Below are positions 1-64,000 of a DNA stretch of 64,000 nucleotides, in pieces (positions within the stretch are counted from its first letter, which is position 1; every line of letters starts with the position of its first letter). Both the position numbers and the translations under genes were made by a program. The DNA is taken from contig JBOIDC010000004.1 in the NCBI GenBank assembly GCA_050740315.1, positions 4,918-68,917 of the forward strand. Reading direction: 5' to 3'. The notes under the pieces are model-generated. The model saw only the letters and a program-made list of their open reading frames with translations. It searched no databases and was not told where the DNA came from. This DNA comes from Gammaproteobacteria bacterium (GTDB lineage: Bacteria > Pseudomonadota > Gammaproteobacteria > JACCYU01).

Positions 1-9923: not shown

Positions 9924-10340
9924 GTGTTTACACCCGCTGCGGCCTGCATTGCCGCGTTCGCCCTCCGTCGCATGTGTTTATCTTGACCATTTTGCGCATA
10001 TGCCGCCACCGGGCCGCAATCGCTGGCGCGCGACAGCCGCAGCGAGCAGCGGACCGCCCGCGACACCGCGTCGATGCCCAGATTGAGAAATCCGATCACC
10101 AGAATCAGCGCCTGAACAAACTTGAGCGCCTGCATGGCGTTGTCGACGAAGAAACCCAGGGTTTGCACGCCCAATATACCCACAATGGCGGTCTCGCGCG
10201 CGCCGTGGCCATGGCCCATCGAACAACAGGAACAGACCGCCCGCATCCGAATACAAACCCATGAAGGCGGAGTGAAGGTAATAGCGCAGGGTCGGAATGC
10301 CGATGAAGCCGAGCACCGCGCCTCCGGACGATTGAATGAA
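9924..10340 (-). pseudogene. Remnant of a His-rich, metal-transporter-like membrane protein (family uncertain), frameshifted
   Basis: Two overlapping minus-strand ORF fragments read as membrane segments (GFIGIPTLRYYLHSAFMGLYSDAGGLFLLFD / MGHGHGARETAIVGILGVQTLGFFVDNAMQALKFVQALILVIGF) in different frames. No full-length ORF. Confidence 0.3.
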
Positions 10341-10396
10341 TCGAGCCTTATTACGCCGTCAGCGAGGCGATTGGATGTGGCGTGCAGGTATGGAAT

Positions 10397-12637
10397 TCAG
10401 ATAATGCTGATGGCGGTTGCAGCGCTGGGCCGGGCGCGCCCGATAACGCACGCCTGCCGGTAACCCAGTTCACGCAGTTCGGCGATGCAAGCAGTGGCCT
10501 CATCGGGCGGCACGGCGGCCAGCAGCCCGCCTGATGTCTGGGGATCGAACAGCAGTGGCCACGCCGGGTGAGTGCGTACCGTATCGGCGGCCGTTACGCT
10601 CTGCTCCAGGCGCGCATTCTGCGGCTGCAAAGAGCTAAAAATGCCGGCCGCGACACACTCCCGCGCGCCTTCCAGCAAGGGTAATGCCCGCAGCTCGATG
10701 TCGGCGCCCAGCCCCGACGGCCGCAGCAACGCCAGCAAATGGCCGATCAGACCGAAACCGGTCACGTCGGTGCAGGCGCTGGCGTGATGCGCGCGCAGAC
10801 AATCGGCCGCCTGCGCGCTGGACTGACGCATCATGGCCACGGCCAGGTCGATCCAGCGGCCGTGCGCCCGATGGCGCATGTCAGCGGCGAACAGGGCGCC
10901 GGTGCCGAGCGGTTTGGTCAGGATCAATACCTGTCCGGGCGCCAGCATACGACGGCGCGCGAGATCGTCGGCGTCGATCATGCCGGTCACGGAAAAACCG
11001 ATCCCAAGCTCGGCGCCTTCGCCGGAGTGACCGCCCAGCAACGCGGCGCCGGCAGTGTCCAAAGTGCGCATCGCGCCGGCCATCAACTGATAGAGCTGTT
11101 CCTCCATTACGCTCTCGGCGGCGTAAGGCAAAGTCGCCAGGGCCAGGGCCGAGTGCGGCCGCGCGCCCATGGCGTAGAGATCGCTCAACGCGTGATTGGC
11201 CGCGATCTCACCGAGCACGAATGGATCGTTGATAAAATCGCGGAAGTAATCAATGGATTGCACCAGCTTCACGCCCGCGGGCGGCGTGAATACCGCCGCG
11301 TCGTCCATGTCCTCCAGGCCAATATCGACGCCCTCGCCTGTTCTTTTGGCGAGGCGTTTCAACACCCGTTTAAGCACCGCGTCGCCGACCTTGGCGCCGC
11401 AACCGCCGCAGCGCATCGCGGGCTTGCGCGCGAAATCGACATCCGCTTCGCCGTGCGCTCCGCTGGTAGCGCTACGCGGCTCGCGCATCGCCGGCAAGTC
11501 GTTGTATTTCGACATCCAGCGCCGGTCGATCCAGTCCTTGACTCGCCACAGCCAGCCGCCCGCGGCATACAACCTGCCGCGCGAGGCCACGGCATAGCGA
11601 TTGCCGGTGCTGATCAACGCGAGCGCGCGCGTTTGCGGCCGGTAACGCTTGAGCCGGCGGTGCTCATGGTAGCGGCGCAGATTGCTTGCCAGCACCGCGC
11701 CCTGCTTGACCGCGTAGACGCCGGACTTGGGGTGCGGCGTCTCCATCGAACCGGCCACGTCCCCCGCCGCGAACACGTTGGCGTGCGACGTCGATTGCAG
11801 GCGCGCATCGATCCGGATGAAGCCGCGTGCGTCGAGATCCAGGCCGGTTGATTCAAGCCAATTTGGCGCGGCGACCGCCGTGGCCCACATGACGAAATCG
11901 GCGGCGATCGCGCGCCCGCTCTCGCAGCGCAATCCCGGCGGTTCTACGGCGGTGACGCACTCGCGGGTAATGACCTCAATGCCCCGCGTGGCGAGCACCT
12001 GCACGAAACGAGCGCGCACGCGGCGGTTGTGTTCTGTCAGGATTTGCGTTTGGTCAGTGACGAGCCGCGAACTGCACCGCGTTTCATCAAGTCCTTCCCG
12101 GAGCAAGCCGTGTTGCAACGCCAATATCAACTCGACGCCGCCCGCGCCGCCACCCACAACGGCAATGTCGAGGCGGCCGTTGCGGGCTTGCGCCATGCGA
12201 CATAGTTCACGGCAACCACTGAGCAAAACGTCGACCGGCTTGACCGGAAACACGCGCGCGGCTCGTTCGTCAGCCGGCGGCACGGCGGGCTGCGCGCCGA
12301 TGTTGAGCGACAGAAAATCGTAATGCAGCGGCGGCCTGCCGGTTATGAGCAGACGTTGCTTTTCAGGTTCTAGCGATTCAGCCTCGGCCTGAACAAAATC
12401 GGCGCCCGCGAAGCGCGCCAGCCGCCGCAGATCGATATGACAGGCATCAAAATCGTAATGACCGGCGATCAACCCCGGCAGCATGCCCGAATACGGCGCA
12501 TAGGTAGCGCGCGAGACGAGCGTGAGCCTGAGCCCGGGCGCGGGCCGCATGCCAAAGTGTTTGAGCACGGCCACGTGGCTGTGGCCGGCTCCCGCGAGCA
12601 CCAGATGACGGCGCGCGGGCGTTTTGGCATCGTTCAC
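10397..12637 (-). CDS. selD: Bifunctional pyridine-nucleotide-disulfide oxidoreductase (NADH-dehydrogenase-like) / selenide, water dikinase SelD fusion. The likely start is GTG at 12637.
   Basis: N-terminal HLVLAGAGHSHV Rossmann motif and GDVA FAD motif (~430 aa). C-terminal half matches SelD (MRCGGCGAKV..., DAAV, TDVTGFGL, DPQTSGG); Cys rather than Sec in the active-site loop. Confidence 0.85.
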   Translation of the reverse strand: MNDAKTPARRHLVLAGAGHSHVAVLKHFGMRPAPGLRLTLVSRATYAPYSGMLPGLIAGHYDFDACHIDLRRLARFAGADFVQAEAESLEPEKQRLLITGRPPLHYDFLSLNIGAQPAVPPADERAARVFPVKPVDVLLSGCRELCRMAQARNGRLDIAVVGGGAGGVELILALQHGLLREGLDETRCSSRLVTDQTQILTEHNRRVRARFVQVLATRGIEVITRECVTAVEPPGLRCESGRAIAADFVMWATAVAAPNWLESTGLDLDARGFIRIDARLQSTSHANVFAAGDVAGSMETPHPKSGVYAVKQGAVLASNLRRYHEHRRLKRYRPQTRALALISTGNRYAVASRGRLYAAGGWLWRVKDWIDRRWMSKYNDLPAMREPRSATSGAHGEADVDFARKPAMRCGGCGAKVGDAVLKRVLKRLAKRTGEGVDIGLEDMDDAAVFTPPAGVKLVQSIDYFRDFINDPFVLGEIAANHALSDLYAMGARPHSALALATLPYAAESVMEEQLYQLMAGAMRTLDTAGAALLGGHSGEGAELGIGFSVTGMIDADDLARRRMLAPGQVLILTKPLGTGALFAADMRHRAHGRWIDLAVAMMRQSSAQAADCLRAHHASACTDVTGFGLIGHLLALLRPSGLGADIELRALPLLEGARECVAAGIFSSLQPQNARLEQSVTAADTVRTHPAWPLLFDPQTSGGLLAAVPPDEATACIAELRELGYRQACVIGRARPSAATAISII

Positions 12638-12677
12638 ACGCTGGATTATTCGATCCGGACGCCGCCGGCATTCATGA

Positions 12678-13160
12678 TCAGTAGGCGGGCTTTTCGCTGC
12701 GCAGAAACAGCAGCGCGCCCGACGGCCTTTCCGCCGCGCCATGCGGCAGCCCCCTGGGCGCGAAATGATAGTCGCCGGCTTTCAATATCACGCCTTCTCC
12801 GAGATGCAGTTCGCCCTCCAGCACCAGACATTCCTCGTCGGCCACGTGCACGTGCGCGGGCAGCCGCGCGCCAGGCTCGCGCCGCAGCCGGAACGATGTC
12901 GCGCGCGCGGCACTGATCAATAACCAGGTGTGCGGACGGCCGCGCTTGCCGTCGCATTTCGCGGCATGGCGCCAGACCTGCGGAAACACGTCGATCACGA
13001 CATCTTCCGCCATATCCGGCTATTTGGTGGTGGCCAGCGCGACCGTAAACGCGCGGCATGGTCGCCTCGTAAAACGCATTGAAGGCGTCCCTGTCGCGGC
13101 GCGCAATCCGGTCGATGAGCAGCGCGTAGTTTTCATCCGCCGCTCCGCCGTGACGCGGGC
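12678..13160 (-). pseudogene. Degraded ECF sigma factor / ChrR-type anti-sigma remnant: sigma region-2 fused to an anti-sigma cupin domain, with a frameshift
   Basis: ADENYALLIDRIARRDRDAFNAFYEATMPRVYG (sigma-70 region 2.1) lies in one frame. AEDVVIDVFPQVWRHAAKCDGKRGRPHTWLLISAARA (region 2.2-2.4) lies in another and runs directly into a cupin (HVHVADEECLVLEGEL...GDYHFAPRGLPHG). Sigma region 4 and the anti-sigma zinc domain are absent. Confidence 0.55.
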
Positions 13161-13535
13161 ATCGAGCGAATGCAGCGGGTTGGTCGACATGATTCGAAGT
13201 ATACGGAGCACGACCGCGACTAGGCAAACGGGCGGTCCCGATGTCCGAGTCTTCCACGGGTTGCGAGCCGGACGCGCGCGGATCACGCTCCACGCGCTAG
13301 CCTGTGATCATGGGCGACCTGCTCCGTGCACTGGCAACCTGGCCACGCTCCGCTATCATTCTAATGAATGGCTTGCAGCAGCATCAGTATGCGATGGTAC
13401 GCAAGGACATGACGCTCCCGGGTTGCCCATTTGCAGTTCGCATACTGAAACGGCATTACAGCGGTCATATTTCTTTTTTGGCGATGCCAGAAGACGTAAC
13501 CATCAGCCCGATCCTTGCCCTGAAGGAGGCCGAAC

Positions 13536-14930
13536 ATGGCGCTGTGGAAACCCGACCCGACCTTTTATCCCTCCCCCCGCATGGCGATGCAGGCGCCACC
13601 CGAAACGCTGGCGTACGTCGCAGCCTTCAATCCGACGCCTGATGGCCGCCCGGATGCGATGACCGTGGTGGACCTGGCGCCCGACTCGTCCAGCTATGGC
13701 CAGATCGTCGGCCGCACCGAGATGCCGAACGCCGGCGATGAACTGCATCACTTCGGCTGGAACGCATGCAGCTCGGCGCTATGCCCGTACGCGCCGCACC
13801 CGCACATCGAGCGGCGTTATCTGGTGGTGCCGGGGCTCCGCTCGTCGCGCATCCATATCATCGATATCAAGCCTGATCCCCGCAATCCGAAGCTCGTCAA
13901 GACCATCGAGCCGGAAGACGTTTTCAAACGCGCGCCGTATTCACGCTTTCATACGATCCATTGCGGGCCGGAGGGCATCTACATCAGCGCGCTGGGATCG
14001 CAGGACGGTGATGGGCCGGGCGGCATCTTTCTGCTGGATCACTTCTCGTTCGACGTGCTGGGCCAGTGGGAAATGGAGCGCGGCCCGCAGTATCTGGCCT
14101 ACGACTTCTGGTGGCATCTGGCGCACGACACGATGATTACCAGCGAATGGGGCACGCCGAACATGATCGAGAACGGTCTGGTGCCGGATCTGCTGCTGAA
14201 CGGGAAATATGGCCGCCACGTGCACATCTGGGATTTGCGCCGGCGGCGGCACGTGCAGGCGCTCGATCTGGGCGCGGAGCAGCAACTGGTGCTGGAATTG
14301 CGCGCCGCGCATGATCCCACCAGGACATATGGTTTCGTCGGCGTGGTGATCTCGCTCAAAGACCTGTCGAGTTCGATCTGGCTCTGGCATCGCGACAACG
14401 GCGAGTGGAAAATCCAGAAGGTCGTCGAGATTCCCGCCGAATCGGCCGAACCTGAAAACCTGCCGCCGTTGCTGCAAGGCTTCAAGGCAGTGCCGCCGCT
14501 GGTCACCGACATCAATCTGTCACTTGACGATCGGTGGCTGTACGTCTCGTGCTGGGGCACGGGCGAGCTGCGGCAGTATGACGTATCCGATCCGTTCAAA
14601 CCCGAGCTCACCGGTTCGGTGCATCTGGGCGGCATCGTGCGCCGCACGCCGCATCCCAAAAAACCAGATCAACCTTTGAACGGCGCGCCGCAGATGGTGG
14701 AGGTGAGCCGCGACGGCAAGCGCGTGTATTTCACCAACTCGCTGTATCACGCCTGGGACGAGCAGTTCTATCCGGAGGGCATGCAGAGCTGGATGGTGAA
14801 GCTCGATGCGAATCCCGCCGGCGGCCTCAGGATCGATCCGGACTTCTTCGTAGCGTTCCACGGCTACCGCGCACACCAGATCCGCCTGGACGGCGGCGAC
14901 TGTTCTTCGGATTCTTATTGCTATCCGTGA
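13536..14930 (+). CDS. Selenium-binding protein SBP56 family (methanethiol oxidase MtoX / SELENBP1 homologue)
   Basis: 464 aa with the family hallmarks recalled from SELENBP1: DELHHFGWNACSS, HCGPEG, LSLDDRWLYVSCWGTGELRQYD, C-terminal GGDCSSD. An AAGGAGG ribosome-binding site precedes the ATG. Confidence 0.9.
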   Translation: MALWKPDPTFYPSPRMAMQAPPETLAYVAAFNPTPDGRPDAMTVVDLAPDSSSYGQIVGRTEMPNAGDELHHFGWNACSSALCPYAPHPHIERRYLVVPGLRSSRIHIIDIKPDPRNPKLVKTIEPEDVFKRAPYSRFHTIHCGPEGIYISALGSQDGDGPGGIFLLDHFSFDVLGQWEMERGPQYLAYDFWWHLAHDTMITSEWGTPNMIENGLVPDLLLNGKYGRHVHIWDLRRRRHVQALDLGAEQQLVLELRAAHDPTRTYGFVGVVISLKDLSSSIWLWHRDNGEWKIQKVVEIPAESAEPENLPPLLQGFKAVPPLVTDINLSLDDRWLYVSCWGTGELRQYDVSDPFKPELTGSVHLGGIVRRTPHPKKPDQPLNGAPQMVEVSRDGKRVYFTNSLYHAWDEQFYPEGMQSWMVKLDANPAGGLRIDPDFFVAFHGYRAHQIRLDGGDCSSDSYCYP

Positions 14931-15592
14931 GCGAACTATGGCCCTGGCTGACCCTGTTCGGTCTGGGCGCATACCACGGCATCAATCCCGGCATGGGCTG
15001 GCTGTTCGCCGTCGCCTTGGGCTTACAGGAAAAACGGCGCCGCGCGGTGCTGGCGGCGATCCCACCGATCGCACTGGGCCATGCGCTCTCGATAGGCGTG
15101 GTGGTCGGCCTGTTGTGGCTGGCGCAAGCGAACTTACCGGAAACCGCCCTGCGTTACGGCGCGGCGGCCCTGCTGTTCGGGTTGGGGATCTATCGCTTGG
15201 TGCGCGCGCGGCATCCAAAGTGGGTCGGCATGCGCGTCAATTTCCGTGATTTGACCTTGTGGTCTTTCCTGATGGCTTCCGCGCACGGCGCCGGCCTGAT
15301 GCTCGCGCCGATCCTGCTCGGCTGGTCTTACATGAATCATGCGGCGCATGGTGCGCACGCCGCGCATTTGCACCACCTCTCCGGCGAGCAGATCGCGGCG
15401 TTGAACGGCCCGGTGCCGTGGCTGATGGCCGTGATCGTACACACATTCGGGTATCTCGCAGTGGCGGCGCTCGTCGCGTTGCTCGTTTACGAAAAGCTCG
15501 GCTTAGCTATCCTGCGGCGCGCGTGGTTCAACCTCGATCTCTTGTGGGTGGTCGCCTTGATGATCAGCGGCGGCGTGATCCTCATCTTGTGA
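14918..15592 (+). CDS. His-rich integral membrane protein (HupE/UreJ-like metal-transporter-like; family uncertain), translationally coupled to the SBP56 gene
   Basis: Start overlaps the SBP56 stop by 13 nt. About 6 TM segments; HAAHGAHAAHLHHLSGE loop. Confidence 0.55.
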   Translation: MLSVSELWPWLTLFGLGAYHGINPGMGWLFAVALGLQEKRRRAVLAAIPPIALGHALSIGVVVGLLWLAQANLPETALRYGAAALLFGLGIYRLVRARHPKWVGMRVNFRDLTLWSFLMASAHGAGLMLAPILLGWSYMNHAAHGAHAAHLHHLSGEQIAALNGPVPWLMAVIVHTFGYLAVAALVALLVYEKLGLAILRRAWFNLDLLWVVALMISGGVILIL

Positions 15593-15650
15593 CCCTAGCG
15601 ACAATCGGCGAACGGATGCCGCGACTTCCCTCGTGTGCTAATTTAACGAA

Positions 15651-16205
15651 ATGGCGTCGGTACGCAGAATCGATTGGCTGAGTGTCGAGGACTATCTCGT
15701 CGCGGAAGAGGTGGCCGAGGTACGGCACGAGTATGTCGCGGGCGCCGTGTACGCGATGGTGGGTGCCACCGCGCGCCATAATCGCATCGCCGTCAGGCTC
15801 GCATCTCGTCTGGAGTCGCACCTTGCTGGTTCGCCGTGCCAGACGTTCATCTCCGACATGAAAGTCTGCGCCGCCGACGCGTTTTATTACCCGGACGTAA
15901 TCGTGACCTGCCAACCCGTGGCGCCCGAGGCCGTTTACCTCACCGAACCCGTGCTGATCGCGGAAGTGCTATCGGAATCCACCGAAGGACGCGACCGGCT
16001 GGAAAAGTGGGCGGCTTATCGCGCGCTGCCGAGCCTGCGCGAATACGTGTTGATCGCCCAGGACCGCCCGGCCGTTGAAGTTTATCGGCGCAATGAAGAG
16101 GGCTGGGATCAAATCAGCCTGGATTCGGGTGAGACCATGGAACTCGTCTCGCTTGACCTCGAGGTTCCCCTAGACGAACTCTACGCCGGATTGCCGACGG
16201 CGTGA
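15651..16205 (+). CDS. Uma2-family (DUF820) endonuclease
   Basis: EYVAGAVYAMVGATARHNRIAVRLASRL... pattern typical of Uma2 PD-(D/E)xK proteins; 184 aa. Confidence 0.75.
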   Translation: MASVRRIDWLSVEDYLVAEEVAEVRHEYVAGAVYAMVGATARHNRIAVRLASRLESHLAGSPCQTFISDMKVCAADAFYYPDVIVTCQPVAPEAVYLTEPVLIAEVLSESTEGRDRLEKWAAYRALPSLREYVLIAQDRPAVEVYRRNEEGWDQISLDSGETMELVSLDLEVPLDELYAGLPTA

Positions 16206-16447
16206 TTGGGTCGGCTAACTTCCGCAACTGAAACTTGCCAAAGCAATTCAGGCTTCGAAGGACGAAACCGCATCGTTGCCGATTGCTATTTGATCCCGTA
16301 GCGTAGGGCTTGGCGCGGTTGCGGCGCACGCGGTTCAATCCTGACCTGCTTGGGGGATCGCTCTGATAACCAACGGAGGCGCGATTCTTCTCGTCTAAGG
16401 CACGACTACTTTTCAGAATTACTGTCTTCCGATGTACAATCGCGTCA

Positions 16448-17503
16448 ATGGGGCGCACGGTGTACACAAATATAAGAGAATCCCTGCGGGAGCTTTACTT
16501 AAAAGATAGCTGCTCTTGGCTGGTCGGCTTCAGCGGGGGCAAAGACAGTACCATGTTGGCATCTTTGGTGTTCAATGCGGTGCTTTCAGTGCCTACCAAC
16601 CAGCGCAAGAAGCCTGTCGCTATTCTTTGTACCGACACGCGCGTGGAGATTCCAGCCATTGTTGAGATGGTTGAAACAACGTTGGCGCGGATGCACAAGC
16701 ATTCCCAGCAGCACGATCTCAACATCGAAGTACACTTGCTAAAACCGCCACCCGAGCAATCGTTCTGGGTCAACATAATCGGCCGCGGCTATCCGCCACC
16801 TAACCGTAAGTTCCGCTGGTGTACGCAGCGCATGAAAATTGACCCCGTCACTGCTTTCGTTAATCAGCGGCTGGGACATTGGGGCGAGCACCTCGGCGCG
16901 CGTCGCGCCGAAAGCTCCACTCGCGGCCAAACGATGGCGGGGCGCGAAAACCGCAATGGCCTGCATCGCCATCCCGATTTGCCCCGCGTGTGGGTGTCCA
17001 ATCCCATTGAATTTCTCACTACCGAGGAAGTCTGGGCGTATCTGTTACAGAAAGCTAATCCTTGGGGCGGCGACAATCGTGCCCTTTATAAGCTCTACGC
17101 CAGCGCCTCCAATGGGGAATGTCCCATTCAAATCGACACCAGCACTCCAGCCTGCGGGCACTCACGATTTGGCTGCTGGACATGCACAGTCGTTGTGCGA
17201 GACAGGGCCAGCGAGGGCCTGCTCGCCGCCGGCGACGAACGCATGGAACATCTGCTCGGTTTTCGCGAGACGCTCCTAGAATTCCGTGATCCTGAAAATG
17301 GCTGGCGCGACAACCGCCGTATGAACGGTGCGCGGGCACCTGGCCCGCTGACAATTGAAGCGCGGCGTGAACTTCTTAAACGCCTGCTCAAATTACAAGA
17401 AGAAACAACCCTGCCACTAATTACTCCAGAAGAATTATTGTTAATTCAGCAAATGTGGAAGGCGGCGCGCGACCCGACGGCGGTCGTGGCGTTGCCCGAA
17501 TAA
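16448..17503 (+). CDS. PAPS-reductase-family PP-loop ATP pyrophosphatase, DndC/SspD-like (DNA sulfur-modification type)
   Basis: PP-loop FSGGKDST. C-terminal CGHSRFGCWTCTVV cysteine cluster reminiscent of the DndC/SspD family; 351 aa. Confidence 0.7.
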   Translation: MGRTVYTNIRESLRELYLKDSCSWLVGFSGGKDSTMLASLVFNAVLSVPTNQRKKPVAILCTDTRVEIPAIVEMVETTLARMHKHSQQHDLNIEVHLLKPPPEQSFWVNIIGRGYPPPNRKFRWCTQRMKIDPVTAFVNQRLGHWGEHLGARRAESSTRGQTMAGRENRNGLHRHPDLPRVWVSNPIEFLTTEEVWAYLLQKANPWGGDNRALYKLYASASNGECPIQIDTSTPACGHSRFGCWTCTVVVRDRASEGLLAAGDERMEHLLGFRETLLEFRDPENGWRDNRRMNGARAPGPLTIEARRELLKRLLKLQEETTLPLITPEELLLIQQMWKAARDPTAVVALPE

Positions 17504-17694
17504 TGAATGACCAGCGGGGTGCCATAATGAATGCCGACCTCAACAAATCAAACCGCTTGCGAGAAACGGAAAAGAAGGTCGCCCAGGAACTCGGCATTCG
17601 CCCCGACACGTTACGCCGCATGTTGGCGAAGGTGGAAGAATACAGTGAAAGTCACCGCGCCCAGGTTTGCCAGATGATTTGCTTAACATCCTAA
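17500..17694 (+). CDS. Small putative HTH DNA-binding protein
   Basis: Short ORF with AQELGIRPDTLRRMLAK helix-turn-helix-like segment. Weak; start uncertain (ATG 17500 or 17524). Confidence 0.3.
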   Translation: MMNDQRGAIMNADLNKSNRLRETEKKVAQELGIRPDTLRRMLAKVEEYSESHRAQVCQMICLTS

Positions 17695-17759
17695 AGGATG
17701 ACCTTTTCGCTCATGAAGAGCGCCGCCCGGTCTCCTCGCGCAATTAACCGCCATCTTGC

Positions 17760-18674
17760 GTGCACGTATTAACTCAAGAACGGCGCTGGCTTAAAGTCGC
17801 CGCGAACCTCAGGGTTGACCGCAAGCACAATATCGCCCCCCACAAGCCGCTTTTGCTATTGGTCGTTGTAGGGCTTGCCGAAGAAGGAAAACTCGCGCGG
17901 CCAGTCTTAGCGCTGACCGGCGAGCTCACATTCCGTTTTCTTGCATTCTGGACAATCGTCGCCAACCGCCGCTCACAGCGACCGGACATTCGCCTGCCGT
18001 TCTATCATCTCCATAACGACGGTTGCTGGACGCTGCTAGACGTCGAAGGAACGACTACTAGCGAACGTAGCCGTGCAGTTACCGCGCAGCTTGACGCACA
18101 GTTCCACGCCTGCCTGCACAATCCCGACTTCCGCGAGCAGTTTCGAAGAATCCTGATCGCGAGGTACTTTACCGACGCCGGCGAACGCGCCGCTCTTTAC
18201 GACTTGACTGACCTGCCAGCTCCGCCCGATGCCATCGAAGAAGCGGACGCCAACCTTTACGTCGAGTCGCGGAGGCGAGGGCGCGAAGCGCGCTTCCGGC
18301 TGACCGTCGTACCGGCCTACAACTACACCTGTGCACTTACCGGTTATCGCTGCGTTACGGTAAATGCCGGCAGCATCGTGGACGCTGCTCACATCCACCA
18401 GTTCGCTGACAGTCGCAACAACTACCCGCAAAACGGTATTGCGCTCTGCAAGAACGCTCACTGGCTTTTCGATCAAGGTCTGTGGTCGCTTACAGACGAC
18501 TACGAGATTATTGTCGCCACACACCGCTTCCATGAGTCTGGAGATAGCGCGCTGCTGCTAGCCCGAATGGCGGGCCATCGCATTCTGCTTCCCGGCAAGC
18601 GAGACTATTGGCCTGACAAAGCGTACTTGGCGTGGCACCGACAACATAGGTACATCAAAGAAAAGACCGAATGA
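17760..18674 (+). CDS. HNH endonuclease with ~190-aa N-terminal uncharacterised (possibly modified-DNA-sensing) domain
   Basis: C-terminal HNH motif: CALTGYRC...DAAHIHQFADSRNNYPQNGIALCKNAHWLFDQGLW; 304 aa. Confidence 0.8.
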   Translation: MHVLTQERRWLKVAANLRVDRKHNIAPHKPLLLLVVVGLAEEGKLARPVLALTGELTFRFLAFWTIVANRRSQRPDIRLPFYHLHNDGCWTLLDVEGTTTSERSRAVTAQLDAQFHACLHNPDFREQFRRILIARYFTDAGERAALYDLTDLPAPPDAIEEADANLYVESRRRGREARFRLTVVPAYNYTCALTGYRCVTVNAGSIVDAAHIHQFADSRNNYPQNGIALCKNAHWLFDQGLWSLTDDYEIIVATHRFHESGDSALLLARMAGHRILLPGKRDYWPDKAYLAWHRQHRYIKEKTE

Positions 18675-18681
18675 TGGAATT

Positions 18682-21599
18682 ATGAGCATCGTTCCAAAAC
18701 ATCGTGGAGCTTCTTTTCACAAGTGTGATCTTCAAGTCCATACGCTCAGGGATGCGAATTGGAATGGGCCCTTTCATCGGCTGAATGACCGAGTAGCTTT
18801 TGCTCAGGCGCTGGTTGCCGACTGCCGGCGCAAGAGCATCGAAGCGATTGCGATCACGGACCATCACGATCTGTGCCTTTGGAGAATTATTCACGATGCT
18901 GCTCAGAATGAGCAGAAGCCGGCTGGTTCGGCAAACCAAGAAGAGGCTTCCCCTGTCGTTTTTCCTGGTGTTGAGCTCACCTTGTCCAACCCCGCTTGCC
19001 AAGCATTGCTGATACTCGATCCAGACTTGACTGACAAGACCCTAAACTACATTTGGGGCGCTCTCGGAGCGACTCCCTCGGGCGTGGACGAGGAAAAGAC
19101 AACTCAGACGGTTGCACTGCCCCTTAACAAGTCCATTGCAACGATCGCCCAAGCGCTCTCCCAAATTCGGCTTAACCCTGAGGAAGCAGATCCAAACAAG
19201 TTCAGATCGCTTAGAGGAAAATTCATATTGTTACCGAATGTGAAGTGTGGTGGACATAAGACGATCATGCGAAAAGGTAACCAGGCGGCTTATACCACGA
19301 TGCCGTTTGTGGGAGGCTACATTGAGGGATGCGAGTATTCATCAATTAATGTGGGAGACTGCAATATTCTTGAAGGACGAGTACAAGCTTGGGGATCAAA
19401 GAGTGTCGCCGTATTTCAGACCTCAGACTGCCGCGAGGCGAAAGTTGTCACTATCGATGGCAATAAGCACACCGATTTCATCAATCTCGGCAAGTGGCCG
19501 ACGTGGGTGAAATGGGCACAACCGTCAACGGAAGCCTTGCGACAGGCATGCTTGGCAAGGCAGTCACGGATCAGCCATACCGAGCCCAGCTACCCTCTTC
19601 TGCAGATCGTGGGGGTGAAGGTGAGTGACAGCCAGTTCCTCGGTCCAGTGGAACTCGGTCTCAGCCCGCAGTTCAATGCTTTTATCGGCGGGCGAGGCAC
19701 CGGTAAATCCTCGTTGATCGAGTACATTCGGTGGGCACTCTGCGATGACCCTGTGGAAGTTTCCGAAATGGTGGAGCTTCCAAATTTTCAAAAGCGCAGG
19801 AAAGCCCTGGTGGAAGCGACACTCAAACCATCCGGAGCGAAAGTGACTGTGTTTTACAAGAAAAACGAGGTCATCTACAAAATTGAAAGGACTATTACCG
19901 CCAAGGAGGACGCCATCGTGGTTGTGGATCCCTCTGGGGCGTCGCAGCAGATGTCGTCGGCTCAAGCTCGCAGACAATTTCCGGTTGTATCGTATGCCCA
20001 GAAGCAGCTAAGTTGCGTGGGTACTCTGCCGGACGAAATTAAACGGCTCATTACAGATCCTATCAGTGAGCGTCTGGCGCAGATTCAGGATCGAATTGAG
20101 ACCTCCATCCTTCCACAAATTAAAGAGCAGCGCGCAAGAGAACTACGTCTCGCCAGCCTGAACACACAGCTTGCCGACATCGCTACATCGCTCAAGGACA
20201 TAAAAGATCAGATTCACGCGCTTGAGATACAATTGCAGGATCTCGCGCCAGAGCAGCAGAGCATCATCTCGTCGCATGAGCTGCTGAGTCAGCAACATCA
20301 GTGGGTGAATCGCTCGGCGGAACTCCCGAGCAAGGTAGCAGAACTCTTGTTGCAGATGCGCCATCAGGTAAGTGCGCTAGGCAAGATTGATCTGCCCGAT
20401 GCCCTACCCAACTCGATACCGAACTCGATCCAAGTCGACGCGATCTCGGCGTCTGCCAACGCCTATGTGAAGAGAGTGCTGGATCAGTTAGATGCCTTGA
20501 TCGCTGATGCGCAATCCGGCAGCTGGCTCAACAAAGCAGATCGCCAAGCCTTAGAGCAACTCCAAAAAAAGCGTACGGTGCTCACCAACGGGAATACAAC
20601 GAATGCGTCAAAACGAGCGCGAAAAACCAGACGCAGATGGAGGAGATTCAAAAGCTCAACAAACAAGTCGGTGAACTCGAAGCCAAGCAGTCAGCGCTAG
20701 AAGCGGAGCGCAAGACTCTTATGGCAGTCTTTGACCGATTTGCTGACACGCCGTGGAAGGCTTTTATGGACGCGGTGCGTGAGCGCGCGAACGTCTTGAG
20801 GGACCAGTGCACCATCATTGGCGGGCAGGCTCAGTACGAATTCAAGCCGCACCTCGCTTTTTGTGGTGATGATCGTCAGGTCCGCGAGTCACTGTATAGC
20901 TTGGTGCAAAACAGAAACGTCAGAGACAGCGATCAGAAAGTAAGAGACTTGGCAGCTATTGTTACCTCTGCGGATCACCCGCTTCAGCGGTGGCGAGAGG
21001 TGGTGGCTGAGCTGGATGCGCTTCTGGCAAGCAAGGGCTCTAACGTACTGCCGCAGGCGCCACTATTTACAAGCTCAGGTTTCACGACAGCTAATCTTGA
21101 ATCAATTCGAAACGGGGTCACACAGGACGCGTTGGAGCAAATCCGTTTCTTGAACATCGACGATCGAATCGAATTCGTCTTTCGCATGGGCAAAAAGACA
21201 GATGGATCGGATAACTACATTCCTTTTGATTCTGCATCACCAGGACAGCAGGCTACGTGTCTGCTTCGCACGTTACTCGCGCAATCAGGTGCGCCCCTGC
21301 TGATAGATCAGCCCGAAGAAGATCTTGATAACGAGCAGATCCACCTGCTTTCCGAGCAAATTGCGGAAACCAAGCACAACAGGCAAATGCTGTTTGTAAG
21401 CCACAATGCAAATATCGTCGTCAACGGAGATGGGGAACTTATAGCCTGTTTCTGCTACCGCGACCCTAACGACAACACCCGCGGGAAGATCGAGCCGGTC
21501 GGCTCTATTGACTACGCTCCTGTGCGCGAAACTATTACATCAGTAATGGAAGGGGGCCGCCGGGCATTCGAATTACGCAAAGAAAAATATGGTTTTTGA
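18682..21599 (+). pseudogene. PHP-domain phosphoesterase fused to SMC/ABC-type coiled-coil ATPase (PplA-like / DndD-like), split by a frameshift around 20560-20640
   Basis: N-terminal PHP metal-ligand pattern (CDLQVHT...AIAITDHHD). Walker A FNAFIGGRGTGKSSL at ~aa 335; long coiled coil. The ABC signature SPGQQ, Walker B LLIDQPEEDLD and H-loop FVSHNANI lie in a second ORF (20637-21599) in a different frame. An A7 run sits at 20562-20568. Confidence 0.7.
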
Positions 21600-21740
21600 G
21601 CGCGGAACCATAAAGATTGACTACCTGATAATCGTGCCGCTAGTCGACGTACAGGAAACTTCCTTCGGTTGATAAGCTAAGAATAGCGAGTGATCGGATC
21701 GAGGCGGTTCCCAATTGGCGGCCGTTGTTAGCGATTCTCT

Positions 21741-21989
21741 ACTATGCCGTACTCGCGAGCTGACGAACATGCAATAACTCGCTGGATGTCAGCGGTTCGA
21801 TCTGAGATTCGCGCATGGTGACCACCGCAACGGTCTCCCCCACGGCGTTGAACACTTCCAAACTATAACCCGGTCCTGCTCAGATCGCCCCGGATGGTAT
21901 TCAACCACAGTCGCCACGTCTCCGGCGCGAAATCTATGCTCTGGCAAGTCCGTTTTCAGTGCTACTCGGGTAAATAGCTGGTATTTCAT
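21741..21989 (-). pseudogene. DUF4926-like small protein, frameshifted
   Basis: MKYQLFTRVALKTDLPEHRFRAGDVATVVEYHPG in one frame. GYSLEVFNAVGETVAVVTMRESQIEPL continues in another frame after an in-frame stop. Confidence 0.4.
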
Positions 21990-22001
21990 GTCTTGTCCAG
22001 A

Positions 22002-22322
22002 TTAAAGGGTGATGAACTTGGTCTTGCCGGTTCCTTCTTCAGTCATCCAAATCGTCGCGACGCGGAGAACATCGCCATTTGGTCCAGTTATGGCGCCGCG
22101 AATCATATACTTCGGACCATACTCCGTCTGATCGATCAATTCGGCTTCAATCGACAGCAGTTGCTCGCGTATATCATCGAGGAGTCTGTGTGAATTTTCG
22201 AGCGTGTAACCCGCCCGAGCTAATAACGCTGATTTGGCATCCGCTGACCGCCATTGAAGAAGATGGCTTGTAACCTTTTCGGTGGCAATGAGGGCACAGG
22301 TGGCAACCTCATCGGCCCTATC
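22002..22322 (-). CDS. DUF6883-like protein (partner of DUF4926; putative toxin-antitoxin-like pair); start codon unclear
   Basis: Translation ...ENSHRLLDDIREQLLSIEAELIDQTEYGPKYMIRGAITGPNGDVLRVATIWMTEEGTGKTKFITL matches the DUF6883 C-terminal pattern. The ORF is open right up to the stop of the upstream desulfurase gene, with no canonical in-frame start. Confidence 0.4.
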   Translation of the reverse strand, partial: DRADEVATCALIATEKVTSHLLQWRSADAKSALLARAGYTLENSHRLLDDIREQLLSIEAELIDQTEYGPKYMIRGAITGPNGDVLRVATIWMTEEGTGKTKFITL

Positions 22323-23453
22323 TCAGCCACGAAGGTCCTGAGCCGCTTGCTTCACGACAGCCGCAGTCAAATCAATCTCGTGAGCCTGCTTCATAGCGTT
22401 GAGTGAAAAACGAACCATTTGCCGTGCGGCCGGCTGATTCGGCTTCATTGCCTTAACAACATGCGACGGTTCGTCGGAATCAGCCAAGCAAGCCGACCCT
22501 CCCGACGCGCAAATACCCGCTTGGTCAAATAGTAGCAACAATGCTTCGGATTCAACGCCGTGGAAGGTAATATTGGTCGTGTTTGCCAGCCGCTGAATCT
22601 TATGCCCATTCAGCTCGGTATCCGGTACCGAGTCCAGAATACTTTCCTCTAAAGTATCGCGGAGCGGGCGCACTTTCTTCTCATAACTCGGCAAGCTCTT
22701 ACGCGCGAGTTCGGCGGCTCTGCCCATGCCGACGATCAAGGCGACGTTTTCCGTACCGCCACGCCGATTACGCTCCTGGTGTCCGCCGTGGACAAACGGC
22801 AAAAACGGTGTCTTACGGCGGACGTATAATGCGCCTATTCCCTTCGGTGCGTGGAATTTGTGGCCGGTGAGCGACAAATAATCGGTCTGCACCTCGCGCA
22901 CATCAATATCGATTTTACCAACGGCCTGTACCGCGTCGCAGTGGTATAAGACCCCTCGCGAGCGGCAAATGTCAGCTATCGCGTTCACCGGGAATAGCAC
23001 TCCGGTTTCATTATTCGCCCACATGAGCGAGACCACAGCCGTTTCATCCGAAATCGCGTTCGCCAAATCCGCCAGCTTCAAGACACCGTCGTAATCCACC
23101 GGCAGATAAGTTACCCGATAGCCCTCGCGCTCGAGCGCCATACAGTAGTTCAGCACCGAGGAATGCTCGACCGCTGATGTGACGATGTGCCGTTTGCTCG
23201 GATTGGCTTTCAGCGCCGCAAGGATGGCCGAATTATTGCTCTCCGTCGCGCAAGACGTGAAAACGATCTCCAGCGGGTGTGCTCCGATCAGCTCTGCGAC
23301 CCGCGCCCTGGCCGTCTCGACCGCCGTCTTCAGCTTCGACCCAAACTTATAGCTGCTGGATGGATTGCCCCACTCAGATGTGAAGTAAGGCATCATCGAG
23401 TCCAGCACTTCCGGGGACACCGAAGTAGTTGCATTACTATCAAGGTAAATCAT
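22323..23453 (-). CDS. Cysteine desulfurase (class V aminotransferase, IscS/NifS/DndA-like), stand-alone
   Basis: MIYLDSNATT N-terminus, PLP-lysine region SLTGHKFHAPKGIGALYV, active-site SGGSAC. No iscU/iscA/hscBA follow. Confidence 0.9.
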   Translation of the reverse strand: MIYLDSNATTSVSPEVLDSMMPYFTSEWGNPSSSYKFGSKLKTAVETARARVAELIGAHPLEIVFTSCATESNNSAILAALKANPSKRHIVTSAVEHSSVLNYCMALEREGYRVTYLPVDYDGVLKLADLANAISDETAVVSLMWANNETGVLFPVNAIADICRSRGVLYHCDAVQAVGKIDIDVREVQTDYLSLTGHKFHAPKGIGALYVRRKTPFLPFVHGGHQERNRRGGTENVALIVGMGRAAELARKSLPSYEKKVRPLRDTLEESILDSVPDTELNGHKIQRLANTTNITFHGVESEALLLLFDQAGICASGGSACLADSDEPSHVVKAMKPNQPAARQMVRFSLNAMKQAHEIDLTAAVVKQAAQDLRG

Positions 23454-23745
23454 ATTCCCCTTACAAGTAATTAATCCAAACTCGGTCGACGGCACCCGCA
23501 GCTCGCCCCCGAGCTCACGGTCGGCCGCGACCTCGGATTCGATGGGCAGTTTATGTCAGGGACACCTTGGCCCTGATCCTAAACCCATTGCGCGAGTGCC
23601 GACGGCGTTCAGCGTCGAACGGGGCCTCAGTGCCCCTATTAGCCTCGGCATAGTTTATCCCACGTTCGGTGGCCTATTTGAGCGAATGCAATACGGTCAT
23701 GGGCATTGAAAACTCACGGTACTAGCCGCAGTTCACCTCCGCAAC

Positions 23746-24390
23746 TCAAGCGATACCCTTCATGGCTCTCGCCGTCATCAATCCCCACAGCCAGTTGATC
23801 TTGTAGCGTTCGATCTCCACCTGGGCGTGCCCGGTTTCCTGCAAAAGTCGCGCGCATTCCCGCTCCGCGTAAGTCTTGAAATGCGCGCGGCTGAACCAGC
23901 GCAGATACAGATCGCAGAGACGGCAAGCCAGGTAGTCATCGCACCAGTCAGTGATGATCAGCCGGCCGCCCGGGCGCAGCACGCGATCCATCTCGTGCAA
24001 CGCCTCGACGGGCTGTCGGATGTAGTGAAATACGTTGCACGAGACGACGACATCGAATTGTTGCGCTTCGAAGGGTAGCCGCTCCGCCCAGCCTTCACGC
24101 AGATCGACCGAGTCCGAAAGCCGCCGCCGCGCAACATCGAGCATCTCCCGCACGGGATCGACGCCGGCCAATTGCGCGCGCGGGTGAGTACCAATAAGGC
24201 GATCGAGCAAAACGCCGGTACCGCAGCCGACATCGAGCACGCGGTCGCGTGGGCCCAGCCGCAGACGCGCCAGTGTCTCTTCGATCGTGGCCTCGATATA
24301 GAACCGCCACCTCTTGTCGTAATCGCTTGCGAGTCGTGCGTATTCCTCGACTATCGGCTCGCGCGATCGACGCCGCCGGGGCTTAGCCAT
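23746..24390 (-). CDS. Class I SAM-dependent methyltransferase (UbiE/COQ5-like, type 11)
   Basis: VLDVGCGTGV motif I, DVVVSCNVFHY, LRPGGRLII. Confidence 0.8.
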   Translation of the reverse strand: MAKPRRRRSREPIVEEYARLASDYDKRWRFYIEATIEETLARLRLGPRDRVLDVGCGTGVLLDRLIGTHPRAQLAGVDPVREMLDVARRRLSDSVDLREGWAERLPFEAQQFDVVVSCNVFHYIRQPVEALHEMDRVLRPGGRLIITDWCDDYLACRLCDLYLRWFSRAHFKTYAERECARLLQETGHAQVEIERYKINWLWGLMTARAMKGIA

Positions 24391-24545
24391 CGCCGGTGTA
24401 TTTCAACGCGCTCGACGCCGGGATGACGCGTCCGCTCAATTTCGCTGCGAGTTTTGTGCGGTACGGCATGCAGCGGTTTTCATCGGCAACATCCAATCTT
24501 TCAAAAGTAAGGTATATAGTACTTGTCCATACGCAAACATCCGGC

Positions 24546-25151
24546 ATGCGGCGCCATAAAAGCTTGAGCATTACTCGCCTCGGTTTAATCTTCGTTTGGG
24601 CCGGAGCAATCCTGTTCCTCGGGCCGGGTTGCGACCCGGAGACGGCTACCGACCGCGAACCCGCGGGCGCCAACGCCGATGCGGATCACGACGCAGCGGG
24701 CAAGAAAACCGCAGCGTCCAAACAGGCCGCGGCGGTGTTCGATGCGAGCTTCCACAAACTCGAAGACTGGAACCAGATGCAATCGCTCTCGAAATGGCGC
24801 GGCCAGTATCTGGTGCTGAATTTTTGGGCGACCTGGTGCAAGTCCTGCCACCACGAAGTGCCGGAGCTGAACAAGCTCTACAACCAGTTCAAGGACAAAA
24901 ATACCGTGGTCGTGGGTCTTGCCGTGGATAATGCCGACAAGGTCAAAGATTATGCGGCGAAATATGGCGTCGATTATCCGATCCTCGTGGGCGGTAACGA
25001 GGCGCTGGAATTATCGAAAAAGATGGGCAACAAGGTCGTCGGACTGCCCTTCACGATCATGATCACGCCGCAAGGCGAAGTGGTCGAGACCATTCTCGGC
25101 GCCACCGAGAAAGGCACTCTGCCCAAGGTTCTCACGCCGCATCTAATGTGA
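24546..25151 (+). CDS. TlpA/ResA-like periplasmic thiol:disulfide oxidoreductase (thioredoxin fold), probable lipoprotein
   Basis: Signal peptide ...AILFLGPGC, WATWCKSC active site. Likely start is the internal ATG at 24546. Confidence 0.8.
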   Translation: MRRHKSLSITRLGLIFVWAGAILFLGPGCDPETATDREPAGANADADHDAAGKKTAASKQAAAVFDASFHKLEDWNQMQSLSKWRGQYLVLNFWATWCKSCHHEVPELNKLYNQFKDKNTVVVGLAVDNADKVKDYAAKYGVDYPILVGGNEALELSKKMGNKVVGLPFTIMITPQGEVVETILGATEKGTLPKVLTPHLM

Positions 25152-25189
25152 GACTTCGGGCATTCAAACCCAAACAGGAGGTAACCGTT

Positions 25190-26731
25190 ATGCGACTATT
25201 AAAAATTCCGACTGCCAATACGCGCAGGGCGAGTCCCAGGGTATTGGCGGCGGCCTTCGGCGTAGGGCTTGGGGTCGCCGTGTCGGGCGCGGCGCTCGCC
25301 AAGGACTACCCAACCGTCACAGTGGTTGATCCGTCGCCGGTGAACTGGCTTTGGATAACGTGGAACACCATGGAAGAAGCGGTGCGCGTGGACTACAACG
25401 GCCACACGCAACCCGCGCTGGCGGAGAGCTGGGAATGGAAAGATAACCAAACGCTGACGCTAGACATGCGCGACGACGCGGTGTTTCAGGACGGCAGCGC
25501 GTTCGATCCCGCGGTGTTCAAGCGCAGCTTCGACGAGGTGCAGAAGTGGGAAAACCCGCATCCGCCGGGCGCCTGGCTGAATTTCTCCAAGCAGGCCAGC
25601 ATGGAGACGCCGGATGATGACACGGTGGTGTTCAACACCGCGATGGTCGACGGCACCACCATCACCAAACTGCGCGGCATGCACGTCGGCAGCCAGAAGT
25701 TCTGGGGGCAGGGCGGTTTCAACACCGCCGAAGGCTCATCCGAAGGGAATTGGTGAGTCATCAAAGAACCCGGTCCGTGGGGGACTGGGCCATTTGAACT
25801 GGTAGCAGGTACGTCGTTGCTCGACAAGCGTTCTCCCGAAGTTGTGCTGGAGCCCAATGAAGAATACTGGAATCCGGCGCGTAAACCGACGGTGCGCGTG
25901 GTGTTCGACAATGTTATTCCGAAGGCCGAGGCCGTGAAAGACGTCGGCAGCGCGGACGGCGAGATCGATATTGTCACTGAACTGACACCGGCCGAGGCCC
26001 AGCAGGTGGAAGACAGCGATGCCGCAAATGTGGTCGCGAGCGACTCGAAGACCGTGCTGCTCGGGGTCTTCAATCAGACCAGCGGCGATTCCAAATGGAA
26101 TGACGTCAATCTGCGCAAGGCGGTCAACTACGCGGTGGATCGGCAAGGCGTCATCGATGACGCGATGATGGGTTACGGCAATCTCATGCCGGCCACCATC
26201 CTCGAAGGGAATTTCGGTTACAACGATAGTCTGGAGCCTTATGCGCATGACCCGGAGCAGGCCAGGCGGCTTGCGAAGGACGCCGACAAGACCGTCACCA
26301 TCGTGACCGACGAAGCGCACAAGGGCGTGGCCGATGCCGTGGCCGCGGATCTGAACGCCGCCGGTTTCGACGCGACCGTTAAGGTCGGAGAGCCTGCAGG
26401 CGAGTGGGACATCTGGCTAGTCGAGCACTTCGACTGGTCGCCGGAGTTCCCCGCCGCCGTGGTGCATCGCGAGTTCTTCGGCGACACGGGCGGGTTCCTC
26501 AAGTCACCGGGCGACAAGCAACTACAGGGCTTGATCGATCAGGCGATGAGTACCGTCGATAAGGACGAGCAGGAAGAAATCACGCAGGCGATCGAGAAAC
26601 ACATCTACGATCACGCCGATGCGCTGTTGCTGTTCGCGCCGCAAAAACTCTACGCGGTGCGCGACGGCGTGGACTTCACGCCTTACAAGTCCACGGTGCT
26701 GGAACTGGCGGAGACCATGGTGGACGAGTAA
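25190..26731 (+). pseudogene. ABC transporter substrate-binding protein, family 5 (peptide/nickel/opine type) with a single in-frame TGA at 25754-25756. Either a nonsense pseudogene or, less likely, a UGA-Sec readthrough.
   Basis: AGGAGG ribosome-binding site then ATG 25190. Signal peptide; family-5 motifs (ALAESWEW..., GTGPFEL, EPNEEYW). The reading frame is continuous across the TGA, and ORFs 25148-25756 and 25817-26731 are in the same frame. Total ~513 codons, normal for the family. Confidence 0.6.
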
Positions 26732-26840
26732 GGATGTGGCTGCGGCAACAACCGTCTGGCCCTCGCACGGGGCCAGATTTTTTTCAGCCTTGGGTGGTTG
26801 CGAACTCGCGTAAGGCAGACCGCCCGGCCGGGAGATTGAA

Positions 26841-28793
26841 TTGATCATCGGCACTGCGGGTCATATCGATCACGGCAAGACCGCGCTCATCAAGGCATTG
26901 ACCGGCATCGACGCGGACCGCCTGGCCGAAGAGAAACGGCGCGGCATGACGATCGATCTGGGCTACGCGTATCACGAGCTGCCGGACGGCAATGTGATGG
27001 GCTTCGTGGATGTGCCCGGGCACGAGAAGTTCGTACACAACATGCTGTCGGGCGCGCTGGGTATCGACTATGTGCTGCTGGTGATCGCGGCCGATGACGG
27101 GCCGATGCCGCAGACTCGCGAACATCTGGCGATCGTCGATCTGCTGGCGATGAAGGAGGGTGTCGTGGCGCTTTCGAAAATCGATCTGGTCACACCGGCG
27201 CACATTGAAGAGACCGAACACGCGATACGCTCGATGCTGGCGGGCACGAGTCTCGCGGGAGCCGACGTTATGCGCGTATCCACGAAGAGCGGCTCTGGCC
27301 TCGATGCGCTTTACAAGCGGCTGGCGGAAGTCGCGAGAATACAATCACCCCGCGCCAGTAGCGGCCAATTCAGGCTGGCGGTGGATCGCTCATTCAGCGT
27401 GCGAGGCGCGGGCACCGTCGTGACCGGCACCGTGCATGCTGGCACGGTGCGCCCGGACGATCGTCTGACGGTTTCGCCGGCCGGCCTGAGCGCGCGGGTG
27501 CGCAGCATTCGCTGCCAGAACAAACAAACCAGTCTCGGACGGGCGGGCGATCGCTGCGCACTGAACCTGGCTGGCGCGAACCTTGATGCGCGGGCCATAC
27601 AGCGTGGCGACTGGATTCTCGCGCCGGTTCTGCACCGGCCTTCCGCGCGGCTCGATTGCCGGCTGCATATCTTGCTTTCGGAACCACGTCCGCTGCGCCA
27701 CTGGACGCCGGTGCATGTGCACGTCGGCGCGGCGGATATTAGCGGTCGCGTCGCGGTTCTGGAGAAGGAATCCATCGATCCCGGCGCGTCTGGGCTGGTA
27801 CAAATCGTACTGGACAAACCGATACCGGCGCTGCACGGCGACCGATTGATACTGCGCGATCAGTCGGCGCTGCGCACGGTTGGCGGCGGCTACGTGCTCG
27901 ATCCGACGCCGCCCGCGCGCGGGCGGCGCAAGCCGTATCGACTAGCGTCGCTTGCGGCGCTCGAACAACCGGCGCCCGCTGAGGCGCTCGAACGTCTGCT
28001 CGACCTGCGAGGCGCTACAGGACTGGATCTGGACTGGTTCGGCTTTGTCTGGAATCTGCGCGCTGAAGAATTCTACCGCCTTCAAAGCACGTGCGAGTTC
28101 CATGTCTTCGAAGCTACGGGAAATCGTACAGGCATCAAGTTTGCCGCCTGGCAGGCGCTGCGGAACGACGTTATCGAAGCGCTTGCCGAGCACCATCGGC
28201 GCGCACCGAATGAAACCGGCATCACCGAGGGCAAGCTCCGGCAGCTGCTGCGCGACCAGGCACCCGGCGCTTTGGTGAAGCTTGCGGTCAATGAATTGAT
28301 CGCCGAAGGTGCGATCCTGCGTCACGGCGCGCTGTTGCATCTGCCGGGGCATGTCGATCGCCTGTCGCCGATCGAGGAAAACCTGTGGCGGCGGTTGTAT
28401 GCGAAGATCGACGCGGGCGGACTGCGACCGCCCCGCCCGCGCGAGCTGGCCGAAATGTTCCGGGAGGATCGGACGCGCATCAAGGCGTTGCTCAAGCGCC
28501 AGGCGAAAGCCGGAAAAATCTGCGAGATTTCCGACGAGCTTTATTACCCGCTGCACACCATCGCCGAACTGGCCGCCACGACCGAGGCGCTTTGCAATGC
28601 GCAAAACGGCAACCCCATCACCATGCGCATCTTCCGCGAGGGCACGGGCATCGACCGTAACGTCACCATCGAGGTGCTGGAATATTTCGACCGCGTGGGC
28701 CTGACCTTGCGCGTCAATAACGGACGGCGGCTGCAGGGGACCGCGGCCGCAATCTTCGGCGCGCGGGACTCGAATCGGGTGGCGCGCTTATAA
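26841..28793 (+). CDS. selB: Selenocysteine-specific elongation factor SelB (TTG start)
   Basis: MIIGTAGHIDHGKT..., DVPGHEKF, then C-terminal winged-helix domains ending ...ILEYFDRVGLT. Collinear with E. coli SelB as recalled. GGAG lies 7 nt upstream of the TTG. Confidence 0.92.
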   Translation: MIIGTAGHIDHGKTALIKALTGIDADRLAEEKRRGMTIDLGYAYHELPDGNVMGFVDVPGHEKFVHNMLSGALGIDYVLLVIAADDGPMPQTREHLAIVDLLAMKEGVVALSKIDLVTPAHIEETEHAIRSMLAGTSLAGADVMRVSTKSGSGLDALYKRLAEVARIQSPRASSGQFRLAVDRSFSVRGAGTVVTGTVHAGTVRPDDRLTVSPAGLSARVRSIRCQNKQTSLGRAGDRCALNLAGANLDARAIQRGDWILAPVLHRPSARLDCRLHILLSEPRPLRHWTPVHVHVGAADISGRVAVLEKESIDPGASGLVQIVLDKPIPALHGDRLILRDQSALRTVGGGYVLDPTPPARGRRKPYRLASLAALEQPAPAEALERLLDLRGATGLDLDWFGFVWNLRAEEFYRLQSTCEFHVFEATGNRTGIKFAAWQALRNDVIEALAEHHRRAPNETGITEGKLRQLLRDQAPGALVKLAVNELIAEGAILRHGALLHLPGHVDRLSPIEENLWRRLYAKIDAGGLRPPRPRELAEMFREDRTRIKALLKRQAKAGKICEISDELYYPLHTIAELAATTEALCNAQNGNPITMRIFREGTGIDRNVTIEVLEYFDRVGLTLRVNNGRRLQGTAAAIFGARDSNRVARL

Positions 28794-28803
28794 TCGCAAG
28801 AAT

Positions 28804-28900
28804 GGAAGAGATTCGATCCCCGGTGGGGCGTCCGGACTTCAAATCCGGGAGGGGCCGTCACGCGGTCCTTGGTGGGTTCGACTCCCACTCTCTTCCGCCA
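28804..28900 (+). tRNA. selC: tRNA-Sec (selC), anticodon UCA
   Basis: 97 nt: GGAAGAG...GGACTTCAAATCC...long variable arm...GGTTCGACTCC...CTCTTCCGCCA. Near-identical architecture to E. coli selC. Confidence 0.9.
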
Positions 28901-28921
28901 TTGTGAATCCCGGAATTCCGC

Positions 28922-30346
28922 ATGGATGAAGATAGGTCCCGCCGGTTCTCGGCGCTGCCGTCGGTGGAAAAGCTGCTGCGTACCGAGTCGCTGGCGCGGC
29001 AAAGCGAACGCTACGGTCGGCGCGCCGTATTGGACGCCGTGCGCGCCGCGCTGGAACAAGCGCGCGCGGCGATCCGCACCGGCGACTGGAAGACGAACGA
29101 TAGCCTTGGTCTTCTGCAGGCGCGTTGCGAGTCTTTGCTGGAAAAACAGTTTCAATCGGCGCTCAGGCCGGTTTTTAATCTTACCGGAACCGTTTTGCAC
29201 ACCAATCTCGGCCGCGCACCGTTGCCGGCGGCGGCGGTGCACGCGCTTCGCCTGGCAGCGGGCGCCTGCAACGTCGAATACGATTTGACAACCGGCGAAC
29301 GCGGGCAGCGCGAGACGCACATCGAAAAGCTGCTCGTGGAACTCACCGGCGCGGAGGCCGCAACGGTAGTCAATAACAATGCCGCAGCCGTGGTGCTCGC
29401 GCTGAGCACCCTGGCGGCGGGGCACGAAACCATCGTCTCGCGCGGCGAGTTGGTGGAGATCGGCGGCGCCTTCAGAATCCCGGACATCATGACGAGTTCG
29501 GGCAGCCGCCTGTGCGAAGTGGGCACCACGAACCGCACGCATGCGAGAGACTATCGCGATGCGATTGACCCGAACACGGCGCTGATCATGCGGGTACACA
29601 CCAGCAATTACGAGATCCGCGGATTCACCAAGTCCGTGCCGGAGAAAACCCTGGCGGCTCTGGCGCACGAGCGCGGCCTGCCCCTGCTGGTGGATCTGGG
29701 CAGCGGCAGCCTGGTAGATTTGGCGCAATACGGTTTGCCGCACGAACCTACGCCCGCCGAGAGTCTGGACGCCGGCGCCGATCTCGTTACATTTTCCGGC
29801 GACAAGTTGCTCGGCGGGCCACAGACGGGACTGATCGTCGGACGCAAGGAATTGATCGACAGGATCAACCGGAACCCGCTCAAGCGCGCCTTACGGATCG
29901 ACAAATTGATCATGGCCGCGCTGGAGGCGGTGCTGAAGTTGTACAAATCCCCGGAGTTTTTGGCTAGAGATTTACCGGGCTTACGACTGCTGACCCGGCC
30001 CGCCAGTGAGATCGAGGAGATGGCGCGCAGGCTGCGTCCGCGCATGCAGGATGCATTGTCCGGCGTTTGTGAAATCGAGGTGGAGGCGTGCGAGAGTCAA
30101 ATCGGCAGTGGTTCGCTGCCGGTGGATTGCCTGCCGAGCTGGTGCATTTCGATCAGGCCCTCGTTCGCGCAAAAAAATGCAGGCCGTTTTCTGGAGCAAA
30201 TGACATCGCGTTTGAGAGATCTGCCCGTTCCCATCATCGGCCGCACCCACAAAGGCGCGATCAAATTGGATTTGCGCTGTCTGGAAGACGAGCCATTGTT
30301 CATCGAACAGCTGAACGCGCTACCGGACCAGCCTGCGGCCGGCTAG
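28922..30346 (+). CDS. selA: L-seryl-tRNA(Sec) selenium transferase SelA
   Basis: SALRPVFNLTGTVLHTNLGRA, VVSRGELVEIGGAFRIPD, EVGTTNRTHA, FSGDKLLGGPQ (PLP-lysine). Collinear with E. coli SelA. Confidence 0.92.
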   Translation: MDEDRSRRFSALPSVEKLLRTESLARQSERYGRRAVLDAVRAALEQARAAIRTGDWKTNDSLGLLQARCESLLEKQFQSALRPVFNLTGTVLHTNLGRAPLPAAAVHALRLAAGACNVEYDLTTGERGQRETHIEKLLVELTGAEAATVVNNNAAAVVLALSTLAAGHETIVSRGELVEIGGAFRIPDIMTSSGSRLCEVGTTNRTHARDYRDAIDPNTALIMRVHTSNYEIRGFTKSVPEKTLAALAHERGLPLLVDLGSGSLVDLAQYGLPHEPTPAESLDAGADLVTFSGDKLLGGPQTGLIVGRKELIDRINRNPLKRALRIDKLIMAALEAVLKLYKSPEFLARDLPGLRLLTRPASEIEEMARRLRPRMQDALSGVCEIEVEACESQIGSGSLPVDCLPSWCISIRPSFAQKNAGRFLEQMTSRLRDLPVPIIGRTHKGAIKLDLRCLEDEPLFIEQLNALPDQPAAG

Positions 30347-30372
30347 AACTCTAATCTGTGGTGCCGCCGGTT

Positions 30373-31179
30373 TCATACGCTCAAGGTGCAGATGGCTTTG
30401 GGCTCCATCAGCAGCGGCACGATGCTCTCGCTGATGAACAGATGATAATGAATGCCGTCGTTCGAGGAATAGCCGGCCATGGCGTCCTGGCCCACCACCA
30501 GCGCGCCGACTCTGGCGTCGACCAGCACGGCGTCCTCGATCGGCGCCTTATAGATGCCCAGCTTGCACAGGCGCCGCAGGTGGTCGTGCTGCAGCATGTC
30601 GGTGCCTTCGTAGCGCTTGAACAGGTTGTTGTAATGGCCGGGCGGTAACGCCAGCGCGTATGGCCCGTAAAAACCCGCCTTGTCCAGGGTCTCCACCGCC
30701 TTGAGCACGTCGTTGATGGACTGCTCGACCTTGGACCAGTCGCCCATCGGAACGTCATTGCGGCCCTTGGCGGTTAACAGACCTTCCACGCCAAAGTCGG
30801 GCGAACCGTTGTAGATAAAATCTTCCTCGCGGCGCGCGACCGCTTCGGCGGCGTCTTCGATGGGGCTGGACTCGAAGCGCTGCCCCATGTGCAGATGCGC
30901 CTCCACCTGCCGGATGCTGAGCTTGAAATTCTTGCGCAGCATCGGCACGGAGATGGCGCGGCTCAGCACCGCGGCGGCCTCGTCTTCGCCCGGCTCCCGG
31001 CAGAAGTCGTCCGCGCCTACTTCCAGCGAGGTCATGCCCACGCCATAAGGCCCTTCCAGATCCATGAAGCGACGCGCGGTCAGCGCGTCGCGCATGGCTT
31101 CCACGGCGGCCTTATCGATTTCGCTCCAGATCTGCGCCGGCAGGGGCGTATTTTCGCGATTGAGATAACGCATGATCAC
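30373..31179 (-). CDS. Family 1 encapsulin nanocompartment shell protein (linocin M18-like)
   Basis: 268 aa, collinear with T. maritima encapsulin as recalled (W-x-E-I-D, DLEGPYG, GPYALAL, C-terminal LLMEPKAICTL). Confidence 0.85.
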   Translation of the reverse strand: MIMRYLNRENTPLPAQIWSEIDKAAVEAMRDALTARRFMDLEGPYGVGMTSLEVGADDFCREPGEDEAAAVLSRAISVPMLRKNFKLSIRQVEAHLHMGQRFESSPIEDAAEAVARREEDFIYNGSPDFGVEGLLTAKGRNDVPMGDWSKVEQSINDVLKAVETLDKAGFYGPYALALPPGHYNNLFKRYEGTDMLQHDHLRRLCKLGIYKAPIEDAVLVDARVGALVVGQDAMAGYSSNDGIHYHLFISESIVPLLMEPKAICTLSV

Positions 31180-31580
31180 GTTCCTTTCAGACTGCCGACC
31201 GTCAGCCGCATGGTCGGCGGAGGTTCATCGGCCGCCGGGACGCCGCCGTTATCCGGGTCGGCTTCGCCACCGTTCATGGCTTCGTCCTCGACCTCGGTGA
31301 TCGGGCCTTTGCTGAACAGATAGGTCTTCAGCCGCGCGTCCAGGTCATCGCTGTTACGGCGCAGCCACTCCAGCACCATGCAGGCGTGTTCCATTTCTTC
31401 GCGCATGTTGTGCAGCAGCACCTCCCGCAGTTGTTGATCCGACGCGGCGTCCGCGCGCTGCCGGTACCAGTCCACCGCCTCCAGCTCTTCCTGCAGGGAA
31501 ACGAGCGCGCGGTGCATATCGCGGGTGGACTCGGACAATAATTCCAGCGGCTCATGATAGCTTTCGCTAGCGCCCGCCAT
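31176..31580 (-). CDS. Encapsulated ferritin-like cargo protein (EncFtn) with C-terminal encapsulin targeting peptide
   Basis: Ferritin-like EEMEHACMVLEWLRR motif; C-terminus ...PTMRLTVGSLKGT (canonical GSLKG-type targeting peptide). Overlaps the shell gene by 4 nt. Confidence 0.8.
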   Translation of the reverse strand: MAGASESYHEPLELLSESTRDMHRALVSLQEELEAVDWYRQRADAASDQQLREVLLHNMREEMEHACMVLEWLRRNSDDLDARLKTYLFSKGPITEVEDEAMNGGEADPDNGGVPAADEPPPTMRLTVGSLKGT

Positions 31581-31770
31581 GCCGTGCTCCTGTATTCGAA
31601 GGGAACTGAATCATTACATCTGGAGAAAACCAAGCAAGTTCTTTACCGTATCATCAATGCCTCGGCGCGTCAGCCCTTCATAAATCGATCCGTACGCAAC
31701 CGCTCGCGCACTGCACCGGCACCTAACTTGCGTGGCAGTTGCTTTTCAAACTTCACTTTCGGTCGTACCG

Positions 31771-32049
31771 ATGACGATTTTCTACAACCTGGCGCTGACC
31801 GTCTTGCTGCTTTGCGCGGCGGCTTACGCGCACTGGCGGCTGCCGTTTCACACCGCAACCCCGCGCCACACGCTGATTGCGCGACTGATCCTGCTGGTGG
31901 TCGGGATGGCGTTCGGTGTGGCGGTGGCGACGACCTACACGAATGCGCAAGGCGCGCAGTGGCTGATCGCGTTCTGTGCCGGCTTCGGCGCCGTGCACGT
32001 GCCCGCGGCCGCTATCCTGTTTCTCAAGCGGCAGCGTTTGAAGGGCTAA
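31771..32049 (+). CDS. Small hypothetical membrane protein
   Basis: Three hydrophobic segments; no recognisable motif. Confidence 0.3.
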   Translation: MTIFYNLALTVLLLCAAAYAHWRLPFHTATPRHTLIARLILLVVGMAFGVAVATTYTNAQGAQWLIAFCAGFGAVHVPAAAILFLKRQRLKG

Positions 32050-32075
32050 ATACTTGCGCGGCGGCGCGCAGCCGG

Positions 32076-32921
32076 TCAGATGTGCTGAGCGACCATCGCG
32101 GACGCATGGTGTGGCCGTCCGGCGCCGAGTGCAAGCCGCTCCGGCAGACGAATCTCCAGCGCAATCGGCAGATGATCGGAGTAGGACAAGTCATAAACAT
32201 GCGCGCGCTCGACGATGAGTTCGGGCGTGACCAGGATGTGATCGAGTCCGCGCTTGGGCAGCCAGCTGGGAAAGGTATGCAGTTCGCGTTCCGGCGAGCA
32301 TAGATGGGTGTCGTTCAGCAGGGCCTGGAATTCATTACTGTCGACGCGACAGTTAAAATCGCCCATCAGAATAACGTGCTCGTGAAGGCTCACCTGGCGG
32401 GCCAGATATGCAAGCTGCAGGCGGCGCGCACGCTGACCCAGCGACAGGTGCACAACGCCCACCAGCAGCGAATAGTCCTCGCCGCCGTAGCGGGCGAGCA
32501 TGACGCCGCGGCCCGGGATACGCCCGGGCAGGCGATAACCAACGACTTCGCGCGGCCGCGGACGGCTCAAAAGACCCAGACTGTGTTTGGCGATGTTGCC
32601 CAGATCACGGTTGGTCTGCGTGTACCAATTGTCGAAACCGGCGCTTTGCGCCAGATATTCGACCTGGTTGACGTAGTCGCTGCGCAGACTGCCGGCGTCG
32701 GCCTCCTGCAGGGCCACGATATCGAATCCATCGACGAAGCGCGCGATGCTGTCCAGATTGCTCTGGCGCCCGTGGAACGGCAGCACATGCCGCCAGCTGC
32801 GCGTGAGGTAATGGTGATAGCGGGTGTAGGCGATGCCGAGCTGGATGTTGTAACTAAGCACGCGCAACGTGGAGCCGGCGGTATCGCCGGAGGCATCGAA
32901 TGCGTGAAAGCGGGTTTTCAT
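32076..32921 (-). CDS. Endonuclease/exonuclease/phosphatase (EEP) family protein
   Basis: LRVLSYNIQ, ALQEAD, MGDFNCR, SDHLP motifs. Confidence 0.8.
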   Translation of the reverse strand: MKTRFHAFDASGDTAGSTLRVLSYNIQLGIAYTRYHHYLTRSWRHVLPFHGRQSNLDSIARFVDGFDIVALQEADAGSLRSDYVNQVEYLAQSAGFDNWYTQTNRDLGNIAKHSLGLLSRPRPREVVGYRLPGRIPGRGVMLARYGGEDYSLLVGVVHLSLGQRARRLQLAYLARQVSLHEHVILMGDFNCRVDSNEFQALLNDTHLCSPERELHTFPSWLPKRGLDHILVTPELIVERAHVYDLSYSDHLPIALEIRLPERLALGAGRPHHASAMVAQHI

Positions 32922-33072
32922 GCGTTGATTATAGGCTGTTGGTGCGCGCTGACCGCCCGGGTCAGCGGTCTTTTTGCGCAGCCGGTCGCTTCTAAACTAC
33001 GCTTGGTCGGCGCCAATTACCACACTCCCATGCCACGCTCCGTCCGCTGGTTCCGGCGTTAACCCGTTGTGG

Positions 33073-33705
33073 CTATTGACCGGCGGCGCCCGCTTCCATC
33101 GCAACCAGATAGTCGATGACTTTGAGCATGTTTTCGTAGCTGCCGGCCTGAGTGGCGGACGTTTGATACTGACCGTCCACAATAACCGCCGGCACCCCCG
33201 TGATGGCGTAGAGGCGCTGTAACTCGTTGGCGCGCTGCAACCGCGCCTGCGCCCCCGGTGAGTTGTAGGCCTTTCGAAACTCCGCCTCATCCACGCCTTG
33301 CTGCGCCAGAAAACGCGCTATCGAATTTATGTCCGTGAGACGGCGGCCCTGTTCGTGGATGGCCTGAAAAAACGCCTTGTGCACGCGCTCGGCTTCGCCC
33401 ATGACCTCCAGCGCATAGTAGGCGCGCGCATGTCCGATCCAGCTTGGATTTAGGATCGCCGGCATACGCACGAACTCGGCCGCTGCGGGTTTGGACTTCT
33501 GCCACTGCTCAAGATAAGGCTCGAAGTCATAGCAGTGTGGACAGCCGTACCAGAACACCTCGACGACTTCGACCTTGCCGTCAGGCACATTGGTGGGTGC
33601 CGGCGGCGAGATGCGGTCATATTCGACGCCCTCGGTAAAATTCGGCGCCGCCTGTACGCTGAACGCCAGCGCGCACAGCAAGCCCATAACCCAGTTTTTC
33701 ATCAA
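33073..33705 (-). CDS. dsbA: Thiol:disulfide interchange protein DsbA
   Basis: Signal peptide, FWYGCPHCYDFEP active site, C-terminal cis-Pro region (TGVPAVIV). Confidence 0.9.
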   Translation of the reverse strand: MMKNWVMGLLCALAFSVQAAPNFTEGVEYDRISPPAPTNVPDGKVEVVEVFWYGCPHCYDFEPYLEQWQKSKPAAAEFVRMPAILNPSWIGHARAYYALEVMGEAERVHKAFFQAIHEQGRRLTDINSIARFLAQQGVDEAEFRKAYNSPGAQARLQRANELQRLYAITGVPAVIVDGQYQTSATQAGSYENMLKVIDYLVAMEAGAAGQ

Positions 33706-33869
33706 AGCGCTCCTAACAGTTGATTACCGGCAAGTCCCGCGATCCGGTCATTAATTGTTGCCCCATAAGCAAACGGGTTGTTGTAGCTGCGTTTTTCTGA
33801 CTATTCTCATCGCCAAAGGTGCCACGCACGCGGGCCGCAGCGCAGGGCTGGTACCGGCTCGGGCCGCCG

Positions 33870-34502
33870 TCAATGGCGTGGTTTATCCGCCACGCGATGG
33901 AGTCCGGAGATGTATTGCGCCACCGCTTCGATTTCCGCTTCGCTCATGCGACCGGCGATGTCGCGCATCATCTCGGCGGGATCGTTGGTGCGTTCCCCCG
34001 CGCGATAAGCACGCAGCTGCGCGGCGACATATTGGGCATGCTGATGCGAAAGCTTGGGGAAAACCGCCGCCGCATTGCCAGCGCCAGCCGGGCCGTGACA
34101 GGCCATGCAGGCCGGCACATCACGCGCTGCCACGCCGCCACGATAAACGCGCTCTCCAGACCACAGTTTGTCCTTGTCGGCAGCCGCTGGAGCGGTGGTT
34201 TGCGCCGCGTAATAGGCCGCCAGATCGCGCATGTCTTTCTGGCTGAGACTGGCGGCCTGCGCGTTCATGATCGGGTTGACGCGCGCCTTGCTTTTGAAGT
34301 CTTGCAGCTGTTTATAGATATACTGCGGATGCTGGCCCGCGAGCTTTGGCCACTGCGGGTTGACGCTGTTACCGTCGACCCCGTGGCAGGCGGCGCAGGG
34401 CGCGGACTTCGCCTGCCCCGCTTGCGCATCCGCCGCAGGCACCTGCGCGGGCATCAGCCACAGACACGCGAGCGCTACCCATACAAGCTTTTTCGTTTCC
34501 AT
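33870..34502 (-). CDS. Cytochrome c4 (diheme)
   Basis: Signal peptide then two CXXCH (CAACH, CMACH) with the following Met ligand regions. Likely start is the internal METKKL. Confidence 0.85.
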   Translation of the reverse strand: METKKLVWVALACLWLMPAQVPAADAQAGQAKSAPCAACHGVDGNSVNPQWPKLAGQHPQYIYKQLQDFKSKARVNPIMNAQAASLSQKDMRDLAAYYAAQTTAPAAADKDKLWSGERVYRGGVAARDVPACMACHGPAGAGNAAAVFPKLSHQHAQYVAAQLRAYRAGERTNDPAEMMRDIAGRMSEAEIEAVAQYISGLHRVADKPRH

Positions 34503-34644
34503 TGATTTCCTTACAACGTGATCAGACCGTGCGGCAGAAAAGCGATGAGCACGGAACGCATCAGCGATGCAAAATACGGGGCCTGCCAACGGCAAGGGGC
34601 GGAAAGTTAGCATAAAATGCGTGTCCCGCGCCAATCGTCAGCTT

Positions 34645-35256
34645 ATGAATCCCGCCTACCAACAGACCCGCTTTGTCACGAGCGTTTTCGAGCGCCGCCA
34701 GTTACCCGCCGACGTTGGCGCCGAAGCCGCATTCGCCGGTCGCTCCAACGCCGGCAAGTCCAGCGCCATAAACGCGGTGTGCCAGCAACGACAGCTTGCC
34801 CAGATCAGCAAGACGCCCGGGCGGACGCGCGCGCTCAATTTTTTCTCGATAGATAGTGACAGAAAGCTGGTCGACCTGCCCGGCTACGGCTACGCGAACG
34901 CGCCGGCGGCGCTGCGAAAACAGTGGCAATCGCTCATTGAACATTATCTGAACCGGCGCCGAAGCCTGCGCGGTCTGGTGCTGGTGATGGATATTCGGCA
35001 CCCGCTGACCGATCACGACTGGCAATTACTGGTCTGGTGCCAGGCGCGGGCGCTGCCGTTGCACATTCTGCTCACCAAGGCGGATAAACTTAGCCGGGGC
35101 GCCGCCGCGTCGACTTTGCAGACCGTCGGTCGGTCACTGCACGCACGCGAAATCGACGCCAGCTTGCAGACGTTCTCGACGCTGAAACGCCAGGGCGTGG
35201 AACAGGTGCATGAGGTTCTCGATGCGTGGCTCGGCGTAATGACGAAAGGACGATAG
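34645..35256 (+). CDS. engB: Ribosome-biogenesis GTPase EngB/YsxC (YihA)
   Basis: GRSNAGKSS G1, DLPGYGYA G3, TKADK G4. Start at the internal MNPAYQQ. Confidence 0.9.
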   Translation: MNPAYQQTRFVTSVFERRQLPADVGAEAAFAGRSNAGKSSAINAVCQQRQLAQISKTPGRTRALNFFSIDSDRKLVDLPGYGYANAPAALRKQWQSLIEHYLNRRRSLRGLVLVMDIRHPLTDHDWQLLVWCQARALPLHILLTKADKLSRGAAASTLQTVGRSLHAREIDASLQTFSTLKRQGVEQVHEVLDAWLGVMTKGR

Positions 35257-35295
35257 ACGCGTGTACAGTTGATTTGTGCAACGCGGCGGCGCTAA

Positions 35296-35340
35296 TAAGC
35301 AGGTATAAAAAAGCCCCGGCGTAAACAGAAAGAACACCGG
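35296..35340 (-). terminator. Rho-independent terminator-like hairpin on the minus strand (GCCCCGG / CCGGGGC stem followed by a T7 tract). On the plus strand the same stem closes engB.
   Basis: Reverse complement reads gccccggtgttctttctgtttacgccggggcttttttat. Confidence 0.5.
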
Positions 35341-35530
35341 GGCATTCAAGGCTCGGCTTGGGGGGGTCCGAGCCATAAGCCCGCTCAGGGAGGGAAGCGG
35401 GAAGCGCCGGGCTACAGCGCTTGATATTACGACTAGGCTGCGGAGATAAAGTTCAGAGATGAAAATAACGAAACTGGAACCGGAGCCTGGTGAAAAACCG
35501 GGGATCATCATCCCTGATGATCCGCCGGTC
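35296..35530 (-). ncRNA. Candidate small RNA downstream of polA (positional analogue of Spot 42 / ErsA between polA and engB). Boundaries approximate.
   Basis: Several consecutive hairpins (GGATCATCA/TGATGATCC; GGCTCGG/CCGAGCC; CCCGCT/AGCGGG) end in the minus-strand terminator. There is no ORF in 35257-35942. Confidence 0.3.
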
Positions 35531-35942
35531 GGCCCCTCTTCCCTCCCCCAGAGATTTTATCGCTGACACTGCCGCGGATTGAGCCGCTTTCTATCCGCCA
35601 GCGCACCGGCTTGTCCAATGCTTTCAGGCGCTTGCAATGTCAGGTAATGAGAAGTCTCTTAAAGAGACTTATAGGCCAGCATCGAGTGGATTGACACCCG
35701 TTAACGACGGGCGGTCAATTTAGAGCGATAAACGCGCCGTATGCGCTACCGGGCGCCGACCAGGGCGATGCCAAAGATGCGCCTAAGGAACCACAGATCA
35801 GCGGCTCCTGCGGCGCAGGGATGTGCTGTCGTTTTTGACGACGGGGAGTCGTTGAAGATGAAGCAAAGCCCGGAAGTTTGTCTGCTCGGGCCGCGCCTTT
35901 GCTTGCTCTGAGAAGTCCAGGACGAATTCGTTCACAGCTTGC

Positions 35943-38699
35943 TTAATGAGCCTCGTCCCAGTTATCGCCTAACGCCGCTTCGACTTTTAGCATCACGGTC
36001 AGCTCGGCCGCCGCAGCCATGCGCGGAACGATCTCAGCCGTCACTGCCCGCGCCGCATCGGCGGCGACCTCGAACACCAGCTCGTCATGCACCTGCATTA
36101 CCATGCGCGCGGGCGCGTCGTTGTCCAGCAGCCAGGCGTCCACGGCGATCATCGCGCGCTTGATGATGTCCGCCGCGGTGCCCTGCATGGGCGCGTTGAT
36201 CGCCGTGCGCTCCGCGTACTGGCGGCGCGGCGCGTTGCGGGACTTGATCTCCGGCAGATACAAACGCCGCCCGAACACGGTTTCCACGTAGCCCTGGGCG
36301 CGCGCCTGCTCTCGGGTTGCATCCATGTAGGCCTTGACGCCGGGATAGCGCTCGAAATAGCGGTTGACGTAGTCCTGCGCCGCGCCGCGGTCGATGCCCA
36401 GTTGACGCCCCAGACCGAACGCGGACATGCCATAGATAAGCCCGAAGTTGATCGCCTTGGCCGCCCGCCGCTGTTCATTGGTCACGTACGCCGGCGGCGT
36501 GCCGAACACCTCAGCGGCGGTGGCGCGATGAATGTCCTTGTCCTCGTCGAAGGCCGCGCGCAAGCCCGCGTCGCCCGACAGATGCGCCATGATGCGCAAC
36601 TCGATCTGTGAATAATCGGCGGCCAGAATCTTGTAGCCGGGCGGCGCGATAAACGCCTGGCGGATACGCCGGCCCACCGCTGTGCGGATAGGAATGTTCT
36701 GCAGATTGGGCTCGGAGGAGGACAGCCGCCCGGTCGATGCCACTGCCTGATGATAGGACGTGTGAACCCGGCCGGTGCGGCCGTTGATCTGTTTCGGCAA
36801 TTTGTCGGTATAAGTCGATTTAAGCTTGCTCAACGCCCGATGATCGAGAATCAGACGCGGCAGCGGATAATCCAGCGCCAGTTCCGCGAGCACGTCTTCT
36901 GCGGTTGAGGGCTGACCTTTGGGCGTTTTGCGCTGCGCCGGCAAACGCAGTTTTTCGTAGAGAATCTCCTGGATCTGCTTGGGTGACCCGATATTGAATG
37001 GCTGACCGGCGGCCTCGAAAGCGTCGCGTTCGACCTCGGCCATGCGCAGTGCCAGATCGGAACTCTGCGCGGCCAACTGCGCCGCGTCGACCAGCACGCC
37101 CACACATTCCATGCGCGACAGAACCGGCACCAGCGGCATCTCGATTTCCTGATAAAGCGCGCGCAACGACGGAAGCGTTTCCAGCCGTGGCCAGAAATGG
37201 CGGTGCAGGCGCAAACTCATGTCAGCATCTTCGGCGGCGTAGGGCGTGGCCCTTTCTAACTCCACCTGATTGAAGGTCAACTGCTTTGCGCCTTTTCCCG
37301 CCACGTCTTCGAAATGGATGTTGGTGTGGCGCAGATGCTGCTCGCACAAGGTGTCCAGGTCGTGACGGCTGGCGGTGGAGTTCAACACGTACGACTCCAG
37401 CATCGTGTCGTGCGCGATGCCCGCCAGCGTAATCCCATGATTGGTCAGCACGTTGCGGTCGTATTTCAGGTGATGGCCAACCTTTAGTTTCGCCGGATCT
37501 TCGAGCCACGGCTTGAGCCGCGCCAAGGTCAGGTCGAAGTCCAACTGCGGCGGCGCGCCCGGATAATCGTGCGCCAGCGGAAGGTAAGCGGCCTGTCCTG
37601 GGCGGACCGCGAATGACATGCCGACCAGCCGCGCCTGGGCATAGTTCAAATTGTCCGTCTCCGTGTCGAAGGCGACCAGCTCCGCTGCCGCCAGCTTTGC
37701 CAGCCACTCGCTCAATTGCATGTCGGTCACAATGGTCTGGTAATCAACGGGCTGCGCCATCCTGGCTTCATCTTCGGTTTCGTCCCGCACGTCCGGCACA
37801 GGCACATCGGGCGGTTTGCCTTGCGTCTCTGGGGCTTCGCCTTTACCCAGCGCGGCCAGCCAAGCCTTGAATTCATAACGCTGATAAAGCGCGCGCAGCC
37901 GATCCGTATCCGCGGGTCTGATGGCCAGGTCTTGCGGCGCCAGCGCCAAAGGCACGTCGCACTTGATGGTTGCCAGTTCGTAAGACAGCGGCAGATCGGC
38001 GAGCGCCGCGCGCAGCTTTTCGCCGATCTTGCCCTTGATCTCGCCCGCGTGTTCGACCACGCTGTCCAGCGAATCGTAAGCCTGCAGCCACTTGGCGGCG
38101 GTCTTGGGCCCGACCCCCGGCACGCCAGGGATGTTATCGATCTTGTCGCCGACCAGCGCCAGGTAATCGATCATGCGCTCCGGCGGCACCCCGAAGCGCT
38201 CTCGGACGCCGTCGACGTCCAGGCAACGACCGTCCATGGTGTTCACCAGGGTGATGCGCGCGCTCACGATCTGCGCGAGATCTTTGTCGCTGGTTGAGAC
38301 CACCACGGGCATGTTGCCGGTTTCCGCCTCGCGCGCGAGGCTGCCGATTACGTCGTCGGCCTCCACGCCCGGGACGCACAGCAACGGCAATCCCATGGCC
38401 TCGATAATGTTGTGCAGCGGCTCGATCTGCGCGCCCAGCTCGTCCGGCATGGGCGGGCGCGTGGCCTTGTATTGCTCGTAGCGCTCGCTGCGGAAGGTCT
38501 TGCCCTTGGCATCGAACACCACGGCCATGTATTCGGGCTGATAGTCGTTCAACAGCCTCTTCAGCATACTGATAACGCCATACATCGCGCCTGTGGGCTC
38601 GCCGGACGTGTTGGTGAGCGGCGGCAACGCGTGGAATGCGCGAAAGAGGTACGACGACCCATCGACCAGCACGAGGGGCTTGCTTGAAGATTCGGTCAT
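35943..38699 (-). CDS. polA: DNA polymerase I
   Basis: 918 aa with 5'-3' exonuclease, 3'-5' exonuclease and polymerase motifs (...RRAAKAINFGLIYG..., VHDELVFE). Confidence 0.95.
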   Translation of the reverse strand: MTESSSKPLVLVDGSSYLFRAFHALPPLTNTSGEPTGAMYGVISMLKRLLNDYQPEYMAVVFDAKGKTFRSERYEQYKATRPPMPDELGAQIEPLHNIIEAMGLPLLCVPGVEADDVIGSLAREAETGNMPVVVSTSDKDLAQIVSARITLVNTMDGRCLDVDGVRERFGVPPERMIDYLALVGDKIDNIPGVPGVGPKTAAKWLQAYDSLDSVVEHAGEIKGKIGEKLRAALADLPLSYELATIKCDVPLALAPQDLAIRPADTDRLRALYQRYEFKAWLAALGKGEAPETQGKPPDVPVPDVRDETEDEARMAQPVDYQTIVTDMQLSEWLAKLAAAELVAFDTETDNLNYAQARLVGMSFAVRPGQAAYLPLAHDYPGAPPQLDFDLTLARLKPWLEDPAKLKVGHHLKYDRNVLTNHGITLAGIAHDTMLESYVLNSTASRHDLDTLCEQHLRHTNIHFEDVAGKGAKQLTFNQVELERATPYAAEDADMSLRLHRHFWPRLETLPSLRALYQEIEMPLVPVLSRMECVGVLVDAAQLAAQSSDLALRMAEVERDAFEAAGQPFNIGSPKQIQEILYEKLRLPAQRKTPKGQPSTAEDVLAELALDYPLPRLILDHRALSKLKSTYTDKLPKQINGRTGRVHTSYHQAVASTGRLSSSEPNLQNIPIRTAVGRRIRQAFIAPPGYKILAADYSQIELRIMAHLSGDAGLRAAFDEDKDIHRATAAEVFGTPPAYVTNEQRRAAKAINFGLIYGMSAFGLGRQLGIDRGAAQDYVNRYFERYPGVKAYMDATREQARAQGYVETVFGRRLYLPEIKSRNAPRRQYAERTAINAPMQGTAADIIKRAMIAVDAWLLDNDAPARMVMQVHDELVFEVAADAARAVTAEIVPRMAAAAELTVMLKVEAALGDNWDEAH

Positions 38700-38792
38700 A
38701 ACGGGCTGACTATTCGCAGATGGCGGGCGGCTGATCCTAGTGCGATCAATTTTCCAAGGTTATCATGTCGCTTTAAGCTCATCCGCAGGATT

Positions 38793-39518
38793 ATGGATCA
38801 AAACATACGCGCGTCTCATCCCGGTCTGGCGCCGGCCGACGACAGCCTGTTGACGCGGGAAAGCTGGAAGGTATTCCAGATCATGGCCGAGTTTGTCGAG
38901 GGCTTCGAGCGCCTCGCGCGAATCCAGCCCTCGGTCAGCATCTTCGGCTCGGCGCGGGTGCTGCCCGATCACCCCTATTACAAGCTCGCCGAAGGTATTG
39001 CCCGGTGCCTGTCGGACGCCGGCTTCGCCGTGGTCAGCGGCGGCGGGCCGGGCATTATGGAAGCCGCCAACAAGGGCGCGTTCGCCGGCAAATCGCCCAG
39101 TGTCGGCCTCAATATCGAACTGCCGCACGAGCAGGGGGCCAACGGCTATCAGGACATCAGTTTGCGGTTCCGGCATTTTTTCACCCGCAAGGTCATGTTC
39201 GTTAAATACGCCTCGGCTTACGTGGTATTGCCCGGCGGTTTCGGCACCTTAGATGAGCTGGCCGAGATTCTCACCCTGGTGCAGACGGGCAAGACCGCGC
39301 GCATTCCGATTATTCTGGTGCACTCGAAATTCTGGGCGGGCCTGATCGACTGGTTCAAGCATACCCTGGTCAGCGAGGGCGTCATCGACTCGAGCGATAC
39401 GGATTTATTCAAGCTGCTGGACAGTCCGGAAGAGGTCGTCGAAGCCATTTTCGAGCATTACGAGCATCGCGGCTTCGAACCCTCGGCCGAGGAACGCGAG
39501 CGGCTACTGGAATTGTGA
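38793..39518 (+). CDS. LOG-family / TIGR00730 Rossmann-fold nucleotide-binding protein
   Basis: GGGPGIMEA and PGGFGTLDE motifs. Confidence 0.85.
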   Translation: MDQNIRASHPGLAPADDSLLTRESWKVFQIMAEFVEGFERLARIQPSVSIFGSARVLPDHPYYKLAEGIARCLSDAGFAVVSGGGPGIMEAANKGAFAGKSPSVGLNIELPHEQGANGYQDISLRFRHFFTRKVMFVKYASAYVVLPGGFGTLDELAEILTLVQTGKTARIPIILVHSKFWAGLIDWFKHTLVSEGVIDSSDTDLFKLLDSPEEVVEAIFEHYEHRGFEPSAEERERLLEL

Positions 39519-39604
39519 CCGCACGATACGCAGCCGCTGGACACGGGTAATAGCTCGGCGCCTACCAATGCGGGTTTCGTTTTTGTATTGACCGTCAAAA
39601 TTTC

Positions 39605-40540
39605 ATGTCTGTTTACACACCCGTCAACCGGCCCCAGCTGGAGACCTTTCTGAGGCTTTATGACGAGGGCGCGCTGCTCGCATTCAGCGGCATCAGCGCG
39701 GGTATCGAGAACAGCAATTTCTTCGTCACCACCGAACGCGGCGAGTTCGTGCTCACCCTGTTCGAAAAACACGCCGCCTACGAGCTGCCGTTTTTCCTGA
39801 ATCTCATGGCGCATCTGGCGGAACACGGCATCCCCAGCGCCCATCCGATTCCCGATCGTCATGGCGAATTCCTGCAGCAACTGAACGGCAAACCCGCCGC
39901 CTTGGTGCGCCGTCTCAACGGGGCGAGCCCGCCGGTCGCGAACCTCCAGCATTGCCGCGGGGTGGGGCATGTGCTGGCGCGCCTGCATCTGGCTGCACGG
40001 GACTATAAAGGACATCGTGAGAACGATCGTGGTTACAGCTGGTGGCTGGCGGTGCGTGAGGTGCTTCATTCACGCCTGGCCGACAGCGACGCGCGGCTAC
40101 TGGACGCGGAATTGCAGTTTCAGCGGCAGGATAGATTCAAAGGGCTGCCGCGAGGCATCATCCACGCCGACCTGTTTCGCGACAATGCGATGTTTGTCGG
40201 CGACGAACTCACCGGTATCATCGACTTTTATTACGCCTGCGACGACGCATTCATGTACGACCTGGCGATCACGGCCAACGACTGGTGCAGCAAGGCGGAC
40301 GGCAGCCTCGAAGCACCCAAGGTCAACGCATTGCTGACCGCGTACTGCGAAGCGCGGCCGCTTGCGCCCGTGGAGCGTCGCGCCTGGCCGGTCATGGTGC
40401 GCGCCGCAGCGCTGCGTTTCTGGCTTTCCCGGCTCTACGACAAGCATTTTCCGCGCCCCGGGCATATCACGCACATCAAAGATCCGGGCCAGTTCAAGAT
40501 GATTCTGCTAGACCGAATCGAGCACTCTGACGCGCTCTAG
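39605..40540 (+). CDS. thrB: Homoserine kinase, Pseudomonas type (APH-fold ThrB)
   Basis: IIHADLFRDN, GIIDFYYAC motifs; 311 aa. polA-adjacent as in pseudomonads. Confidence 0.85.
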   Translation: MSVYTPVNRPQLETFLRLYDEGALLAFSGISAGIENSNFFVTTERGEFVLTLFEKHAAYELPFFLNLMAHLAEHGIPSAHPIPDRHGEFLQQLNGKPAALVRRLNGASPPVANLQHCRGVGHVLARLHLAARDYKGHRENDRGYSWWLAVREVLHSRLADSDARLLDAELQFQRQDRFKGLPRGIIHADLFRDNAMFVGDELTGIIDFYYACDDAFMYDLAITANDWCSKADGSLEAPKVNALLTAYCEARPLAPVERRAWPVMVRAAALRFWLSRLYDKHFPRPGHITHIKDPGQFKMILLDRIEHSDAL

Positions 40541-40576
40541 CAGGGATTCAGACCGCGGGCTTCGCATTCGCACCGG

Positions 40577-41467
40577 TTAACGGCAGGGGCTGGCCTTGGG
40601 CGCGTTGTACGCAGCAGCCTGTCCCGACGCTTCAACACAAGGTTGGCGCAACGCCTGCTGCAACCACCCCGCAATAAAGTCGGCGACCTCGCACCAGCCC
40701 GGTTCTCCGATCAGCCAATGCGCATGGTTGGAAAATTCCTTGTAAGTCGAAACGTGCCGGTATTTGCGCGCGACCTTGCGCACAACCTCGGGACGCACGA
40801 TTCGATCTTGCGTCGCGCCAATCACCAGTAACGGACAGTTAATCTTCGAGGCATCGACTTTAGCGGCCTTTCTTCTGTCCAAAAACCAGAAGCCCATTTC
40901 GAAGCCGGCTCGGCCGGATTCGTGGACGAACTTTTCGTAAATGGTTCTGCGCTCGTACGGCGGCAGCAGGTGCATCATCGAATAGGCGGCCTCATCGAAC
41001 GTTTGACGGAATGATTTTTTCCAGAACCCCCACGTTGTAAGCGCGCTCCAGTAACTCCGAATCACGGTCGGCCTTAACACTACGATGCCGTAAGGCGGCG
41101 CGGGTGTTAAAAGTATCAGCGCCCTGGCCAGCCCACGGCTGGCCAGGATTTGCGCGAGCAAGCCACCCATGGAGTGCCCGATCAGGATGGGCACCCGATC
41201 GAGTTTGCCGATTTGAGCCTCGAGATCCTGCGCGTAGTCCAGCAGGCTCGTGGTCCCCAGCCGCGGATCGACGATCCCACGTGGATTGACATCATGATGG
41301 CGCAGCGTCGGCGTAATGCATCGATGACCCTGCGCCTCGAAGAAACTACGGTAGTTGTCCCAGCACCATCCACCCAGGCACATGCCGTGGATCATGAAAA
41401 TGGTTTCGCTCACGGCGGCGTGAGGGCCCGGTTCCACGCCAGAGTTATCATGGACGACATCCGGCAA
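40577..41467 (-). CDS. Alpha/beta-hydrolase fold protein (esterase/lipase-like)
   Basis: GHSMGG nucleophile elbow; 296 aa. Confidence 0.75.
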   Translation of the reverse strand: MPDVVHDNSGVEPGPHAAVSETIFMIHGMCLGGWCWDNYRSFFEAQGHRCITPTLRHHDVNPRGIVDPRLGTTSLLDYAQDLEAQIGKLDRVPILIGHSMGGLLAQILASRGLARALILLTPAPPYGIVVLRPTVIRSYWSALTTWGFWKKSFRQTFDEAAYSMMHLLPPYERRTIYEKFVHESGRAGFEMGFWFLDRRKAAKVDASKINCPLLVIGATQDRIVRPEVVRKVARKYRHVSTYKEFSNHAHWLIGEPGWCEVADFIAGWLQQALRQPCVEASGQAAAYNAPKASPCR

Positions 41468-42023
41468 CTTCTATAGTGCCGGTGAAGCACGTCCAGGCGA
41501 TGACTATTCGAAATCTGGTTGACGCTGCGCATTAACGCGCTTCCATTGGCCATCGACGACTGATACCTACGCCCATACCTCAAAGGCCCTCTGTTCCGGA
41601 ATGGCTTGTCCGACGAGCGGACTAAAGCTGTCGCCCGGACAGCGGTGGCGAGGCCAATCTGGCCCCTATTATGACCGCCGCTTAAGAAAAGTGGTGGCCG
41701 CGCCGGCCGGGTATGCCCTTATTCTGGTCGGCGCGGCAGCCCGCCGCTACCGTTGGTCGGCGAGAGTGCTGACTTTTCGCCGAGAATCTACACCGCTCAG
41801 CCTTGGTTTTGTCCTGTCCAGCCCTGTTCCTGCGCCGCTAGTCCGGTTTTTTTGCGACGCCCGACCCGAAATAGCGCTCTTTACTTTCCAAAAAAGCCAA
41901 TAGGCAACTATTATCCTCTTTGCAAAGAACACATCGCATCAAAGGCGAAGACCCCGGAAGGTTTTTGAAACGGGCTGCGAATTTTTTACTTTTCAATCCG
42001 CCCACAAACAAAGGTGATATGCC

Positions 42024-42926
42024 ATGAGTAATATTAAGCGTAACGCGGTTGTTTCTCTTCCCTCCACCAATGCCCTGCCGTACAACCAGTTAACCACGCA
42101 TGTGGATGAGAAATACCAAGTTGCGTGGGGCTATATGTGCGCCCAACCCTCATGTTTTACACCCGCGCTGCTGGGTGATCTGGGCGCCTGGTTCAATGAG
42201 CTGGCGACTCAGACTGAAAAAGACATCCGCTATGCGGTGCTCGCCTCGGAAGTGCCCGGCGTCTACAACTTCGGCGGCGATCTTAGTCTTTTCAAAAGAC
42301 TGATCCAGGCAAAAGACCGTGATGGCTTATTAAAGTACGCAACGGCGTGTATCGATGCCCTTTATATAAAGCTCATTCACTTTCGCCGCGACATAACGCA
42401 TATCACTCTCGTTCAAGGTGACGCGCTGGGGGGTGGTTTTGAGTGTGCACTGGCCAGTGACGTATTGATCGCGGAACGCAGCGCCAAGATGGGTCTGCCC
42501 GAAATCCTGTTCAACCTGTTCCCCGGCATGGGCGCCTACAGCCTGCTGAGCCGCAAGCTGGACAGCGCGCGCGCCGAGCGCATCATCTTAAGCGGGCGCA
42601 TCTATGGCGCGGAAGAGCTGTACGAGATGGGCGTGGTGGACGTGCTGGCCGAAGACCTGCAGGGCGAGATGGCCGTATACGACTACATCAGAAAGGAAAA
42701 TCGCACCGCCAACGGATATCGCGCGCTGCGCGCCGCCAAGGATAAGGTCAATCCGATCAGCTACAAGGAACTGATGGATATCACTGAAATCTGGGTGGAC
42801 GCCGCGCTGCGCCTGGAGCCGCGGGACCTGCGCATGATGGGACGCCTGGTGGCGCGCCAAGCCGGCCGCAGCCGCAGCAGCATCGACAGACGCCAGGAAA
42901 AATTCGGCGGCAGTGGGCTCCGCTAG
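42024..42926 (+). CDS. rpfF: DSF-family signal synthase RpfF (crotonase-fold)
   Basis: Crotonase motifs with RpfF-characteristic stretches ([54 protein letters not shown]). Adjacent to an rpfC/rpfG-type pair. Confidence 0.8.
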
Positions 42927-45508
42927 CGCATGACGTTGCGCTGACGGTCGACGTATTCCGTGAGCCTGATACAGGTGCTATCGAAACAGGTTTCGATACG
43001 CGTAGCCAGTTCGGAGGTCTTGGCGCTCGACATCTCGTAAGGTTTGAGCTGCTGGGCTTCGACGCATAGCCTGACCAACTGGGTGCCGCCCAGTTCGCTG
43101 GCAGTGCCCTTGAGCGCGTGCGCAGCGTCCTGAAACTCGGGATAGTCCTGTTCGGCCACGGCGTGGCGTACGCTCGCCATAAGCCGCGCGCCGTCGCGCG
43201 TAAAGCCTTCCACCAGCTCGCGGACGAAATCACGGCCGGAACCCAGCTTGCTCAACCTGTCCAGCGCGGATTCCTCCAGCTGTATATCGCCAGTTTGCGA
43301 AGATGGGGCGTGGGCGCCCGGCTGACTCAGCGCATTTTTAGCGGCCGCGTCTCCTCCCGCCATCATCAGCGCGGCGATCGTGTCGAGCAGCTTGCGGGCA
43401 TCGATGGGCTTGGTCAGAAACGCGTTGGCGCCTGCCTCCTTGCATTGATCCATGGCTTCACGGGTCGCGTTCGCGGTTAACATGATAACCGGCACTTCCC
43501 GTTGCGTATCGATGAAGCGGGTCGCCTTGACCACTTCGATGCCGCTCATCACCGGCATCTGCATATCCGCGATGAACAGGTCGAAACGCGTTTGTCCATG
43601 CGCCAGCGTATCGAGCGCCAGCTCCCCGTTGTCCACCAAGTGAACCTTGTGCTCGGCGCGTTCCAGAACGCCTTTGATAACCTTCTGGTTCACCTCGTTG
43701 TCTTCGGCCACCAGGATATTGAGGCGGCGGCCGGCGCCGGTCTGGCGATAATGGTCGGCCAGCGAGACCACGTTCTCCTGCGGCTCGTGATCGGTATGCG
43801 CGGCATGGATGGCGTTGAACAGCAGCGTTTTGTCCAGCGGCTCGGGTAATACCGCGCTGTAGCCGCAGCGCAGCGACTCTTCTTCCTGCAAGGCGTCGAC
43901 CTTCGTGTCGATCAGCACCAGCGAGAACTTGCCGGACGGCTGTAACGCACGGGCGGCGACGGCAAAACGCTCAGGCGCAATATCGATCTGCCGCCGCTGC
44001 ACCAGCACCACCCGATGTGGTAACTGTTGCGCCGCGGCTTGCGCCAGTTTGGCGAACGCCTGCGCCGCGTCCTGCACACAGTCGTGGGCCAGGCGCCAGC
44101 CGGCCAGCGCCGGATTGATCTCGGCCGCCAGCTCCGGACTGACGATCGCCAGCACACGCACGCGGCGCAGCTTGTCCAGTATCACGCCATCCTTGCGTAT
44201 CGCCACGCGCCGCTCGAACGGCAGCTCGAACCAGAACGTGGTGCCCACGCCTTCGCTGCTGCGCACCCCGATCTGGCCGCCCATCTGATGCACCAGTTGC
44301 CGCGCGATCGCGGTACCCAGCCCGGAGCCGCCGTAACGGCGCGAGGTCGAGGCGTCCGCCTGGGTAAATGTATCGAATATCTTGGCTTGCGCGGCCTCGG
44401 CTATGCCGATGCCAGTGTCGACTACCTCGAAGCGTAGCTTGAGCGCGTCGGCCACCTCATCGGGCACCGGCGCCACTTTGACGTCGATGCGGCCGGTGGC
44501 GGTGAACTTGATGGCGTTGCCGATCAGATTGACCAACACCTGATGAATATGCGCCGCGTCGCCACGCAGCATGAATGGCGTCTGCGGCGCGACATAGGCG
44601 GCGAACTCCAGTCCCTTCTTGCGCGCCTGCGGCTCGAACAAAAGCGCGGTATCACGCATCAGCCGGTGCAGATCGAAGTCCGCGATCTGGACATTGAGCT
44701 TGCCGGCCTCGATCTTGGAAAAGTCGAGGATATTCTCGATCAGGCCCAACAAGGTATGCGCCGAGGCGTGAATGGTGCGCGCGATTTCGCGCTGCTCGGT
44801 GTCCAGCGGCGTGTCGATCAGCAGATCGCTCATGCCGATGACGCCATTGAGCGGTGTGCGCAATTCGTGGCTCATGTTCGCGACGAATTGCGACTTGGCG
44901 CGGCTGGCCAGATTAGCCTGCTCGATCGCCGCATTGAGTTTGCGAATCAAGGTCGCCGCGTATAACGGCAGCGCGATCAGCATGATCAGCACGCTGACAC
45001 TTAAGATCGGCTGCGACGACCAATAGTCATTGAAAAGAATGACGCCGATAAAACCGACGTTGCCCACCACGCTGGAGGCCAACAGATATTTGAGCCCGTA
45101 GCGAAAGCCATTGCCCATCGTGACCCAGAGGTAAACGGCCAGCAGCGGGGTCGCCATCTCACCGCCCAGGGCGAGGAAAAACGACGTGGCGCCCAGATCG
45201 TTGACCATGCCCAGCAGGCGGCGCACTCGCGACTTGGCGGGCCACAGGATGATGCCGACGAGGATCGCCAGGGAGAACGCCAGAACGCTGCCGATCGCCA
45301 CACGCGTAACAAGCAAATGCGCGGTATCAACGCCATTGCCGTAGATCGGCGAAAAGAAGTAGACGCACACGATGGCGACGATGATCACGCGCAGGATCGC
45401 CTGCTCGTGTTCGCTGTCCGGACGGCCGGACAATCGTGCCTTGAAGCTTGTTAGCATGCCGGAATACACACCCCTTCCATAACGGCTAGGCTTCGGGCGC
45501 AGATGCAC
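42923..45508 (-). CDS. rpfC: DSF sensor hybrid histidine kinase RpfC (5-TM sensor, HisKA-HATPase, REC, HPt)
   Basis: [12 protein letters not shown] membrane sensor motif, [11 protein letters not shown]-box, G-boxes, REC (VAEDNEVNQ...DMQMP), C-terminal HPt ([11 protein letters not shown]). Confidence 0.8.
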
Positions 45509-46670
45509 CCTCTGCCGTGCGCTCGATCTCGGCCAGCTGGGCGATGAAGGCGGCGACGCAACGCGGATCGAAGTGATGACCGGCTTGTTCCGTCACATAG
45601 CGGATCGCATCCTCGCGAGACCAGGCCTGTTTATAAGACCGTTTGCTGATCAGCGCGTCATAAACATCGGCCACGGTGACGATGCGCGAGACAAGCGGAA
45701 TGGCGTCGCCGCGTAGACCATGGGGATAGCCTCCGCCGTCGTAATGCTCGTGATGACTCAACGCGATCACCGCTCCCTGCTGGATGTAACGAGAGGCACT
45801 GTTCTTCAATATCTCGTGCCCTATTGTCGTATGCATCTTCATGACTTCCCACTCCGCCGGCGTTAACTCGCCCGGCTTCAGCAGCACCTGATCGGGAATG
45901 CCGATCTTGCCGATGTCATGCATAGGCGCCGCCAGCTCGATTTCATCGCACTCCACCGCCGACAGGCCCATCTGCTCGGCGATCAGCCGCGCCAGTTTCG
46001 CCATGCGCATTACGTGGTCGCCGGAGCCTTGGTCCCGGTATTCGCCGGCCTTGGCGAGCCGCAGCAGGGTTTCGCGCTCGCGATTGCGAATCTGCCGGGT
46101 GGCAAGCGAGACCTGCTCTTCCAGCCAGTGCGCGCGGTGGGTGATGATTTTCTGCTGACGGCGCAAGGTCAGCAGATTCCGGCAGCGGGCGCGGCACTCA
46201 TATTGATCGATGGGGCGCACGAGAAAATCGGTGGCGCCGGCGTCCAGCGCCTCGTATCTCACTTCGGGATCCTCCACCACCGTCACGACCACCAGCGGCA
46301 CGTCCACGCAGCTGGGCATGGCGCGCAGCCGGCGCGTGAACTCCACGCCGTTCAGATCCGGCATCTTGTAGTCGGTCAGAATCAGATCCGGCGTCTGCCG
46401 GCCGGCGTGGCGCAACGCCTCGTAAGGATCGGCAAAACTCTCGACGATGAGCGCGGGGTCGATGCTCTGGATCAATTCTTCCAGAATCTTGCGGCCGGTG
46501 AACTGATCGTCAACGATGATCACGCTCGGCGGATACCGGCCGCCCTGCTTGACGACCGCATCACCGCCCCAGTCGGGCACACTGTCGGAAGCGACGCGCA
46601 GGCGCGCAGGCTTACGCGGCGCGCGGTTGCGGCCGGCGTTGCGAGGTACCAGAGTTATTATGTTGTCCAT
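45486..46670 (-). CDS. rpfG: HD-GYP phosphodiesterase response regulator RpfG
   Basis: REC domain (VIIVDDQ...LTDYKMPD) plus HD-GYP (HDIGKIGIP ... [11 protein letters not shown]). Confidence 0.85.
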
Positions 46671-46939
46671 AATCTAGCGGCGCCAAAAGTTGTAGCCCAG
46701 TAGACGCGCCGGCTTGGTCGTAGTCAGAGCCCTCCAAAGGCCCTGATCGCCGGCCGGTGGTTATTATCTTTCCCTTAGTCCCAGGGCGGATAATACCTGA
46801 TTATAGCCGCGCTTGAAGATATCAGCGTGCTGCCGCATCGCGCTGCAATGCAGCACAATGCGGAAAACAGCCGAACCGGCTCCCGTCTCGAAGCCACTGC
46901 CGAAGCTCAACGATCCGGCAGGCGACGCCCGGACAGAGG

Positions 46940-49116
46940 CTACAGCGTCTGCAGATTCGCGTATTCCACCACCAGCCATTTGCACCCCGCGCGCTCGAAA
47001 TTGACCTGCACGCGCGCGTGGCGACCCTGACCCTCGCAATCCAGCACCACCCCCTCGCCAAACTTTGTGTGCGCGACCCTTTTGCCAATGCGAATGCCGT
47101 TTTCACTCTCGGCTTGCGACGCGATCGTGCGGCGCGCGCGCAACGGCTGACTGATCATCACCCTGGGCCGTACTTCCTGCACCAGTTCCGGCGGCAGTTC
47201 GCCGATAAAGCGCGACGGCGGGTTGTAGTTCTCGGAGCCGTACTGACGCCTGGCCTCGGCAAAAGTCATCACCAGTTGCCGGCACGCGCGGGTGATGCCG
47301 ACATAGCAGAGCCGGCGTTCCTCTTCCAGACGGCCCGGCTCATCGATAGACATCTTGCTCGGGAATATGCCCTCTTCCATGCCGACCATGAATACCAGCG
47401 GAAACTCCAGCCCCTTGGCGGCGTGCAAGGTCATGAGCTGCGCGCAGTCCTGATATGCCTCCCCCTGACCTTCGCCCGCCTCCAGCGCCGCGTGCGCGAG
47501 GAACGCGTCCAGCGGCGTCATGTCGCCGTGCTGGTCCGGGTCCAGCTTGAAACCGCGCGCGGCGGTGACCAGCTCGTCCAGGTTTTCCATGCGCGCCTGG
47601 CCTTTTTCGCCGCCTTCCGCGCCGTGATGTTTCTTCAGGCCGCTGTGCTGGATCACGTGATCGACCTGCTCGTGTAACGGCAGGCCCGCAATGGCAACGC
47701 CCATGCCTTCGATCAACCGCATAAAACCCGACAAGGCATTCGCGGCGCGGGCGCTCAATGCCCCCTCGCCGGCCAGCGCCTGTCCCGCCTGCCACAAGCT
47801 TGTGCCTTGCGTGCGGGCGCGAACGCGCAGTTCCGCCACCGTACGTTCCCCGATGCCGCGCGTCGGCAGATTCACCACGCGTTCGAAAGAGGCGTCGTCG
47901 TTGTGATTGGACGTGAGCCGCAGATACGCCAGCGCGTCCTTGATTTCGGCGCGCTCGAAGAATCGCAATCCACCGTACACGCGATAGGGAATCCTGCGCG
48001 CCATGAAAACTTCCTCGAACACGCGCGACTGCGCATTGGAGCGATAGAGGATCGCCGCTGCGCGGCGCGGCTGACCCTGCTCCACCCACTGCATCAGCCG
48101 GTCGGCGACGAAGCGCGCCTCGTCCTGCTCGTTGTATGCGGCGTAGACCTGGATCGCGTCGCCATCATTGCCGCTGGTCCACAACTGTTTGCCCATGCGG
48201 CCCTGGTTGTGGCCGATAAGGGCGTTGGCCGCGGCGAGGATCTTCGCGGTGGAGCGATAGTTTTGTTCCAGCCGGAAGATCTGCGTGTTCGCGAAATCGC
48301 GGCTGAAACTCTGGATGTTCTCGATGCGCGCGCCGCGCCAGCCGTAGATCGACTGGTCATCGTCGCCCACCGCGAAGATCGGAATCTTCTCGCCGGCCAG
48401 CAAGCGCAGCCACCCATATTGAATGGCGTTGGTGTCCTGAAATTCGTCCACCAGCAGGTGTCGGAAGCGTTCGCGGTAGTGCGCGAGCAGCCTGGCGTCG
48501 TCGCGCAGCAGCTCCAGGGAGCGCAGCAACAGTTCGGCGAAATCGACCAGCCCGGCGCGCTGGCAGACGTTCTCGTAAGCCATGTAAATGCGCACCAGCT
48601 GGCGGCTGATCGGGTCGCCGGTATCTTCCAGCTGCTGCGGGCGCAAGCCCTCGTCCTTGCGCGCGTTGATGTACCACTGCGTCTGACGCGGCGGCCAGCG
48701 CGCCTCATCCAGCTCCAGACTCTTGAGCACCCTTTTTACCAGGCGATACTGGTCGTCGGAATCCAGAATCTGAAAGGTCTCCGGCAGCCGCGCCTCGCGC
48801 CAGTGCGCGCGCAGCAGGCGATGCGAAAGCCCGTGAAACGTGCCCACCCACATGCCGCGCGTGGGCGCGCCCAGCAGCGACTCGGCCCGCCCGCGCATTT
48901 CGGCGGCCGCCTTGTTGGTGAAGGTCACCGCGAGCACACTGTACGGCGAGACGCCCTCGACCCGACAGAGCCACGCAATGCGGTGCACCAGCACGCGCGT
49001 CTTGCCGCTGCCGGCGCCGGCCAGCACCAGCGTAGGCAGCGGCGGCGCGCTGACGGCCTCGCGCTGCGCGTTATTGAGGGGATCGAGGATCGGCGAGACG
49101 TCCATGGGCGCGAATT
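46940..49116 (-). CDS. uvrD: DNA helicase II UvrD
   Basis: LLNNAQREAV...AGAGSGKT Walker A, TFTNKAAAEM, helicase motifs II-VI. The 934-aa ORF-track version carries a spurious N-terminal extension; the true start is ATG 49116. Confidence 0.9.
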
Positions 49117-49272
49117 GTAACAGAAGCGTTCCTCCATTCCGGAGCTGCGGCGGTCCCACGAAGCGGCGCGTGCGAACCGTTAATTCATTGACTGCGCCAT
49201 CGCTGTCCGGACTTCCGTCGCCCCGCTCGAGCCAGGAATGCGCATGCCGCCACAAGCCTTCGCGCAAACCGA

Positions 49273-50838
49273 TTACTGGGCGAAATACACGCTCAGCACA
49301 ACAAGCAATGCCGCGGCCACGATGGCGATCACGGTGCGCCGGTAAGCCACGTGTAATTCGTCGCGTATCTCCTTGAGCTGCTGGCTGCGCCACTCTACTT
49401 TTAATTGCCCTTCTTCCGCCTGCTTGACCAGCGAGTAGAGAAGATCGGGCATCTCCGGCAGCTTTTCGATCATAGACGGCAACGCGTCTCTGAAGCCTTC
49501 GAACAGCGCGCGCGCGCCGATCTGTTCGCTCATCCAGCGGTCCAGAAACGGTTTGGCCGTTTGCCACAGGTCCAGCTGCGGATCCAGCTGGCGGCCCAGA
49601 CCTTCGATGCTGAGCAAGGTCTTCTGCAACAACACCAGTTGCGGCTGCACCTCCATGTTGAAACGCCGCGCCGTCTGAAACAACCGCAACAGCAGATTGC
49701 CGAACGAGATCTCGTTCAGCGGCCGCTGGAAGATCGGCTCGCACACGGTGCGGATGGCCGATTCGAATTCATCCACCCGCGTGCCCTCCGGCACCCAGCC
49801 CGATTCGATGTGCAGCTCCGCCACGCGCTGGTAATCGCGATGGAAAAACGCCACGAAATTCCCCGCGAGATAACGCCGATCGAGCGGCGACAAGGTGCCG
49901 ACGATGCCGAAATCCACCGCCATATACTGAGGATCGTGTGGTGTCTCATAGGACACAAAGATGTTGCCCGGATGCATGTCGCCGTGAAAAAAATTGTGCC
50001 GGAATACCTGCGTGAAGAAGATCTCCACGCCGCGCGCCGACAGCTTTTTGAAATCTACGTGGCGCGCGCGCAACGCGGCCGTGTCGCTGATGGGAATGCC
50101 GTGGATACGCTCCATCACCATCACTTCGCGGCGCGTGTACGGCCAGTAGACCTGCGGCACGTACAACAGCGGCGAGCCCTCGAAGTTGCGCCGCAACTGG
50201 CTGGCGTTGGCCGCCTCGCGCATCAGGTCCAGCTCGTCCATGATGGTCTTGTCGTATTCGCCGACGATCGCGCGCGGGTGCAGGCGCCGGCCTTCCGTCC
50301 AGTAGCGCTCGGCCAGCCCGGCGAACCAGTGCAGAATGCTGAGATCACGGCGAATGATGCGCTTCACGTCCGGGCGCAGCACCTTGACGACGACCTCGGT
50401 GTCATCGCGCAGGCGTGCGGCGTGCACCTGGGCGATGGATGCGGAGGCCAGCGGCGCCTCGTCGAAAAAGGCGAAATATTCGTTCAGCGAATGCCCGTAG
50501 GCTTTTTCGATGACGGCTCGCGCCGCCTCGCCCGCAAACGGAGGCACGCGATCCTGCAGCAGGGCGAGCTCATCGACAATGTCGTCCGGCAATACGTCGC
50601 GGCGGGTGGACAGCATCTGCCCGAACTTCACGAAGATCGGCCCCAGGTCTTCGAGCGCGCGGCGCAGGCGTTCTCCCTGCGAGGCCTCCGCGCGCCATAC
50701 CCAGCGCCACGGCATGAACCACAGCAGAAACCGGAACGGCTTGAACACGCGGATCGAAAACACCAGCTCGTCCAGGCCGTAGCGCACCAGCACGAGATTG
50801 ATGTGCAGCATGCGCAAGACCTGTCGGGGGCCTAGCAT
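49273..50838 (-). CDS. ubiB: Ubiquinone biosynthesis protein kinase-like UbiB (ABC1/ADCK family)
   Basis: [24 protein letters not shown]-terminal TM helices. Confidence 0.9.
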
Positions 50839-51152
50839 GAGCCGACGAACTCCGGCCGCGCGGTTAAGCGGGCGGGTGGTTTGAAGCAGCCTCGCCGCGG
50901 GGGAAGCGATTCACCAACGCGCACGCGAATTTTGCAACCGGAAAGTGGATTTACCCGCTGGCATGAACGGTGTGGCGCGCCTGCGCGGCGTGGCAGCACG
51001 CGGTATCCAAGGAATCTCTGAGTAAATTTCATCCTGGATTTTGCAGCGCGCGGAAGACGAAACGTGCCTTGTAACTAACATGGCACTTCCCGTCATCTTC
51101 AACGGCCCGTAGCCGTCGAAAATGGCGGCGCAGCACCGCAGGAACCTCTGAA

Positions 51153-51809
51153 TTAATCCGAGGTTCCTCGATGATCATCTGCCGGCGCGGCATTGCCCCG
51201 GACTGCGGCAACGCGCTCAACGCGCGCCTCCAGACGATCGACGTCGCCGCGCAGATGATCGATTTCGTCCATGAATTGTTCGACCTCGACACGCGCGGGC
51301 ACCAGGCGCACTTCTTCCTGCAGATATTCCGAGATGTCCATGCGCAGCTTTTCGACGACGCCGGCAACACCCGCGGCGAGGCCGCGCGCCGCGTTACCGG
51401 CCTGATGTGCGGGAATATCGCCGATGCGCCCGGCCAGCCATTCCTCCCAGTCTATTTCCACGCCGGCGAGCACTTCGTGGAACACGCGCGCGACTTCAGC
51501 GTCGCCGCGGATTTCGACATCATCACCCAACGGGGCGGCGCCCGTCTTACGTGACGCACCGAGCCGCGTCAGCGCCAGCGGCGAACCGCGAATTATCGTG
51601 TCGGGCTCAAACGCCCGATGACCGCTCACCTGTACTTTTCCGTCCAGCGGCCGCACCAGCAGCGTCACGTCCGGCCCGGCAAGCTCGATCGCGATCAGTT
51701 TGCCGGAGATCGTCGCCAGCCGCGCGGCGGTCTCGCGGTCGAGGCCCAAATAGGCGTTGAGCGCGTTTTCCAGCAAGGGCGCGCCAAGATGTGCGAGGTT
51801 CATATTCAT
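51153..51809 (-). CDS. ubiJ: Ubiquinone biosynthesis accessory factor UbiJ (SCP2 domain)
   Basis: Positioned between ubiE and ubiB. SCP2-like N-terminus (LENALNAYL...); the weak start is assigned to the internal MNMNLAH. Confidence 0.65.
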   Translation of the reverse strand: MNMNLAHLGAPLLENALNAYLGLDRETAARLATISGKLIAIELAGPDVTLLVRPLDGKVQVSGHRAFEPDTIIRGSPLALTRLGASRKTGAAPLGDDVEIRGDAEVARVFHEVLAGVEIDWEEWLAGRIGDIPAHQAGNAARGLAAGVAGVVEKLRMDISEYLQEEVRLVPARVEVEQFMDEIDHLRGDVDRLEARVERVAAVRGNAAPADDHRGTSD

Positions 51810-51935
51810 GCGCCGGTCAGTAACGACTGTCTGATGTGCATGCGGGGTTCGAGTCCTGCGAAACCGGCCAATGCGCTTGCGGTTCAAGCGCGTCCATAAC
51901 ATTATCCGGCGTGCGCCCTGGACACGGAACGCGGA

Positions 51936-52673
51936 CTACAGCTTGTAACCGCGATGCACCGCCACGATGCCGGCGCTCAAAGCGTAATAGTCGCAGCGCT
52001 CGAAACCGGCGCGCGTCATCATGCTCAGCAAGGTCTCCTGGTCGGGCTGCATGCGGATGGACTCGGCGAGATAACGGTAACTGTCGGCGTCACCCGCCAC
52101 CAGCCGACCCATCAGCGGCAGGACGTTGAAAGTGTAAAGGTCGTAAATGGGCCTCAGCCAGGGTTTGGGTTGAGAGAACTCCAGCACCAGCAGCGATCCG
52201 CCCGGCTTGAGCACGCGATACATGGCGGCCAGCGCGGCCTCCTGATCCGTCACATTGCGCAGACCGAAGGTGATGGTGATGCGATCGAAACAATTATCCG
52301 CGAATGGCAAGTGCTCGGCGTCGGCCTGTACGTAACGCACGTTGCCGGCGACCCCGCGGTCGGTCATGCGGTCGCGGCCCCGGGCAAGCATCGCATCGTT
52401 GATGTCGCACAACACCACCTCACCCGTGGGCCCGACCTTGTCCGCCATTGGCAAGGCCAGATCGCCGGTGCCGGCGGCTACATCCAGCACCCGCTGTCCG
52501 CGCCGCAAACCGGTCAATAACAGCGCATAAAACTTCCACAAGCGGTGAATGCCCAACGACATCAAGTCGTTCATAAGATCATAGCGCGGCGCGACCGAAC
52601 GAAACACGCCCGCGACCCTGCGCGCCTTGTCCTTCGCGGCGATGCGCTCGAAGCCAAAATGCGTGGTTTTCAT
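51936..52673 (-). CDS. ubiE: Ubiquinone/menaquinone C-methyltransferase UbiE
   Basis: [44 protein letters not shown]. Confidence 0.9.
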
Positions 52674-52777
52674 TCGCTGCTCAAAGACCCAAACGCATTG
52701 TTGCAGGTTAACTGGCGTGATGGAAACGGGTCGCATGCATACCCGCCTCTGGCGCATCTTCAACTGCCGCTTCAAGG

Positions 52778-53143
52778 CTACGTACGGGCTTTGCGCGCGC
52801 GCCCGGCGGTGGCGAGCCGCTGCAGATAAGCCTGCCAGTTCTGCGCCTGCCGCGCGCCCAGTTCGTAAAGATAATCCCAGCTGAAGATGCCGGTTTTGTG
52901 GCCGTCGCTGAACACCAGCCTGACAGCATAGTTGCCGACCGGCTCTATCGCGTCAATCCCGACATCCTCCTTGTCGAGCTGCAACACGTCCTGTCCCGGC
53001 CCGTGACCGCGCACCTCAGCCGATGGCGAGTAGACGCGCAGATACTCGCAGGGCAGTTCGAACCGCGCGCCGTCGTCGAACGCGATTTCCAGCACGCGCG
53101 ATTTCTGATGCAGCGCGATGTCGGTGGGCCGGGGCTTGGACAT
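52778..53143 (-). CDS. DUF971 (gamma-butyrobetaine hydroxylase-like N-terminal domain) protein
   Basis: Conserved position upstream of ubiE; FSWDYLYEL motif. Confidence 0.65.
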
Positions 53144-53263
53144 GAGGTCAGTCCACAACAATTAACGGCAAAGCTGGCGATGACTTCGTCGCGGTGGCGG
53201 CGATCGCGATCTGGAGATCGCGCATGCAGACCGCAGACATCGAATGAGCAGAAAACGGCATGG

Positions 53264-54589
53264 TTACAGAATATACCGGCTCAAATCGTCGTCCTTGATC
53301 AGATCGCCCAGGTGCTTGTCCACGTACTTCGCATCGATCACAATCGACTCGCCGTTGCGATCCGGCGCGGCGAACGAGATGCTGTCCAGCAGGCGCTCCA
53401 TGACCGTGTGCAGCCGGCGCGCGCCGATATTCTCGGTGCGCTCGTTCACGTCGTGCGCCACCTGGGCGATGCGTTCGACGCCGTCGGCGCTGAAGGTCAC
53501 GTCCAGACCCTCGGTCTTGAGCAAAGCGGTGTACTGTTCGGTCAGCGATGCGTCGGGCTCGGTGAGGATGCGCACGAAATCCTCCGCCGATAACGCGTCC
53601 AGCTCCACGCGGATCGGCAGACGGCCCTGCAGCTCCGGCACCAGATCGGAAGGCTTGGATAGATGAAACGCGCCGGAAGCGATGAACAGAATGTGGTCGG
53701 TGCGCACCATGCCGTGCTTGGTGCTCACGGTGCAGCCTTCCACCAGCGGCAGCAGGTCGCGCTGCACGCCTTCGCGCGACACGTCCACGCCGCTGTATTC
53801 CCCGCGCCGCGCAACCTTGTCGATCTCGTCGATGAACACGATGCCGTTCTGTTCTACGTTCTGCAACGCGCGCGTCTTCAAGTCCTCCTCGTTGACCATC
53901 TTGTGCGCCTCTTCGTCGGTCAGCAGCTTGAACGCCTCCTTGATGCGCAGCTTGCGTTTCTTGCTGCGCGAACCGGCGAGATTCTGAAACATGTTCTGCA
54001 ACTGGCTGGCCATTTCCTCCATGCCGGGCGGCGTCATGATCTCCACGCCCATGGGTGACAGCTGCAGTTCGACCTCGATCTCCTTGTCGTCCAGCTCGCC
54101 TTCGCGCAGTTTCCTGCGGAATTTCTGCCGCGTGGCAGATTCCCGTTCCTCCGCCGGCTCGCCATCGAAGCGGGCGTGCGGCAGCAGGACATCGAGAATG
54201 CGCTCTTCGGCGGCTTCCATCGCCCGATAACGCACCTTGGCGACTTCCGCCTCACGCGTGAGCTTGATCGATGCATCGGCCAGATCGCGGATGATCGATT
54301 CGACATCGCGGCCCACGTAGCCGACTTCGGTAAACTTGGTGGCCTCCACCTTGATAAACGGCGCGTTGGCCAGCCGCGCCAGCCGGCGCGCGATCTCGGT
54401 CTTGCCCACGCCGGTAGGACCGATCATCAGGATATTCTTGGGCGTGACTTCGCCGCGCAAATGCTCGGACAACTGCAGCCGGCGCCAGCGGTTGCGCAGC
54501 GCGATCGCGACCGCACGCTTGGCGTCGCTCTGCCCGACAATGTGCTTGTCGAGTTCCTGAACAATTTCTCTGGGAGTCATTTCGGACAT
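53264..54589 (-). CDS. hslU: ATP-dependent protease ATPase subunit HslU
   Basis: [32 protein letters not shown] Walker A, I-domain, C-terminal DLSRYIL. Confidence 0.95.
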
Positions 54590-54706
54590 AAAAATTTACC
54601 GGGCTCATGGCGCGGCGGGATTCTTGTACGCGCGACACAGCGATCCCCCACCGCCTGGGGCCGCGATCAAGGTTCGCGCCTACGGCAACATCGCTTTGGG
54701 CCGGCC

Positions 54707-55240
54707 CTAAAGCTCTTCGATAGAAATGTTTCGGTTGGTATAAATGCAGATGTCGCCGGCGATATTCAAGGCCCTCTCCACAATCTCGCGCGCGGAAAGC
54801 CCGGTATTTTCCAGCAGCGCGCGCGCCGCGGACTGCGCGAACGGGCCGCCGGAACCGATCGCGATCAGGCTTTGCTCGGGTTCGATCACGTCGCCGTTGC
54901 CCGAAATCACCAGCGACGCATCCGCATCGGCCACCGCCAGCAGCGCCTCCAGCCGGCGCAGAATGCGATCGGTGCGCCAGTCTTTCGCCAGTTCCACCGC
55001 GGCGCGCGTCAGCTGGCCGCTGTGCTTTTCGAGCTTGCCCTCGAAGCGTTCGAACAAGGTAAACGCATCCGCCGTGCCACCCGCGAAACCCGCAATGACC
55101 TTATCCTGATACAGCCGGCGCACCTTGCGGGCATTGTTCTTCAGCACTGTCTGGCCCAGGGTCACCTGCCCGTCGCCGCCCAGCGCGACCTTGCCGTCGC
55201 GGCGCACGGATAGAATCGTCGTTCCTCTGTATTGCGGCAA
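54707..55240 (-). CDS. hslV: ATP-dependent protease subunit HslV
   Basis: [20 protein letters not shown]-terminal Thr. Annotated start is TTG, giving a short MPQYRG leader. Confidence 0.85.
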
Positions 55241-55330
55241 AACAAGCCCCAGTTCGCGAAAAGCTACATTGTATACGAGACAGTGCGATCACCCATACCG
55301 TTCCGAGGTCCCACGCCTGGGCCTCGGAGA

Positions 55331-56227
55331 CTATTTGCGGGCGCGCGGATGGGCTTTATCGTAAACCTGGGCGAGGTGTTGAAAATCGAGATGGGTATAA
55401 ACCTGCGTGGTGCCGATGTTCGCATGCCCCAGCAGTTCCTGCACGGCGCGCAGGTCGCCGGAGGATTCCAGCAGATGGCTGGCGAAGGCGTGCCGCAGCA
55501 TGTGCGGATGGACGTGCTGGGCGATGCCTCGCCGCCGCGCCCAGGCGCGCACGCGATACTGGATGGCGCGCGCCGTCAGACGGTGCCCGGAGCGCCCGAC
55601 GAACAACGCTGTCTCACCGAACGCGGCCAAGCTAGGTCTCGCCTGCAGCCATCGCTCCAGCGCCTCCCAGGCAAAGCGGCCCACCGGCACTTTGCGCTGC
55701 TTGGCGCCCTTGCCGATCACGTCCACCACGCCGTCGGCGCGATCCATGCTTGAGAGTTCCAGCGAGACCAGTTCCGCCAGTCGCAGGCCAGAGGAATAAG
55801 CCAGCTCCATGATCGCGCGGTCACGCAGCGCCAGCGGATCGTTGTCGTCAATCTGCAGCAGACGGTGCATCTGATCGGCGTCCAGCACCGACGGCAGTTT
55901 GCGCGGCGCACGTGGCGCGCGGACATGGCGCACCGGGTTATTCCGGGCGTCACCCTGCTCGGCTAAAAATCCGGCGAACGCGCGCAGCGCGGAGAGCTTG
56001 CGTTGCAGGCTGCGACCGGACAGCCCGCCACGGTACCGCCAGGCCGCATAGGCGCGCACGCATGCCACATCCACCTGCCGCCAGCGGCCACGTCCCTCAG
56101 TGGATAGATATTGTAAAAACTGACCGATATCGCACCGATACGCGGACAGGGTATGCGCCGAATAGCCGCGCGCATGGGCGAGATGCTGCAAGAACGCCTC
56201 AAGCGACGCCTTGAGTTCGGCATCCAT
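55331..56227 (-). CDS. xerC: Tyrosine recombinase XerC
   Basis: R...HxxR...Y catalytic pattern (HMLRHAFASHLL, LGHANIGTTQVYTHL). Confidence 0.85.
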   Translation of the reverse strand: MDAELKASLEAFLQHLAHARGYSAHTLSAYRCDIGQFLQYLSTEGRGRWRQVDVACVRAYAAWRYRGGLSGRSLQRKLSALRAFAGFLAEQGDARNNPVRHVRAPRAPRKLPSVLDADQMHRLLQIDDNDPLALRDRAIMELAYSSGLRLAELVSLELSSMDRADGVVDVIGKGAKQRKVPVGRFAWEALERWLQARPSLAAFGETALFVGRSGHRLTARAIQYRVRAWARRRGIAQHVHPHMLRHAFASHLLESSGDLRAVQELLGHANIGTTQVYTHLDFQHLAQVYDKAHPRARK

Positions 56228-56260
56228 GATCTTGCGGCGAAGTTCCGCGCCCCGGCGAGG

Positions 56261-56962
56261 TCAGCGGCCCAGATGAGACCCTATGGCGCGACTGACCAGT
56301 TCGCCGAGATAGCCTAAAAACAGCGTGCCCATGCCGACGTGGAAGCGATCCTGTTCGGCGCTGCCCAGGGCCAGCACGCCCAGCCGCTTGCCATCGACCA
56401 ACGGCACCATGACCGCCGAAGCGACGCCCCCGACTTCGGCATCGAACAGATAATTCACCCGCGCATCGGCCAGCAGACCGGCGACTGGACGCTTGGTCTT
56501 GAACAGCCCATCAAACAGGCTGGCCGCAGTATCGTCTTCGGCCAGCAGATGCGCGCTCGCCTGCAGGGCGGTGCGCGGATTTCTGAACAGTTTTAGCACC
56601 ACCTGCGTGGATGGGAACTCGCTGCGCAACAGCTCCCTGGTGGTGGCAATCACCTCCTGCAAACCATCGGCCTCCATCAGCGCCAGCGCCAGGCGATGCA
56701 GGCGGGAACTCAAGCTTTCGTTGTCCCGCGCCACCTGCACGAGATCAATCAGCTTGCGTTCCAGCTGCCGATTGCGCGCGCGCAGCGCCGCCACCTGCCG
56801 CTCCACCAGCGACACGGCCCCACCACGGGCATGGGGAATCGTCAGGCTTTCCAGCAGACCGGTGTGGCGCTCGAAGAAATCCGGATGGGCAAGGAGATAC
56901 TGCTCGACCGCAGGCTCAGAAAGCGCCTCGCGTTCAAGCTTCGACGTGCGCGCCCTGGTCAT
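56261..56962 (-). CDS. DUF484 family protein (YigA-like)
   Basis: Conserved dapF-DUF484-xerC arrangement; coiled-coil N-terminus. Confidence 0.7.
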   Translation of the reverse strand: MTRARTSKLEREALSEPAVEQYLLAHPDFFERHTGLLESLTIPHARGGAVSLVERQVAALRARNRQLERKLIDLVQVARDNESLSSRLHRLALALMEADGLQEVIATTRELLRSEFPSTQVVLKLFRNPRTALQASAHLLAEDDTAASLFDGLFKTKRPVAGLLADARVNYLFDAEVGGVASAVMVPLVDGKRLGVLALGSAEQDRFHVGMGTLFLGYLGELVSRAIGSHLGR

Positions 56963-57800
56963 GATCTATGCTCCCCTCAAAGACTCTTGTTGCCGGGCCG
57001 GTCATTTGCACCGGTGCGTGCCCGCCGGGCCAGCTTACCATAAGTTGTCCGCCGGCAAGCATCACACGGACCCGCTCATCGAGCAGGCCGCGCAGACGCC
57101 CGGCAACCACGGCGGCGCAGGCGCCACTGCCGCAGGCAAGCGTCTCCCCGACGCCGCGCTCGTACACCCGCAGACGAATGGTCTTGCGGTCGATGACCTG
57201 CATGAAACCCACGTTGGCGCGCCTGGGAAAACGCACATGCGCCTCGAGCTTGGCGCCAAGCGTGTCGACTGGCGCGGCCGCAACATCGTCGACTAACAGC
57301 ACCGCGTGCGGGTTGCCCATGGATACCGCGCTGAGTTCGATCGCCTCGCCGGCGACCTCGACTCGATAGCTCGACGATTCTTCGTCGGCCAGAAACGGTA
57401 TCTCCCGCGGCGCCAGTCGCGGCCGGCCCATGTCGACTGTCACCAGCCCGGTCGGTTCGATGCGGACCGCGACGATGCTTCCTGCCGTTTCCAGCTTGAC
57501 CGTGGCGTTGGAAATCAGCGCGCGCTCGTGCAGATAGCGCGCGACACAGCGTGCGCCGTTGCCGCATTGCTCGACCTCGCCGCCATCGGCGTTGAAGATG
57601 CGATAGCCAAAATCCGCACCGGGCATCCGCGCCCGCTCGATCATGAGCAATTGGTCGCAGCCCACCCCCAGCCTGCGATTGGCGATAAATCGAATCTGCG
57701 CCTCGCTCAGTTCAAGCGGCCGCTCGACGGCGTCGATCAGCACGAAGTCGTTGCCCAACCCGTGCATCTTTGTGAAAGCGAGCGGCACGGATTTGGTCAA
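56934..57800 (-). CDS. dapF: Diaminopimelate epimerase DapF
   Basis: FTKMHGLGNDFVLID, two catalytic Cys regions (CGNGARC, CGSGACA). Confidence 0.9.
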   Translation of the reverse strand: MTKSVPLAFTKMHGLGNDFVLIDAVERPLELSEAQIRFIANRRLGVGCDQLLMIERARMPGADFGYRIFNADGGEVEQCGNGARCVARYLHERALISNATVKLETAGSIVAVRIEPTGLVTVDMGRPRLAPREIPFLADEESSSYRVEVAGEAIELSAVSMGNPHAVLLVDDVAAAPVDTLGAKLEAHVRFPRRANVGFMQVIDRKTIRLRVYERGVGETLACGSGACAAVVAGRLRGLLDERVRVMLAGGQLMVSWPGGHAPVQMTGPATRVFEGSIDHDQGAHVEA

Positions 57801-58204
57801 CCGCTCTGCTGGCCGCTTGCCAGTGGCAACTCCCGCGCCACGGCCATGGACGTCCTGCGCCGGTACGGGTCGATCAAATCATGACTTTGCTGAACGATCG
57901 ATTGATGAACTTCGATACCGGGAAATTTGGGTGCGAGAAATTCGTAAGCCAATAGCAGCGCAAGACCCAGGATCAGCAGCAGACTCCCGATCAGCGCATA
58001 GCGTAACGGGCGCACTTGCCGCTGACGCACGCGTTCGCTGAAGTCCCGTCGGCGATGGATGCGCTCGCTGAGATTTGCGGGCACCTCGATGGCGAGTGCA
58101 TCGCACAGCCTGCGTTCGAGCACCGCACCGCGGCGCGCGAATTGCCGGCAACTGTCGCAGGCGCGCTCGTGCCGGGCCAGCGCCATGTCCCGCTCGCCCG
58201 GCAT
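57797..58204 (-). CDS. Anti-sigma factor (zinc-finger HxxxCxxC, single TM)
   Basis: ARHERACDSCRQF motif and one TM segment. Immediately downstream of the ECF sigma gene. Confidence 0.55.
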   Translation of the reverse strand: MPGERDMALARHERACDSCRQFARRGAVLERRLCDALAIEVPANLSERIHRRRDFSERVRQRQVRPLRYALIGSLLLILGLALLLAYEFLAPKFPGIEVHQSIVQQSHDLIDPYRRRTSMAVARELPLASGQQSG

Positions 58205-58236
58205 GGTGAGCCACCTGCGACGAAAATCCAGGCAGT

Positions 58237-58755
58237 TCAAGCTCTGGCCGTGTTGGAGCCGGCGTGCCGGGCGTCGCTCAGTACGCCCCGCAACTGTCGG
58301 CGAGCCCTGGCGACGCGCGTGGTCACCGCACTGACGCTGACACCCAGCATACGGGCAATCTCGTCGCAACTGAAACCGCCGATGACCTGCAGGATCAGCG
58401 GTTCGCAGTCATCCGGGGGCAACGCCGCGAGCGCGCGCCTGAGCATGAACACATCCGCGTTGGGCTCGTAACGCTCGGCGCCGGCGGCCATGCCGTCGGT
58501 GACGAGCTGAGCCATGTGCCCGTGTGGGCGATTGCCATGCCGGCCGTACTCGCGTTTAAGCAACATAAACAACCAGTAGCGGGAGGTGCTTGTGGCCTTG
58601 AGCCCATCCAGGCTGCGCCAGGCGCGTAAATAAGTGTCCTGCACGAGATCTTCGGCGAGCACACGGTCACCCGTAAGCCATGCCGCATAGCGATACAGGT
58701 CGGTGGAACAGCCATCCACCAGCAATTGAAACTTAGCCTGCCGGGATTTCCGCAT
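58237..58755 (-). CDS. ECF (group IV) sigma-70 family sigma factor
   Basis: Region 2 (DLVQDTYLRAWR) and region 4 (DEIARMLGVSVSAVTTRVARARRQLR). Confidence 0.85.
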   Translation of the reverse strand: MRKSRQAKFQLLVDGCSTDLYRYAAWLTGDRVLAEDLVQDTYLRAWRSLDGLKATSTSRYWLFMLLKREYGRHGNRPHGHMAQLVTDGMAAGAERYEPNADVFMLRRALAALPPDDCEPLILQVIGGFSCDEIARMLGVSVSAVTTRVARARRQLRGVLSDARHAGSNTARA

Positions 58756-58902
58756 GGTCGCGACCGTGTAGCCCTTGTTGCGTTGTGTCGTGGATGATGT
58801 CTCGATACCGAAACTATAGTACAGGTGCCGCGCGGCTGCGATAAGAGTTTTGCGCGTGGCGATTTTTCATGTAAGACGCCCCTGAATAAAATTCCCCCGC
58901 GG

Positions 58903-60150
58903 TCAGGGCAGCAGATGCTCGCCGGCGAGCATCTGCTGCAGCGTTTCACGCTCACGGATCAGGTGCGTCCGGCCGCCATCCACCATAACCTCGGCGGCGC
59001 GCGGACGCGTGTTGTAATTGCCCGCCATCGAGAATCCATAGGCGCCGGCGGCATGCACGGCCAGCAGCTCGCCGCCCTGAACGGCGAGCGCCCGCTCTTT
59101 GCCGATGAAGTCCGCGGTCTCGCAAACCGGACCGACAACGTCGTAAATGCAAGGCTGCGTCACCGCAACACGCGCAACCGGAACAATCGAATGCCAGGCG
59201 TCATACATGGCGGGACGCAGAAAGTCGTTCATCGCCGCATCCACCACCGCAAACCGCTTGTGCCCGTTGTCTTTGGTGTACTGAACGCGCGTAACCAGAA
59301 TGCCCGCATCGCCCACGATGGCGCGGCCCGGCTCCAGCAGGAGTCGGTATGGCCGCTCGGCCATGTTCGCCAGCAGCGTCTCGACATACGCGCCTGGCGT
59401 GGGCGCGGTTTCCTCATGATATCGAATACCCAGACCGCCGCCCAGATCCAGATGATCGATCGAGATGCCTTCCCGTTCGAGCTGTTCCCCAAGCCGCAGC
59501 ACGCGCCGCAACGCGTCCACGAACGGGGCAAGTTCGGTCAGCTGCGAACCGATGTGACAATCGATGCCCACCAGCCTTACGCGTGCCAGTCCGGCGGCGC
59601 GGCGGTAGACTTCGAGCGCCTGATCGATACCGATACCGAATTTGTTTTCCTTGAGCCCCGTGGAAATATAAGGATGCGTACGCGCGTCCACGTCCGGATT
59701 CACCCGCAGCGACACCGGCGCGACCGCATGCATGTCAGCCGCCACTGCCGCCAGAAGATCCAGTTCCGCTTCGGATTCGACGTTGAAACACAGGATGCCC
59801 GCCTCCAGCGCGCGCTGCATCTCGTCAGCGCGTTTGCCCACGCCGGAAAAAACGATCCTGGCCGGGTCGCCGCCCGCGCGCAGCACGCGCTCCAGCTCGC
59901 CGACAGAGACGATATCGAAACCGGAGCCCAGGCGCGCCAGCACGTTTAACACCGCGACATTGGAATTCGCCTTCACGGCGTAACAGAGCAGATGCGGATG
60001 CGCGCGCAGTGCATGATCGAACGCTCGCCATTGGCGCTCGATGGCGGCGCGGGAATAGACGTAGCAGGGCGTGCCATGCGCCTGGGCGATGTCTTCGACC
60101 GCGACATCTTCGGCGAATAATCGATCGCCGCGATAGGCGAACGGGCTCAT
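58903..60150 (-). CDS. lysA: Diaminopimelate decarboxylase LysA
   Basis: CYAVKANSN PLP-lysine region, GGGLGI, EPGR, CETAD motifs. True start ATG 60150. Confidence 0.9.
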   Translation of the reverse strand: MSPFAYRGDRLFAEDVAVEDIAQAHGTPCYVYSRAAIERQWRAFDHALRAHPHLLCYAVKANSNVAVLNVLARLGSGFDIVSVGELERVLRAGGDPARIVFSGVGKRADEMQRALEAGILCFNVESEAELDLLAAVAADMHAVAPVSLRVNPDVDARTHPYISTGLKENKFGIGIDQALEVYRRAAGLARVRLVGIDCHIGSQLTELAPFVDALRRVLRLGEQLEREGISIDHLDLGGGLGIRYHEETAPTPGAYVETLLANMAERPYRLLLEPGRAIVGDAGILVTRVQYTKDNGHKRFAVVDAAMNDFLRPAMYDAWHSIVPVARVAVTQPCIYDVVGPVCETADFIGKERALAVQGGELLAVHAAGAYGFSMAGNYNTRPRAAEVMVDGGRTHLIRERETLQQMLAGEHLLP

Positions 60151-60151
60151 G

Positions 60152-60268
60152 CTAGCGCCGCTCGGTTTTTTTCTCGTCGGGAAGATAAAGGTCGCCTGTC
60201 TGCCCGCAGGCGGCCAGCGACAAGATGGCGGACAGCAGCAGCAAAACACCGGTTTTTGAGATGGGCAT
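60152..60268 (-). CDS. Small lipoprotein (LptM/YifL-like) upstream of lysA
   Basis: MPISKTGVLLLLSAILSLAACGQTGDLYLPDEKK: signal peptide with lipobox LAAC, then the GxLYLP motif typical of YifL; 38 aa. Confidence 0.55.
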   Translation of the reverse strand: MPISKTGVLLLLSAILSLAACGQTGDLYLPDEKKTERR

Positions 60269-60442
60269 AAGCGCGCGCAACGATTGGATATCCGCGCGAG
60301 TATAAGCCCGCGCGGCCAGCGCGCCCAACCGGGCTCGAGCGGCTTCAAGCTCAGCCAGCGTACAAGCGTCGGCTCAACGGGTTGACCATCACGGCGCGCG
60401 GTCGTTAGTGTCGAGGTTCATGTTCTTCCATCGCAAACATCG

Positions 60443-61087
60443 ATGAATCTGATCGCCCTGTCAATCGCCTTCCTGGGGCTGGTGTTCCTGTTGCTGTCCA
60501 TGGCGCGTCTGCGCCGTCGACGGATGCTGGCGGCCGGCGGTCATGGCCTTGCCAGTGCCTTGTTTCTCGCCGGCGGCGTGTTGCTGGGCGCAGTGGCGCT
60601 TAATCTTCAAACGTATCAACGGCTAACCTACGAACAGCCGGTAGCGCAGCTGGCGTTTGCGCGCCTGGCGCCGGAACGCTTCGAAACTTCCCTGGATTAC
60701 CCCGATGGCGCGCGCGACGTGTTCGTGCTGACCGGGGACGAATGGCAGCTGGACGCGCGCGTGCTCAAGTGGAAGGGCTTCGCTACGGTGCTGGGACTGG
60801 ATGCGCGGTTCCGCTTAGAACGCCTGAGCGGACGTCATCGCGATCTCCAGCGCGCGCGTAACGGCCCGCACAGCGTTTATCCGTTGTCGGCTGACGCCGG
60901 ACTCAACCTGTGGCATGTCGCGCAACGCTATAAGCGCTGGATACCCTGGATAGATGCCACGTACGGCACCGCCACCTATCTGCCGATGGCGGATCGCGCC
61001 CGTTACAGCGTGTGGCTGACGCCATCCGGACTCATTGGGCGGCCCGTCAACCAGCCGGCGCGGACGGCAGTGAATCGCTGGCGATAA
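60443..61087 (+). CDS. Hypothetical protein with N-terminal TM helices
   Basis: ORF only; no recognisable motif. Confidence 0.4.
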   Translation: MNLIALSIAFLGLVFLLLSMARLRRRRMLAAGGHGLASALFLAGGVLLGAVALNLQTYQRLTYEQPVAQLAFARLAPERFETSLDYPDGARDVFVLTGDEWQLDARVLKWKGFATVLGLDARFRLERLSGRHRDLQRARNGPHSVYPLSADAGLNLWHVAQRYKRWIPWIDATYGTATYLPMADRARYSVWLTPSGLIGRPVNQPARTAVNRWR

Positions 61088-61199
61088 CATAAACACTGAG
61101 ACCTGTTCAGCCCTCGATACCGCGAGCTCGCGGCCAGCGCGCAAACTGAGCGCGCCAGGTATTGATATACTGAACGCGGAATCTTTACGAAAGCTTTCG

Positions 61200-61658
61200 A
61201 TGAACAAAACGCGGCGCCTGGTGACGCAAGCCGTGCTGGCGCTCGGCGGGATCACCGCGGCATTGAGAATTTGGCGCGGCCCGCGGGCCGCGCCGGCAAG
61301 CGCATTCGCTGCGCATGATGTGGACGGCGCCTTGCAGGACTTGTTCGGCGCAACGCAAACCGATCTCGTTGCATCCGGCAAGATCAAGCTGAGCATTCCC
61401 GACGTGGCCGAAAACGGCGCGATCGTGCCGCTGACGGTGGCCGCCGATCTGAATGGCGTGGAGCAGATCGCGATACTGGCGGCCGACAATCCGCACCCGC
61501 TGACCTCGAGCTATGCAATCCCGGCGGGCACTTTGCCGTACGTGTCCACGCGCATCAAAATGGGCGGCTCCGCCGACGTGCTGGCGGTGGTCAAGACCAG
61601 TGGCAGACTTTATTCTACCCGCAAGCACGTCAAGGTCAGCGTTGGCGGCTGCAGTTGA
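61200..61658 (+). CDS. soxY: Thiosulfate-oxidation carrier protein SoxY (Tat signal, C-terminal GGC swinging-arm cysteine)
   Basis: RRLVTQA twin-arginine leader; C-terminus VKVSVGGCS. Confidence 0.7.
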   Translation: MNKTRRLVTQAVLALGGITAALRIWRGPRAAPASAFAAHDVDGALQDLFGATQTDLVASGKIKLSIPDVAENGAIVPLTVAADLNGVEQIAILAADNPHPLTSSYAIPAGTLPYVSTRIKMGGSADVLAVVKTSGRLYSTRKHVKVSVGGCS

Positions 61659-61677
61659 TGCCCATGTTCCGTGCGCC

Positions 61678-62001
61678 ATGAGCGAAACCATCAGGATCCT
61701 CGCCGAAGTCGACGGCGACATCACGACATTCAAGACCCTCATCCGTCACCCCATGGAAACCGGGCAGCGCAGCAATGAAACCACCGGCGAGCGGATTCCC
61801 GCTCATTTCATCCGCAAGGTCACCGTGGAACATCGCGGCCGCGTGGTCATGACGGCGCTGTGGGGCACGGGGATCTCTGAGAATCCGTATCTTTCGTTCA
61901 AGTTCAAGGGTGCGAAACTCGGCGACCCGGTCAGGCTGAGCTGGGTGGACAATAAAGGCGTATCGGACACCCTCGTGGCCAAGATCGTTAAAGCGGACTA
62001 G
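61678..62001 (+). CDS. soxZ: SoxZ sulfur-carrier complex subunit
   Basis: 108 aa, follows soxY by 20 nt; ETIRILAEVDGD...KFKGAKLGDPV pattern. Confidence 0.7.
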   Translation: MSETIRILAEVDGDITTFKTLIRHPMETGQRSNETTGERIPAHFIRKVTVEHRGRVVMTALWGTGISENPYLSFKFKGAKLGDPVRLSWVDNKGVSDTLVAKIVKAD

Positions 62002-62037
62002 CTCCGGCGCACAGCGGGCCGCCGCTCACTCAGGGCA

Positions 62038-62727
62038 ATGCAAACGATGTCCAACGATTACCTGTCCGCCGTGGAAGTCAGCACCGCGCGTGATGCCGAT
62101 GCCAGCGTGATCTGGCTGCACGGACTGGGCGCCGATGGCCACGATTTCGAGCCTATCGTTCCCCAACTCAGGCTCGGGCCGCTGGCGGTCCGCTTTGTGT
62201 TTCCGCATGCGCCTGCGCGCGCGGTCACCCTTAACGGCGGCCTGCTCATGCCCGCGTGGTACGACATCGTCAGCCTGACATCGGCGGCGCACGAGGACGC
62301 GCGGGGCATTCGCGGGATGGCGCCGGCCGTCGAGGCGCTGATCGGGCGCGAGCGCGAGCGCGGCATCGCCGCCAGCCGCATCGTACTGGCGGGGTTTTCA
62401 CAGGGCGGCGCGATGGCATTACATGTCGGCCTGCGCCATCCGGAACCCTTGGCCGGCATCATGGGCCTGTCCGCCTATCTGCCTCTGCGGGCACAGCTGG
62501 GGCGCGAACGCAATCCCGCCAACGGTGACACGCCCATCTTTCTGGCGCACGGCACCCAGGACCCGGTGCTGGACGTCGCGTTTGGGACGAGCTGCAGGGA
62601 CCTGCTGCGGAACCTCGGTTATACCTTGGAATGGCATGAATATCCCATGGCGCACGCGGTCTGTCCGCAGGAGATCGAAGACATCAGACGGTGGCTGATC
62701 GGCAGACTGAGCGACGGCAGGGCTTGA
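62038..62727 (+). CDS. Phospholipase/carboxylesterase family alpha/beta hydrolase
   Basis: GFSQGGAMAL nucleophile elbow, HG...D..V triad spacing. Confidence 0.8.
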   Translation: MQTMSNDYLSAVEVSTARDADASVIWLHGLGADGHDFEPIVPQLRLGPLAVRFVFPHAPARAVTLNGGLLMPAWYDIVSLTSAAHEDARGIRGMAPAVEALIGRERERGIAASRIVLAGFSQGGAMALHVGLRHPEPLAGIMGLSAYLPLRAQLGRERNPANGDTPIFLAHGTQDPVLDVAFGTSCRDLLRNLGYTLEWHEYPMAHAVCPQEIEDIRRWLIGRLSDGRA

Positions 62728-62769
62728 TCGGGCAGATCATGTACCGCGAATGTTCCGCCGGATACGCCT

Positions 62770-63375
62770 TTACGCGCGCGCGCTGGGGCGCCGGCCGAAT
62801 CGAGCATACCAGCGCATGATGTTGTAATAGCAATCGTCGATATGCACGTCGGCGCGTTCGGCGTGCTCGAAGGCGGCGAACAAGGTGCAGTCGGCGATGC
62901 TCGGTCTTGAGCCGGCGACAAAGGTGTGATCTCCGATGCGGGCATCAATGAACCGTAGCGCCGCCGGCAGTGCTGCGCGCGCCTGTTCGGCGGCCAGCGG
63001 CACCTGTTTGCGGTGCTGGAAGATCGGGCTGGTATTCACGAAGATCTGCGTGATCCGATTCAGTATGCTTAAGTCCGCGAAGCGCTCCAACTCGCGCACG
63101 CGCGCACGCTCCAGCGGCTCGGTGCCGATCATGGGCGGATCGGGATGCAGCTCTTCCAAGAATTCGATGATGGCCAAGGATTCGGTCAGACAGGCGCCGT
63201 CGTCCAGCTCCAGCACCGGCAGTGAGCCCATCGGATTTTTGGCGAGAAATTCCGGCGTGCGATTATCGCCCCGGCGCAGGTCTATGCGTTGCAGCGGAAT
63301 CTTGAGGCCTTTTTCCGCGAGGTAAATACGCAGCTTGTGCGGATTGGGGGCGAACGGGAAGTCATAGATCCTCAC
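62770..63375 (-). CDS. Glutathione S-transferase
   Basis: N-terminal thioredoxin-like GST domain (NPHKLRIYLAEKGL..., GSLPVLELDDG...ESLAIIEFL). Confidence 0.85.
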   Translation of the reverse strand: MRIYDFPFAPNPHKLRIYLAEKGLKIPLQRIDLRRGDNRTPEFLAKNPMGSLPVLELDDGACLTESLAIIEFLEELHPDPPMIGTEPLERARVRELERFADLSILNRITQIFVNTSPIFQHRKQVPLAAEQARAALPAALRFIDARIGDHTFVAGSRPSIADCTLFAAFEHAERADVHIDDCYYNIMRWYARFGRRPSARA

Positions 63376-63379
63376 GGTG

Positions 63380-64000
63380 TTACTTTTCTCCCATGCGACG
63401 ACCGGTGTGCGGACCCGCGCCGGTGGTTTGCAGGGTCACGTCACCGGTCATGCTGATAATCTCGTGCACGATATCATCCTTGCCGCCTGCTTTCGCCTTG
63501 TACATGAGTTCATCGGCGACCTTGATCGCCACATCGACATTCAACGGCGGCCGCAAGAACGTGGCGACACCCATGCTGAACCGCACCGGCCACGCATCGC
63601 TCGCCCGGATCTGCGTCAAGCGCGCCTTGAGGGTTGCGATGCAGGCCTGCGCACCTTCATAACCGGTATCCGGCAATAACAGCACGAATTCGTCGCCGCC
63701 GCGCCGGCCGACCAGATCCGAACTTCGCACCCCCTGCCGCAGCGCCGCGGCTATCGTAGCGAGAAGCCGATCTCCAGCGCTGTGCCCGCTGCGATCATTG
63801 ACGCGCTTGAAGTCATCGACGTCGATATAGACCACCGTCGTGTGATGACCACGGCTGAGCGCGAGGTCCAGGAATCGATTGGCCGCCTCGTCGAACGCGC
63901 GCCGGTTCATAAGTCCGGTCAATGGCTCGGTTCGCGCGAGCCGTGTTTCATGCTCGACGTAGCGTGCAAGCCGCGCGCTCAAATAAGCGACGAATGCGAA
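63380..64000 (-). CDS. GGDEF-domain diguanylate cyclase, C-terminal part. The gene continues upstream beyond the window end.
   Basis: RRGGDEFVLLL and the preceding LTGLMNRRAF motif. The frame is still open at position 64000. Confidence 0.8.
   Translation of the reverse strand, partial: FAFVAYLSARLARYVEHETRLARTEPLTGLMNRRAFDEAANRFLDLALSRGHHTTVVYIDVDDFKRVNDRSGHSAGDRLLATIAAALRQGVRSSDLVGRRGGDEFVLLLPDTGYEGAQACIATLKARLTQIRASDAWPVRFSMGVATFLRPPLNVDVAIKVADELMYKAKAGGKDDIVHEIISMTGDVTLQTTGAGPHTGRRMGEK

What the first reader, a model, noticed from the sequence alone, without database searches (positions are those of the whole stretch)
10397..15592. Selenium neighbourhood: NADH-dehydrogenase-like::SelD fusion next to SBP56 selenium-binding protein and a coupled His-rich membrane protein
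SelD is fused to a ~430-aa FAD/NAD(P) oxidoreductase domain and uses Cys, not Sec. About 0.8 kb away and divergent is an SBP56/methanethiol-oxidase-family gene, whose stop overlaps the start of a His-rich (HAAHGAHAAHLHH) multi-TM protein. Selenophosphate synthesis, a selenium-binding protein and a putative metal/metalloid membrane transporter are adjacent, ~12 kb from selBCA. This suggests a selenium handling/delivery module. The membrane partner differs from the SCO1/MauG partners described for mtoX.
Basis: partly seen in the sequence, partly recalled or inferred. Interest (0 to 1): 0.5.

Follow-up and report, generated by a model that had tools for sequence, protein, structure and literature searches.

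The report
SBP56 thiol oxidase with conserved membrane partner
The "selenium-binding protein" gene here is almost always paired, in at least ten bacterial phyla, with an uncharacterised histidine-rich membrane protein that most likely supplies its copper, whereas the nearby selenium genes are neighbours only in this lineage.

Summary
All three ORFs are real. The SelD fusion (10397-12742, -) is the known NADH-dehydrogenase-like::SelD(Cys) fusion (TIGR03169 + TIGR00476). The SBP56 gene (13536-14930, +) encodes a leaderless protein of the SELENBP1 / Sulfolobus 2ECE type, not the periplasmic MtoX type. Its stop overlaps (GTGA) the start of a 221-224 aa membrane protein (to 15592) that has no Pfam, NCBIfam or PDB match.

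The strong result is the pairing. SBP56 sits next to this membrane gene in 80 of 80 genome loci from about ten phyla, and the partner sits next to SBP56 in 53 of 55 plasmid/chromid SBP56 genes with at least 55% identity. The median gap is a 4-base overlap.

The selenium link is not general. SelD lies within 6 kb in 0 of 80 loci and selA in 1 of 80. It holds only in two close gammaproteobacterial relatives.

A confident AlphaFold model shows 6 TM helices. TM1 and TM4 are broken at invariant His/Met residues, and the variable His-rich loop is predicted to face the periplasm.

Best reading, inferred and not shown: a dedicated metal (probably copper) permease or insertase for a cytoplasmic copper-dependent thiol oxidase.

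Seen in passing: a candidate new selenoprotein beside selB.

The parts
13536..14930 (+). SBP56-family protein, 464 aa, with no leader peptide. It is the cytoplasmic SELENBP1 / Sulfolobus 2ECE type and is a putative copper-dependent thiol (methanethiol) oxidase.
   Evidence: Pfam PF05694 at 665 bits. It scores 688 bits against PDB 2ECE, aligned from residue 4. NCBIfam MtoX gives 113 bits against a cutoff of 650. HH71-72 and HxxH139-142 are each 97-99% conserved in 75 orthologues. A conserved AAGGAGG lies 6-7 nt before the ATG.
14918..15592 (+). Uncharacterised 6-TM histidine-rich membrane protein, the obligate partner of SBP56. It is 224 aa from TTG 14918, or more likely 221 aa from GTG 14927, which overlaps the SBP56 stop.
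   Evidence: No Pfam, NCBIfam or PDB sequence hit. More than 8000 homologues, and 2430 clusters at 50% identity. SBP56 is adjacent in 80/80 loci. AF2 model: pLDDT 90.6, pTM 0.85, with broken helices TM1 and TM4. H20, H55, H123 and H175 are 95-100% conserved, and M26 and M128 98-100%. The His-rich loop at residues 136-165 is predicted to face outward.
12646..13293 (-). Remnant of an ECF sigma factor / ChrR-type (cupin) anti-sigma pair, inactivated by a 561-bp deletion. In relatives the intact pair is transcribed divergently from SBP56.
   Evidence: The ORF at 12678-13013 combines Sigma70_r2 and Cupin_7 hits. The intact genes are present in L081 and L084. The deletion junction maps to window ~12894-12908, corresponding to L081 7381-7941.
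10397..12742 (-). NADH-dehydrogenase-like (pyridine nucleotide-disulfide oxidoreductase)::SelD fusion, Cys form. It is a neighbour in this lineage only and is not part of the conserved module. The start codon is uncertain.
   Evidence: The fusion type is described in PMC4561486. It is absent from the flanks of 80/80 distant loci.
26841..30346 (+). selB, tRNA-Sec (28804-28900) and selA. These are context only, lying 11.2 kb downstream.
   Evidence: TIGR00475 at 430 bits and TIGR00474 at 587 bits. tRNA-Sec was found by ARAGORN and by Rfam RF01852.

Best explanation
The real unit is a two-gene, translationally coupled operon. It encodes a cytoplasmic SBP56-type enzyme and a dedicated inner-membrane partner from a new 6-TM family.

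The SBP56 enzyme is an orthologue of human SELENBP1 and of the Sulfolobus tokodaii protein 2ECE. SELENBP1 is a copper-dependent thiol (methanethiol) oxidase: RSH + O2 + H2O -> aldehyde + H2S + H2O2.

Proposed mechanism:
1. The membrane protein is a metal permease or insertase, most likely for copper.
2. Its variable His-rich loop faces the periplasm and captures the ion.
3. The ion passes to a mid-membrane site built from four nearly invariant His (H20, H55, H123, H175) and two Met (M26, M128). These lie at the breaks of the discontinuous helices TM1 and TM4 and in TM2 and TM5.
4. The ion is released on the cytoplasmic side, where highly conserved, positively charged loops (RHPxWVGMRVxFxD and YEKLGLxxLRRAWFNLD) dock SBP56 for metallation.

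The SelD fusion, selB, selC and selA are neighbours by lineage-specific gene order, not functional partners.

What is shown and what is inferred:
- Shown: the ORFs, the overlap, the near-universal and reciprocal synteny, the conserved residues, the predicted fold and the lack of a selenium association outside this lineage.
- Taken from the literature: copper dependence of SBP56 enzymes.
- Inferred: transport, the identity of the metal, the direction of transport and the docking.
For: 1. Synteny. SBP56 lies directly beside the membrane gene in 80/80 loci from Acidobacteriota, Verrucomicrobiota, Poribacteria, Myxococcota, Chloroflexota, Actinomycetota, Abditibacteriaceae, Entotheonellaceae and Pseudomonadota.
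   - It is on the same strand in all 76 pairs with a near-full-length SBP56 hit, upstream in 74 of them, and directly downstream in L044 and L049.
   - The median gap is -4 bp. 40 of 74 pairs overlap or abut, and 57 of 74 have a gap of 30 bp or less.
   - The pairing still holds for a homologue only 37% identical to the window protein.
2. Reciprocity, tested in PLSDB.
   - 53 of 55 SBP56 genes with at least 55% identity have the partner adjacent.
   - SBP56 genes at 40-47% identity (haloarchaea, Rubrobacter, Paracoccus) and the MtoX-like ones at 28-31% have no partner hit on the record. Two of these were checked locus by locus.
3. Non-orthologous replacement. In both Streptomyces exceptions the gene downstream of SBP56 is a different multi-TM protein. 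It has HRFLEG and HAASEG motifs and a sub-threshold ZIP/ZupT match (E = 0.001-0.002).
4. SBP56 carries the HH and HxxH motifs needed for SELENBP1 activity. HxxH is also needed for copper binding (PMC10362175).
   - The periplasmic MtoX operons carry the copper chaperone SCO1/SenC (PMC5739008).
   - How bacterial cytoplasmic methanethiol oxidases get copper is stated to be open (PMC13603461).
5. Membrane protein features.
   - The AF2 model has pLDDT 90.6, with TM1 broken at HG-x-NP-x-MGW and TM4 broken at AHGAGLM.
   - His and Met ligands fit Cu(I) chemistry (own knowledge).
   - K+R counts put loops 1-2, 3-4 and 5-6 inside. The acidic, His-rich loop (0-7 His, 14-51 aa) is outside.
   - Cytoplasmic loops are as conserved as the TM core.
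6. Weak similarity of TM1-3 to the Ni/Co transporter RcnA: LGAYHGINPGMGW against LGALHGLEPGHSK, hhalign P = 0.003.
   - One member of the sister subfamily is named 'UreH-like transmembrane domain' protein by UniRef.
Against: - The RcnA similarity is weak (probability 10%). It could not be tested profile-to-profile, because the RcnA search returned only E. coli sequences.
- Some family members have no His in the loop.
- Recombinant SELENBP1, SEMO-1 and RdMTO made in E. coli are active without any such partner (PMC10362175, PMC13603461). The partner is therefore not strictly required for catalysis.
- A sister subfamily lacks the His-rich loop. It pairs with a DUF899 thioredoxin-like protein and a small beta-propeller-like protein instead. 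That fits a redox role as well as it fits metal trafficking.
- The identity of the metal rests only on analogy and ligand chemistry.
Confidence: 0.45

Rival explanations
1. Redox partner or membrane anchor. The membrane protein binds a redox cofactor through its four TM histidines (for example heme b or a metal centre). It tethers SBP56 to the membrane and passes electrons from thiol oxidation to the quinone pool, or to another acceptor. The enzyme would then work in vivo as a respiratory-chain-linked dehydrogenase and not as an H2O2-producing oxidase.
For: - There are four nearly invariant His, one in each of TM1, TM2, TM4 and TM5.
- Tight 1:1 coupling of a soluble oxidoreductase with a small His-bearing membrane protein is a common arrangement, as in MsrPQ (own knowledge).
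- The sister subfamily pairs with a DUF899 thioredoxin-like protein, which points to thiol/redox chemistry.
Against: - In the model each His sits near the middle of its helix, or at a helix break, so all four are at a similar membrane depth. That fits a single central site better than two hemes near opposite faces. This is inferred from the helix boundaries and was not measured.
- There is no match to any cytochrome b family.
- SBP56 enzymes use O2 directly in vitro, without a partner (PMC10362175).
- The variable His-rich outward loop has no role in this model.
Confidence: 0.2
2. Substrate or product channel. The membrane protein takes up a thiol substrate, or exports a toxic product of the reaction such as sulfide, sulfane sulfur or formaldehyde.
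For: - The gene pair is strictly coupled.
- Rhodobacteraceae methanethiol oxidases are reported to release sulfane sulfur, which does not cross membranes (PMC10936201).
- The architecture, with two discontinuous helices, is transporter-like.
Against: - Methanethiol and H2S cross membranes freely (PMC10936201).
- A His4/Met2 site and a His-rich loop are typical of metal ligation, not of sulfur anions or aldehydes (own knowledge).
- The Streptomyces replacement looks like a ZIP metal permease.
Confidence: 0.12
3. First reader's model. The genes form a selenium handling module: the membrane protein imports a selenium species, SBP56 binds it, and SBP56 passes it to the SelD fusion for selenophosphate synthesis.
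For: - In the window and in two close relatives the pair lies between the SelD fusion and selB / (tRNA-Sec) / selA.
- One other proteobacterial MAG (L052) has selA directly downstream.
- Selenoprotein-related genes cluster nearby, including a candidate Sec-containing binding protein.
Against: - SelD is in the flanks of 0/80 distant loci and selA in 1/80, which is about what chance predicts.
- SelD is inverted in L084.
- Copper, not selenium, is the cofactor of SELENBP1, and methaneselenol gave no H2O2 with the human enzyme. The human Se-binding Cys5/Cys8 sits at the N-terminus, where the window protein has no Cys. (PMC10362175.)
- No selenium transporter family resembles this protein.
Confidence: 0.07

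Closest known systems
mtoX-SCO1/senC-mauG operon (periplasmic methanethiol oxidase of Hyphomicrobium, Ruegeria, Methylophaga; Eyice et al. 2018, PMC5739008)
   Same: Both have an SBP56-family, copper-dependent thiol oxidase encoded together with dedicated accessory genes, at least one of which is thought to deliver copper.
   Different: - The enzyme here has no signal peptide. It is only 113 bits against the MtoX model (cutoff 650) and about 28-31% identical to MtoX-like proteins.
- There is no SCO1 or MauG gene beside the pair. The only partner is one 6-TM protein of an unnamed family.
- Metal delivery would have to be into the cytoplasm, not within the periplasm.
Human SELENBP1, C. elegans SEMO-1 and Roseobacter RdMTO (cytoplasmic copper-dependent thiol oxidases), and Sulfolobus tokodaii SBP56 (PDB 2ECE)
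   Same: Same family and same cytoplasmic form. The window protein scores 688 bits against 2ECE. The HH and HxxH motifs are conserved.
   Different: - The eukaryotic genes have no operon partner.
- The N-terminal Cys pair that binds Se in the human protein is absent here.
- The CSSC motif reads CSSALC.
- No activity has been measured for any member of the partner-linked clade, so far as I could find.
RcnA / NicO and UreH-like / HupE-UreJ small metal permeases (Ni/Co), which often sit beside the enzyme they serve
   Same: - About 6 TM helices.
- An HG-x-x-PG-type motif in a broken TM1. The alignment to RcnA TM1-3 gives P = 0.003.
- A variable His-rich loop.
- The genomic logic of a permease placed next to its client metalloenzyme.
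   Different: - No Pfam NicO, DsbD_2 or HupE hit even at E <= 10.
- The His-rich loop lies between TM4 and TM5 and is predicted to be periplasmic. In RcnA it is reported to be cytoplasmic and the protein is an exporter (own knowledge).
- The conserved ligand set is His4 + Met2.
- The client is a copper enzyme, not a Ni/Co enzyme.
NADH-dehydrogenase-like::SelD fusion (TIGR03169 + TIGR00476; Zhang et al. 2008; Mariotti et al. 2015, PMC4561486)
   Same: The window gene is an ordinary member: N-terminal fusion, Cys form, in a genome that also has selA, selB and tRNA-Sec.
   Different: Nothing notable. Its position next to SBP56 is specific to this lineage.

Membership tests
SBP56 (Pfam PF05694) | Full-length match above the gathering score | tested here: met
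   665.4 bits against a cutoff of 34, covering residues 5-462 of 464. 688 bits against PDB 2ECE.
SELENBP1-type copper-dependent thiol oxidase | HH and HxxH motifs required for activity (human H73/H74 and H137/H140) | tested here: met
   HH71-72 and H139-x-x-H142 are present. Each of the four His is 97-99% conserved in 75 orthologues. The requirement comes from PMC10362175.
SELENBP1-type copper-dependent thiol oxidase | Acidic copper ligands equivalent to human D189 and E252; measured copper content and thiol oxidase activity | not tested
   No human sequence was aligned here. Activity and metal content need experiments.
MtoX periplasmic methanethiol oxidase (NCBIfam NF052453) | Score above the equivalog cutoff | tested here: not met
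   112.6 bits against a cutoff of 650.
MtoX periplasmic methanethiol oxidase (NCBIfam NF052453) | Signal peptide and co-located SCO1/senC and mauG genes (PMC5739008) | tested here: not met
   - The N-terminus MALWKPDPTFYPSP aligns from residue 4 with the leaderless 2ECE protein. No signal-peptide predictor was run.
- The flanking genes are a sigma/anti-sigma remnant, the 6-TM protein and Uma2.
SelD, selenide water dikinase (TIGR00476) | Score above cutoff; Cys/Sec at E. coli position 17 and Lys at position 20 | tested here: met
   287.6 bits against a cutoff of 125. GCGAK aligns with E. coli GCGCK, giving Cys448 = C17 and Lys451 = K20.
Nterm_to_SelD oxidoreductase domain (TIGR03169) | Score above cutoff, positioned N-terminal to SelD | tested here: met
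   427.2 bits against a cutoff of 310, at residues 47-413.
Oxidoreductase/SelD-related fusion that is not SelD (TIGR04369) | Score above cutoff | tested here: not met
   470.8 bits against a cutoff of 700.
NicO / RcnA nickel-cobalt transporters (Pfam PF03824) | Match to the family profile | tested here: not met
   No hit at E <= 10 for 24 and then 60 family members. E. coli RcnA itself carries PF03824 and PF13386.
NicO / RcnA nickel-cobalt transporters (Pfam PF03824) | Remote homology (profile against sequence) and the TM1 HG-x-x-PG motif | tested here: inconclusive
   hhalign of A2 against E. coli RcnA gives P = 0.003 and probability 10%, aligning TM1-3 with the motifs in register. No diverse RcnA profile could be built.
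DsbD/CcdA thiol-disulfide membrane transporters (PF02683) | Profile match and the two conserved Cys in TM1 and TM4 | tested here: not met
   hhalign against the window's own DsbD_TM protein gives P = 0.55. No Cys appears among the conserved columns of the SBP56-linked family.
HupE/UreJ nickel permeases | Profile match | tested here: not met
   No HupE/UreJ family appears among the Pfam matches at E <= 10. No direct profile-to-profile comparison was possible.
Membrane b-type cytochromes | Bound heme with bis-His ligation | not testable with these tools
   Needs spectroscopy on the purified protein. No Pfam cytochrome b family was matched.

The most novel reading that the evidence does not exclude
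The 6-TM protein founds a new, very widespread family of inner-membrane copper importers or metallochaperones. The family has about 2400 clusters at 50% identity and spans at least ten phyla. Its members load a cytoplasmic cuproenzyme (SBP56) directly at the membrane. A sister branch would serve DUF899 / beta-propeller proteins. This would be a rare, dedicated route for bringing copper into the bacterial cytoplasm. It would also give a handle on the long-unclear physiology of the SELENBP1 family.
Probability: 0.35. Interest if true: 0.75.

Novelty: new variant of a known kind. Interest (0 to 1): 0.6.

Why it matters
SBP56/SELENBP1 is conserved from archaea to humans. It is linked to halitosis and cancer, and its real function and metallation have long been debated. 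Bacteria normally keep copper out of the cytoplasm, so how a cytoplasmic copper enzyme is loaded is an open question. The literature says so explicitly (PMC13603461).

A single, strictly co-inherited, unannotated membrane partner gives a concrete gene to knock out. It is present in tractable organisms such as Sinorhizobium, Rhizobium, Azospirillum, Phaeobacter and Cupriavidus.

The result also corrects a tempting misreading. The name "selenium-binding protein" and the nearby sel genes suggest selenium metabolism, but the comparative data do not support it. Annotation pipelines currently call the partner "hypothetical protein". It could instead be named and modelled as a family.

Tried and rejected
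- The first AlphaFold run used 24 close homologues and gave pLDDT 57, which is unusable. It was replaced by a 60-sequence alignment that gave pLDDT 90.6.
- The afdb50 fold library was not available.
- The BFVD viral search and the Foldseek PDB search gave nothing significant.
- A homologue search with E. coli RcnA, meant to build a NicO profile, returned only near-identical E. coli sequences and was wasted.
- The internal 3+3 repeat test by hhalign on the two halves was negative, P = 0.1.
- All-against-all clustering of locus ORFs was muddied by shadow ORFs in GC-rich DNA. It still showed that no third gene family is present in more than 10 of 80 loci.
- The correlation of SBP56 and partner identities across loci was flat. 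The identity range is narrow, so this is uninformative.
- The sigma-70 promoter and terminator scan of 12600-16300 was not above the shuffled background.
- The methaneselenol-salvage idea (SBP56 making selenide for SelD) was considered and set aside. Human SELENBP1 gave no H2O2 with methaneselenol.
- The proteins downstream of SBP56 in Haloterrigena and Rubrobacter are not homologues of the partner.
- Two full-text searches, plus term searches inside six SBP56/MTO papers, found no description of this partner. Absence from that library does not prove it has never been described.


Full report
**1. What is in the sequence**

SelD fusion, 10397-12742 (-):
- It carries a Pyr_redox_2 domain at residues 48-348, then AIRS at 480-588 and AIRS_C at 602-773.
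- It passes the NCBIfam models TIGR03169 'Nterm_to_SelD' (427 bits, cutoff 310) and TIGR00476 selD (288 bits, cutoff 125).
- It fails TIGR04369 'fusion_not_SelD' (471 bits, cutoff 700).
- Aligned to E. coli SelD, GCGAK matches GCGCK. Cys448 therefore occupies the Cys17/Sec position and Lys451 matches Lys20.
- This is the common NADH-dehydrogenase-like::SelD fusion. It is N-terminal, always the Cys form, and scattered across bacteria (PMC4561486). It is already known.
- Its start codon is uncertain, because the family model begins at residue 47.

SBP56, 13536-14930 (+):
- PF05694 scores 665 bits.
- It scores only 113 bits against the MtoX equivalog model, whose cutoff is 650.
- It scores 688 bits against the leaderless Sulfolobus tokodaii protein 2ECE, aligned from residue 4.
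- It is therefore the cytoplasmic type.

Membrane ORF, ending at 15592:
- It can start at TTG 14918.
- More plausibly it starts at GTG 14927. That start overlaps the SBP56 stop as GTGA and matches the 221-aa public protein that is 100% identical.

Selenocysteine genes: selB (26841-28793), tRNA-Sec (28804-28900) and selA (28922-30346) lie 11.2 kb further on.

**2. The gap between SelD and SBP56 is a broken regulator**

- In two close relatives an intact ECF sigma gene and a ChrR-type cupin anti-sigma gene sit divergently from SBP56. These relatives are L081 and L084, whose partner proteins are 88% and 84% identical to the window's.
- In the window a 561-bp deletion fuses the sigma N-terminus to the cupin C-terminus. 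The junction is at about 12894-12908.
- In the relatives selB begins about 4.0-5.3 kb after the membrane gene.
- The extra distance in the window is a low-GC island at about 15.6-24.4 kb. It carries Uma2, a DndC-like gene, a PT-DNA restriction-endonuclease-like gene, a split TrlF-family ATPase and a NifS/DndA-like desulfurase.

**3. The main result: an almost obligate gene pair**

The membrane protein matches no Pfam or NCBIfam model and no PDB sequence. This holds even at E <= 10, for 24 and then 60 family members. Yet it has more than 8000 homologues, all either unnamed or named 'hypothetical'. A profile search finds 2430 clusters at 50% identity.

Genome loci:
- A scan of one genome per species returned 597 confirmed loci. 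I examined the best 80.
- These come from Acidobacteriota, Verrucomicrobiota, Poribacteria, Myxococcota, Chloroflexota, Actinomycetota, Abditibacteriaceae, Entotheonellaceae and Pseudomonadota.
- All 80 carry an SBP56 gene immediately beside the membrane gene.
- Among the 76 pairs with a near-full-length SBP56 hit, all are on the same strand. SBP56 is upstream in 74 and directly downstream in 2 (L044, L049).
- The median spacing is -4 bp. 40 of 74 overlap or abut, and 57 of 74 have a gap of 30 bp or less.
- A homologue only 37% identical to the window protein is still next to SBP56.
- No other gene family recurs in more than 10 of the 80 loci.

Reverse test, in the PLSDB plasmid/chromid collection:
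- 53 of the 55 SBP56 genes with at least 55% identity to the window protein have the partner adjacent. Hosts include Sinorhizobium, Ensifer, Azospirillum, Rhizobium, Phaeobacter, Marinovum, Cupriavidus, Caballeronia, Deinococcus, Gemmatirosa and Nonomuraea.
- SBP56 genes at 40-47% identity (haloarchaea, Rubrobacter, Paracoccus seriniphilus) have no partner hit on the record.
- The MtoX-like genes at 28-31% identity (Skermanella, Microvirga) have none either.
- The annotation in these records is 'hypothetical protein'.

**4. Selenium is not part of the conserved module**

- The SelD fusion is within 6 kb in 0 of the 80 loci.
- An ECF sigma is nearby in 1 locus, and selA in 1 (L052). That is roughly what chance would give.
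- The SelD neighbourhood is shared only with the two close relatives. In L084 SelD is inverted, while the sigma/anti-sigma pair stays with SBP56.
- Experimental literature on the family points away from selenium:
  - Selenium binding is dispensable for activity and maps to N-terminal Cys5/Cys8.
  - Methaneselenol gave no H2O2 (PMC10362175).
- The window protein has no Cys before residue 78. It keeps HH71-72 and HxxH139-142, each 97-99% conserved across 75 orthologues.

**5. What the membrane protein looks like**

- With a 60-sequence alignment, AlphaFold gives pLDDT 90.6 and pTM 0.85. The model has six TM helices.
- TM1 is broken at YHG-I-NP-G-MGW (residues 19-28). TM4 is broken at AHGAGLM (residues 122-128).
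- Conservation across the 60 sequences:
  - H55 and M26 are invariant.
  - H20, H175 and M128 are 98% conserved.
  - H123 is 95% conserved.
  - H99, in a cytoplasmic loop, is 95% conserved.
- Lys+Arg counts per loop are 2.4, 4.2 and 2.5 for loops 1-2, 3-4 and 5-6. They are 0-0.6 for the N-terminus and for loops 2-3 and 4-5.
- The predicted topology is therefore N-out. This puts the variable, acidic, His-rich loop 4-5 (14-51 aa, 0-7 His) in the periplasm.
- The inward loops are as conserved as the membrane core. That suggests a cytoplasmic protein contact.
- An hhalign comparison with E. coli RcnA aligns TM1-3 with the HG-x-x-PG motifs in register, but only at P = 0.003.
- There is no similarity to DsbD_TM and no detectable internal repeat.

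**6. Two side observations that bear on function**

- In both Streptomyces exceptions the gene after SBP56 is a different multi-TM protein.
  - It has HRFLEG and HAASEG motifs.
  - It gives sub-threshold ZIP/ZupT matches: Pfam Zip at E = 0.001 and 18.8 bits (cutoff 35.1), and ZupT at E = 0.0018.
  - This looks like replacement by another metal permease, but the evidence is weak.
- A sister subfamily is clearly homologous to the SBP56-linked one (hhalign E = 1e-42).
  - Its members are about 195 aa, have no His-rich loop and carry two invariant Cys.
  - It sits in a conserved cluster: a 408-aa unknown protein, a ~225-aa beta-propeller-like protein, DUF899 (thioredoxin-like), then the membrane protein.
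  - This is seen in full in Polaromonas, Noviherbaspirillum and a Chloroflexota MAG. Variovorax has corresponding ORFs by sequence inspection, without a Pfam check.
  - UniRef calls one member a 'UreH-like transmembrane domain' protein.
  - This pairing fits either metal trafficking or thiol redox chemistry.

**7. Interpretation**

- Near certain: SBP56 and the 6-TM protein form one functional unit.
- Most likely role of the partner, about 45%: a dedicated metal permease or insertase, probably for copper, that loads the cytoplasmic SBP56 thiol oxidase.
- Grounds for this view:
  - The enzyme family depends on copper.
  - The periplasmic MtoX enzymes have their own copper chaperone SCO1 (PMC5739008).
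  - The partner has a His/Met ligand set at two broken helices.
  - It has an outward His-rich loop.
  - It shows an RcnA-like motif.
  - The Streptomyces loci carry a ZIP-like substitute.
- Rivals:
  - a redox or anchoring subunit, about 20%;
  - a substrate or product channel, about 12%;
- None of these has been tested experimentally. The partner cannot be essential for catalysis, because recombinant SBP56 enzymes work alone in vitro.

**8. Novelty and verdict**

- The SelD fusion is known, and SBP56 as a copper-dependent thiol oxidase is known.
- The near-obligate partner and its family appear not to be described. They are missing from Pfam 2025 and NCBIfam 2026, and from the SBP56 papers I searched.
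- The logic is familiar: a client metalloenzyme with its own membrane supplier. I therefore rate it a new variant of a known kind.
- Interest is about 0.6. The lead is concrete, testable in cultured bacteria, and bears on how a cytoplasmic copper enzyme is metallated.

Noticed in passing
window 25148-26731 (+); TGA at 25754-25756: A NikA/Opp-type family-5 periplasmic solute-binding protein gene sits directly upstream of selB. It has a signal peptide and a single in-frame TGA, in the context EGNW-[TGA]-VIKEPGPWG.
- The TGA and its context are conserved in L081 (14870) and L084 (12001).
- A conserved hairpin, CCCGGUCC-GUGGG-GGACUGGG, starts 15 nt after the UGA, as a bacterial SECIS would.
- The read-through protein matches nickel_nikA as one stretch (61-366) across the TGA.
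- There is no hit to the known Sec-containing binding proteins SaoX or SaoB.

It is a candidate new selenoprotein.
   Followed up: partly
window 12646-13293 (-): An ECF sigma / ChrR-type cupin anti-sigma pair has been inactivated by a 561-bp deletion that fuses sigma region 2 to the cupin C-terminus. The pair is intact in relatives L081 and L084, where it is divergent from SBP56. It is the likely regulator of the SBP56 operon in this lineage.
   Followed up: yes
window ~15600-24400: A low-GC (52-56%) island is absent from the two relatives. It carries:
- Uma2 (15651-16205);
- a DndC-like gene (16448-17503);
- a PT-DNA restriction-endonuclease-like gene (17760-18674);
- a TrlF-family ATPase split into two ORFs (18682-20700 and 20637-21599);
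- a NifS/DndA-like cysteine desulfurase (22323-23495, -).

It looks like a partly decayed DNA-phosphorothioation / defence island.
   Followed up: partly
L094 2031-4564; L095 2080-5588; L097 2181-5579; L098 2128-5588: A sister subfamily of the membrane protein is found in a conserved cluster. Its members are about 195 aa, lack the His-rich loop and have two invariant Cys. The cluster order is: 408-aa unknown protein, ~225-aa beta-propeller-like protein, DUF899 thioredoxin-like protein, membrane protein. No SBP56 gene is called in the flanks shown. hhalign of A2 against A3 gives E = 1e-42.
   Followed up: partly
L093 4989-5840; L089 5475-5948: On Streptomyces plasmids the SBP56 gene is followed by a ZIP-like multi-TM protein instead of the usual partner. 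It has HRFLEG and HAASEG motifs. Pfam Zip gives E = 0.001, below the cutoff. The copy in L089 appears truncated.
   Followed up: partly
window 8117-9923 (-): A split DsbD-like system lies next to the SelD fusion: a DsbD_N protein (8117-8698) and a DsbD_TM + thioredoxin protein (8685-9923). The same pair flanks SelD in L081 but not in L084. There is a weak match to the selenoprotein TsoB model (156 bits, cutoff 805).
   Followed up: no
L008 and L010 (SBP56 genes of Verrucomicrobiae MAGs): The tblastn alignments of these more divergent SBP56 genes (51-61% identity) run through in-frame stop codons, at alignment positions of roughly 107 to 130. I did not check whether these are frameshifts, sequencing errors or recoded codons.
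   Followed up: no

What the first reader, a model, noticed from the sequence alone, without database searches (positions are those of the whole stretch)
16210..23745. Low-GC island with a Dnd/Ssp-like sulfur-chemistry gene set in a non-canonical combination
One compositionally distinct block holds four gene types. They are a DndC/SspD-like PP-loop ATP pyrophosphatase, an HNH endonuclease with an unknown N-terminal domain, a ~980-aa PHP-phosphoesterase + SMC/ABC ATPase, and a divergently transcribed stand-alone IscS/DndA-like cysteine desulfurase. Canonical phosphorothioation loci are dndA + dndBCDE or sspABCD. Here DndB/SspB and DndE are not evident. The ATPase carries an extra N-terminal PHP domain, which could supply phosphoesterase/nickase chemistry. 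A nuclease sits between the modification-like genes. The combination looks like a variant or hybrid DNA-backbone-modification / restriction module, or two juxtaposed defence systems (DndC-like + HNH; PplA-like), rather than a described operon.
Basis: partly seen in the sequence, partly recalled or inferred. Interest (0 to 1): 0.85.

Follow-up and report, generated by a model that had tools for sequence, protein, structure and literature searches.

The report
Cut-down dnd cassette with sulfur-reading nuclease
The island is a stripped-down DNA-phosphorothioation (dnd) locus: a shortened DndC, a sulfur-binding HNH nuclease and DndA, with an unrelated broken defence ATPase inserted. Sister loci suggest the three dnd-derived genes still work without DndD and DndE.

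Summary
The low-GC island is real and all four gene types are present, with corrections.

- **DndC.** The 351-aa protein is a true DndC. Two 1-bp deletions have removed its C-terminal ~85 residues.
- **HNH nuclease.** Its "unknown" N-terminal domain is the known sulfur-binding domain (SBD) of phosphorothioate (PT)-dependent nucleases.
- **The ~980-aa ATPase.** It is a TrlF-family PHP + ABC ATPase, split into two ORFs by an A5-to-A7 expansion.
- **The desulfurase.** It is the cluster's own DndA.

In about 160 related loci the SBD-HNH gene sits where dndD used to be, flanked by different leftovers of dndD and dndE. In the close HNH clade it never occurs with intact dndCDE.

TrlF occurs in no other such locus. 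Its slot holds other defence genes elsewhere, so it is unrelated cargo and not a DndD substitute.

Two pairs of sister loci that lack DndD and DndE show strong purifying selection on DndC, HNH and DndA (dN/dS 0.03–0.14). The trio is therefore probably a working writer-plus-reader unit. This copy is freshly eroded.

It is not a four-gene hybrid. I rate it a new variant of a known kind, of moderate interest.

The parts
16448..17747 (+). dndC. An intact N-terminal ORF (16448-17503, 351 aa) carries the PP-loop S29-GGKDS34 and the Cys cluster. The out-of-frame C-terminal remainder follows. Two 1-bp deletions lie near 17475 and 17663, and there is an in-frame 3-aa deletion (GHWGE[AIL]HLGARR).
   Evidence: TIGR03183 353.5 bits (cut-off 290.4), matching profile positions 3-362 of 447. 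PADLOC DndC E = 3e-115. It is 84-86% identical to 432-436-aa homologues. The deletions are seen against four homologues in alignment A1. tblastn finds three pieces in three frames.
17760..18674 (+). SBD-HNH nuclease, intact. The N-terminal sulfur-binding domain has cavity residues H28, K29, L79, P80 and H83. The C-terminal HNH has H211, N225 and H234.
   Evidence: HNH_2 E = 4.4e-11. NF045808 PT-DNA_restrict 129.8 bits over profile 5-280 of 284, below the cut-off of 180. phmmer against PDB 8H0L (SBD of Hga) E = 1.8e-6, with the PHK and LPxYH motifs aligned. The cavity residues of Hga are given in PMC10602919. The best PDB fold hit is 8H0L, prob 1.00, TM 0.54-0.57, for a model of only moderate confidence. 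Precomputed PF26340 DNA-SBD_ScoMcrA. The residues are invariant or nearly so in 40 homologues.
18682..21599 (+). TrlF-family gene (PHP phosphoesterase + ABC/SMC-type ATPase). It is split by a frameshift in the A7 run 20564-20570 into ORFs 18682-20700 and 20637-21599. It is unrelated cargo.
   Evidence: NF045780 gives 249.7 + 180.0 bits over positions 1-621 and 644-944 of 944. Ppl scores only 79 + 86 bits. Homologues are single ORFs of about 965 aa. They read LEQLQ-KAY with a shorter A run, so A5 has become A7 here. The PHP fold model has pLDDT 91.8 and its top PDB hits are all PHP domains. Pfam PHP alone is weak, E = 0.06. No dnd genes occur in four homologue contexts.
21757..21989 (-). DUF4926 gene remnant, frameshifted near 21873-21894.
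   Evidence: tblastn with the DUF4926 proteins of L001 and L003 gives two pieces in different frames. The same gene lies next to dndA in L001, L003, L084, L085 and L086.
21993..22322 (-). DUF6883-like ORF between DUF4926 and dndA.
   Evidence: PF21814 E = 4.6e-14. Homologous to the N-terminal part of the 189-aa protein next to dndA in L003.
22323..23495 (-). dndA: cysteine desulfurase of the dnd cluster, intact and transcribed divergently.
   Evidence: Aminotran_5 E = 2.3e-85. PADLOC DndA E = 9e-145. It is below the NCBIfam cut-offs for both NifS (524.9 against 530.75) and DndA (388.1 against 480). It is 70-77% identical to the desulfurase at the same relative position in L001, L003, L004, L005 and L044. 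Its GC3 of 0.64 matches the island.

Best explanation
The island is a cut-down derivative of a canonical dnd cluster (dndC-dndD-dndE/helicase-x-dndB, with divergent dndA), not a new four-gene operon.

**What happened to the cluster.** An SBD-HNH nuclease gene occupies the place of dndD. The genes dndD to dndB are gone. What remains is a trio: DndC, here reduced to its ~346-residue N-terminal PP-loop / Fe-S domain; the SBD-HNH nuclease; and DndA.

**The cargo slot.** The stretch between the nuclease and dndA is variable. In this genome it carries an unrelated TrlF-family PHP + ABC ATPase gene, inactivated by a 2-base expansion, and DUF6883/DUF4926 genes.

**How it most likely works.**
- Shown: the nuclease keeps the complete sulfur-binding cavity and the HNH catalytic residues.
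- Inferred from characterised relatives: it binds Rp-phosphorothioate links in DNA and cuts nearby.
- Shown in sister loci that lack DndD and DndE: DndC, HNH and DndA co-diverge under strong purifying selection.
- Inferred from that: DndA still passes sulfur to the DndC N-domain, and the trio acts as a compact phosphorothioate writer plus reader-nuclease. DndD and DndE are either not needed, as reported for TdpC, or are supplied from elsewhere in the genome.

**This copy.** It shows four recent frame-breaking indels and is probably partly or wholly decaying. The nuclease and DndA are the intact genes.
For: **Identities.**

**Canonical relatives with >80% identical DndC.** L003 and L004 carry dndC-dndD-dndE/AAA-(x)-dndB with divergent dndA.

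**The HNH gene sits where dndD was.**
- After an N-terminal part of DndD: L044 (1-445), L109, L125.
- Before a C-terminal part of DndD: L007 (483-689), L016, L101, L129, L143.
- Next to a 33-41-aa end of DndE: L001, L011, L013, L095, L115.
- Sources.

**Survey.** Of 43 HNH loci with at least 5 kb on both sides, 29 have dnd genes. In the clade with HNH at least 60% identical (n = 18), none has complete dndCDE.

**Shared junction.** The dndC-HNH junction aligns as one ~2.08-kb block with L001, L005, L007 and L009.

**TrlF is cargo.** It is absent from all other loci. It stands alone elsewhere. The slot holds GmrSD_N, PRTase-CE, NERD or toxin-antitoxin genes in L085, L086, L083, L001 and L084.

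**Selection in loci without DndD/DndE** (dN/dS for DndC / HNH / DndA).
- L011 vs L013: 0.028 / 0.12 / 0.07, at dS 0.24-0.49. DndC is cut at residue 327 in both.
- L108 vs L110: 0.042 / 0.094 / 0.141, at concordant dS 0.27-0.33.
- Sources.

**Independent loss of the DndC C-terminus at the same boundary.** Window at 346, L009 at 324, L011 and L013 at 327.

**Frameshifts confined to the island.** Fifteen flanking genes (~25 kb) match their profiles end to end or domain by domain.
Against: - In the close clade the HNH gene never coexists with intact DndD and DndE, and its arrival coincides with dndD truncation. That is what antagonism between a PT-dependent nuclease and a PT writer predicts.
- DndC is also found in every stage of decay: stubs of 41-65 aa in L088 and L107, an internal deletion in L093, cut at 276 in L104 and L105. 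DndA is lost or fragmentary in L009, L083, L084 and L086.
- About a third of HNH loci have no dnd gene nearby.
- Published genetics and reconstitution hold that DndC needs DndD and DndE (PMC10853773 says the module would be non-functional without them).
- All characterised SBD-HNH enzymes cut PT-DNA rather than spare it (PMC7461809).
- In the window itself, DndC carries a 3-aa deletion in a conserved motif and 7 unique changes at columns at least 97% conserved, against a mean of 2.2 in 113 homologues.
- dS between the window and its relatives is saturated, so selection on this copy cannot be measured.
- No modification or cleavage data exist.
Confidence: 0.5

Rival explanations
1. Type IV enzyme plus relics. 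The SBD-HNH is a stand-alone PT-dependent restriction endonuclease that attacks incoming PT-modified DNA. It can only settle in a dnd+ genome if PT writing stops, so it is found inserted in dndD. dndC and dndA are leftovers with no role in the system. dndA may serve general sulfur metabolism.
For: - Characterised SBD-HNH enzymes cut PT-DNA, and the authors attribute the rare dnd adjacency to mutated dnd clusters (PMC7461809).
- 0 of 18 close-clade loci have intact dndCDE.
- Leftovers of dndD and dndE flank the HNH gene.
- There is a decay series for DndC and DndA.
- HNH-only loci exist: L006, L008, L087.
- HNH dS is 2-4 times lower than that of flanking DndC and DndA in several pairs. This suggests a younger, spreading cassette.
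- There are four indels in this island.
Against: - Strong purifying selection on DndC and DndA after loss of DndD and DndE in two independent pairs, one of which shares the same truncated DndC.
- In Planctomycetota the same HNH clade lies directly beside complete, intact dndB-dndA / dndC-dndD-dndE (PADLOC on L022; L030, L035, L046, L047, L049, L141). That is hard to reconcile with pure antagonism.
Confidence: 0.3
2. All four genes form one system in which the PHP + ABC ATPase replaces DndD, with an SMC-like ATPase and PHP as nickase, for backbone modification or restriction.
For: - dndC, HNH and TrlF are co-oriented with gaps of 12 and 7 nt.
- DndD and TrlF are both ABC/SMC-type ATPases.
- There is one promoter-like site just upstream of dndC, but the count of such sites is not above chance.
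Against: - TrlF is absent from about 160 other HNH/dnd loci.
- TrlF homologues stand alone in unrelated contexts.
- The slot is occupied by other defence genes elsewhere.
- There is no PADLOC DndD hit. The only hits to PbeC, the DndD-like ATPase, are marginal (E 0.0025-0.0036).
- The gene is frameshifted.
Confidence: 0.03
3. The frameshifts are assembly errors of a metagenome-assembled genome. dndC (433 aa), TrlF (~970 aa) and DUF4926 are intact in the organism.
For: - The source is a MAG.
- One indel lies in a homopolymer, the A7 run.
- The out-of-frame C-terminus of DndC is still as conserved as in intact homologues. The C-terminal to N-terminal dN ratio is 3.1, within the normal range of 1.9-3.2. 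The changes are therefore either very recent or not real.
Against: - Fifteen flanking genes (~25 kb) show no break. At the island's indel rate about 15 would be expected.
- The two dndC deletions are not in long homopolymers.
- Comparable truncations and frameshifts occur in independent assemblies (L009, L066, L068, L083).
Confidence: 0.12
4. The desulfurase belongs to the surrounding selenium-utilisation genes, as a NifS-like selenocysteine lyase feeding SelD, and is only by chance next to dndC.
For: - SelD fusion, SBP56, SelB, tRNA-Sec and SelA flank the island.
- The best NCBIfam hit is NifS.
Against: - Its composition is that of the island (GC3 0.64).
- It is 70-77% identical to, and syntenic with, the desulfurase beside dnd genes in unrelated genomic contexts, including the neighbouring DUF4926.
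Confidence: 0.03

Closest known systems
Dnd loci with an SBD(wHTH)+SAD/SRA+HNH nuclease encoded immediately downstream of the modification genes (Krishnan et al. 2024, PMC10853773)
   Same: A PT-binding wHTH/SBD fused to HNH and encoded inside a dnd locus. It is proposed there as the real restriction partner of DndABCDE. The same HNH clade lies beside complete dndBA/CDE in Planctomycetota.
   Different: The protein here has two domains and no SRA. That survey was anchored on the DndD-DndE core, and here DndD, DndE and DndB are absent. The nuclease occupies the dndD position. DndC has lost its C-terminal domain.
PT-dependent type IV restriction endonucleases of the SBD-HNH type (SprMcrA, EcoWI, ScoMcrA; PMC7461809, PMC6224610) and SBD-Hga (PDB 8H0L; PMC10602919)
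   Same: The domain order SBD then HNH, a size of about 300 aa, and conserved sulfur-cavity residues (HK ... LPxxH) and HNH motif.
   Different: It scores below the NCBIfam NF045808 cut-off (129.8 against 180). About 60-67% of loci of this clade carry dnd genes nearby, against less than 3.6% reported for the family. The activity is untested.
Tdp system (tdpABC; An et al. 2025, Nat Chem Biol, known here only through citing papers PMC12914056 and PMC13223576)
   Same: A DndC-family enzyme, with a cysteine desulfurase, is reported to make PT without DndD and DndE, next to restriction genes. This is the precedent for a DndC-only writer.
   Different: The DndC here is 84-88% identical to DndC of canonical dndCDE clusters, so it is not a separate lineage. 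No PDB chain resembling DndC or TrlF was found by sequence. The TdpA and TdpB architectures could not be compared because the paper is not held.
PT-sensing effectors SspE and DndI (PMC9646914, PMC11662687)
   Same: A single-protein nuclease that reads the host's PT marks and is coupled to a PT writer. This is the logic proposed for the trio.
   Different: They are unrelated folds (DUF262/GmrSD-type NTPase plus nuclease). The protein here has no NTPase domain.
TrlF family (NF045780; trlR-trlF-trlG temperature-restriction locus of Photorhabdus, bioRxiv 10.1101/2020.06.02.129163) and the Ppl anti-phage protein
   Same: An N-terminal PHP domain plus a Rad50/SMC-like ABC ATPase of about 950 aa. It matches the TrlF profile end to end.
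   Different: It is frameshifted. There is no TrlG or TrlR neighbour here or in four homologue contexts. It is only distantly Ppl-like (79 + 86 bits against a cut-off of 1000).

Membership tests
Dnd PT-modification system (dndABCDE) | DndC PP-loop sulfurtransferase (TIGR03183) | tested here: met
   353.5 bits against a cut-off of 290.4, but only profile positions 3-362 of 447 are matched. The C-terminal domain is lost through two frameshifts.
Dnd PT-modification system (dndABCDE) | DndD ABC ATPase and DndE, the functional core according to PMC10853773 | tested here: not met
   tblastn with DndD, DndE and DndE/helicase proteins of L003 and L022 finds nothing in the 64-kb window. The rest of the genome could not be searched.
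Dnd PT-modification system (dndABCDE) | DndA cysteine desulfurase next to the cluster | tested here: met
   PADLOC DndA E = 9e-145. It is syntenic with, and 70-77% identical to, the desulfurase of dnd clusters. It is below the NCBIfam DndA cut-off (388 against 480).
Dnd PT-modification system (dndABCDE) | PT modification of genomic DNA | not testable with these tools
   This needs LC-MS/MS of dinucleotides, iodine cleavage or SMRT sequencing.
SBD-HNH PT-dependent restriction endonucleases (NF045808) | Sulfur-binding domain with a hydrophobic cavity | tested here: met
   phmmer against 8H0L gives E = 1.8e-6. H28, K29, L79, P80 and H83 align with H25, K26, L75, P76 and H79 of Hga. The best fold hit is 8H0L, prob 1.00. 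PF26340 is precomputed for this protein.
SBD-HNH PT-dependent restriction endonucleases (NF045808) | HNH catalytic motif | tested here: met
   PF13391 E = 4.4e-11. H211, N225 and H234 are invariant in 40 homologues. The model of this region has low confidence (pLDDT below 50).
SBD-HNH PT-dependent restriction endonucleases (NF045808) | Curated family score | tested here: not met
   129.8 bits against a cut-off of 180, although the alignment runs end to end (5-280 of 284). It is a related clade, not the curated family.
SBD-HNH PT-dependent restriction endonucleases (NF045808) | Cleavage stimulated by PT | not testable with these tools
   This needs biochemistry.
Ssp system (sspABCD-E) | SspD, SspB nickase and SspC ATPase | tested here: not met
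   SspD scores E = 8.9e-10 against DndC 3e-115. No SspB or SspC hit for any ORF.
Tdp system (tdpABC) | TdpC-type stand-alone writer with the TdpA/TdpB restriction pair | not testable with these tools
   The primary paper is not held. The library holds no Tdp profiles. PDB sequence searches with DndC, HNH and TrlF give no Tdp-named chain.
TrlF family (NF045780) | End-to-end match to the PHP + ABC ATPase profile | tested here: inconclusive
   The two ORFs match positions 1-621 (249.7 bits) and 644-944 (180.0 bits). Each is below the cut-off of 350, and their sum is above it. The PHP fold is confirmed. The gene is interrupted.
TrlF family (NF045780) | Operon partners TrlG (Alba_2 + HATPase_c_4) and TrlR | tested here: not met
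   The neighbours are HNH and DUF4926/DUF6883. No such partner appears in L079-L082.
Ppl anti-phage protein (NF042955 / PDLC02208) | Family score | tested here: not met
   79.4 and 85.9 bits against a cut-off of 1000.

The most novel reading that the evidence does not exclude
DndC(N-domain) + DndA + SBD-HNH is a self-sufficient, three-gene phosphorothioate restriction-modification system. A canonical-type DndC writes PT without DndD and DndE, and its C-terminal domain is dispensable. An SBD-HNH, a class so far known only as PT-dependent type IV enzymes, acts as the cognate reader that tells marked self from unmarked invader. The cassette spreads by overwriting dndD to dndB in resident dnd clusters. 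Its DndC and DndA flanks frame a slot that collects other defence genes.
Probability: 0.3. Interest if true: 0.8.

Novelty: new variant of a known kind. Interest (0 to 1): 0.5.

Why it matters
Phosphorothioate systems known so far (Dnd, Ssp, Tdp, BREX type 4) pair a multi-protein writer with dedicated restriction proteins. SBD-HNH enzymes are treated as their enemies, because they cut PT-marked DNA.

Here one SBD-HNH clade is bound to dnd loci in most cases. It sits in the place of dndD. In two lineages that lack DndD and DndE it is conserved together with DndC and DndA.

If the trio is active, three things follow:
- A canonical DndC could work without its ABC-ATPase/DndE scanner.
- An SBD-HNH could be a cognate partner of the writer, not an opponent.
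- The cassette would be a very small PT tool set.

If it is not active, the loci document how a modification-dependent nuclease takes over and erodes the modification cluster it targets.

For this window alone the practical message is modest. It holds an eroding defence island with one intact candidate nuclease.

Tried and rejected
- **Programmed -1 frameshift in TrlF.** The site reads A_AAA_AAG, the same as the dnaX slippery site (from my own knowledge). I rejected this because homologues are single ORFs with a shorter A run and one residue fewer.
- **Identity with Tdp.** The primary paper is not held and the citing papers give no architectures. PDB sequence searches found no relative of DndC or TrlF.
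- **"Pure decaying remnant".** This was my working explanation until the dN/dS tests contradicted it for two pairs of sister loci.
- **Decay signal in the window's own DndC.** Unique changes at conserved columns are only mildly raised, 7 against a mean of 2.2 and a maximum of 9. dS to all relatives is saturated.
- **Island borders.** Only a 15-nt imperfect direct repeat was found (16189-16203 and 23594-23608), which may be chance. There is no integrase, and the nearest tRNA is far away.
- **Promoter and terminator scan.** Counts are not above chance.
- **Rfam.** Only the two tRNAs were found.
- **Phage and plasmid collections.** No phage match. Plasmid homologues of the HNH protein are at most 33% identical.
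- **Pfam PHP on TrlF.** It fails on sequence alone (E = 0.06). The domain needed the fold search.

Full report
**1. The observation**

The block is compositionally distinct. GC is 0.51-0.57 between 16001 and 24000, against 0.59-0.66 around it. GC3 is 0.58-0.65 for its ORFs, against 0.70-0.83 for the neighbours.

It holds the ORFs 16448-17503 (+), 17760-18674 (+), 18682-20700 (+), 20637-21599 (+) and 22323-23495 (-). The window's proteins are on record as coming from a "MAG: Gammaproteobacteria bacterium".

**2. What the genes are**

*DndC.* The first protein is a genuine DndC. TIGR03183 scores 353.5 bits against a cut-off of 290.4, and PADLOC DndC gives E = 3e-115, against SspD at 9e-10. It matches only profile positions 3-362 of 447.

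*SBD-HNH.* The second protein has a C-terminal HNH_2 domain. It aligns end to end with NF045808, "phosphorothioated DNA-binding restriction endonuclease", but at 129.8 bits it is below the cut-off of 180.
- Its N-terminal 140 residues match the sulfur-binding domain of Hga (PDB 8H0L, E = 1.8e-6).
- The five residues that form the sulfur cavity in Hga are H25, K26, L75, P76 and H79 (PMC10602919). They align with H28, K29, L79, P80 and H83 here.
- Those residues, and H211, N225 and H234 of the HNH motif, are invariant or nearly so in 40 homologues.
- An AlphaFold model has mean pLDDT 69, good for residues 1-150 and poor for 174-231. Its best PDB fold matches are the two 8H0L chains (prob 1.00, TM 0.54-0.57).

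*TrlF.* The third and fourth ORFs are the two halves of one TrlF-family gene. NF045780 positions 1-621 score 249.7 bits and positions 644-944 score 180.0 bits. The match to Ppl is much weaker. Pfam sees the PHP domain only at E = 0.06. A confident model of residues 1-310 (pLDDT 91.8) matches PHP domains of PolC, Pol III alpha, TM0559 and RNase AM.

*DndA.* The divergent gene is a class-V cysteine desulfurase.

*The gap.* The "empty" stretch 21757-22322 (-) holds a DUF6883 ORF and a frameshifted DUF4926.

**3. Broken genes**

- Close homologues of DndC are 432-436 aa. In the window the last ~85 residues are readable in two other frames. An alignment with four homologues shows two clean 1-bp deletions. 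There is also an in-frame 3-aa deletion.
- TrlF homologues are single ORFs of about 965 aa. At the break they read LEQLQ-KAY. The window has two extra A's, so A5 has become A7. The resemblance to a slippery heptamer is therefore not conserved.
- DUF4926 is also frameshifted.
- By contrast SelD-fusion, SBP56, SelB, SelA, PolA and ten other flanking genes (~25 kb) match their profiles fully.
- The breaks are therefore specific to the island. They look recent, because the out-of-frame DndC C-terminus is no more diverged than in intact genes.

**4. Relatives**

DndC more than 80% identical occurs in canonical clusters: dndC-dndD-dndE/AAA-(x)-dndB with divergent dndA (L003 Nitrospira, L004). It also occurs in dndC-HNH ... 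dndA loci without DndD, DndE and DndB (L001, L002).

I scanned genomes and metagenomes with the HNH protein and mapped Dnd proteins onto 154 loci.

*Close relatives of the window's HNH.* The gene sits where dndD was.
- After an N-terminal DndD fragment: L044 (1-445), L109, L125.
- Before a C-terminal fragment: L007 (483-689), L016, L101, L129, L143.
- Directly followed by the last 33-41 residues of DndE: L001, L011, L013, L095, L115.
- The dndC-HNH junction of the window aligns as one block with L001, L005, L007 and L009.
- Among 18 loci whose HNH is at least 60% identical, none has complete dndCDE.

*Planctomycetota.* The same clade (43-56% identical) lies right beside complete dndB-dndA / dndC-dndD-dndE. 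PADLOC confirms all five in L022.

*Overall.* 29 of 43 loci with enough flank have dnd genes. This compares with less than 3.6% reported for SBD-HNH enzymes in general (PMC7461809).

The association of an SBD(wHTH)+SRA+HNH nuclease with Dnd loci has been described and read as an alternative restriction partner (PMC10853773). That survey was anchored on DndD-DndE, so it would miss loci that lack them.

**5. TrlF is cargo**

TrlF is found in no other HNH/dnd locus. Its homologues stand alone, once inside a CBASS / SIR2-HerA island.

The position between HNH and DUF4926/dndA carries other genes in other loci:
- a GmrSD_N protein in L085;
- PRTase-CE in L086;
- NERD in L083;
- toxin-antitoxin pairs in L001 and L084.

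This fits the published observation that defence genes are often embedded in other defence systems (bioRxiv 10.1101/2024.01.29.577857).

**6. Relic or working unit?**

*Signs of decay.*
- DndC is reduced to stubs in L088 and L107, has an internal deletion in L093, and is cut at 276 in L104 and L105.
- DndA is lost or fragmentary in L009, L083, L084 and L086.

*Signs of function.* Two pairs of loci that share an architecture without DndD and DndE show strong purifying selection on all three genes (Nei-Gojobori).

| Pair | dN/dS DndC | dN/dS HNH | dN/dS DndA | dS |
|---|---|---|---|---|
| L011 vs L013 (identical DndC truncation at residue 327) | 0.028 | 0.12 | 0.07 | 0.24-0.49 |
| L108 vs L110 | 0.042 | 0.094 | 0.141 | 0.27-0.33, concordant |

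Sources.

The DndC C-terminus was lost independently at nearly the same boundary in the window (346), L009 (324) and L011/L013 (327). This suggests that the N-domain is the unit that matters once DndD and DndE are gone.

HNH dS is often 2-4 times lower than that of its flanks. L005's DndC is as close to canonical L003 as to other trio DndCs. The cassette therefore seems to spread by recombination into resident clusters.

**7. Mechanism**

*Shown.* The domain content, the conserved cavity and catalytic residues, the synteny, the selection in sister loci, and the breaks in this copy.

*Inferred.*
- DndA hands sulfur to the DndC N-domain, which still thiolates DNA. It does so either on its own, as reported for TdpC (PMC12914056), or with DndD and DndE encoded elsewhere.
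- The SBD-HNH reads the mark.

*Unknown.* Whether the mark protects, as with DndI (PMC11662687) and, as I recall it, TdpAB, or targets, as with the type IV enzymes.

*Main rival.* A type IV nuclease that displaced the writer, leaving relics. This rival explains the exclusion of DndD and DndE best. It does not explain the selection on DndC and DndA, or the Planctomycete loci.

**8. Verdict**

The finding is real and non-canonical, but it is not a four-gene hybrid. It is a dnd-derived trio plus unrelated, broken cargo.

All the parts belong to known families. As far as the papers I could search show, the recurrent trio without DndD and DndE, kept under selection, is not described.

This particular copy is eroding.

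Noticed in passing
window 25148-26731 (+), with a TGA at 25754-25756: A family-5 periplasmic solute-binding protein gene has an in-frame TGA. Reading through it gives one continuous SBP_bac_5 match (profile 3-353 of 368). A hairpin starts 7 nt after the TGA (-22 kcal/mol, z = -1.8). The gene lies about 1 kb upstream of selB, tRNA-Sec and selA. It is either a candidate selenoprotein or a nonsense pseudogene.
   Followed up: partly
window 8685-15592 and 26841-30346: The island is inserted in a selenium/sulfur neighbourhood. This comprises a TsoB/DsbD-like protein, an oxidoreductase-SelD fusion (10397-12742, -), SBP56 selenium-binding protein (13536-14930), SelB (26841-28793), tRNA-Sec (28804-28900) and SelA (28922-30346).
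   Followed up: partly
window 16189-16203 and 23594-23608: A 15-nt imperfect direct repeat (GATTGCCGACGGCGT / GAGTGCCGACGGCGT) lies near both ends of the low-GC block. It could be an insertion scar or chance.
   Followed up: no
L001, L005, L084, L011, L013 (HNH compared with the flanking dndC and dndA): Synonymous divergence of the HNH gene is 2-4 times lower than that of the dndC and dndA genes beside it (for example L001 vs L005: 0.22 against 0.86 and 1.12). The loci are mosaics, and the nuclease gene appears to have spread more recently than its flanks diverged.
   Followed up: partly
L020, L022, L030, L034, L141, L150 (upstream of or next to the HNH gene): In Planctomycetota a ~756-aa helicase-type protein (PADLOC mREase_IV / PbeA-like) accompanies the SBD-HNH beside complete dnd clusters. 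Shorter matches occur in Kuenenia-type loci (L053, L055, L057, L060).
   Followed up: no
L085 9211-10884, L086 8902-11676, L083 8939-9952: The slot after the HNH gene holds a GmrSD_N (DUF262) protein, a PRTase-CE protein or a NERD nuclease in different metagenomes. A conserved dndC-HNH / DUF4926-dndA frame behaves like a hotspot that collects defence genes.
   Followed up: partly
window 15651-16205 (+): A Uma2-family putative restriction endonuclease (also PADLOC candidate PDC-S03) with host-like composition lies directly upstream of the island.
   Followed up: no
window DndC ORF; L022 13235-14839: A PADLOC model labelled 'Type II methyltransferase' (PDLC03333) matches DndC proteins strongly (E = 4.5e-72 and 1.9e-101). 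That model apparently contains a DndC-like domain and could mislabel DndC genes.
   Followed up: no

What the first reader, a model, noticed from the sequence alone, without database searches (positions are those of the whole stretch)
16448..18674. DndC/SspD-like ATP pyrophosphatase paired with an HNH nuclease and a small HTH ORF
The PP-loop protein has SGGKDS plus the C-terminal RFGCWTCT cysteine motif seen in DNA-sulfur-modification enzymes, but is only 351 aa, which is shorter than DndC. It is followed by a possible 60-aa HTH protein and a 304-aa HNH enzyme. The HNH N-terminal ~190 aa could be a modification-sensing domain: sulfur-binding-domain + HNH type IV enzymes recognising phosphorothioate DNA exist. 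A modification-enzyme / modification-dependent-nuclease pairing would be unusual and self-toxic unless regulated.
Basis: partly seen in the sequence, partly recalled or inferred. Interest (0 to 1): 0.7.

Follow-up and report, generated by a model that had tools for sequence, protein, structure and literature searches.

The report
Sulfur-reading nuclease replacing dndD beside dndC
A nuclease that reads sulfur-modified (phosphorothioate) DNA sits exactly where an essential gene of the sulfur-writing Dnd machinery should be, next to a damaged copy of the writer enzyme DndC; the same swap recurs in dozens of bacteria, which had not been described.

Summary
The two large ORFs are real. The "small HTH ORF" is not a gene. 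The PP-loop protein is DndC, not SspD or CysH. It is only 351 aa because two 1-nt deletions throw its last ~85 residues out of frame, and the "HTH ORF" is that out-of-frame tail. It also has a unique 3-aa deletion.

The 304-aa protein is an intact two-domain SBD-HNH nuclease. Its N-terminal domain matches solved sulfur-binding domains bound to phosphorothioate (PT) DNA.

dndD, dndE and dndB are absent, and the HNH gene occupies the dndD slot. That removes the self-toxicity paradox. The most likely role is type IV restriction of PT-modified incoming DNA.

The arrangement is recurrent:
- 44 of 80 metagenomic loci of this DndC clade carry it.
- 29 of 80 genomic HNH loci, from about 8 phyla, carry it.
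- dndD/dndE/dndA remnants end at many different breakpoints.
- Variable defence genes lie between HNH and dndA.
- HNH never co-occurs with an intact dndD in this clade.

Unexpectedly, HNH-linked dndC keeps its catalytic motifs and shows dN/dS of about 0.05-0.13. The pair may therefore be a functional unit. This is a new variant of known systems.

The parts
15651..16205 (+). Uma2-family putative endonuclease at the left edge of the low-GC island. It may belong to the flank rather than to the system.
   Evidence: PF05685 Uma2, E=2e-31. PADLOC PDC-S03, 84.7 bits. GC drops from about 0.63 to 0.52-0.56 between 16 and 24 kb.
16412..16440 (+). The only sigma-70-like promoter match upstream of dndC (TTCAGA-17-TACAAT). 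There is no match between dndC and HNH.
   Evidence: Weak: 2 sites were found against 4.7 expected in shuffles.
16448..17747 (+). dndC gene carrying three lesions: a 9-nt in-frame deletion (AIL) at 16888|16889, a 1-nt deletion at about 17473-17476, and a 1-nt deletion at about 17650-17663. The annotated product (16448-17503, 351 aa) keeps the PP-loop and the Fe-S cysteines.
   Evidence: TIGR03183 at 353.5 bits, above the 290.4 cutoff, covering profile positions 3-362 of 447. The closest homologues are 432-436 aa at 84-86% identity. tblastn of P0005 gives three collinear pieces in three frames. The deletion is unique among 120 homologues. The sequence is identical in three assemblies.
17504..17694 (+). 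It is DndC residues ~346-404 read out of frame. Its ATG overlaps the stop of the 351-aa ORF (TAATG at 17501-17506).
   Evidence: 69% identity to P0005 residues 346-404. No Pfam, NCBIfam or PADLOC hit. Called as a 63-aa gene in the public annotation.
17760..18674 (+). Intact SBD-HNH nuclease (304 aa). The sulfur-binding domain spans residues ~1-150 (HK at 17841-17846, LP at 17994-17999). A helical linker follows, then the HNH_2 domain (H211 at 18390-18392, N225 at 18432-18434, H234 at 18459-18461). The gene starts 12 nt after the true dndC stop, in the position that dndD holds in intact clusters.
   Evidence: PF13391, E=4e-11. NF045808 'phosphorothioated DNA-binding restriction endonuclease', full-length match at 129.8 bits, below the 180 cutoff. 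8h0l at E=1.8e-6. AF2 model with Foldseek hits 8h0l, 7ccd and 7ccj. PF26340. Only 7 deviations at columns that are at least 90% conserved, against a family mean of 5.3. Junction alignment.
18682..21599 (+). TrlF/Ppl-like PHP + ABC (SMC-like) ATPase defence gene, split by a frameshift into 18682-20700 (672 aa) and 20637-21599 (320 aa). It is variable cargo, not part of the conserved unit.
   Evidence: NF045780 TrlF covers profile positions 1-621 and 644-944 of 944 on the two ORFs (249.7 and 180 bits, cutoff 350). PADLOC Ppl. Frame change shown. A relative was found in only one other locus, L096, where it is 914 aa and intact.
21789..22139 (-). Small DUF4926 ORF (21789-21989) and a truncated DUF6883 remnant (22002-22139). 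DUF4926 lies beside dndA in several related loci.
   Evidence: DUF4926 lies next to dndA in L001, L004 and others.
22323..23495 (-). Intact DndA/NifS-type cysteine desulfurase (390 aa). It forms the right-hand end of the dnd-derived island.
   Evidence: PADLOC DndA 480.6 bits and SspA 478 bits. TIGR03402 NifS at 524.9 bits against a 530.75 cutoff, and TIGR03235 DndA at 388 bits. Same position and strand as dndA in intact clusters.

Best explanation
The region is a dnd (DNA phosphorothioation) operon in which an SBD-HNH nuclease gene has taken the place of dndD.

Shown:
- 16448-17747 is dndC with a 3-aa deletion and two frameshifts.
- 17760-18674 is an intact nuclease made of a sulfur-binding (PT-reading) winged-helix domain and an HNH_2 catalytic domain. 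It lies 12 nt after the dndC stop, where dndD starts in intact clusters.
- dndD, dndE and dndB are absent from the 64-kb window.
- A broken TrlF-like defence gene and a dndA-type cysteine desulfurase complete the low-GC island.

Inferred mechanism:
- Without DndD/DndE, and with DndC damaged, the host DNA carries no Dnd-type phosphorothioates.
- The SBD-HNH protein is therefore harmless to the host.
- It acts as a type IV enzyme, like EcoWI and SprMcrA. The SBD docks on a backbone sulfur in incoming phage or plasmid DNA that was modified in a Dnd-positive host, and the HNH domain cuts nearby.
- It is probably transcribed from the dndC promoter.

Origin (inferred from about 160 related loci): SBD-HNH cassettes have repeatedly replaced the 5' part of dndD by recombination. 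The downstream dnd genes then decay by deletion, and the gap fills with other defence genes.

Not explained: in most related loci the adjacent dndC stays intact and constrained.
For: Identity of the parts.

Slot replacement:
- In intact clusters such as L004, dndC is followed 1-2 nt later by dndD, then dndE, dndB, and dndA on the opposite strand.
- In 44 of 80 metagenomic loci of the same DndC clade, and in 29 of 80 genomic HNH loci from Nitrospirota, Verrucomicrobiota, Acidobacteriota, Binatia, delta-proteobacteria, Abditibacteria, Armatimonadota and others, HNH follows dndC directly.
- It is followed by remnants with more than 15 different breakpoints: DndD from residues 257, 265, 315, 336, 361, 375, 483, 530 or 578; DndE from residues 5, 178, 322, 457 or 463; and dndA cut back from its 3' end.
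- The DndD remnants are separate ORFs that lack the N-terminal Walker A part.

Mutual exclusion: HNH with intact dndD occurs in 0 of 44 loci, while intact dndD occurs in 16 of 19 loci without HNH, p=2.6e-12.

Decay of the writer in HNH-linked loci: dndE is intact in 7, a remnant in 6 and absent in 36; dndA is intact in 18 and truncated in 22. In dndD-linked loci dndE is intact in 11 of 11 and dndA in 6 of 6.

Recombination: L146 and L149 are 99-100% identical across the last ~120 nt of dndC plus HNH, but only 84-93% and 75-85% identical in the flanking dnd sequence. L096 and L104 share the same dndC but carry different HNH clades. The states are interspersed on the DndC tree, with at least 18 changes.

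HNH is functional at the sequence level: catalytic H/N/H and the SBD residues HK and LP are invariant or nearly so, omega is 0.06-0.14, and the window copy is not aberrant.

Published biochemistry: SBD-HNH enzymes cut PT-DNA and restrict dnd+ plasmids (PMC7461809). SBDHga, which has the same L-P cavity, binds PT (PMC10602919).
Against: - DndC linked to HNH is not decaying in most loci. All 53 non-redundant copies keep SGGKDS and the Cys motifs. dN/dS is 0.05-0.13, the same as in intact clusters. In one HNH clade dndC and HNH co-diverge (rho 0.86 for dN, median dS about 1). A pure 'dead writer' model does not predict this.
- In Planctomycetes, members of the same HNH family lie next to complete dndB/A and dndC/D/E clusters. 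The family is therefore not universally incompatible with PT writing.
- The window protein scores below the NF045808 cutoff (129.8 against 180), so it is not a close relative of the characterised enzymes.
- In the window, HNH starts with GTG, has no visible Shine-Dalgarno sequence, and has lost direct translational coupling to dndC. Its expression is uncertain.
- The rest of the genome was not available, so dndD/E in trans cannot be excluded.
Confidence: 0.58

Rival explanations
1. dndC-SBD-HNH is a working two-gene phosphorothioate system. The DndC catalytic core, fed by DndA or IscS, still acts on DNA. The SBD-HNH protein has taken over the DNA-handling role of DndD/DndE, supplying binding and nicking much as the SspB nickase partners SspD. 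Alternatively, DndC marks DNA that the PT-activated nuclease then cuts, in a mark-and-cut or abortive-infection design. In the window the pair may be dead, or may survive as a naturally tolerated short DndC.
For: - dndC linked to HNH is under purifying selection with its catalytic motifs intact, while dndD, dndE, dndB and often dndA are lost.
- HNH is translationally coupled to dndC, with 4-12 nt spacers and a DndC tail specific to each HNH clade.
- The C-terminal ~85 aa of DndC has been lost independently in HNH-linked loci: the window at residue 346, L028/L030 at residue 323, and a Verrucomicrobia clade with DndC ORFs of 356-473 aa (mostly under 400) that end just after the equivalent position. 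All keep the PP-loop and the CxxC motif.
- DndC-like enzymes are reported to write PT with partners other than DndDE: SspD, and BrxP in BREX type 4 (title and abstract of PMC11185695; BrxP hit).
- The same HNH family sits beside complete dnd clusters in Planctomycetes.
Against: - HNH and intact dndD are mutually exclusive in this clade, which points to incompatibility rather than partnership.
- HNH persists without dndC: solo loci are nested inside dndC-linked clades.
- The same dndC pairs with HNHs that are only ~50% identical, which argues against tight co-adaptation.
- No DndC-HNH fusion appears among the 150 best of 5055 family representatives.
- dndA is truncated in about half of the loci.
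- All characterised SBD-HNH enzymes are PT-dependent cutters, so writer and reader in one cell would be self-toxic.
- In the window, DndC carries three lesions.
Confidence: 0.27
2. Everything in the island, HNH included, is a decaying remnant with no current function in this organism.
For: - dndC has three lesions, the TrlF-like gene is frameshifted and DUF6883 is truncated.
- HNH has a GTG start, no Shine-Dalgarno sequence, and a broken coupling chain.
- No separate promoter match was found.
Against: - The HNH ORF is full length.
- All family-invariant residues are present, and it has no more unusual substitutions than other members.
- dndA is intact.
- The TAATG overlap may allow reinitiation, which would keep ribosomes on the message until 66 nt before the HNH start.
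Confidence: 0.1
3. The frameshifts are assembly errors, and the organism has a normal 430-aa DndC next to HNH.
For: Several other 'fragmented' dndC or dndA genes in related loci come from assemblies named MFD... (L022, L058, L081, L012, L041, L056). From my own recollection, not a tool result, these are long-read MAGs and therefore more prone to indel errors. All three frame changes in the window's island (two in dndC, one in the TrlF-like gene) are frame-shifting indels; for the two dndC sites single-base deletions were inferred from the sequence, and the TrlF indel type was not determined.
Against: - The window, a second NCBI contig (CDICQX010000171.1) and a Logan k-mer assembly of SRR27067773 are 100% identical over all three sites.
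- The two dndC deletions are not in homopolymer runs.
- The 9-nt in-frame deletion is not a typical read error.
Confidence: 0.05

Closest known systems
SBD-HNH phosphorothioate-dependent type IV restriction endonucleases (EcoWI, SprMcrA; NCBIfam NF045808)
   Same: Two-domain architecture of about 300 aa. The SBD fold is confirmed against solved SBD-PT-DNA complexes. The sulfur-cavity residues (HK and a central Pro) and the HNH motif are present (PMC7461809).
   Different: It scores below the NF045808 cutoff. It has the Leu-Pro cavity of the promiscuous SBDHga rather than Tyr-Pro. Lutz et al. reported that such enzymes are rarely (<3.6%) near dnd genes. This subfamily is dnd-linked in about half of its loci and sits inside the operon in place of dndD.
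Canonical dndA/dndBCDE phosphorothioation cluster
   Same: It has dndC (family cutoff met) and a dndA-type desulfurase in the canonical positions and orientations. Related loci show every intermediate between the intact cluster and the window's state.
   Different: dndD, dndE and dndB are missing, and dndC is frameshifted, so the defining DndD-DndE core is absent. Rakesh, Aravind and Krishnan (PMC10853773) attribute absence of DndD/E to poor assemblies. Here the remnants show that the loss is genuine.
wHTH(SBD)+SAD/SRA+HNH nucleases encoded downstream of Dnd modification genes (PMC10853773); ScoMcrA
   Same: A PT-reading wHTH fused to HNH and associated with dnd neighbourhoods. The Planctomycete relatives (L043, L076) fit that description.
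   Different: There is no SRA/SAD domain, and 304 aa leaves no room for one. Here the nuclease does not accompany an intact writer; it replaces its ATPase.
DpnI / DpnII alternative cassettes of Streptococcus pneumoniae (own knowledge, not tested here)
   Same: A modification system and a modification-dependent nuclease appear as mutually exclusive alleles at one locus. They can be exchanged by recombination in shared flanks.
   Different: Here the left flank is itself a gene of the modification system (dndC), and it stays under selection. The evidence is comparative only.
PT-sensing nucleases SspE and DndI (DUF262 + DUF1524 HNH)
   Same: A nuclease whose activity is governed by reading PT and which is encoded beside PT-writing genes (PMC11662687, PMC9646914).
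   Different: There is no NTPase domain. Those systems need an intact writer.

Membership tests
DndC (TIGR03183, DNA phosphorothioation sulfurtransferase) | Family HMM score above the curated cutoff | tested here: met
   353.5 bits against a 290.4 cutoff. PADLOC DndC scores 383.9 bits.
DndC (TIGR03183, DNA phosphorothioation sulfurtransferase) | PP-loop SGGKDS and the conserved cysteines, including CxxC, for the [4Fe-4S] cluster | tested here: met
   SGGKDS at residue 29. Cysteines at 125, 225, 236, 243 and 246, in the motifs shared by 118-120 of 120 homologues.
DndC (TIGR03183, DNA phosphorothioation sulfurtransferase) | Full-length protein including the C-terminal ~85 residues | tested here: not met
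   Only profile positions 3-362 of 447 are in frame. The remainder lies in two other frames. A 3-aa deletion just before GARRAES is unique among the homologues.
DndC (TIGR03183, DNA phosphorothioation sulfurtransferase) | Operonic partners DndD (ABC ATPase) and DndE | tested here: not met
   tblastn with DndD, DndE and DndB from L004 finds nothing in the 64-kb window.
SspD (Ssp system PAPS-reductase-like enzyme) | Best match to the SspD model, with sspB/sspC neighbours | tested here: not met
   PADLOC SspD scores 36.7 bits on residues 25-143 only, against 384 bits for DndC. No SspB or SspC was detected among the island genes scanned.
SBD-HNH PT-dependent type IV restriction endonuclease | N-terminal sulfur-binding domain fold | tested here: met
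   AF2 pLDDT is 78-95 over residues 1-150. The Foldseek top four hits are 8h0l, 7ccd and 7ccj (SBD with PT-DNA), probability 1.0, TM 0.67-0.71. phmmer finds 8h0l at E=1.8e-6. PF26340 is precomputed on the protein.
SBD-HNH PT-dependent type IV restriction endonuclease | Sulfur-cavity residues (HR/HK pair and Y/L-Pro) | tested here: met
   H28-K29 and L79-P80 align with PHK and LPYYHLH of SBDHga. They are invariant or at least 90% conserved in 75 homologues. Their role is taken from PMC10602919 and PMC7461809.
SBD-HNH PT-dependent type IV restriction endonuclease | Intact HNH catalytic motif | tested here: met
   PF13391 HNH_2 at E=4e-11. H211, N225 and H234 are invariant in the family. The AF2 model of this domain has low confidence (pLDDT 33-42), so the evidence is from sequence only.
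SBD-HNH PT-dependent type IV restriction endonuclease | NCBIfam NF045808 curated cutoff | tested here: not met
   129.8 bits against 180, although the alignment is full length (residues 12-295 against profile 5-280 of 284).
SBD-HNH PT-dependent type IV restriction endonuclease | Cleavage that depends on PT in the substrate | not testable with these tools
   Needs biochemistry.
SBD-HNH PT-dependent type IV restriction endonuclease | No functional cognate PT writer in the same cell | tested here: inconclusive
   There is no dndD/E in the window, and dndC is damaged. HNH and intact dndD are mutually exclusive in this clade. The rest of the genome was not seen, and Planctomycete relatives do coexist with full clusters.
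wHTH+SAD(SRA)+HNH Dnd-associated nuclease / ScoMcrA type | SRA/SAD domain between the SBD and HNH | tested here: not met
   Residues 150-185 form a helical linker. There is no SRA hit in Pfam or PDB, and the TagI and ScoMcrA matches cover the HNH part only.
TrlF / Ppl PHP-ABC ATPase defence proteins | Single full-length protein above the family cutoff | tested here: not met
   Two ORFs score 249.7 and 180 bits against a 350 cutoff. Together they cover profile positions 1-621 and 644-944. The frameshift is shown.

The most novel reading that the evidence does not exclude
dndC plus SBD-HNH is a previously unrecognised, self-sufficient two-gene phosphorothioate system. It has arisen repeatedly from dnd operons. 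A PT-reading nuclease replaces the DndD-DndE DNA-scanning module, and the DndC catalytic core stays active. DndC would either write PT with the nuclease as its DNA-targeting or nicking partner, or conditionally mark DNA for PT-activated cleavage.
Probability: 0.25. Interest if true: 0.85.

Novelty: new variant of a known kind. Interest (0 to 1): 0.62.

Why it matters
Both parts are known: DndC and SBD-HNH type IV enzymes. The architecture is not described in the papers I could find.

- The PT-reading nuclease sits inside the dnd operon, exactly in place of the essential dndD. This occurs in more than half of the sampled loci of a widespread DndC clade and across about eight phyla.
- This contradicts two published generalisations. 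One is that PT-dependent nucleases are rarely coupled to dnd genes (PMC7461809). The other is that absence of DndD/E reflects poor assemblies (PMC10853773).
- It gives a concrete picture of conflict, or alternation, between writing and reading the same epigenetic mark at one locus. That may help explain the sporadic distribution of dnd systems.
- It marks the dndC-dndA interval as a hotspot for defence genes.
- The retention of a catalytically intact, constrained dndC without DndD/E is a clear anomaly. It is directly testable with a two-gene construct.

Tried and rejected
- SspD, CysH or QueC placement of the PP-loop protein: rejected. The DndC model is above its cutoff, SspD scores 36.7 bits, and the metabolic PAPS-reductase-type models score 16-44 bits.
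- Small ORF as an HTH regulator: rejected. It has no family hit and is the DndC tail.
- Frameshifts as assembly error: unlikely, because three assemblies are identical.
- TrlF-like ATPase as a DndD substitute: rejected. It is frameshifted, and among 164 loci it occurs only in the window and in L096. Other loci carry unrelated cargo there: SIR2, GmrSD, Cap4, ABC-3C, QueC/DUF6884 and a methylase.
- HNH fused to the DndD remnant: no. HNH has its own stop, and the remnants are in varying frames.
- DndC-HNH fusion proteins as Rosetta-stone evidence: none among the best 150 of 5055 representatives.
- Phage-borne cassette: only 1 hit in 2.9 million viral contigs.
- Extra relaxation of the DndC C-terminal domain in HNH-linked loci: not seen.
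- Literature search for 'TrlF': only unrelated spectroscopy papers.
- AF2 model of the HNH core: low confidence (pLDDT 33-42), so it was not used.
- Biopython dN/dS timed out, so I replaced it with my own Nei-Gojobori code.
Full report
OBSERVATION

The window has a low-GC island (0.52-0.56, against 0.62-0.65 in the flanks) from about 16 to 24 kb. On the + strand it carries:
- a 351-aa ORF at 16448-17503;
- a small overlapping ORF at 17455/17504-17694;
- a 304-aa ORF at 17760-18674;
- two ORFs at 18682-20700 and 20637-21599.

On the - strand there are small ORFs and a 390-aa ORF at 22323-23495.

The 351-aa protein has SGGKDS at residue 29 and RFGCWTCT at residue 240.

THE PP-LOOP PROTEIN IS DndC, AND IT IS BROKEN

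It passes the curated DndC model: TIGR03183 at 353.5 bits against a cutoff of 290.4, and PADLOC DndC at 384 bits. SspD scores 36.7 bits, and the metabolic PAPS-reductase-type models score 16-44 bits. Only profile positions 3-362 of 447 are matched.

The nearest 119 homologues in the 5.8-billion-protein collection are 80-86% identical, and almost all are 429-441 aa long.

A tblastn of one of them (P0005, 436 aa) against the window gives three collinear pieces in three different frames:
- residues 1-346 at 16448-17476;
- residues 410-436 at 17664-17744, followed by a stop at 17745-17747.

Reading the DNA, each frame change is explained by loss of a single base, and neither lies in a homopolymer run. 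There is also a 9-nt in-frame deletion that removes 'AIL' just before the GARRAES motif. It is unique among the 120 sequences.

The small ORF has no family hit. It is not a regulator gene.

The lesions are present in the window, in a second NCBI contig and in an independent Logan assembly of run SRR27067773. All are 100% identical across them.

THE HNH PROTEIN IS AN SBD-HNH ENZYME

- Pfam finds HNH_2 at residues 191-244.
- NCBIfam's 'phosphorothioated DNA-binding restriction endonuclease' model aligns over the full length, but at 129.8 bits, below its cutoff of 180.
- The N-terminal 125 residues hit the solved sulfur-binding domain of Hga (8h0l) at E=1.8e-6. PHK aligns with PHK, and RLPFYHLH aligns with HLPYYHLH.
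- An AlphaFold2 model built on 75 homologues is confident for residues 1-150 (pLDDT 78-95). Its four best Foldseek matches in the PDB are all SBD-PT-DNA complexes (8h0l, 7ccd, 7ccj; probability 1.0; TM 0.67-0.71).
- The collection's precomputed Pfam annotation lists PF26340 DNA-SBD_ScoMcrA on this very protein.
- There is no room for an SRA domain, and no hit to one.
- H28, K29, P80, H211, N225 and H234 are invariant in the family, and L79 is at least 90% conserved.
- The window copy has 7 deviations at columns that are at least 90% conserved, against a family mean of 5.3. It looks intact.

WHAT IS MISSING, AND WHAT ELSE IS THERE

tblastn with DndD, DndE and DndB from an intact cluster finds nothing in the 64 kb.

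The two ORFs after HNH are the two halves of one TrlF/Ppl-like PHP + ABC ATPase, split by a frameshift. Next come a small DUF4926 ORF and a truncated DUF6883. Then comes an intact DndA/NifS-type cysteine desulfurase on the opposite strand.

COMPARISON WITH RELATED LOCI

An intact relative (L004, Nitrospira) reads dndC-dndD-dndE-x-dndB on one strand and DUF4926-dndA on the other. The closest intact dndC (P0005) is instead followed by a 301-aa HNH_2 gene, a 41-codon DndE remnant, DUF4926 and dndA.

I collected two samples:
- 80 genomic loci, found with the HNH family;
- 80 metagenomic loci, found with DndC.

Results:
- In the DndC-anchored sample, 44 loci have HNH immediately after dndC, 30 have dndD (16 complete, 14 running off the contig), and 6 are unclear.
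- In the HNH-anchored sample, 29 loci have dndC immediately upstream. They come from Nitrospirota, Verrucomicrobiota, Acidobacteriota, Binatia, delta-proteobacteria, Abditibacteria, Armatimonadota and others.
- Downstream of HNH lie dnd remnants with many different breakpoints: DndD from residues 257, 265, 315, 336, 361, 375, 483, 530 or 578; whole or partial DndE; and dndA eaten back from its 3' end.
- In some loci the first 65-75 codons of dndD remain between dndC and HNH.
- The DndD remnants are separate ORFs without the Walker A part. They are not fusions.
- Among non-redundant HNH-linked loci, dndE is intact in 7, a remnant in 6 and absent in 36. dndA is intact in 18 and truncated in 22.
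- In dndD-linked loci both genes are always intact.
- HNH and an intact dndD never occur together in this clade: 0 of 44 against 16 of 19, p=2.6e-12.

HOW THE ARRANGEMENT AROSE

The HNH tree has at least six dndC-linked clades. Each has its own junction: a clade-specific DndC C-terminal tail followed by a 4-12 nt spacer. This mimics the TGAnnATG coupling of dndC to dndD. Within each clade, the right-hand breakpoints form a nested deletion series.

On the DndC tree the two states are interspersed. The Fitch minimum is 18 changes on 81 tips, against 23.5±1.8 for shuffled labels.

Sliding-window identity shows mosaics:
- L146 and L149 are 99-100% identical from the last ~120 nt of dndC through HNH. 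They are only 84-93% identical in dndC and 75-85% in the dndD remnant.
- L096 and L104 share dndC at 90-98% but carry HNHs from different clades. The breakpoint lies about 100 nt before the dndC stop.
- The upstream flanks are unrelated.

So the cassettes spread by homologous recombination within dnd genes.

The space between HNH and dndA holds unrelated defence genes in different loci: PHP-ABC ATPase plus Schlafen, QueC/DUF6884/SIR2, GmrSD, Cap4, SIR2, ABC-3C and a methylase. The window's TrlF-like gene is one such cargo.

Other nucleases can also take the dndD slot: a methyltransferase-HNH_4 fusion in L106, and a YhcG nuclease in L101.

MOST LIKELY MECHANISM IN THE WINDOW

With no DndD/E and a damaged DndC, the host DNA should lack Dnd-type PT. 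An SBD-HNH enzyme is then harmless to the host. It would cut DNA that arrives already phosphorothioated, as shown experimentally for EcoWI, SprMcrA and the SBD-containing Hga (PMC7461809, PMC10602919).

Lutz et al. suggested the same explanation for the rare dnd-linked cases they saw ('dnd gene cluster being mutated').

The mutual exclusion with intact dndD supports it.

The pattern resembles the alternative DpnI/DpnII cassettes of pneumococcus. That comparison rests on my own knowledge and is only an analogy.

WHAT DOES NOT FIT

If the writer were simply dead, dndC should decay like dndE and dndA. It does not.
- All 53 non-redundant HNH-linked DndCs keep the PP-loop and the cysteine motifs.
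- Pairwise dN/dS is 0.05-0.13, the same as in intact clusters.
- In one HNH clade dndC and HNH have co-diverged to dS of about 1 (rho 0.86 for dN).
- Recombination with the pool of intact clusters could mimic part of this signal. It could not easily mimic the co-divergence.

The C-terminal ~85 residues of DndC have been lost independently at least three times in HNH-linked loci:
- in the window, at residue 346;
- in L028/L030, at residue 323;
- in a Verrucomicrobia clade, where DndC ORFs of 356-473 aa (mostly under 400) end just after the equivalent position.

In Planctomycetes the same HNH family lies beside complete dndB/A and dndC/D/E clusters. This matches the Dnd-associated HNH nucleases described by Rakesh, Aravind and Krishnan (PMC10853773).

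These facts keep alive a second reading: DndC plus SBD-HNH is a functional two-gene unit. Against it:
- solo HNH loci are nested inside dndC-linked clades;
- HNH partners are interchangeable;
- no fusion proteins were found;
- dndA is often truncated.

CAVEATS

- The trees are neighbour-joining.
- dN/dS is pairwise Nei-Gojobori and saturates above dS of about 1.5.
- The 80-locus caps favour well-conserved hits.
- Many contigs are short.
- Several fragmented genes come from MFD-named MAGs, which I recall (not from a tool result) to be long-read assemblies, so they may be errors.
- The window's whole genome was not available.
- No biochemistry was possible.

VERDICT

The components are known. 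The small ORF is an artefact of a frameshift. The window's copy is partly degraded.

The architecture is widespread and apparently undescribed: a PT-reading nuclease in place of dndD, beside a retained dndC. I rate it a new variant of a known kind, of moderate to high interest. The anomaly it raises is clear and cheap to test.

Noticed in passing
window 10397-12742 (-), 13536-14930 (+), ~26841-28793 (+): The island sits in a selenium-related neighbourhood. There is a 781-aa fusion of a pyridine-nucleotide-disulfide oxidoreductase with SelD-like AIRS domains, an SBP56 selenium-binding protein, and a SelB elongation factor.
   Followed up: no
window 24167-24361 (inside the methyltransferase ORF 23746-24390, -): A second public assembly of the same population (L165) lacks about 195 bp here. 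The methyltransferase is called at 214 aa in the window and 132 aa there. It also hits the PADLOC 'mad2' model and selenoprotein-methyltransferase models.
   Followed up: partly
window ~25190-26731 (+): An SBP_bac_5 solute-binding protein is called as two adjacent ORFs of 188 and 304 aa. This may be another broken gene in this genome.
   Followed up: no
window 18682-21599 (+): A TrlF/Ppl-like PHP + ABC ATPase defence gene is split by one frameshift in its coiled-coil region. An intact 914-aa relative, followed by a Schlafen/AlbA_2-HATPase gene, lies in the same position in L096.
   Followed up: partly
window 22002-22139 (-): A 45-aa ORF matches only the C-terminal 43 positions of DUF6883. It is a remnant next to DUF4926, possibly a decayed toxin-antitoxin-like pair.
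   Followed up: partly
L106 4061-5803 (+); L101 9738-10904 (-): Other nucleases occupy or interrupt the dndD slot after an intact dndC: a 580-aa SAM-methyltransferase-HNH_4 fusion in L106, and a YhcG/DUF1016 PD-(D/E)XK nuclease after a 117-aa DndD stub in L101.
   Followed up: partly
L077 6270-9954: dndC is split into three pieces separated by two inserts of about 1.2 kb each, upstream of an intact HNH. These may be mobile-element or intron insertions. The assembly is an MFD-named MAG.
   Followed up: no
L043 10001-18027; L076 9986-18390: In Planctomycetes the same HNH family lies tail-to-tail with dndB, next to an apparently complete dndA / dndC-dndD-dndE cluster. This is the opposite situation from the window.
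   Followed up: partly
L146/L149, L115/L131, L096/L104 (upstream of dndC): Loci whose dndC genes are 84-99% identical in pairwise windows have unrelated sequence from about 100-200 nt upstream of dndC. The whole dnd-derived unit therefore sits in different genomic contexts and is probably mobile. No integrase or repeat was looked for.
   Followed up: no

What the first reader, a model, noticed from the sequence alone, without database searches (positions are those of the whole stretch)
18682..21599. PHP-domain + SMC/ABC ATPase giant protein split by a frameshift at a poly-A tract
A PHP phosphoesterase N-domain, a Walker A at ~aa 335, a long coiled coil and the ABC signature/Walker B/H-loop are distributed over two ORFs that overlap at 20637-20700 in different frames. 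An A7 run lies at 20562-20568. The architecture (PHP + OLD/SMC-like ATPase) resembles single-gene anti-phage proteins of the Ppl type, or a DndD-like ATPase with an added nuclease domain. Either it is inactivated or the assembly has a homopolymer indel.
Basis: seen in the sequence. Interest (0 to 1): 0.65.

Follow-up and report, generated by a model that had tools for sequence, protein, structure and literature searches.

The report
Frameshifted TrlF-type PHP–SMC ATPase gene
The two overlapping reading frames are one gene of the already catalogued TrlF family (a nuclease-like PHP domain fused to a Rad50/SMC-type ATPase, a probable anti-phage protein). A shift in a run of seven A's has broken it, inside a small defence island where most other genes are broken too, so it is most likely an ordinary dead gene.

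Summary
ORF 18682-20700 and ORF 20637-21599 are the two halves of one gene. Adding one A gives a 972-aa protein, not 990.

That protein matches NCBIfam NF045780 (TrlF family AAA-like ATPase) end to end: 442 bits against a cutoff of 350. It has more than 100 full-length single-ORF homologues of up to 70% identity. It is not Ppl (160 bits against 1000), DndD or OLD. Structure prediction confirms an N-terminal PHP fold and an SMC/Rad50-like head with a roughly 270-residue coiled coil. The break lies in the returning arm of that coil.

The same A7 sequence occurs in three assemblies. The surrounding 6-kb island carries four more lesions: two frameshifts in the DndC-like gene, one in DUF4926, and a lost start codon. 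Large housekeeping genes in the window are intact.

Best reading: real pseudogenisation of a cargo gene in a decaying island (about 0.7). The site reads A_AAA_AAG, a slippery -1 heptamer, so leaky full-length product is possible. No stimulatory structure or conservation supports a programmed shift. Interest is low.

The parts
18682..20570 (+). TrlF-family gene, authentic N-terminal 630 codons (phase 1): PHP domain, N-half of the ABC head, outgoing coiled-coil arm, apex and the first part of the returning arm
   Evidence: NF045780 positions 1-621. 100% tblastn HSP for aa 1-630. Alignments A1 and A3.
18682..19626 (+). PHP-fold phosphoesterase domain (aa 1-315). Family-invariant residues: D16, Q18, H20, D24, D60, H61, D63, E98, D249, R251
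   Evidence: AF2 pLDDT 92.8. Foldseek PDB top 20 hits are PolC/PolIII-alpha PHP, PHP phosphoesterases and RNase AM, prob 1.0, TM about 0.4. Pfam PHP only E 0.062.
19687..19710 (+). Walker A / P-loop GGRGTGKS (aa 336-343)
   Evidence: Invariant in 46 homologues.
20029..20828 (+). Antiparallel coiled coil (aa 450-716), with an apex loop at aa 566-581 (20377-20424). The frameshift falls in helix 618-645 of the returning arm
   Evidence: Full-length AF2 model, pLDDT 87.2, helices 450-517, 523-565, 582-612, 618-645, 650-687, 690-716. Best PDB matches are SMC, Rad50, LmuB, JetC and MukB heads with coiled coil.
20564..20570 (+). A7 tract, the frameshift site. In ORF1 phase it reads C AAA AAA G, giving the heptamer A_AAA_AAG (20565-20571)
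   Evidence: Relatives read L-Q-K-A-Y (L003: CTT CAA AAG GCA TAC). A5 or A8 would be in frame.
20571..20700 (+). Out-of-frame tail of ORF1 (42 basic codons plus stop). It has no homology to the family
20571..21599 (+). Authentic C-terminal 342 codons in phase 0 (listed ORF starts at ATG 20637): rest of the returning arm and the C-half of the ABC head. Motifs: signature SPGQQ 21237-21251, Walker B/D-loop LLIDQPEEDLD about 21297-21329, H-loop His 21402-21404
   Evidence: NF045780 positions 644-944. Alignments.
16439..17720 (+). Context: DndC-like (PAPS-reductase-type) gene broken by two 1-nt deletions. It reads in three frames: 16439-17476, 17473-17664 and 17664-17720
   Evidence: tblastn of the intact 446-aa homologue from L090. 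Sequence at the two sites. TIGR03183 353 bits.
17760..18674 (+). Context: intact SBD(ScoMcrA-type)-HNH endonuclease. Its stop codon is 7 nt before the TrlF start codon
   Evidence: PF13391 plus PF26340. NF045808 129.8 bits, below the cutoff of 180. 67-80% identical homologues of about 300 aa. Junction sequence.
21757..21989 (-). Context: DUF4926 gene with a frame-disrupting indel (aa 1-32 in one frame, aa 40-77 in another)
22005..22292 (-). Context: homologue of the 111-aa partner of DUF4926. The frame is open but has no ATG/GTG/TTG start codon
22323..23495 (-). Context: intact NifS/DndA-like cysteine desulfurase that closes the conserved module

Best explanation
The two ORFs are one TrlF-family gene. 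Its product has an N-terminal PHP phosphoesterase domain fused to an SMC/Rad50-class ABC ATPase, whose two head halves are joined by a roughly 270-residue antiparallel coiled coil.

The gene sits as single-gene cargo directly behind an SBD-HNH endonuclease. This is the variable slot of a conserved module: DndC-like gene, then SBD-HNH, then (on the opposite strand) a cysteine desulfurase.

In this organism the gene has been inactivated by a real length change in an A tract (A7; A5 or A8 would be in frame). ORF1 keeps the PHP domain, Walker A and about two thirds of the coiled coil, followed by 42 junk residues. It lacks the signature motif, Walker B and H-loop, so it cannot form an ATPase site.

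The whole island is decaying. The DndC-like writer gene has two frameshifts, DUF4926 has one, and its partner has lost its start codon. Only the SBD-HNH and the desulfurase remain intact.

Inferred, not shown: intact TrlF proteins work like Ppl and SbcCD. Nucleotide-dependent head engagement and the coiled coil would hold DNA, probably DNA ends, and the PHP domain would degrade it as an anti-phage or anti-plasmid effector.
For: Family and single-gene origin:
- ORF1 and ORF2 match profile positions 1-621 and 644-944 of NF045780.
- The repaired protein scores 442.2 bits against a cutoff of 350, over positions 1-944 in one stretch.
- There are more than 100 full-length homologues of 930-985 aa, up to 70% identical, and 568 or more loci in species-representative genomes.

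Site of the break:
- Homologues align in phase 1 up to LEQLQ and in phase 0 from KAY, so the switch is inside the A7 run.

Fold:
- The N-terminal domain has a PHP fold.
- The remainder is an SMC/Rad50-like head with coiled coil, and the break lies in helix 618-645.

The frameshift is real:
- An identical sequence including A7 occurs in a Logan assembly of SRR27067773 (4670 bp, 100% identity).
- It also occurs in GCA_975322995.1, which differs from the window elsewhere by 3 mismatches and a 196-bp indel.
- Neither the A8 nor the A5 intact protein exists among about 15 billion proteins.

Lesions cluster in the island:
- DndC-like gene, two 1-nt deletions at non-homopolymer sites.
- DUF4926 frameshift and loss of its partner's start codon.
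- PolA (918 aa), UvrD (934 aa), a hybrid kinase (861 aa), LysA and DapF have full domain coverage.

Not a family trait:
- Only 1 of 82 other TrlF loci is split, and at a different place.

Cargo and defence context:
- There is no conserved neighbour across 80 loci.
- Immediate neighbours are type I/IIG/III R-M, MADS, PbeA, SIR2, TIR, integrases and conjugation proteins.
- Close relatives are solitary or sit in a CBASS/SIR2-HerA island.
- In relatives of the HNH module, the slot holds GmrSD, NERD, an HD protein or other genes instead.
Against: - Raw reads could not be inspected. All three assemblies might come from related or identical read sets, so a systematic homopolymer error cannot be excluded formally.
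- An A tract is the classical site for such errors.
- The site is a canonical -1 slippery heptamer, so 'inactivated' may be too strong, because some full-length protein could be made.
- No TrlF protein has been shown experimentally to defend against phage. In Photorhabdus no phenotype was assigned to trlF (bioRxiv 10.1101/2020.06.02.129163).
- The family has Gln rather than the catalytic Glu after Walker B. It also has QxH and DxR in place of two canonical PHP His motifs. Catalytic activity of either domain is therefore unproven.
Confidence: 0.7

Rival explanations
1. This is a sequencing or assembly artefact. The organism has an intact 971- or 972-aa gene, and the A run was mis-called by one or two bases.
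For: - The shift is exactly in the only homopolymer of 6 or more bases in the gene.
- The sequence is from a MAG.
- Everything else about the gene looks conserved: all family-invariant residues are present in both halves.
Against: - The same A7 is found in three assemblies made by different pipelines, one of which differs from the window elsewhere.
- A7 is short for a systematic error.
- The two DndC-like lesions in the same island are at non-homopolymer sites (GACCC-GACGG and GCCCA-GGTTT).
- Large genes elsewhere in the window are uninterrupted.
- No intact allele is present in the protein collection.
Confidence: 0.12
2. Expression is regulated or leaky. Ribosomes slip -1 on A_AAA_AAG (as in dnaX and IS elements), RNA polymerase slips on the A run, or the tract length varies in the population (phase variation). 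The cell would then make mostly a truncated protein and a small, tunable amount of full-length TrlF.
For: - In ORF1 phase the site is A_AAA_AAG (20565-20571). A -1 slip yields exactly the homologous full-length protein (...LQKK|AYGAH...).
- By established knowledge of E. coli dnaX, this heptamer is intrinsically shifty.
- Defence genes are often phase-variable (general knowledge).
Against: - No relative shares the frameshift: more than 100 homologues are single ORFs, and the nearest reads CAA AAG GCA.
- There is no significant downstream structure (MFE z = -0.52), no Rfam element and no Shine-Dalgarno-like motif upstream.
- The three assemblies show no tract-length variation.
- A7 is shorter than typical contingency tracts.
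- Neighbouring genes carry plain inactivating lesions.
Confidence: 0.12
3. This is a functional two-piece protein. The N-fragment (PHP, N-head, coiled coil) and a separately translated C-fragment reassemble through the coiled coil. Rad50 head halves do this when co-expressed.
For: - The break lies within the coiled coil (helix 618-645), not in a globular domain.
- In-frame ATGs exist at 20637 and 20721. The second was called as a gene start in another assembly.
Against: - No homologues are split at this point. Shorter hits have scattered end points typical of fragments.
- Neither ATG is preceded by a well-spaced ribosome-binding site.
- ORF1 carries a 42-residue out-of-frame basic tail.
- Only about 50 residues of the returning arm remain on the N-fragment.
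Confidence: 0.04

Closest known systems
TrlF (Photorhabdus laumondii temperature-restriction locus trlG-trlF-trlR; NCBIfam NF045780 'TrlF family AAA-like ATPase')
   Same: - End-to-end profile match above the curated cutoff once repaired (442 against 350 bits).
- Same length class (930-985 aa).
- Same PHP plus ABC-ATPase/coiled-coil architecture.
- Occurs in mobile and defence islands.
   Different: - Here the gene is frameshifted.
- No TrlG (AlbA_2/HATPase_c_4) or TrlR neighbour is present. Only 5 of 80 loci have a TrlG-like neighbour.
- Here it follows an SBD-HNH gene.
- The function of TrlF itself is untested in the source paper.
Ppl (single-gene anti-phage system, Gao et al. 2020; NF042955, PADLOC PDLC02208)
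   Same: - PHP domain fused to an ABC-type NTPase in one polypeptide.
- A solitary defence-island gene.
- HMM similarity in the ATPase halves.
- E. coli Ppl is described as an ssDNA 3'-5' exonuclease that is inhibited by bound NTPs and activated by 3'-OH ends (review PMC12904381). This is the best mechanistic analogue.
   Different: - Scores only 160 bits against the Ppl cutoff of 1000.
- The PHP region does not align to the Ppl profile.
- PADLOC Ppl hits are partial, at 53 and 80 bits.
- It is a sister family, not a member.
SbcCD / Mre11-Rad50 and SMC-type defence ATPases (LmuB, JetC)
   Same: - ABC head split by a long antiparallel coiled coil.
- The best structural matches are SMC, Rad50, LmuB, JetC and MukB.
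- A phosphoesterase nuclease is coupled to the ATPase.
   Different: - The nuclease is a PHP domain fused in cis, not a separate calcineurin-like Mre11/SbcD.
- There is no zinc hook or hinge. The apex is a Pro-rich loop.
- Walker B is followed by an invariant Gln, not Glu.
DndD (SMC-like ATPase of DNA phosphorothioation systems)
   Same: It is an ABC ATPase with a coiled-coil insert, and it lies close to a DndC-like gene and a cysteine desulfurase.
   Different: - No DndD model hit and no DndE partner.
- Relatives of the DndC-like/HNH module lack any ABC ATPase in the basal state and carry other cargo in the same slot.
- No other TrlF locus is next to DndC.
dnaX-type programmed -1 frameshift site (A_AAA_AAG)
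   Same: An identical slippery heptamer in the zero frame. A -1 slip restores the homologous protein.
   Different: There is no upstream SD-like element, no downstream stem-loop and no conservation. The heptamer is the automatic by-product of a length change in a Lys-coding A tract.

Membership tests
TrlF family AAA-like ATPase (NF045780) | Whole-protein HMM score at or above the curated cutoff (350 bits), with end-to-end profile coverage | tested here: met
   The repaired 972-aa protein scores 442.2 bits over profile positions 1-944/944 in one stretch. As encoded, neither half reaches the cutoff: 249.7 and 180 bits.
TrlF family AAA-like ATPase (NF045780) | N-terminal PHP-like phosphoesterase domain | tested here: met
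   AF2 pLDDT 92.8. The top 20 Foldseek PDB hits are PHP domains. Sequence-level Pfam support is weak (E 0.062).
TrlF family AAA-like ATPase (NF045780) | ABC/SMC-type ATPase head (Walker A, signature, Walker B, H-loop) split by a coiled coil | tested here: met
   Motifs are invariant in alignment A3. The model and the SMC/Rad50 structural matches agree.
TrlF family AAA-like ATPase (NF045780) | A single uninterrupted ORF of about 930-985 aa | tested here: not met
   The gene is split at A7 (20564-70). Of the other loci, 81 of 82 are uninterrupted.
TrlF family AAA-like ATPase (NF045780) | Operon with trlG (AlbA_2 plus HATPase_c_4) and trlR, as in Photorhabdus | tested here: not met
   The neighbours here are the DndC-like gene, SBD-HNH and DUF4926. 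A TrlG-like neighbour occurs in only 5 of 80 loci, so this is not a family-wide feature.
Ppl anti-phage protein (NF042955 / PADLOC Ppl) | HMM score at or above the cutoff (1000 bits) over the full length, including the PHP region | tested here: not met
   160.2 bits, ATPase parts only. PADLOC hits are 53 and 80 bits and partial.
Ppl anti-phage protein (NF042955 / PADLOC Ppl) | Demonstrated anti-phage activity, or 3'-5' ssDNA exonuclease activity regulated by NTPs | not testable with these tools
   Needs phage challenge and biochemistry.
DndD (phosphorothioation ABC ATPase) | Match to DndD models and pairing with DndE | tested here: not met
   There is no DndD family among the NCBIfam hits. Only weak PbeC P-loop hits appear in PADLOC. 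No DndE-like gene is present, and the 63-aa ORF is a displaced piece of the DndC-like gene.
OLD-family nucleases | ABC ATPase fused to a TOPRIM nuclease domain | tested here: not met
   No TOPRIM hit was found. The non-ATPase domain is PHP.
Programmed -1 ribosomal frameshift (dnaX / IS type) | Slippery heptamer X_XXY_YYZ in the zero frame | tested here: met
   A_AAA_AAG at 20565-20571.
Programmed -1 ribosomal frameshift (dnaX / IS type) | Stimulatory elements (upstream SD-like motif, downstream stem-loop or pseudoknot) | tested here: not met
   MFE z-score is -0.52 for 20540-20660. There is no Rfam hit. No GGAG-type motif lies in the 20 nt upstream.
Programmed -1 ribosomal frameshift (dnaX / IS type) | Conservation of the frameshift among homologues | tested here: not met
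   All close and distant homologues are single ORFs, and the site reads CAA AAG GCA in the 68% relative.
Phase-variable contingency locus | Tract-length polymorphism between or within populations | tested here: inconclusive
   Three assemblies all have A7. No A5-A9 allele was found in JGI metagenome contigs (0 hits) or in the protein collection. Reads were not available.

The most novel reading that the evidence does not exclude
The A7 allele may not be dead but a low-output switch. Ribosomal -1 slippage on A_AAA_AAG, or A-tract length variation in the population, would keep a potentially self-toxic PHP-SMC nuclease at a trickle, or in an ON/OFF state. It would be co-transcribed with a phosphorothioate-sensing HNH nuclease whose own DndC-like writer has been lost.
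Probability: 0.1. Interest if true: 0.45.

Novelty: new member of a known kind. Interest (0 to 1): 0.22.

Why it matters
The finding itself matters little. It corrects an annotation: NCBI lists the halves as two separate 'AAA family ATPase' proteins, MGH8501214.1 and MGH8501215.1. It also adds one degraded member to a curated but functionally untested family.

It has two modest uses:
- It shows that TrlF behaves as exchangeable single-gene cargo in defence hotspots. That supports testing intact TrlF genes as Ppl-like anti-phage nucleases.
- The locus drew attention to a recurrent DndD/E-less module (DndC-like gene, SBD-HNH, cysteine desulfurase) whose writer gene decays repeatedly while the PT-sensing nuclease persists. 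That module is the more interesting object for follow-up.

Tried and rejected
- **Ppl, DndD and OLD membership:** rejected on HMM cutoffs and domain content.
- **Two independent genes:** rejected. No homologues split at this point, and shorter hits are fragments with scattered ends.
- **Programmed frameshift:** the slippery heptamer is present, but there is no structure, no Rfam element and no conservation.
- **TrlF as the missing DndD of the adjacent DndC-like module:** rejected. Basal versions of the module have no ATPase, the slot carries unrelated cargo elsewhere, and no other TrlF locus is near DndC.
- **Search for alternative A-tract alleles:**
  - A DNA pattern covering A5-A9 in JGI metagenome contigs gave 0 hits.
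  - An exact look-up of the A8 and A5 proteins found neither.
  - Both results are uninformative about within-sample polymorphism.
- **Sequence search of the PDB with the family profile:** this gave only generic ABC/SMC hits. The top hits are E-to-Q mutant ABC-F proteins, because the family naturally has Gln after Walker B.
- **Literature:** no experimental study of TrlF as a defence gene was found.
- **Promoter and terminator scans:** nothing above chance.
Full report
**Observation**

The window has ORF 18682-20700 (672 aa) and ORF 20637-21599 (320 aa) on the + strand, in different phases, overlapping at 20637-20700. The phase of ORF2 is open from 20508 and ORF1 closes at 20700, so any frame change must lie between these points.

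The two ORFs hit consecutive parts of one NCBIfam profile, NF045780 'TrlF family AAA-like ATPase'. ORF1 covers positions 1-621 (E 9e-74) and ORF2 covers positions 644-944 (E 1e-52).

**Where the frame changes**

Inserting one A into the tract gives a 972-aa ORF. Ten full-length homologues align to it over its whole length. They follow ORF1's phase up to ...LEQLQ and ORF2's phase from KAY..., so the switch is inside the A run. The homologues have one Lys fewer (LQ-KAY), and the 68%-identical relative reads CTT CAA AAG GCA TAC. The window allele is therefore either A5 plus 2 or A8 minus 1. Either A5 or A8 would be in frame.

**What the gene is**

- The repaired protein scores 442.2 bits against the curated cutoff of 350 for NF045780, over profile positions 1-944 in one stretch.
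- It scores 160 bits against a cutoff of 1000 for Ppl, and 129 bits against 475 for the Spaf_1101 family.
- More than 100 single-ORF homologues of 930-985 aa were listed, the best at 70% identity.
- At least 568 loci were found across bacterial phyla in species-representative genomes.

Pfam barely sees the N-terminal domain (PHP, E 0.062). An AlphaFold2 model of residues 1-315 (pLDDT 92.8) has only PHP domains as its top twenty PDB matches: PolC, Pol III alpha, PHP phosphoesterases and RNase AM, at probability 1.0 and TM about 0.4.

The full-length model (pLDDT 87.2) shows:
- an ABC head N-lobe with Walker A at residues 336-343;
- an outgoing helical arm at 450-565;
- a Pro-rich apex loop at 566-581;
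- a returning arm at 582-716;
- a C-lobe with signature SPGQQ (853-857), Walker B LLID (873-876) and H-loop His908.

Its best structural matches are SMC, Rad50, Lamassu LmuB, JetC, MukB and RecN heads with coiled coil. The frameshift lies in helix 618-645 of the returning arm. ORF1 alone therefore lacks the signature motif, Walker B and H-loop, and ends in 42 out-of-frame residues.

Two family-wide peculiarities stand out in a 46-sequence alignment:
- Walker B Asp876 is followed by an invariant Gln, not the catalytic Glu of ABC ATPases.
- PHP motifs I and V read QxH and DxR instead of HxH and DxH.

This explains why E-to-Q mutant ABC-F structures topped the PDB sequence search.

**Family context**

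Across 80 genome loci no neighbour family recurs in more than 12 loci. Immediate neighbours include:
- type I, IIG and III restriction-modification genes;
- MADS and PbeA components;
- SIR2 and TIR proteins;
- integrases and conjugative coupling proteins;
- in five Flavobacteriaceae loci, an AlbA_2/HATPase_c_4 protein like Photorhabdus TrlG.

The closest relatives are either solitary or sit in a CBASS plus SIR2-HerA island. TrlF thus behaves as a self-contained gene of defence and mobile islands.

The name comes from the Photorhabdus temperature-restriction locus, where no phenotype was assigned to trlF (bioRxiv 10.1101/2020.06.02.129163). I found no experimental test of TrlF in defence.

**Local context**

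The gene lies in a lower-GC stretch, about 0.51-0.58 against 0.60-0.65 in the flanks. Its start codon is 7 nt after the stop of an intact SBD(ScoMcrA-type)-HNH endonuclease at 17760-18674.

Homologues of that HNH (67-80% identical) recur in a conserved arrangement. A DndC-like gene of about 440 aa sits immediately upstream, full length in 15 loci. A cysteine desulfurase sits on the opposite strand downstream.

In the basal state the HNH-desulfurase gap is about 0.86 kb. It holds a DUF4926 gene and a 111-aa partner. Elsewhere the gap holds different cargo:
- GmrSD in L090 and L091;
- NERD in L089;
- a 924-aa HD protein in L102;
- DGQHR and ATPase genes in L106.

TrlF occupies this slot only in the window. 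TrlF is therefore exchangeable cargo, not the module's DndD.

**Lesions in the island**

- The window's DndC-like gene aligns to an intact 446-aa homologue in three frames (16439-17476, 17473-17664 and 17664-17720). This means two 1-nt deletions, both at non-homopolymer sites. The '63-aa ORF' is a displaced piece of this gene.
- DUF4926 is also read in two frames, and its partner has no canonical start codon.
- By contrast, PolA, UvrD, a hybrid kinase, LysA and DapF elsewhere in the window show full domain coverage.

**Real or artefact**

- The exact ORF1 protein occurs on a Logan assembly of SRR27067773 that is 100% identical to the window over 4670 bp. This stretch includes the A7 run and both DndC lesions.
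- It also occurs in GCA_975322995.1, which differs from the window elsewhere by three mismatches and a 196-bp indel.
- Neither the A8 nor the A5 protein exists in the 15-billion-protein collection. NCBI lists the halves as MGH8501214.1 and MGH8501215.1.
- A DNA pattern search for A5-A9 alleles in JGI metagenomes found nothing.
- Only 1 of 82 other TrlF loci is split, and at another place.

I conclude that the frameshift is most likely genuine and part of general decay of the island (confidence about 0.7). An assembly error remains possible (about 0.12) because reads were not available.

**Could it still be expressed?**

In ORF1's phase the site is A_AAA_AAG, the dnaX-type -1 heptamer. A -1 slip gives exactly the homologous protein. 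This is, however, the automatic consequence of a length change in a Lys-coding A tract.

- Nothing significant folds downstream (z = -0.52).
- Rfam finds nothing.
- There is no SD-like motif upstream.
- No relative shares the shift.

A small unregulated amount of full-length product, or phase variation, cannot be excluded (about 0.12). A two-piece functional ATPase is unlikely (about 0.04): no homologues are split here, and the shorter hits are fragments with scattered ends.

**Mechanism (inferred)**

The closest analogues are Ppl and SbcCD/Mre11-Rad50. Ppl is a PHP plus NTPase protein, described as an ssDNA 3'-5' exonuclease held off by bound NTPs and triggered by 3'-OH ends (PMC12904381).

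By analogy, intact TrlF proteins probably dimerise through nucleotide-bound heads, use the coiled coil to hold DNA, and degrade it with the cis-fused PHP domain. The Gln after Walker B suggests slow hydrolysis or nucleotide sensing rather than a fast motor. None of this has been shown for any TrlF protein.

**Verdict**

This is a new, degraded member of a known, curated family. Interest is low. The neighbouring module of DndC-like gene, SBD-HNH and desulfurase, and a possible selenoprotein gene nearby, are the more interesting by-products.

Noticed in passing
window 16439-18674 and 22323-23495; loci L089-L117: A conserved module recurs without DndD or DndE: a DndC-like gene (about 440 aa), then an SBD(ScoMcrA-type)-HNH (about 300 aa, 67-80% identical across many metagenomes), then a cysteine desulfurase on the opposite strand. 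A full-length DndC-like gene lies directly upstream in 15 loci. The gap after the HNH is a variable cargo slot (GmrSD, NERD, an HD protein, DGQHR/ATPase genes, and TrlF here). A PT writer next to a PT-binding nuclease is paradoxical. Published surveys report SBD-HNH genes as rarely linked to dnd (PMC7461809), or linked to DndD/E-centred clusters (PMC10853773).
   Followed up: partly
window 16439-17720; L089, L092, L093, L098, L112, L109/L110: The DndC-like gene decays repeatedly while the adjacent SBD-HNH stays intact. The window copy has two frameshifts, L092 has one, and other loci hold truncations or remnants.
   Followed up: partly
window 25148-26731, with the TGA at 25754-25756: Two SBP_bac_5 ORFs (202 and 304 aa) are joined in frame by a single TGA. 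A 5+8-bp interrupted hairpin (3-nt internal loops) starts 8 nt downstream of the TGA; its apical part is CCCGGUCC-GUGGG-GGACUGGG (MFE -22 kcal/mol, z -1.24). The gene lies just upstream of selB, tRNA-Sec and selA, so it may be a selenocysteine-containing protein rather than a broken gene.
   Followed up: partly
window 10397-14930 and 26841-30346: A selenium-utilisation neighbourhood. It contains tRNA-Sec at 28804-28896 (Rfam 71.2 bits), selB at 26841-28793, selA at 28922-30346, a SelD-like AIRS protein fused to a pyridine-nucleotide oxidoreductase domain at 10397-12742 (-), and an SBP56 selenium-binding-protein homologue at 13536-14930.
   Followed up: no
window 21757-22292 (- strand): A DUF4926 gene and its 111-aa partner form a small pair that is conserved next to the cysteine desulfurase in related loci and may be a toxin-antitoxin pair. 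Both are damaged here, by a frameshift and by loss of the start codon respectively.
   Followed up: partly
TrlF family alignment A3 (window residues Q18/H20, D249/R251, D876/Q877): The family invariantly has Gln instead of the catalytic Glu after Walker B (IDQPEED). It also has QxH and DxR in place of the canonical PHP HxH and DxH metal-binding motifs. This suggests nucleotide sensing or slow hydrolysis and an altered metal site.
   Followed up: no
window 15651-16205: A Uma2-family putative restriction endonuclease (PADLOC candidate PDC-S03, E 1.6e-24) lies just upstream of the low-GC stretch (GC falls below 0.60 from about 16000).
   Followed up: no
P0082, P0099 (662 aa): Some TrlF homologues begin at about residue 309 and lack the PHP domain entirely. 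These may be a PHP-less variant of the family, or genes split at the domain boundary.
   Followed up: no
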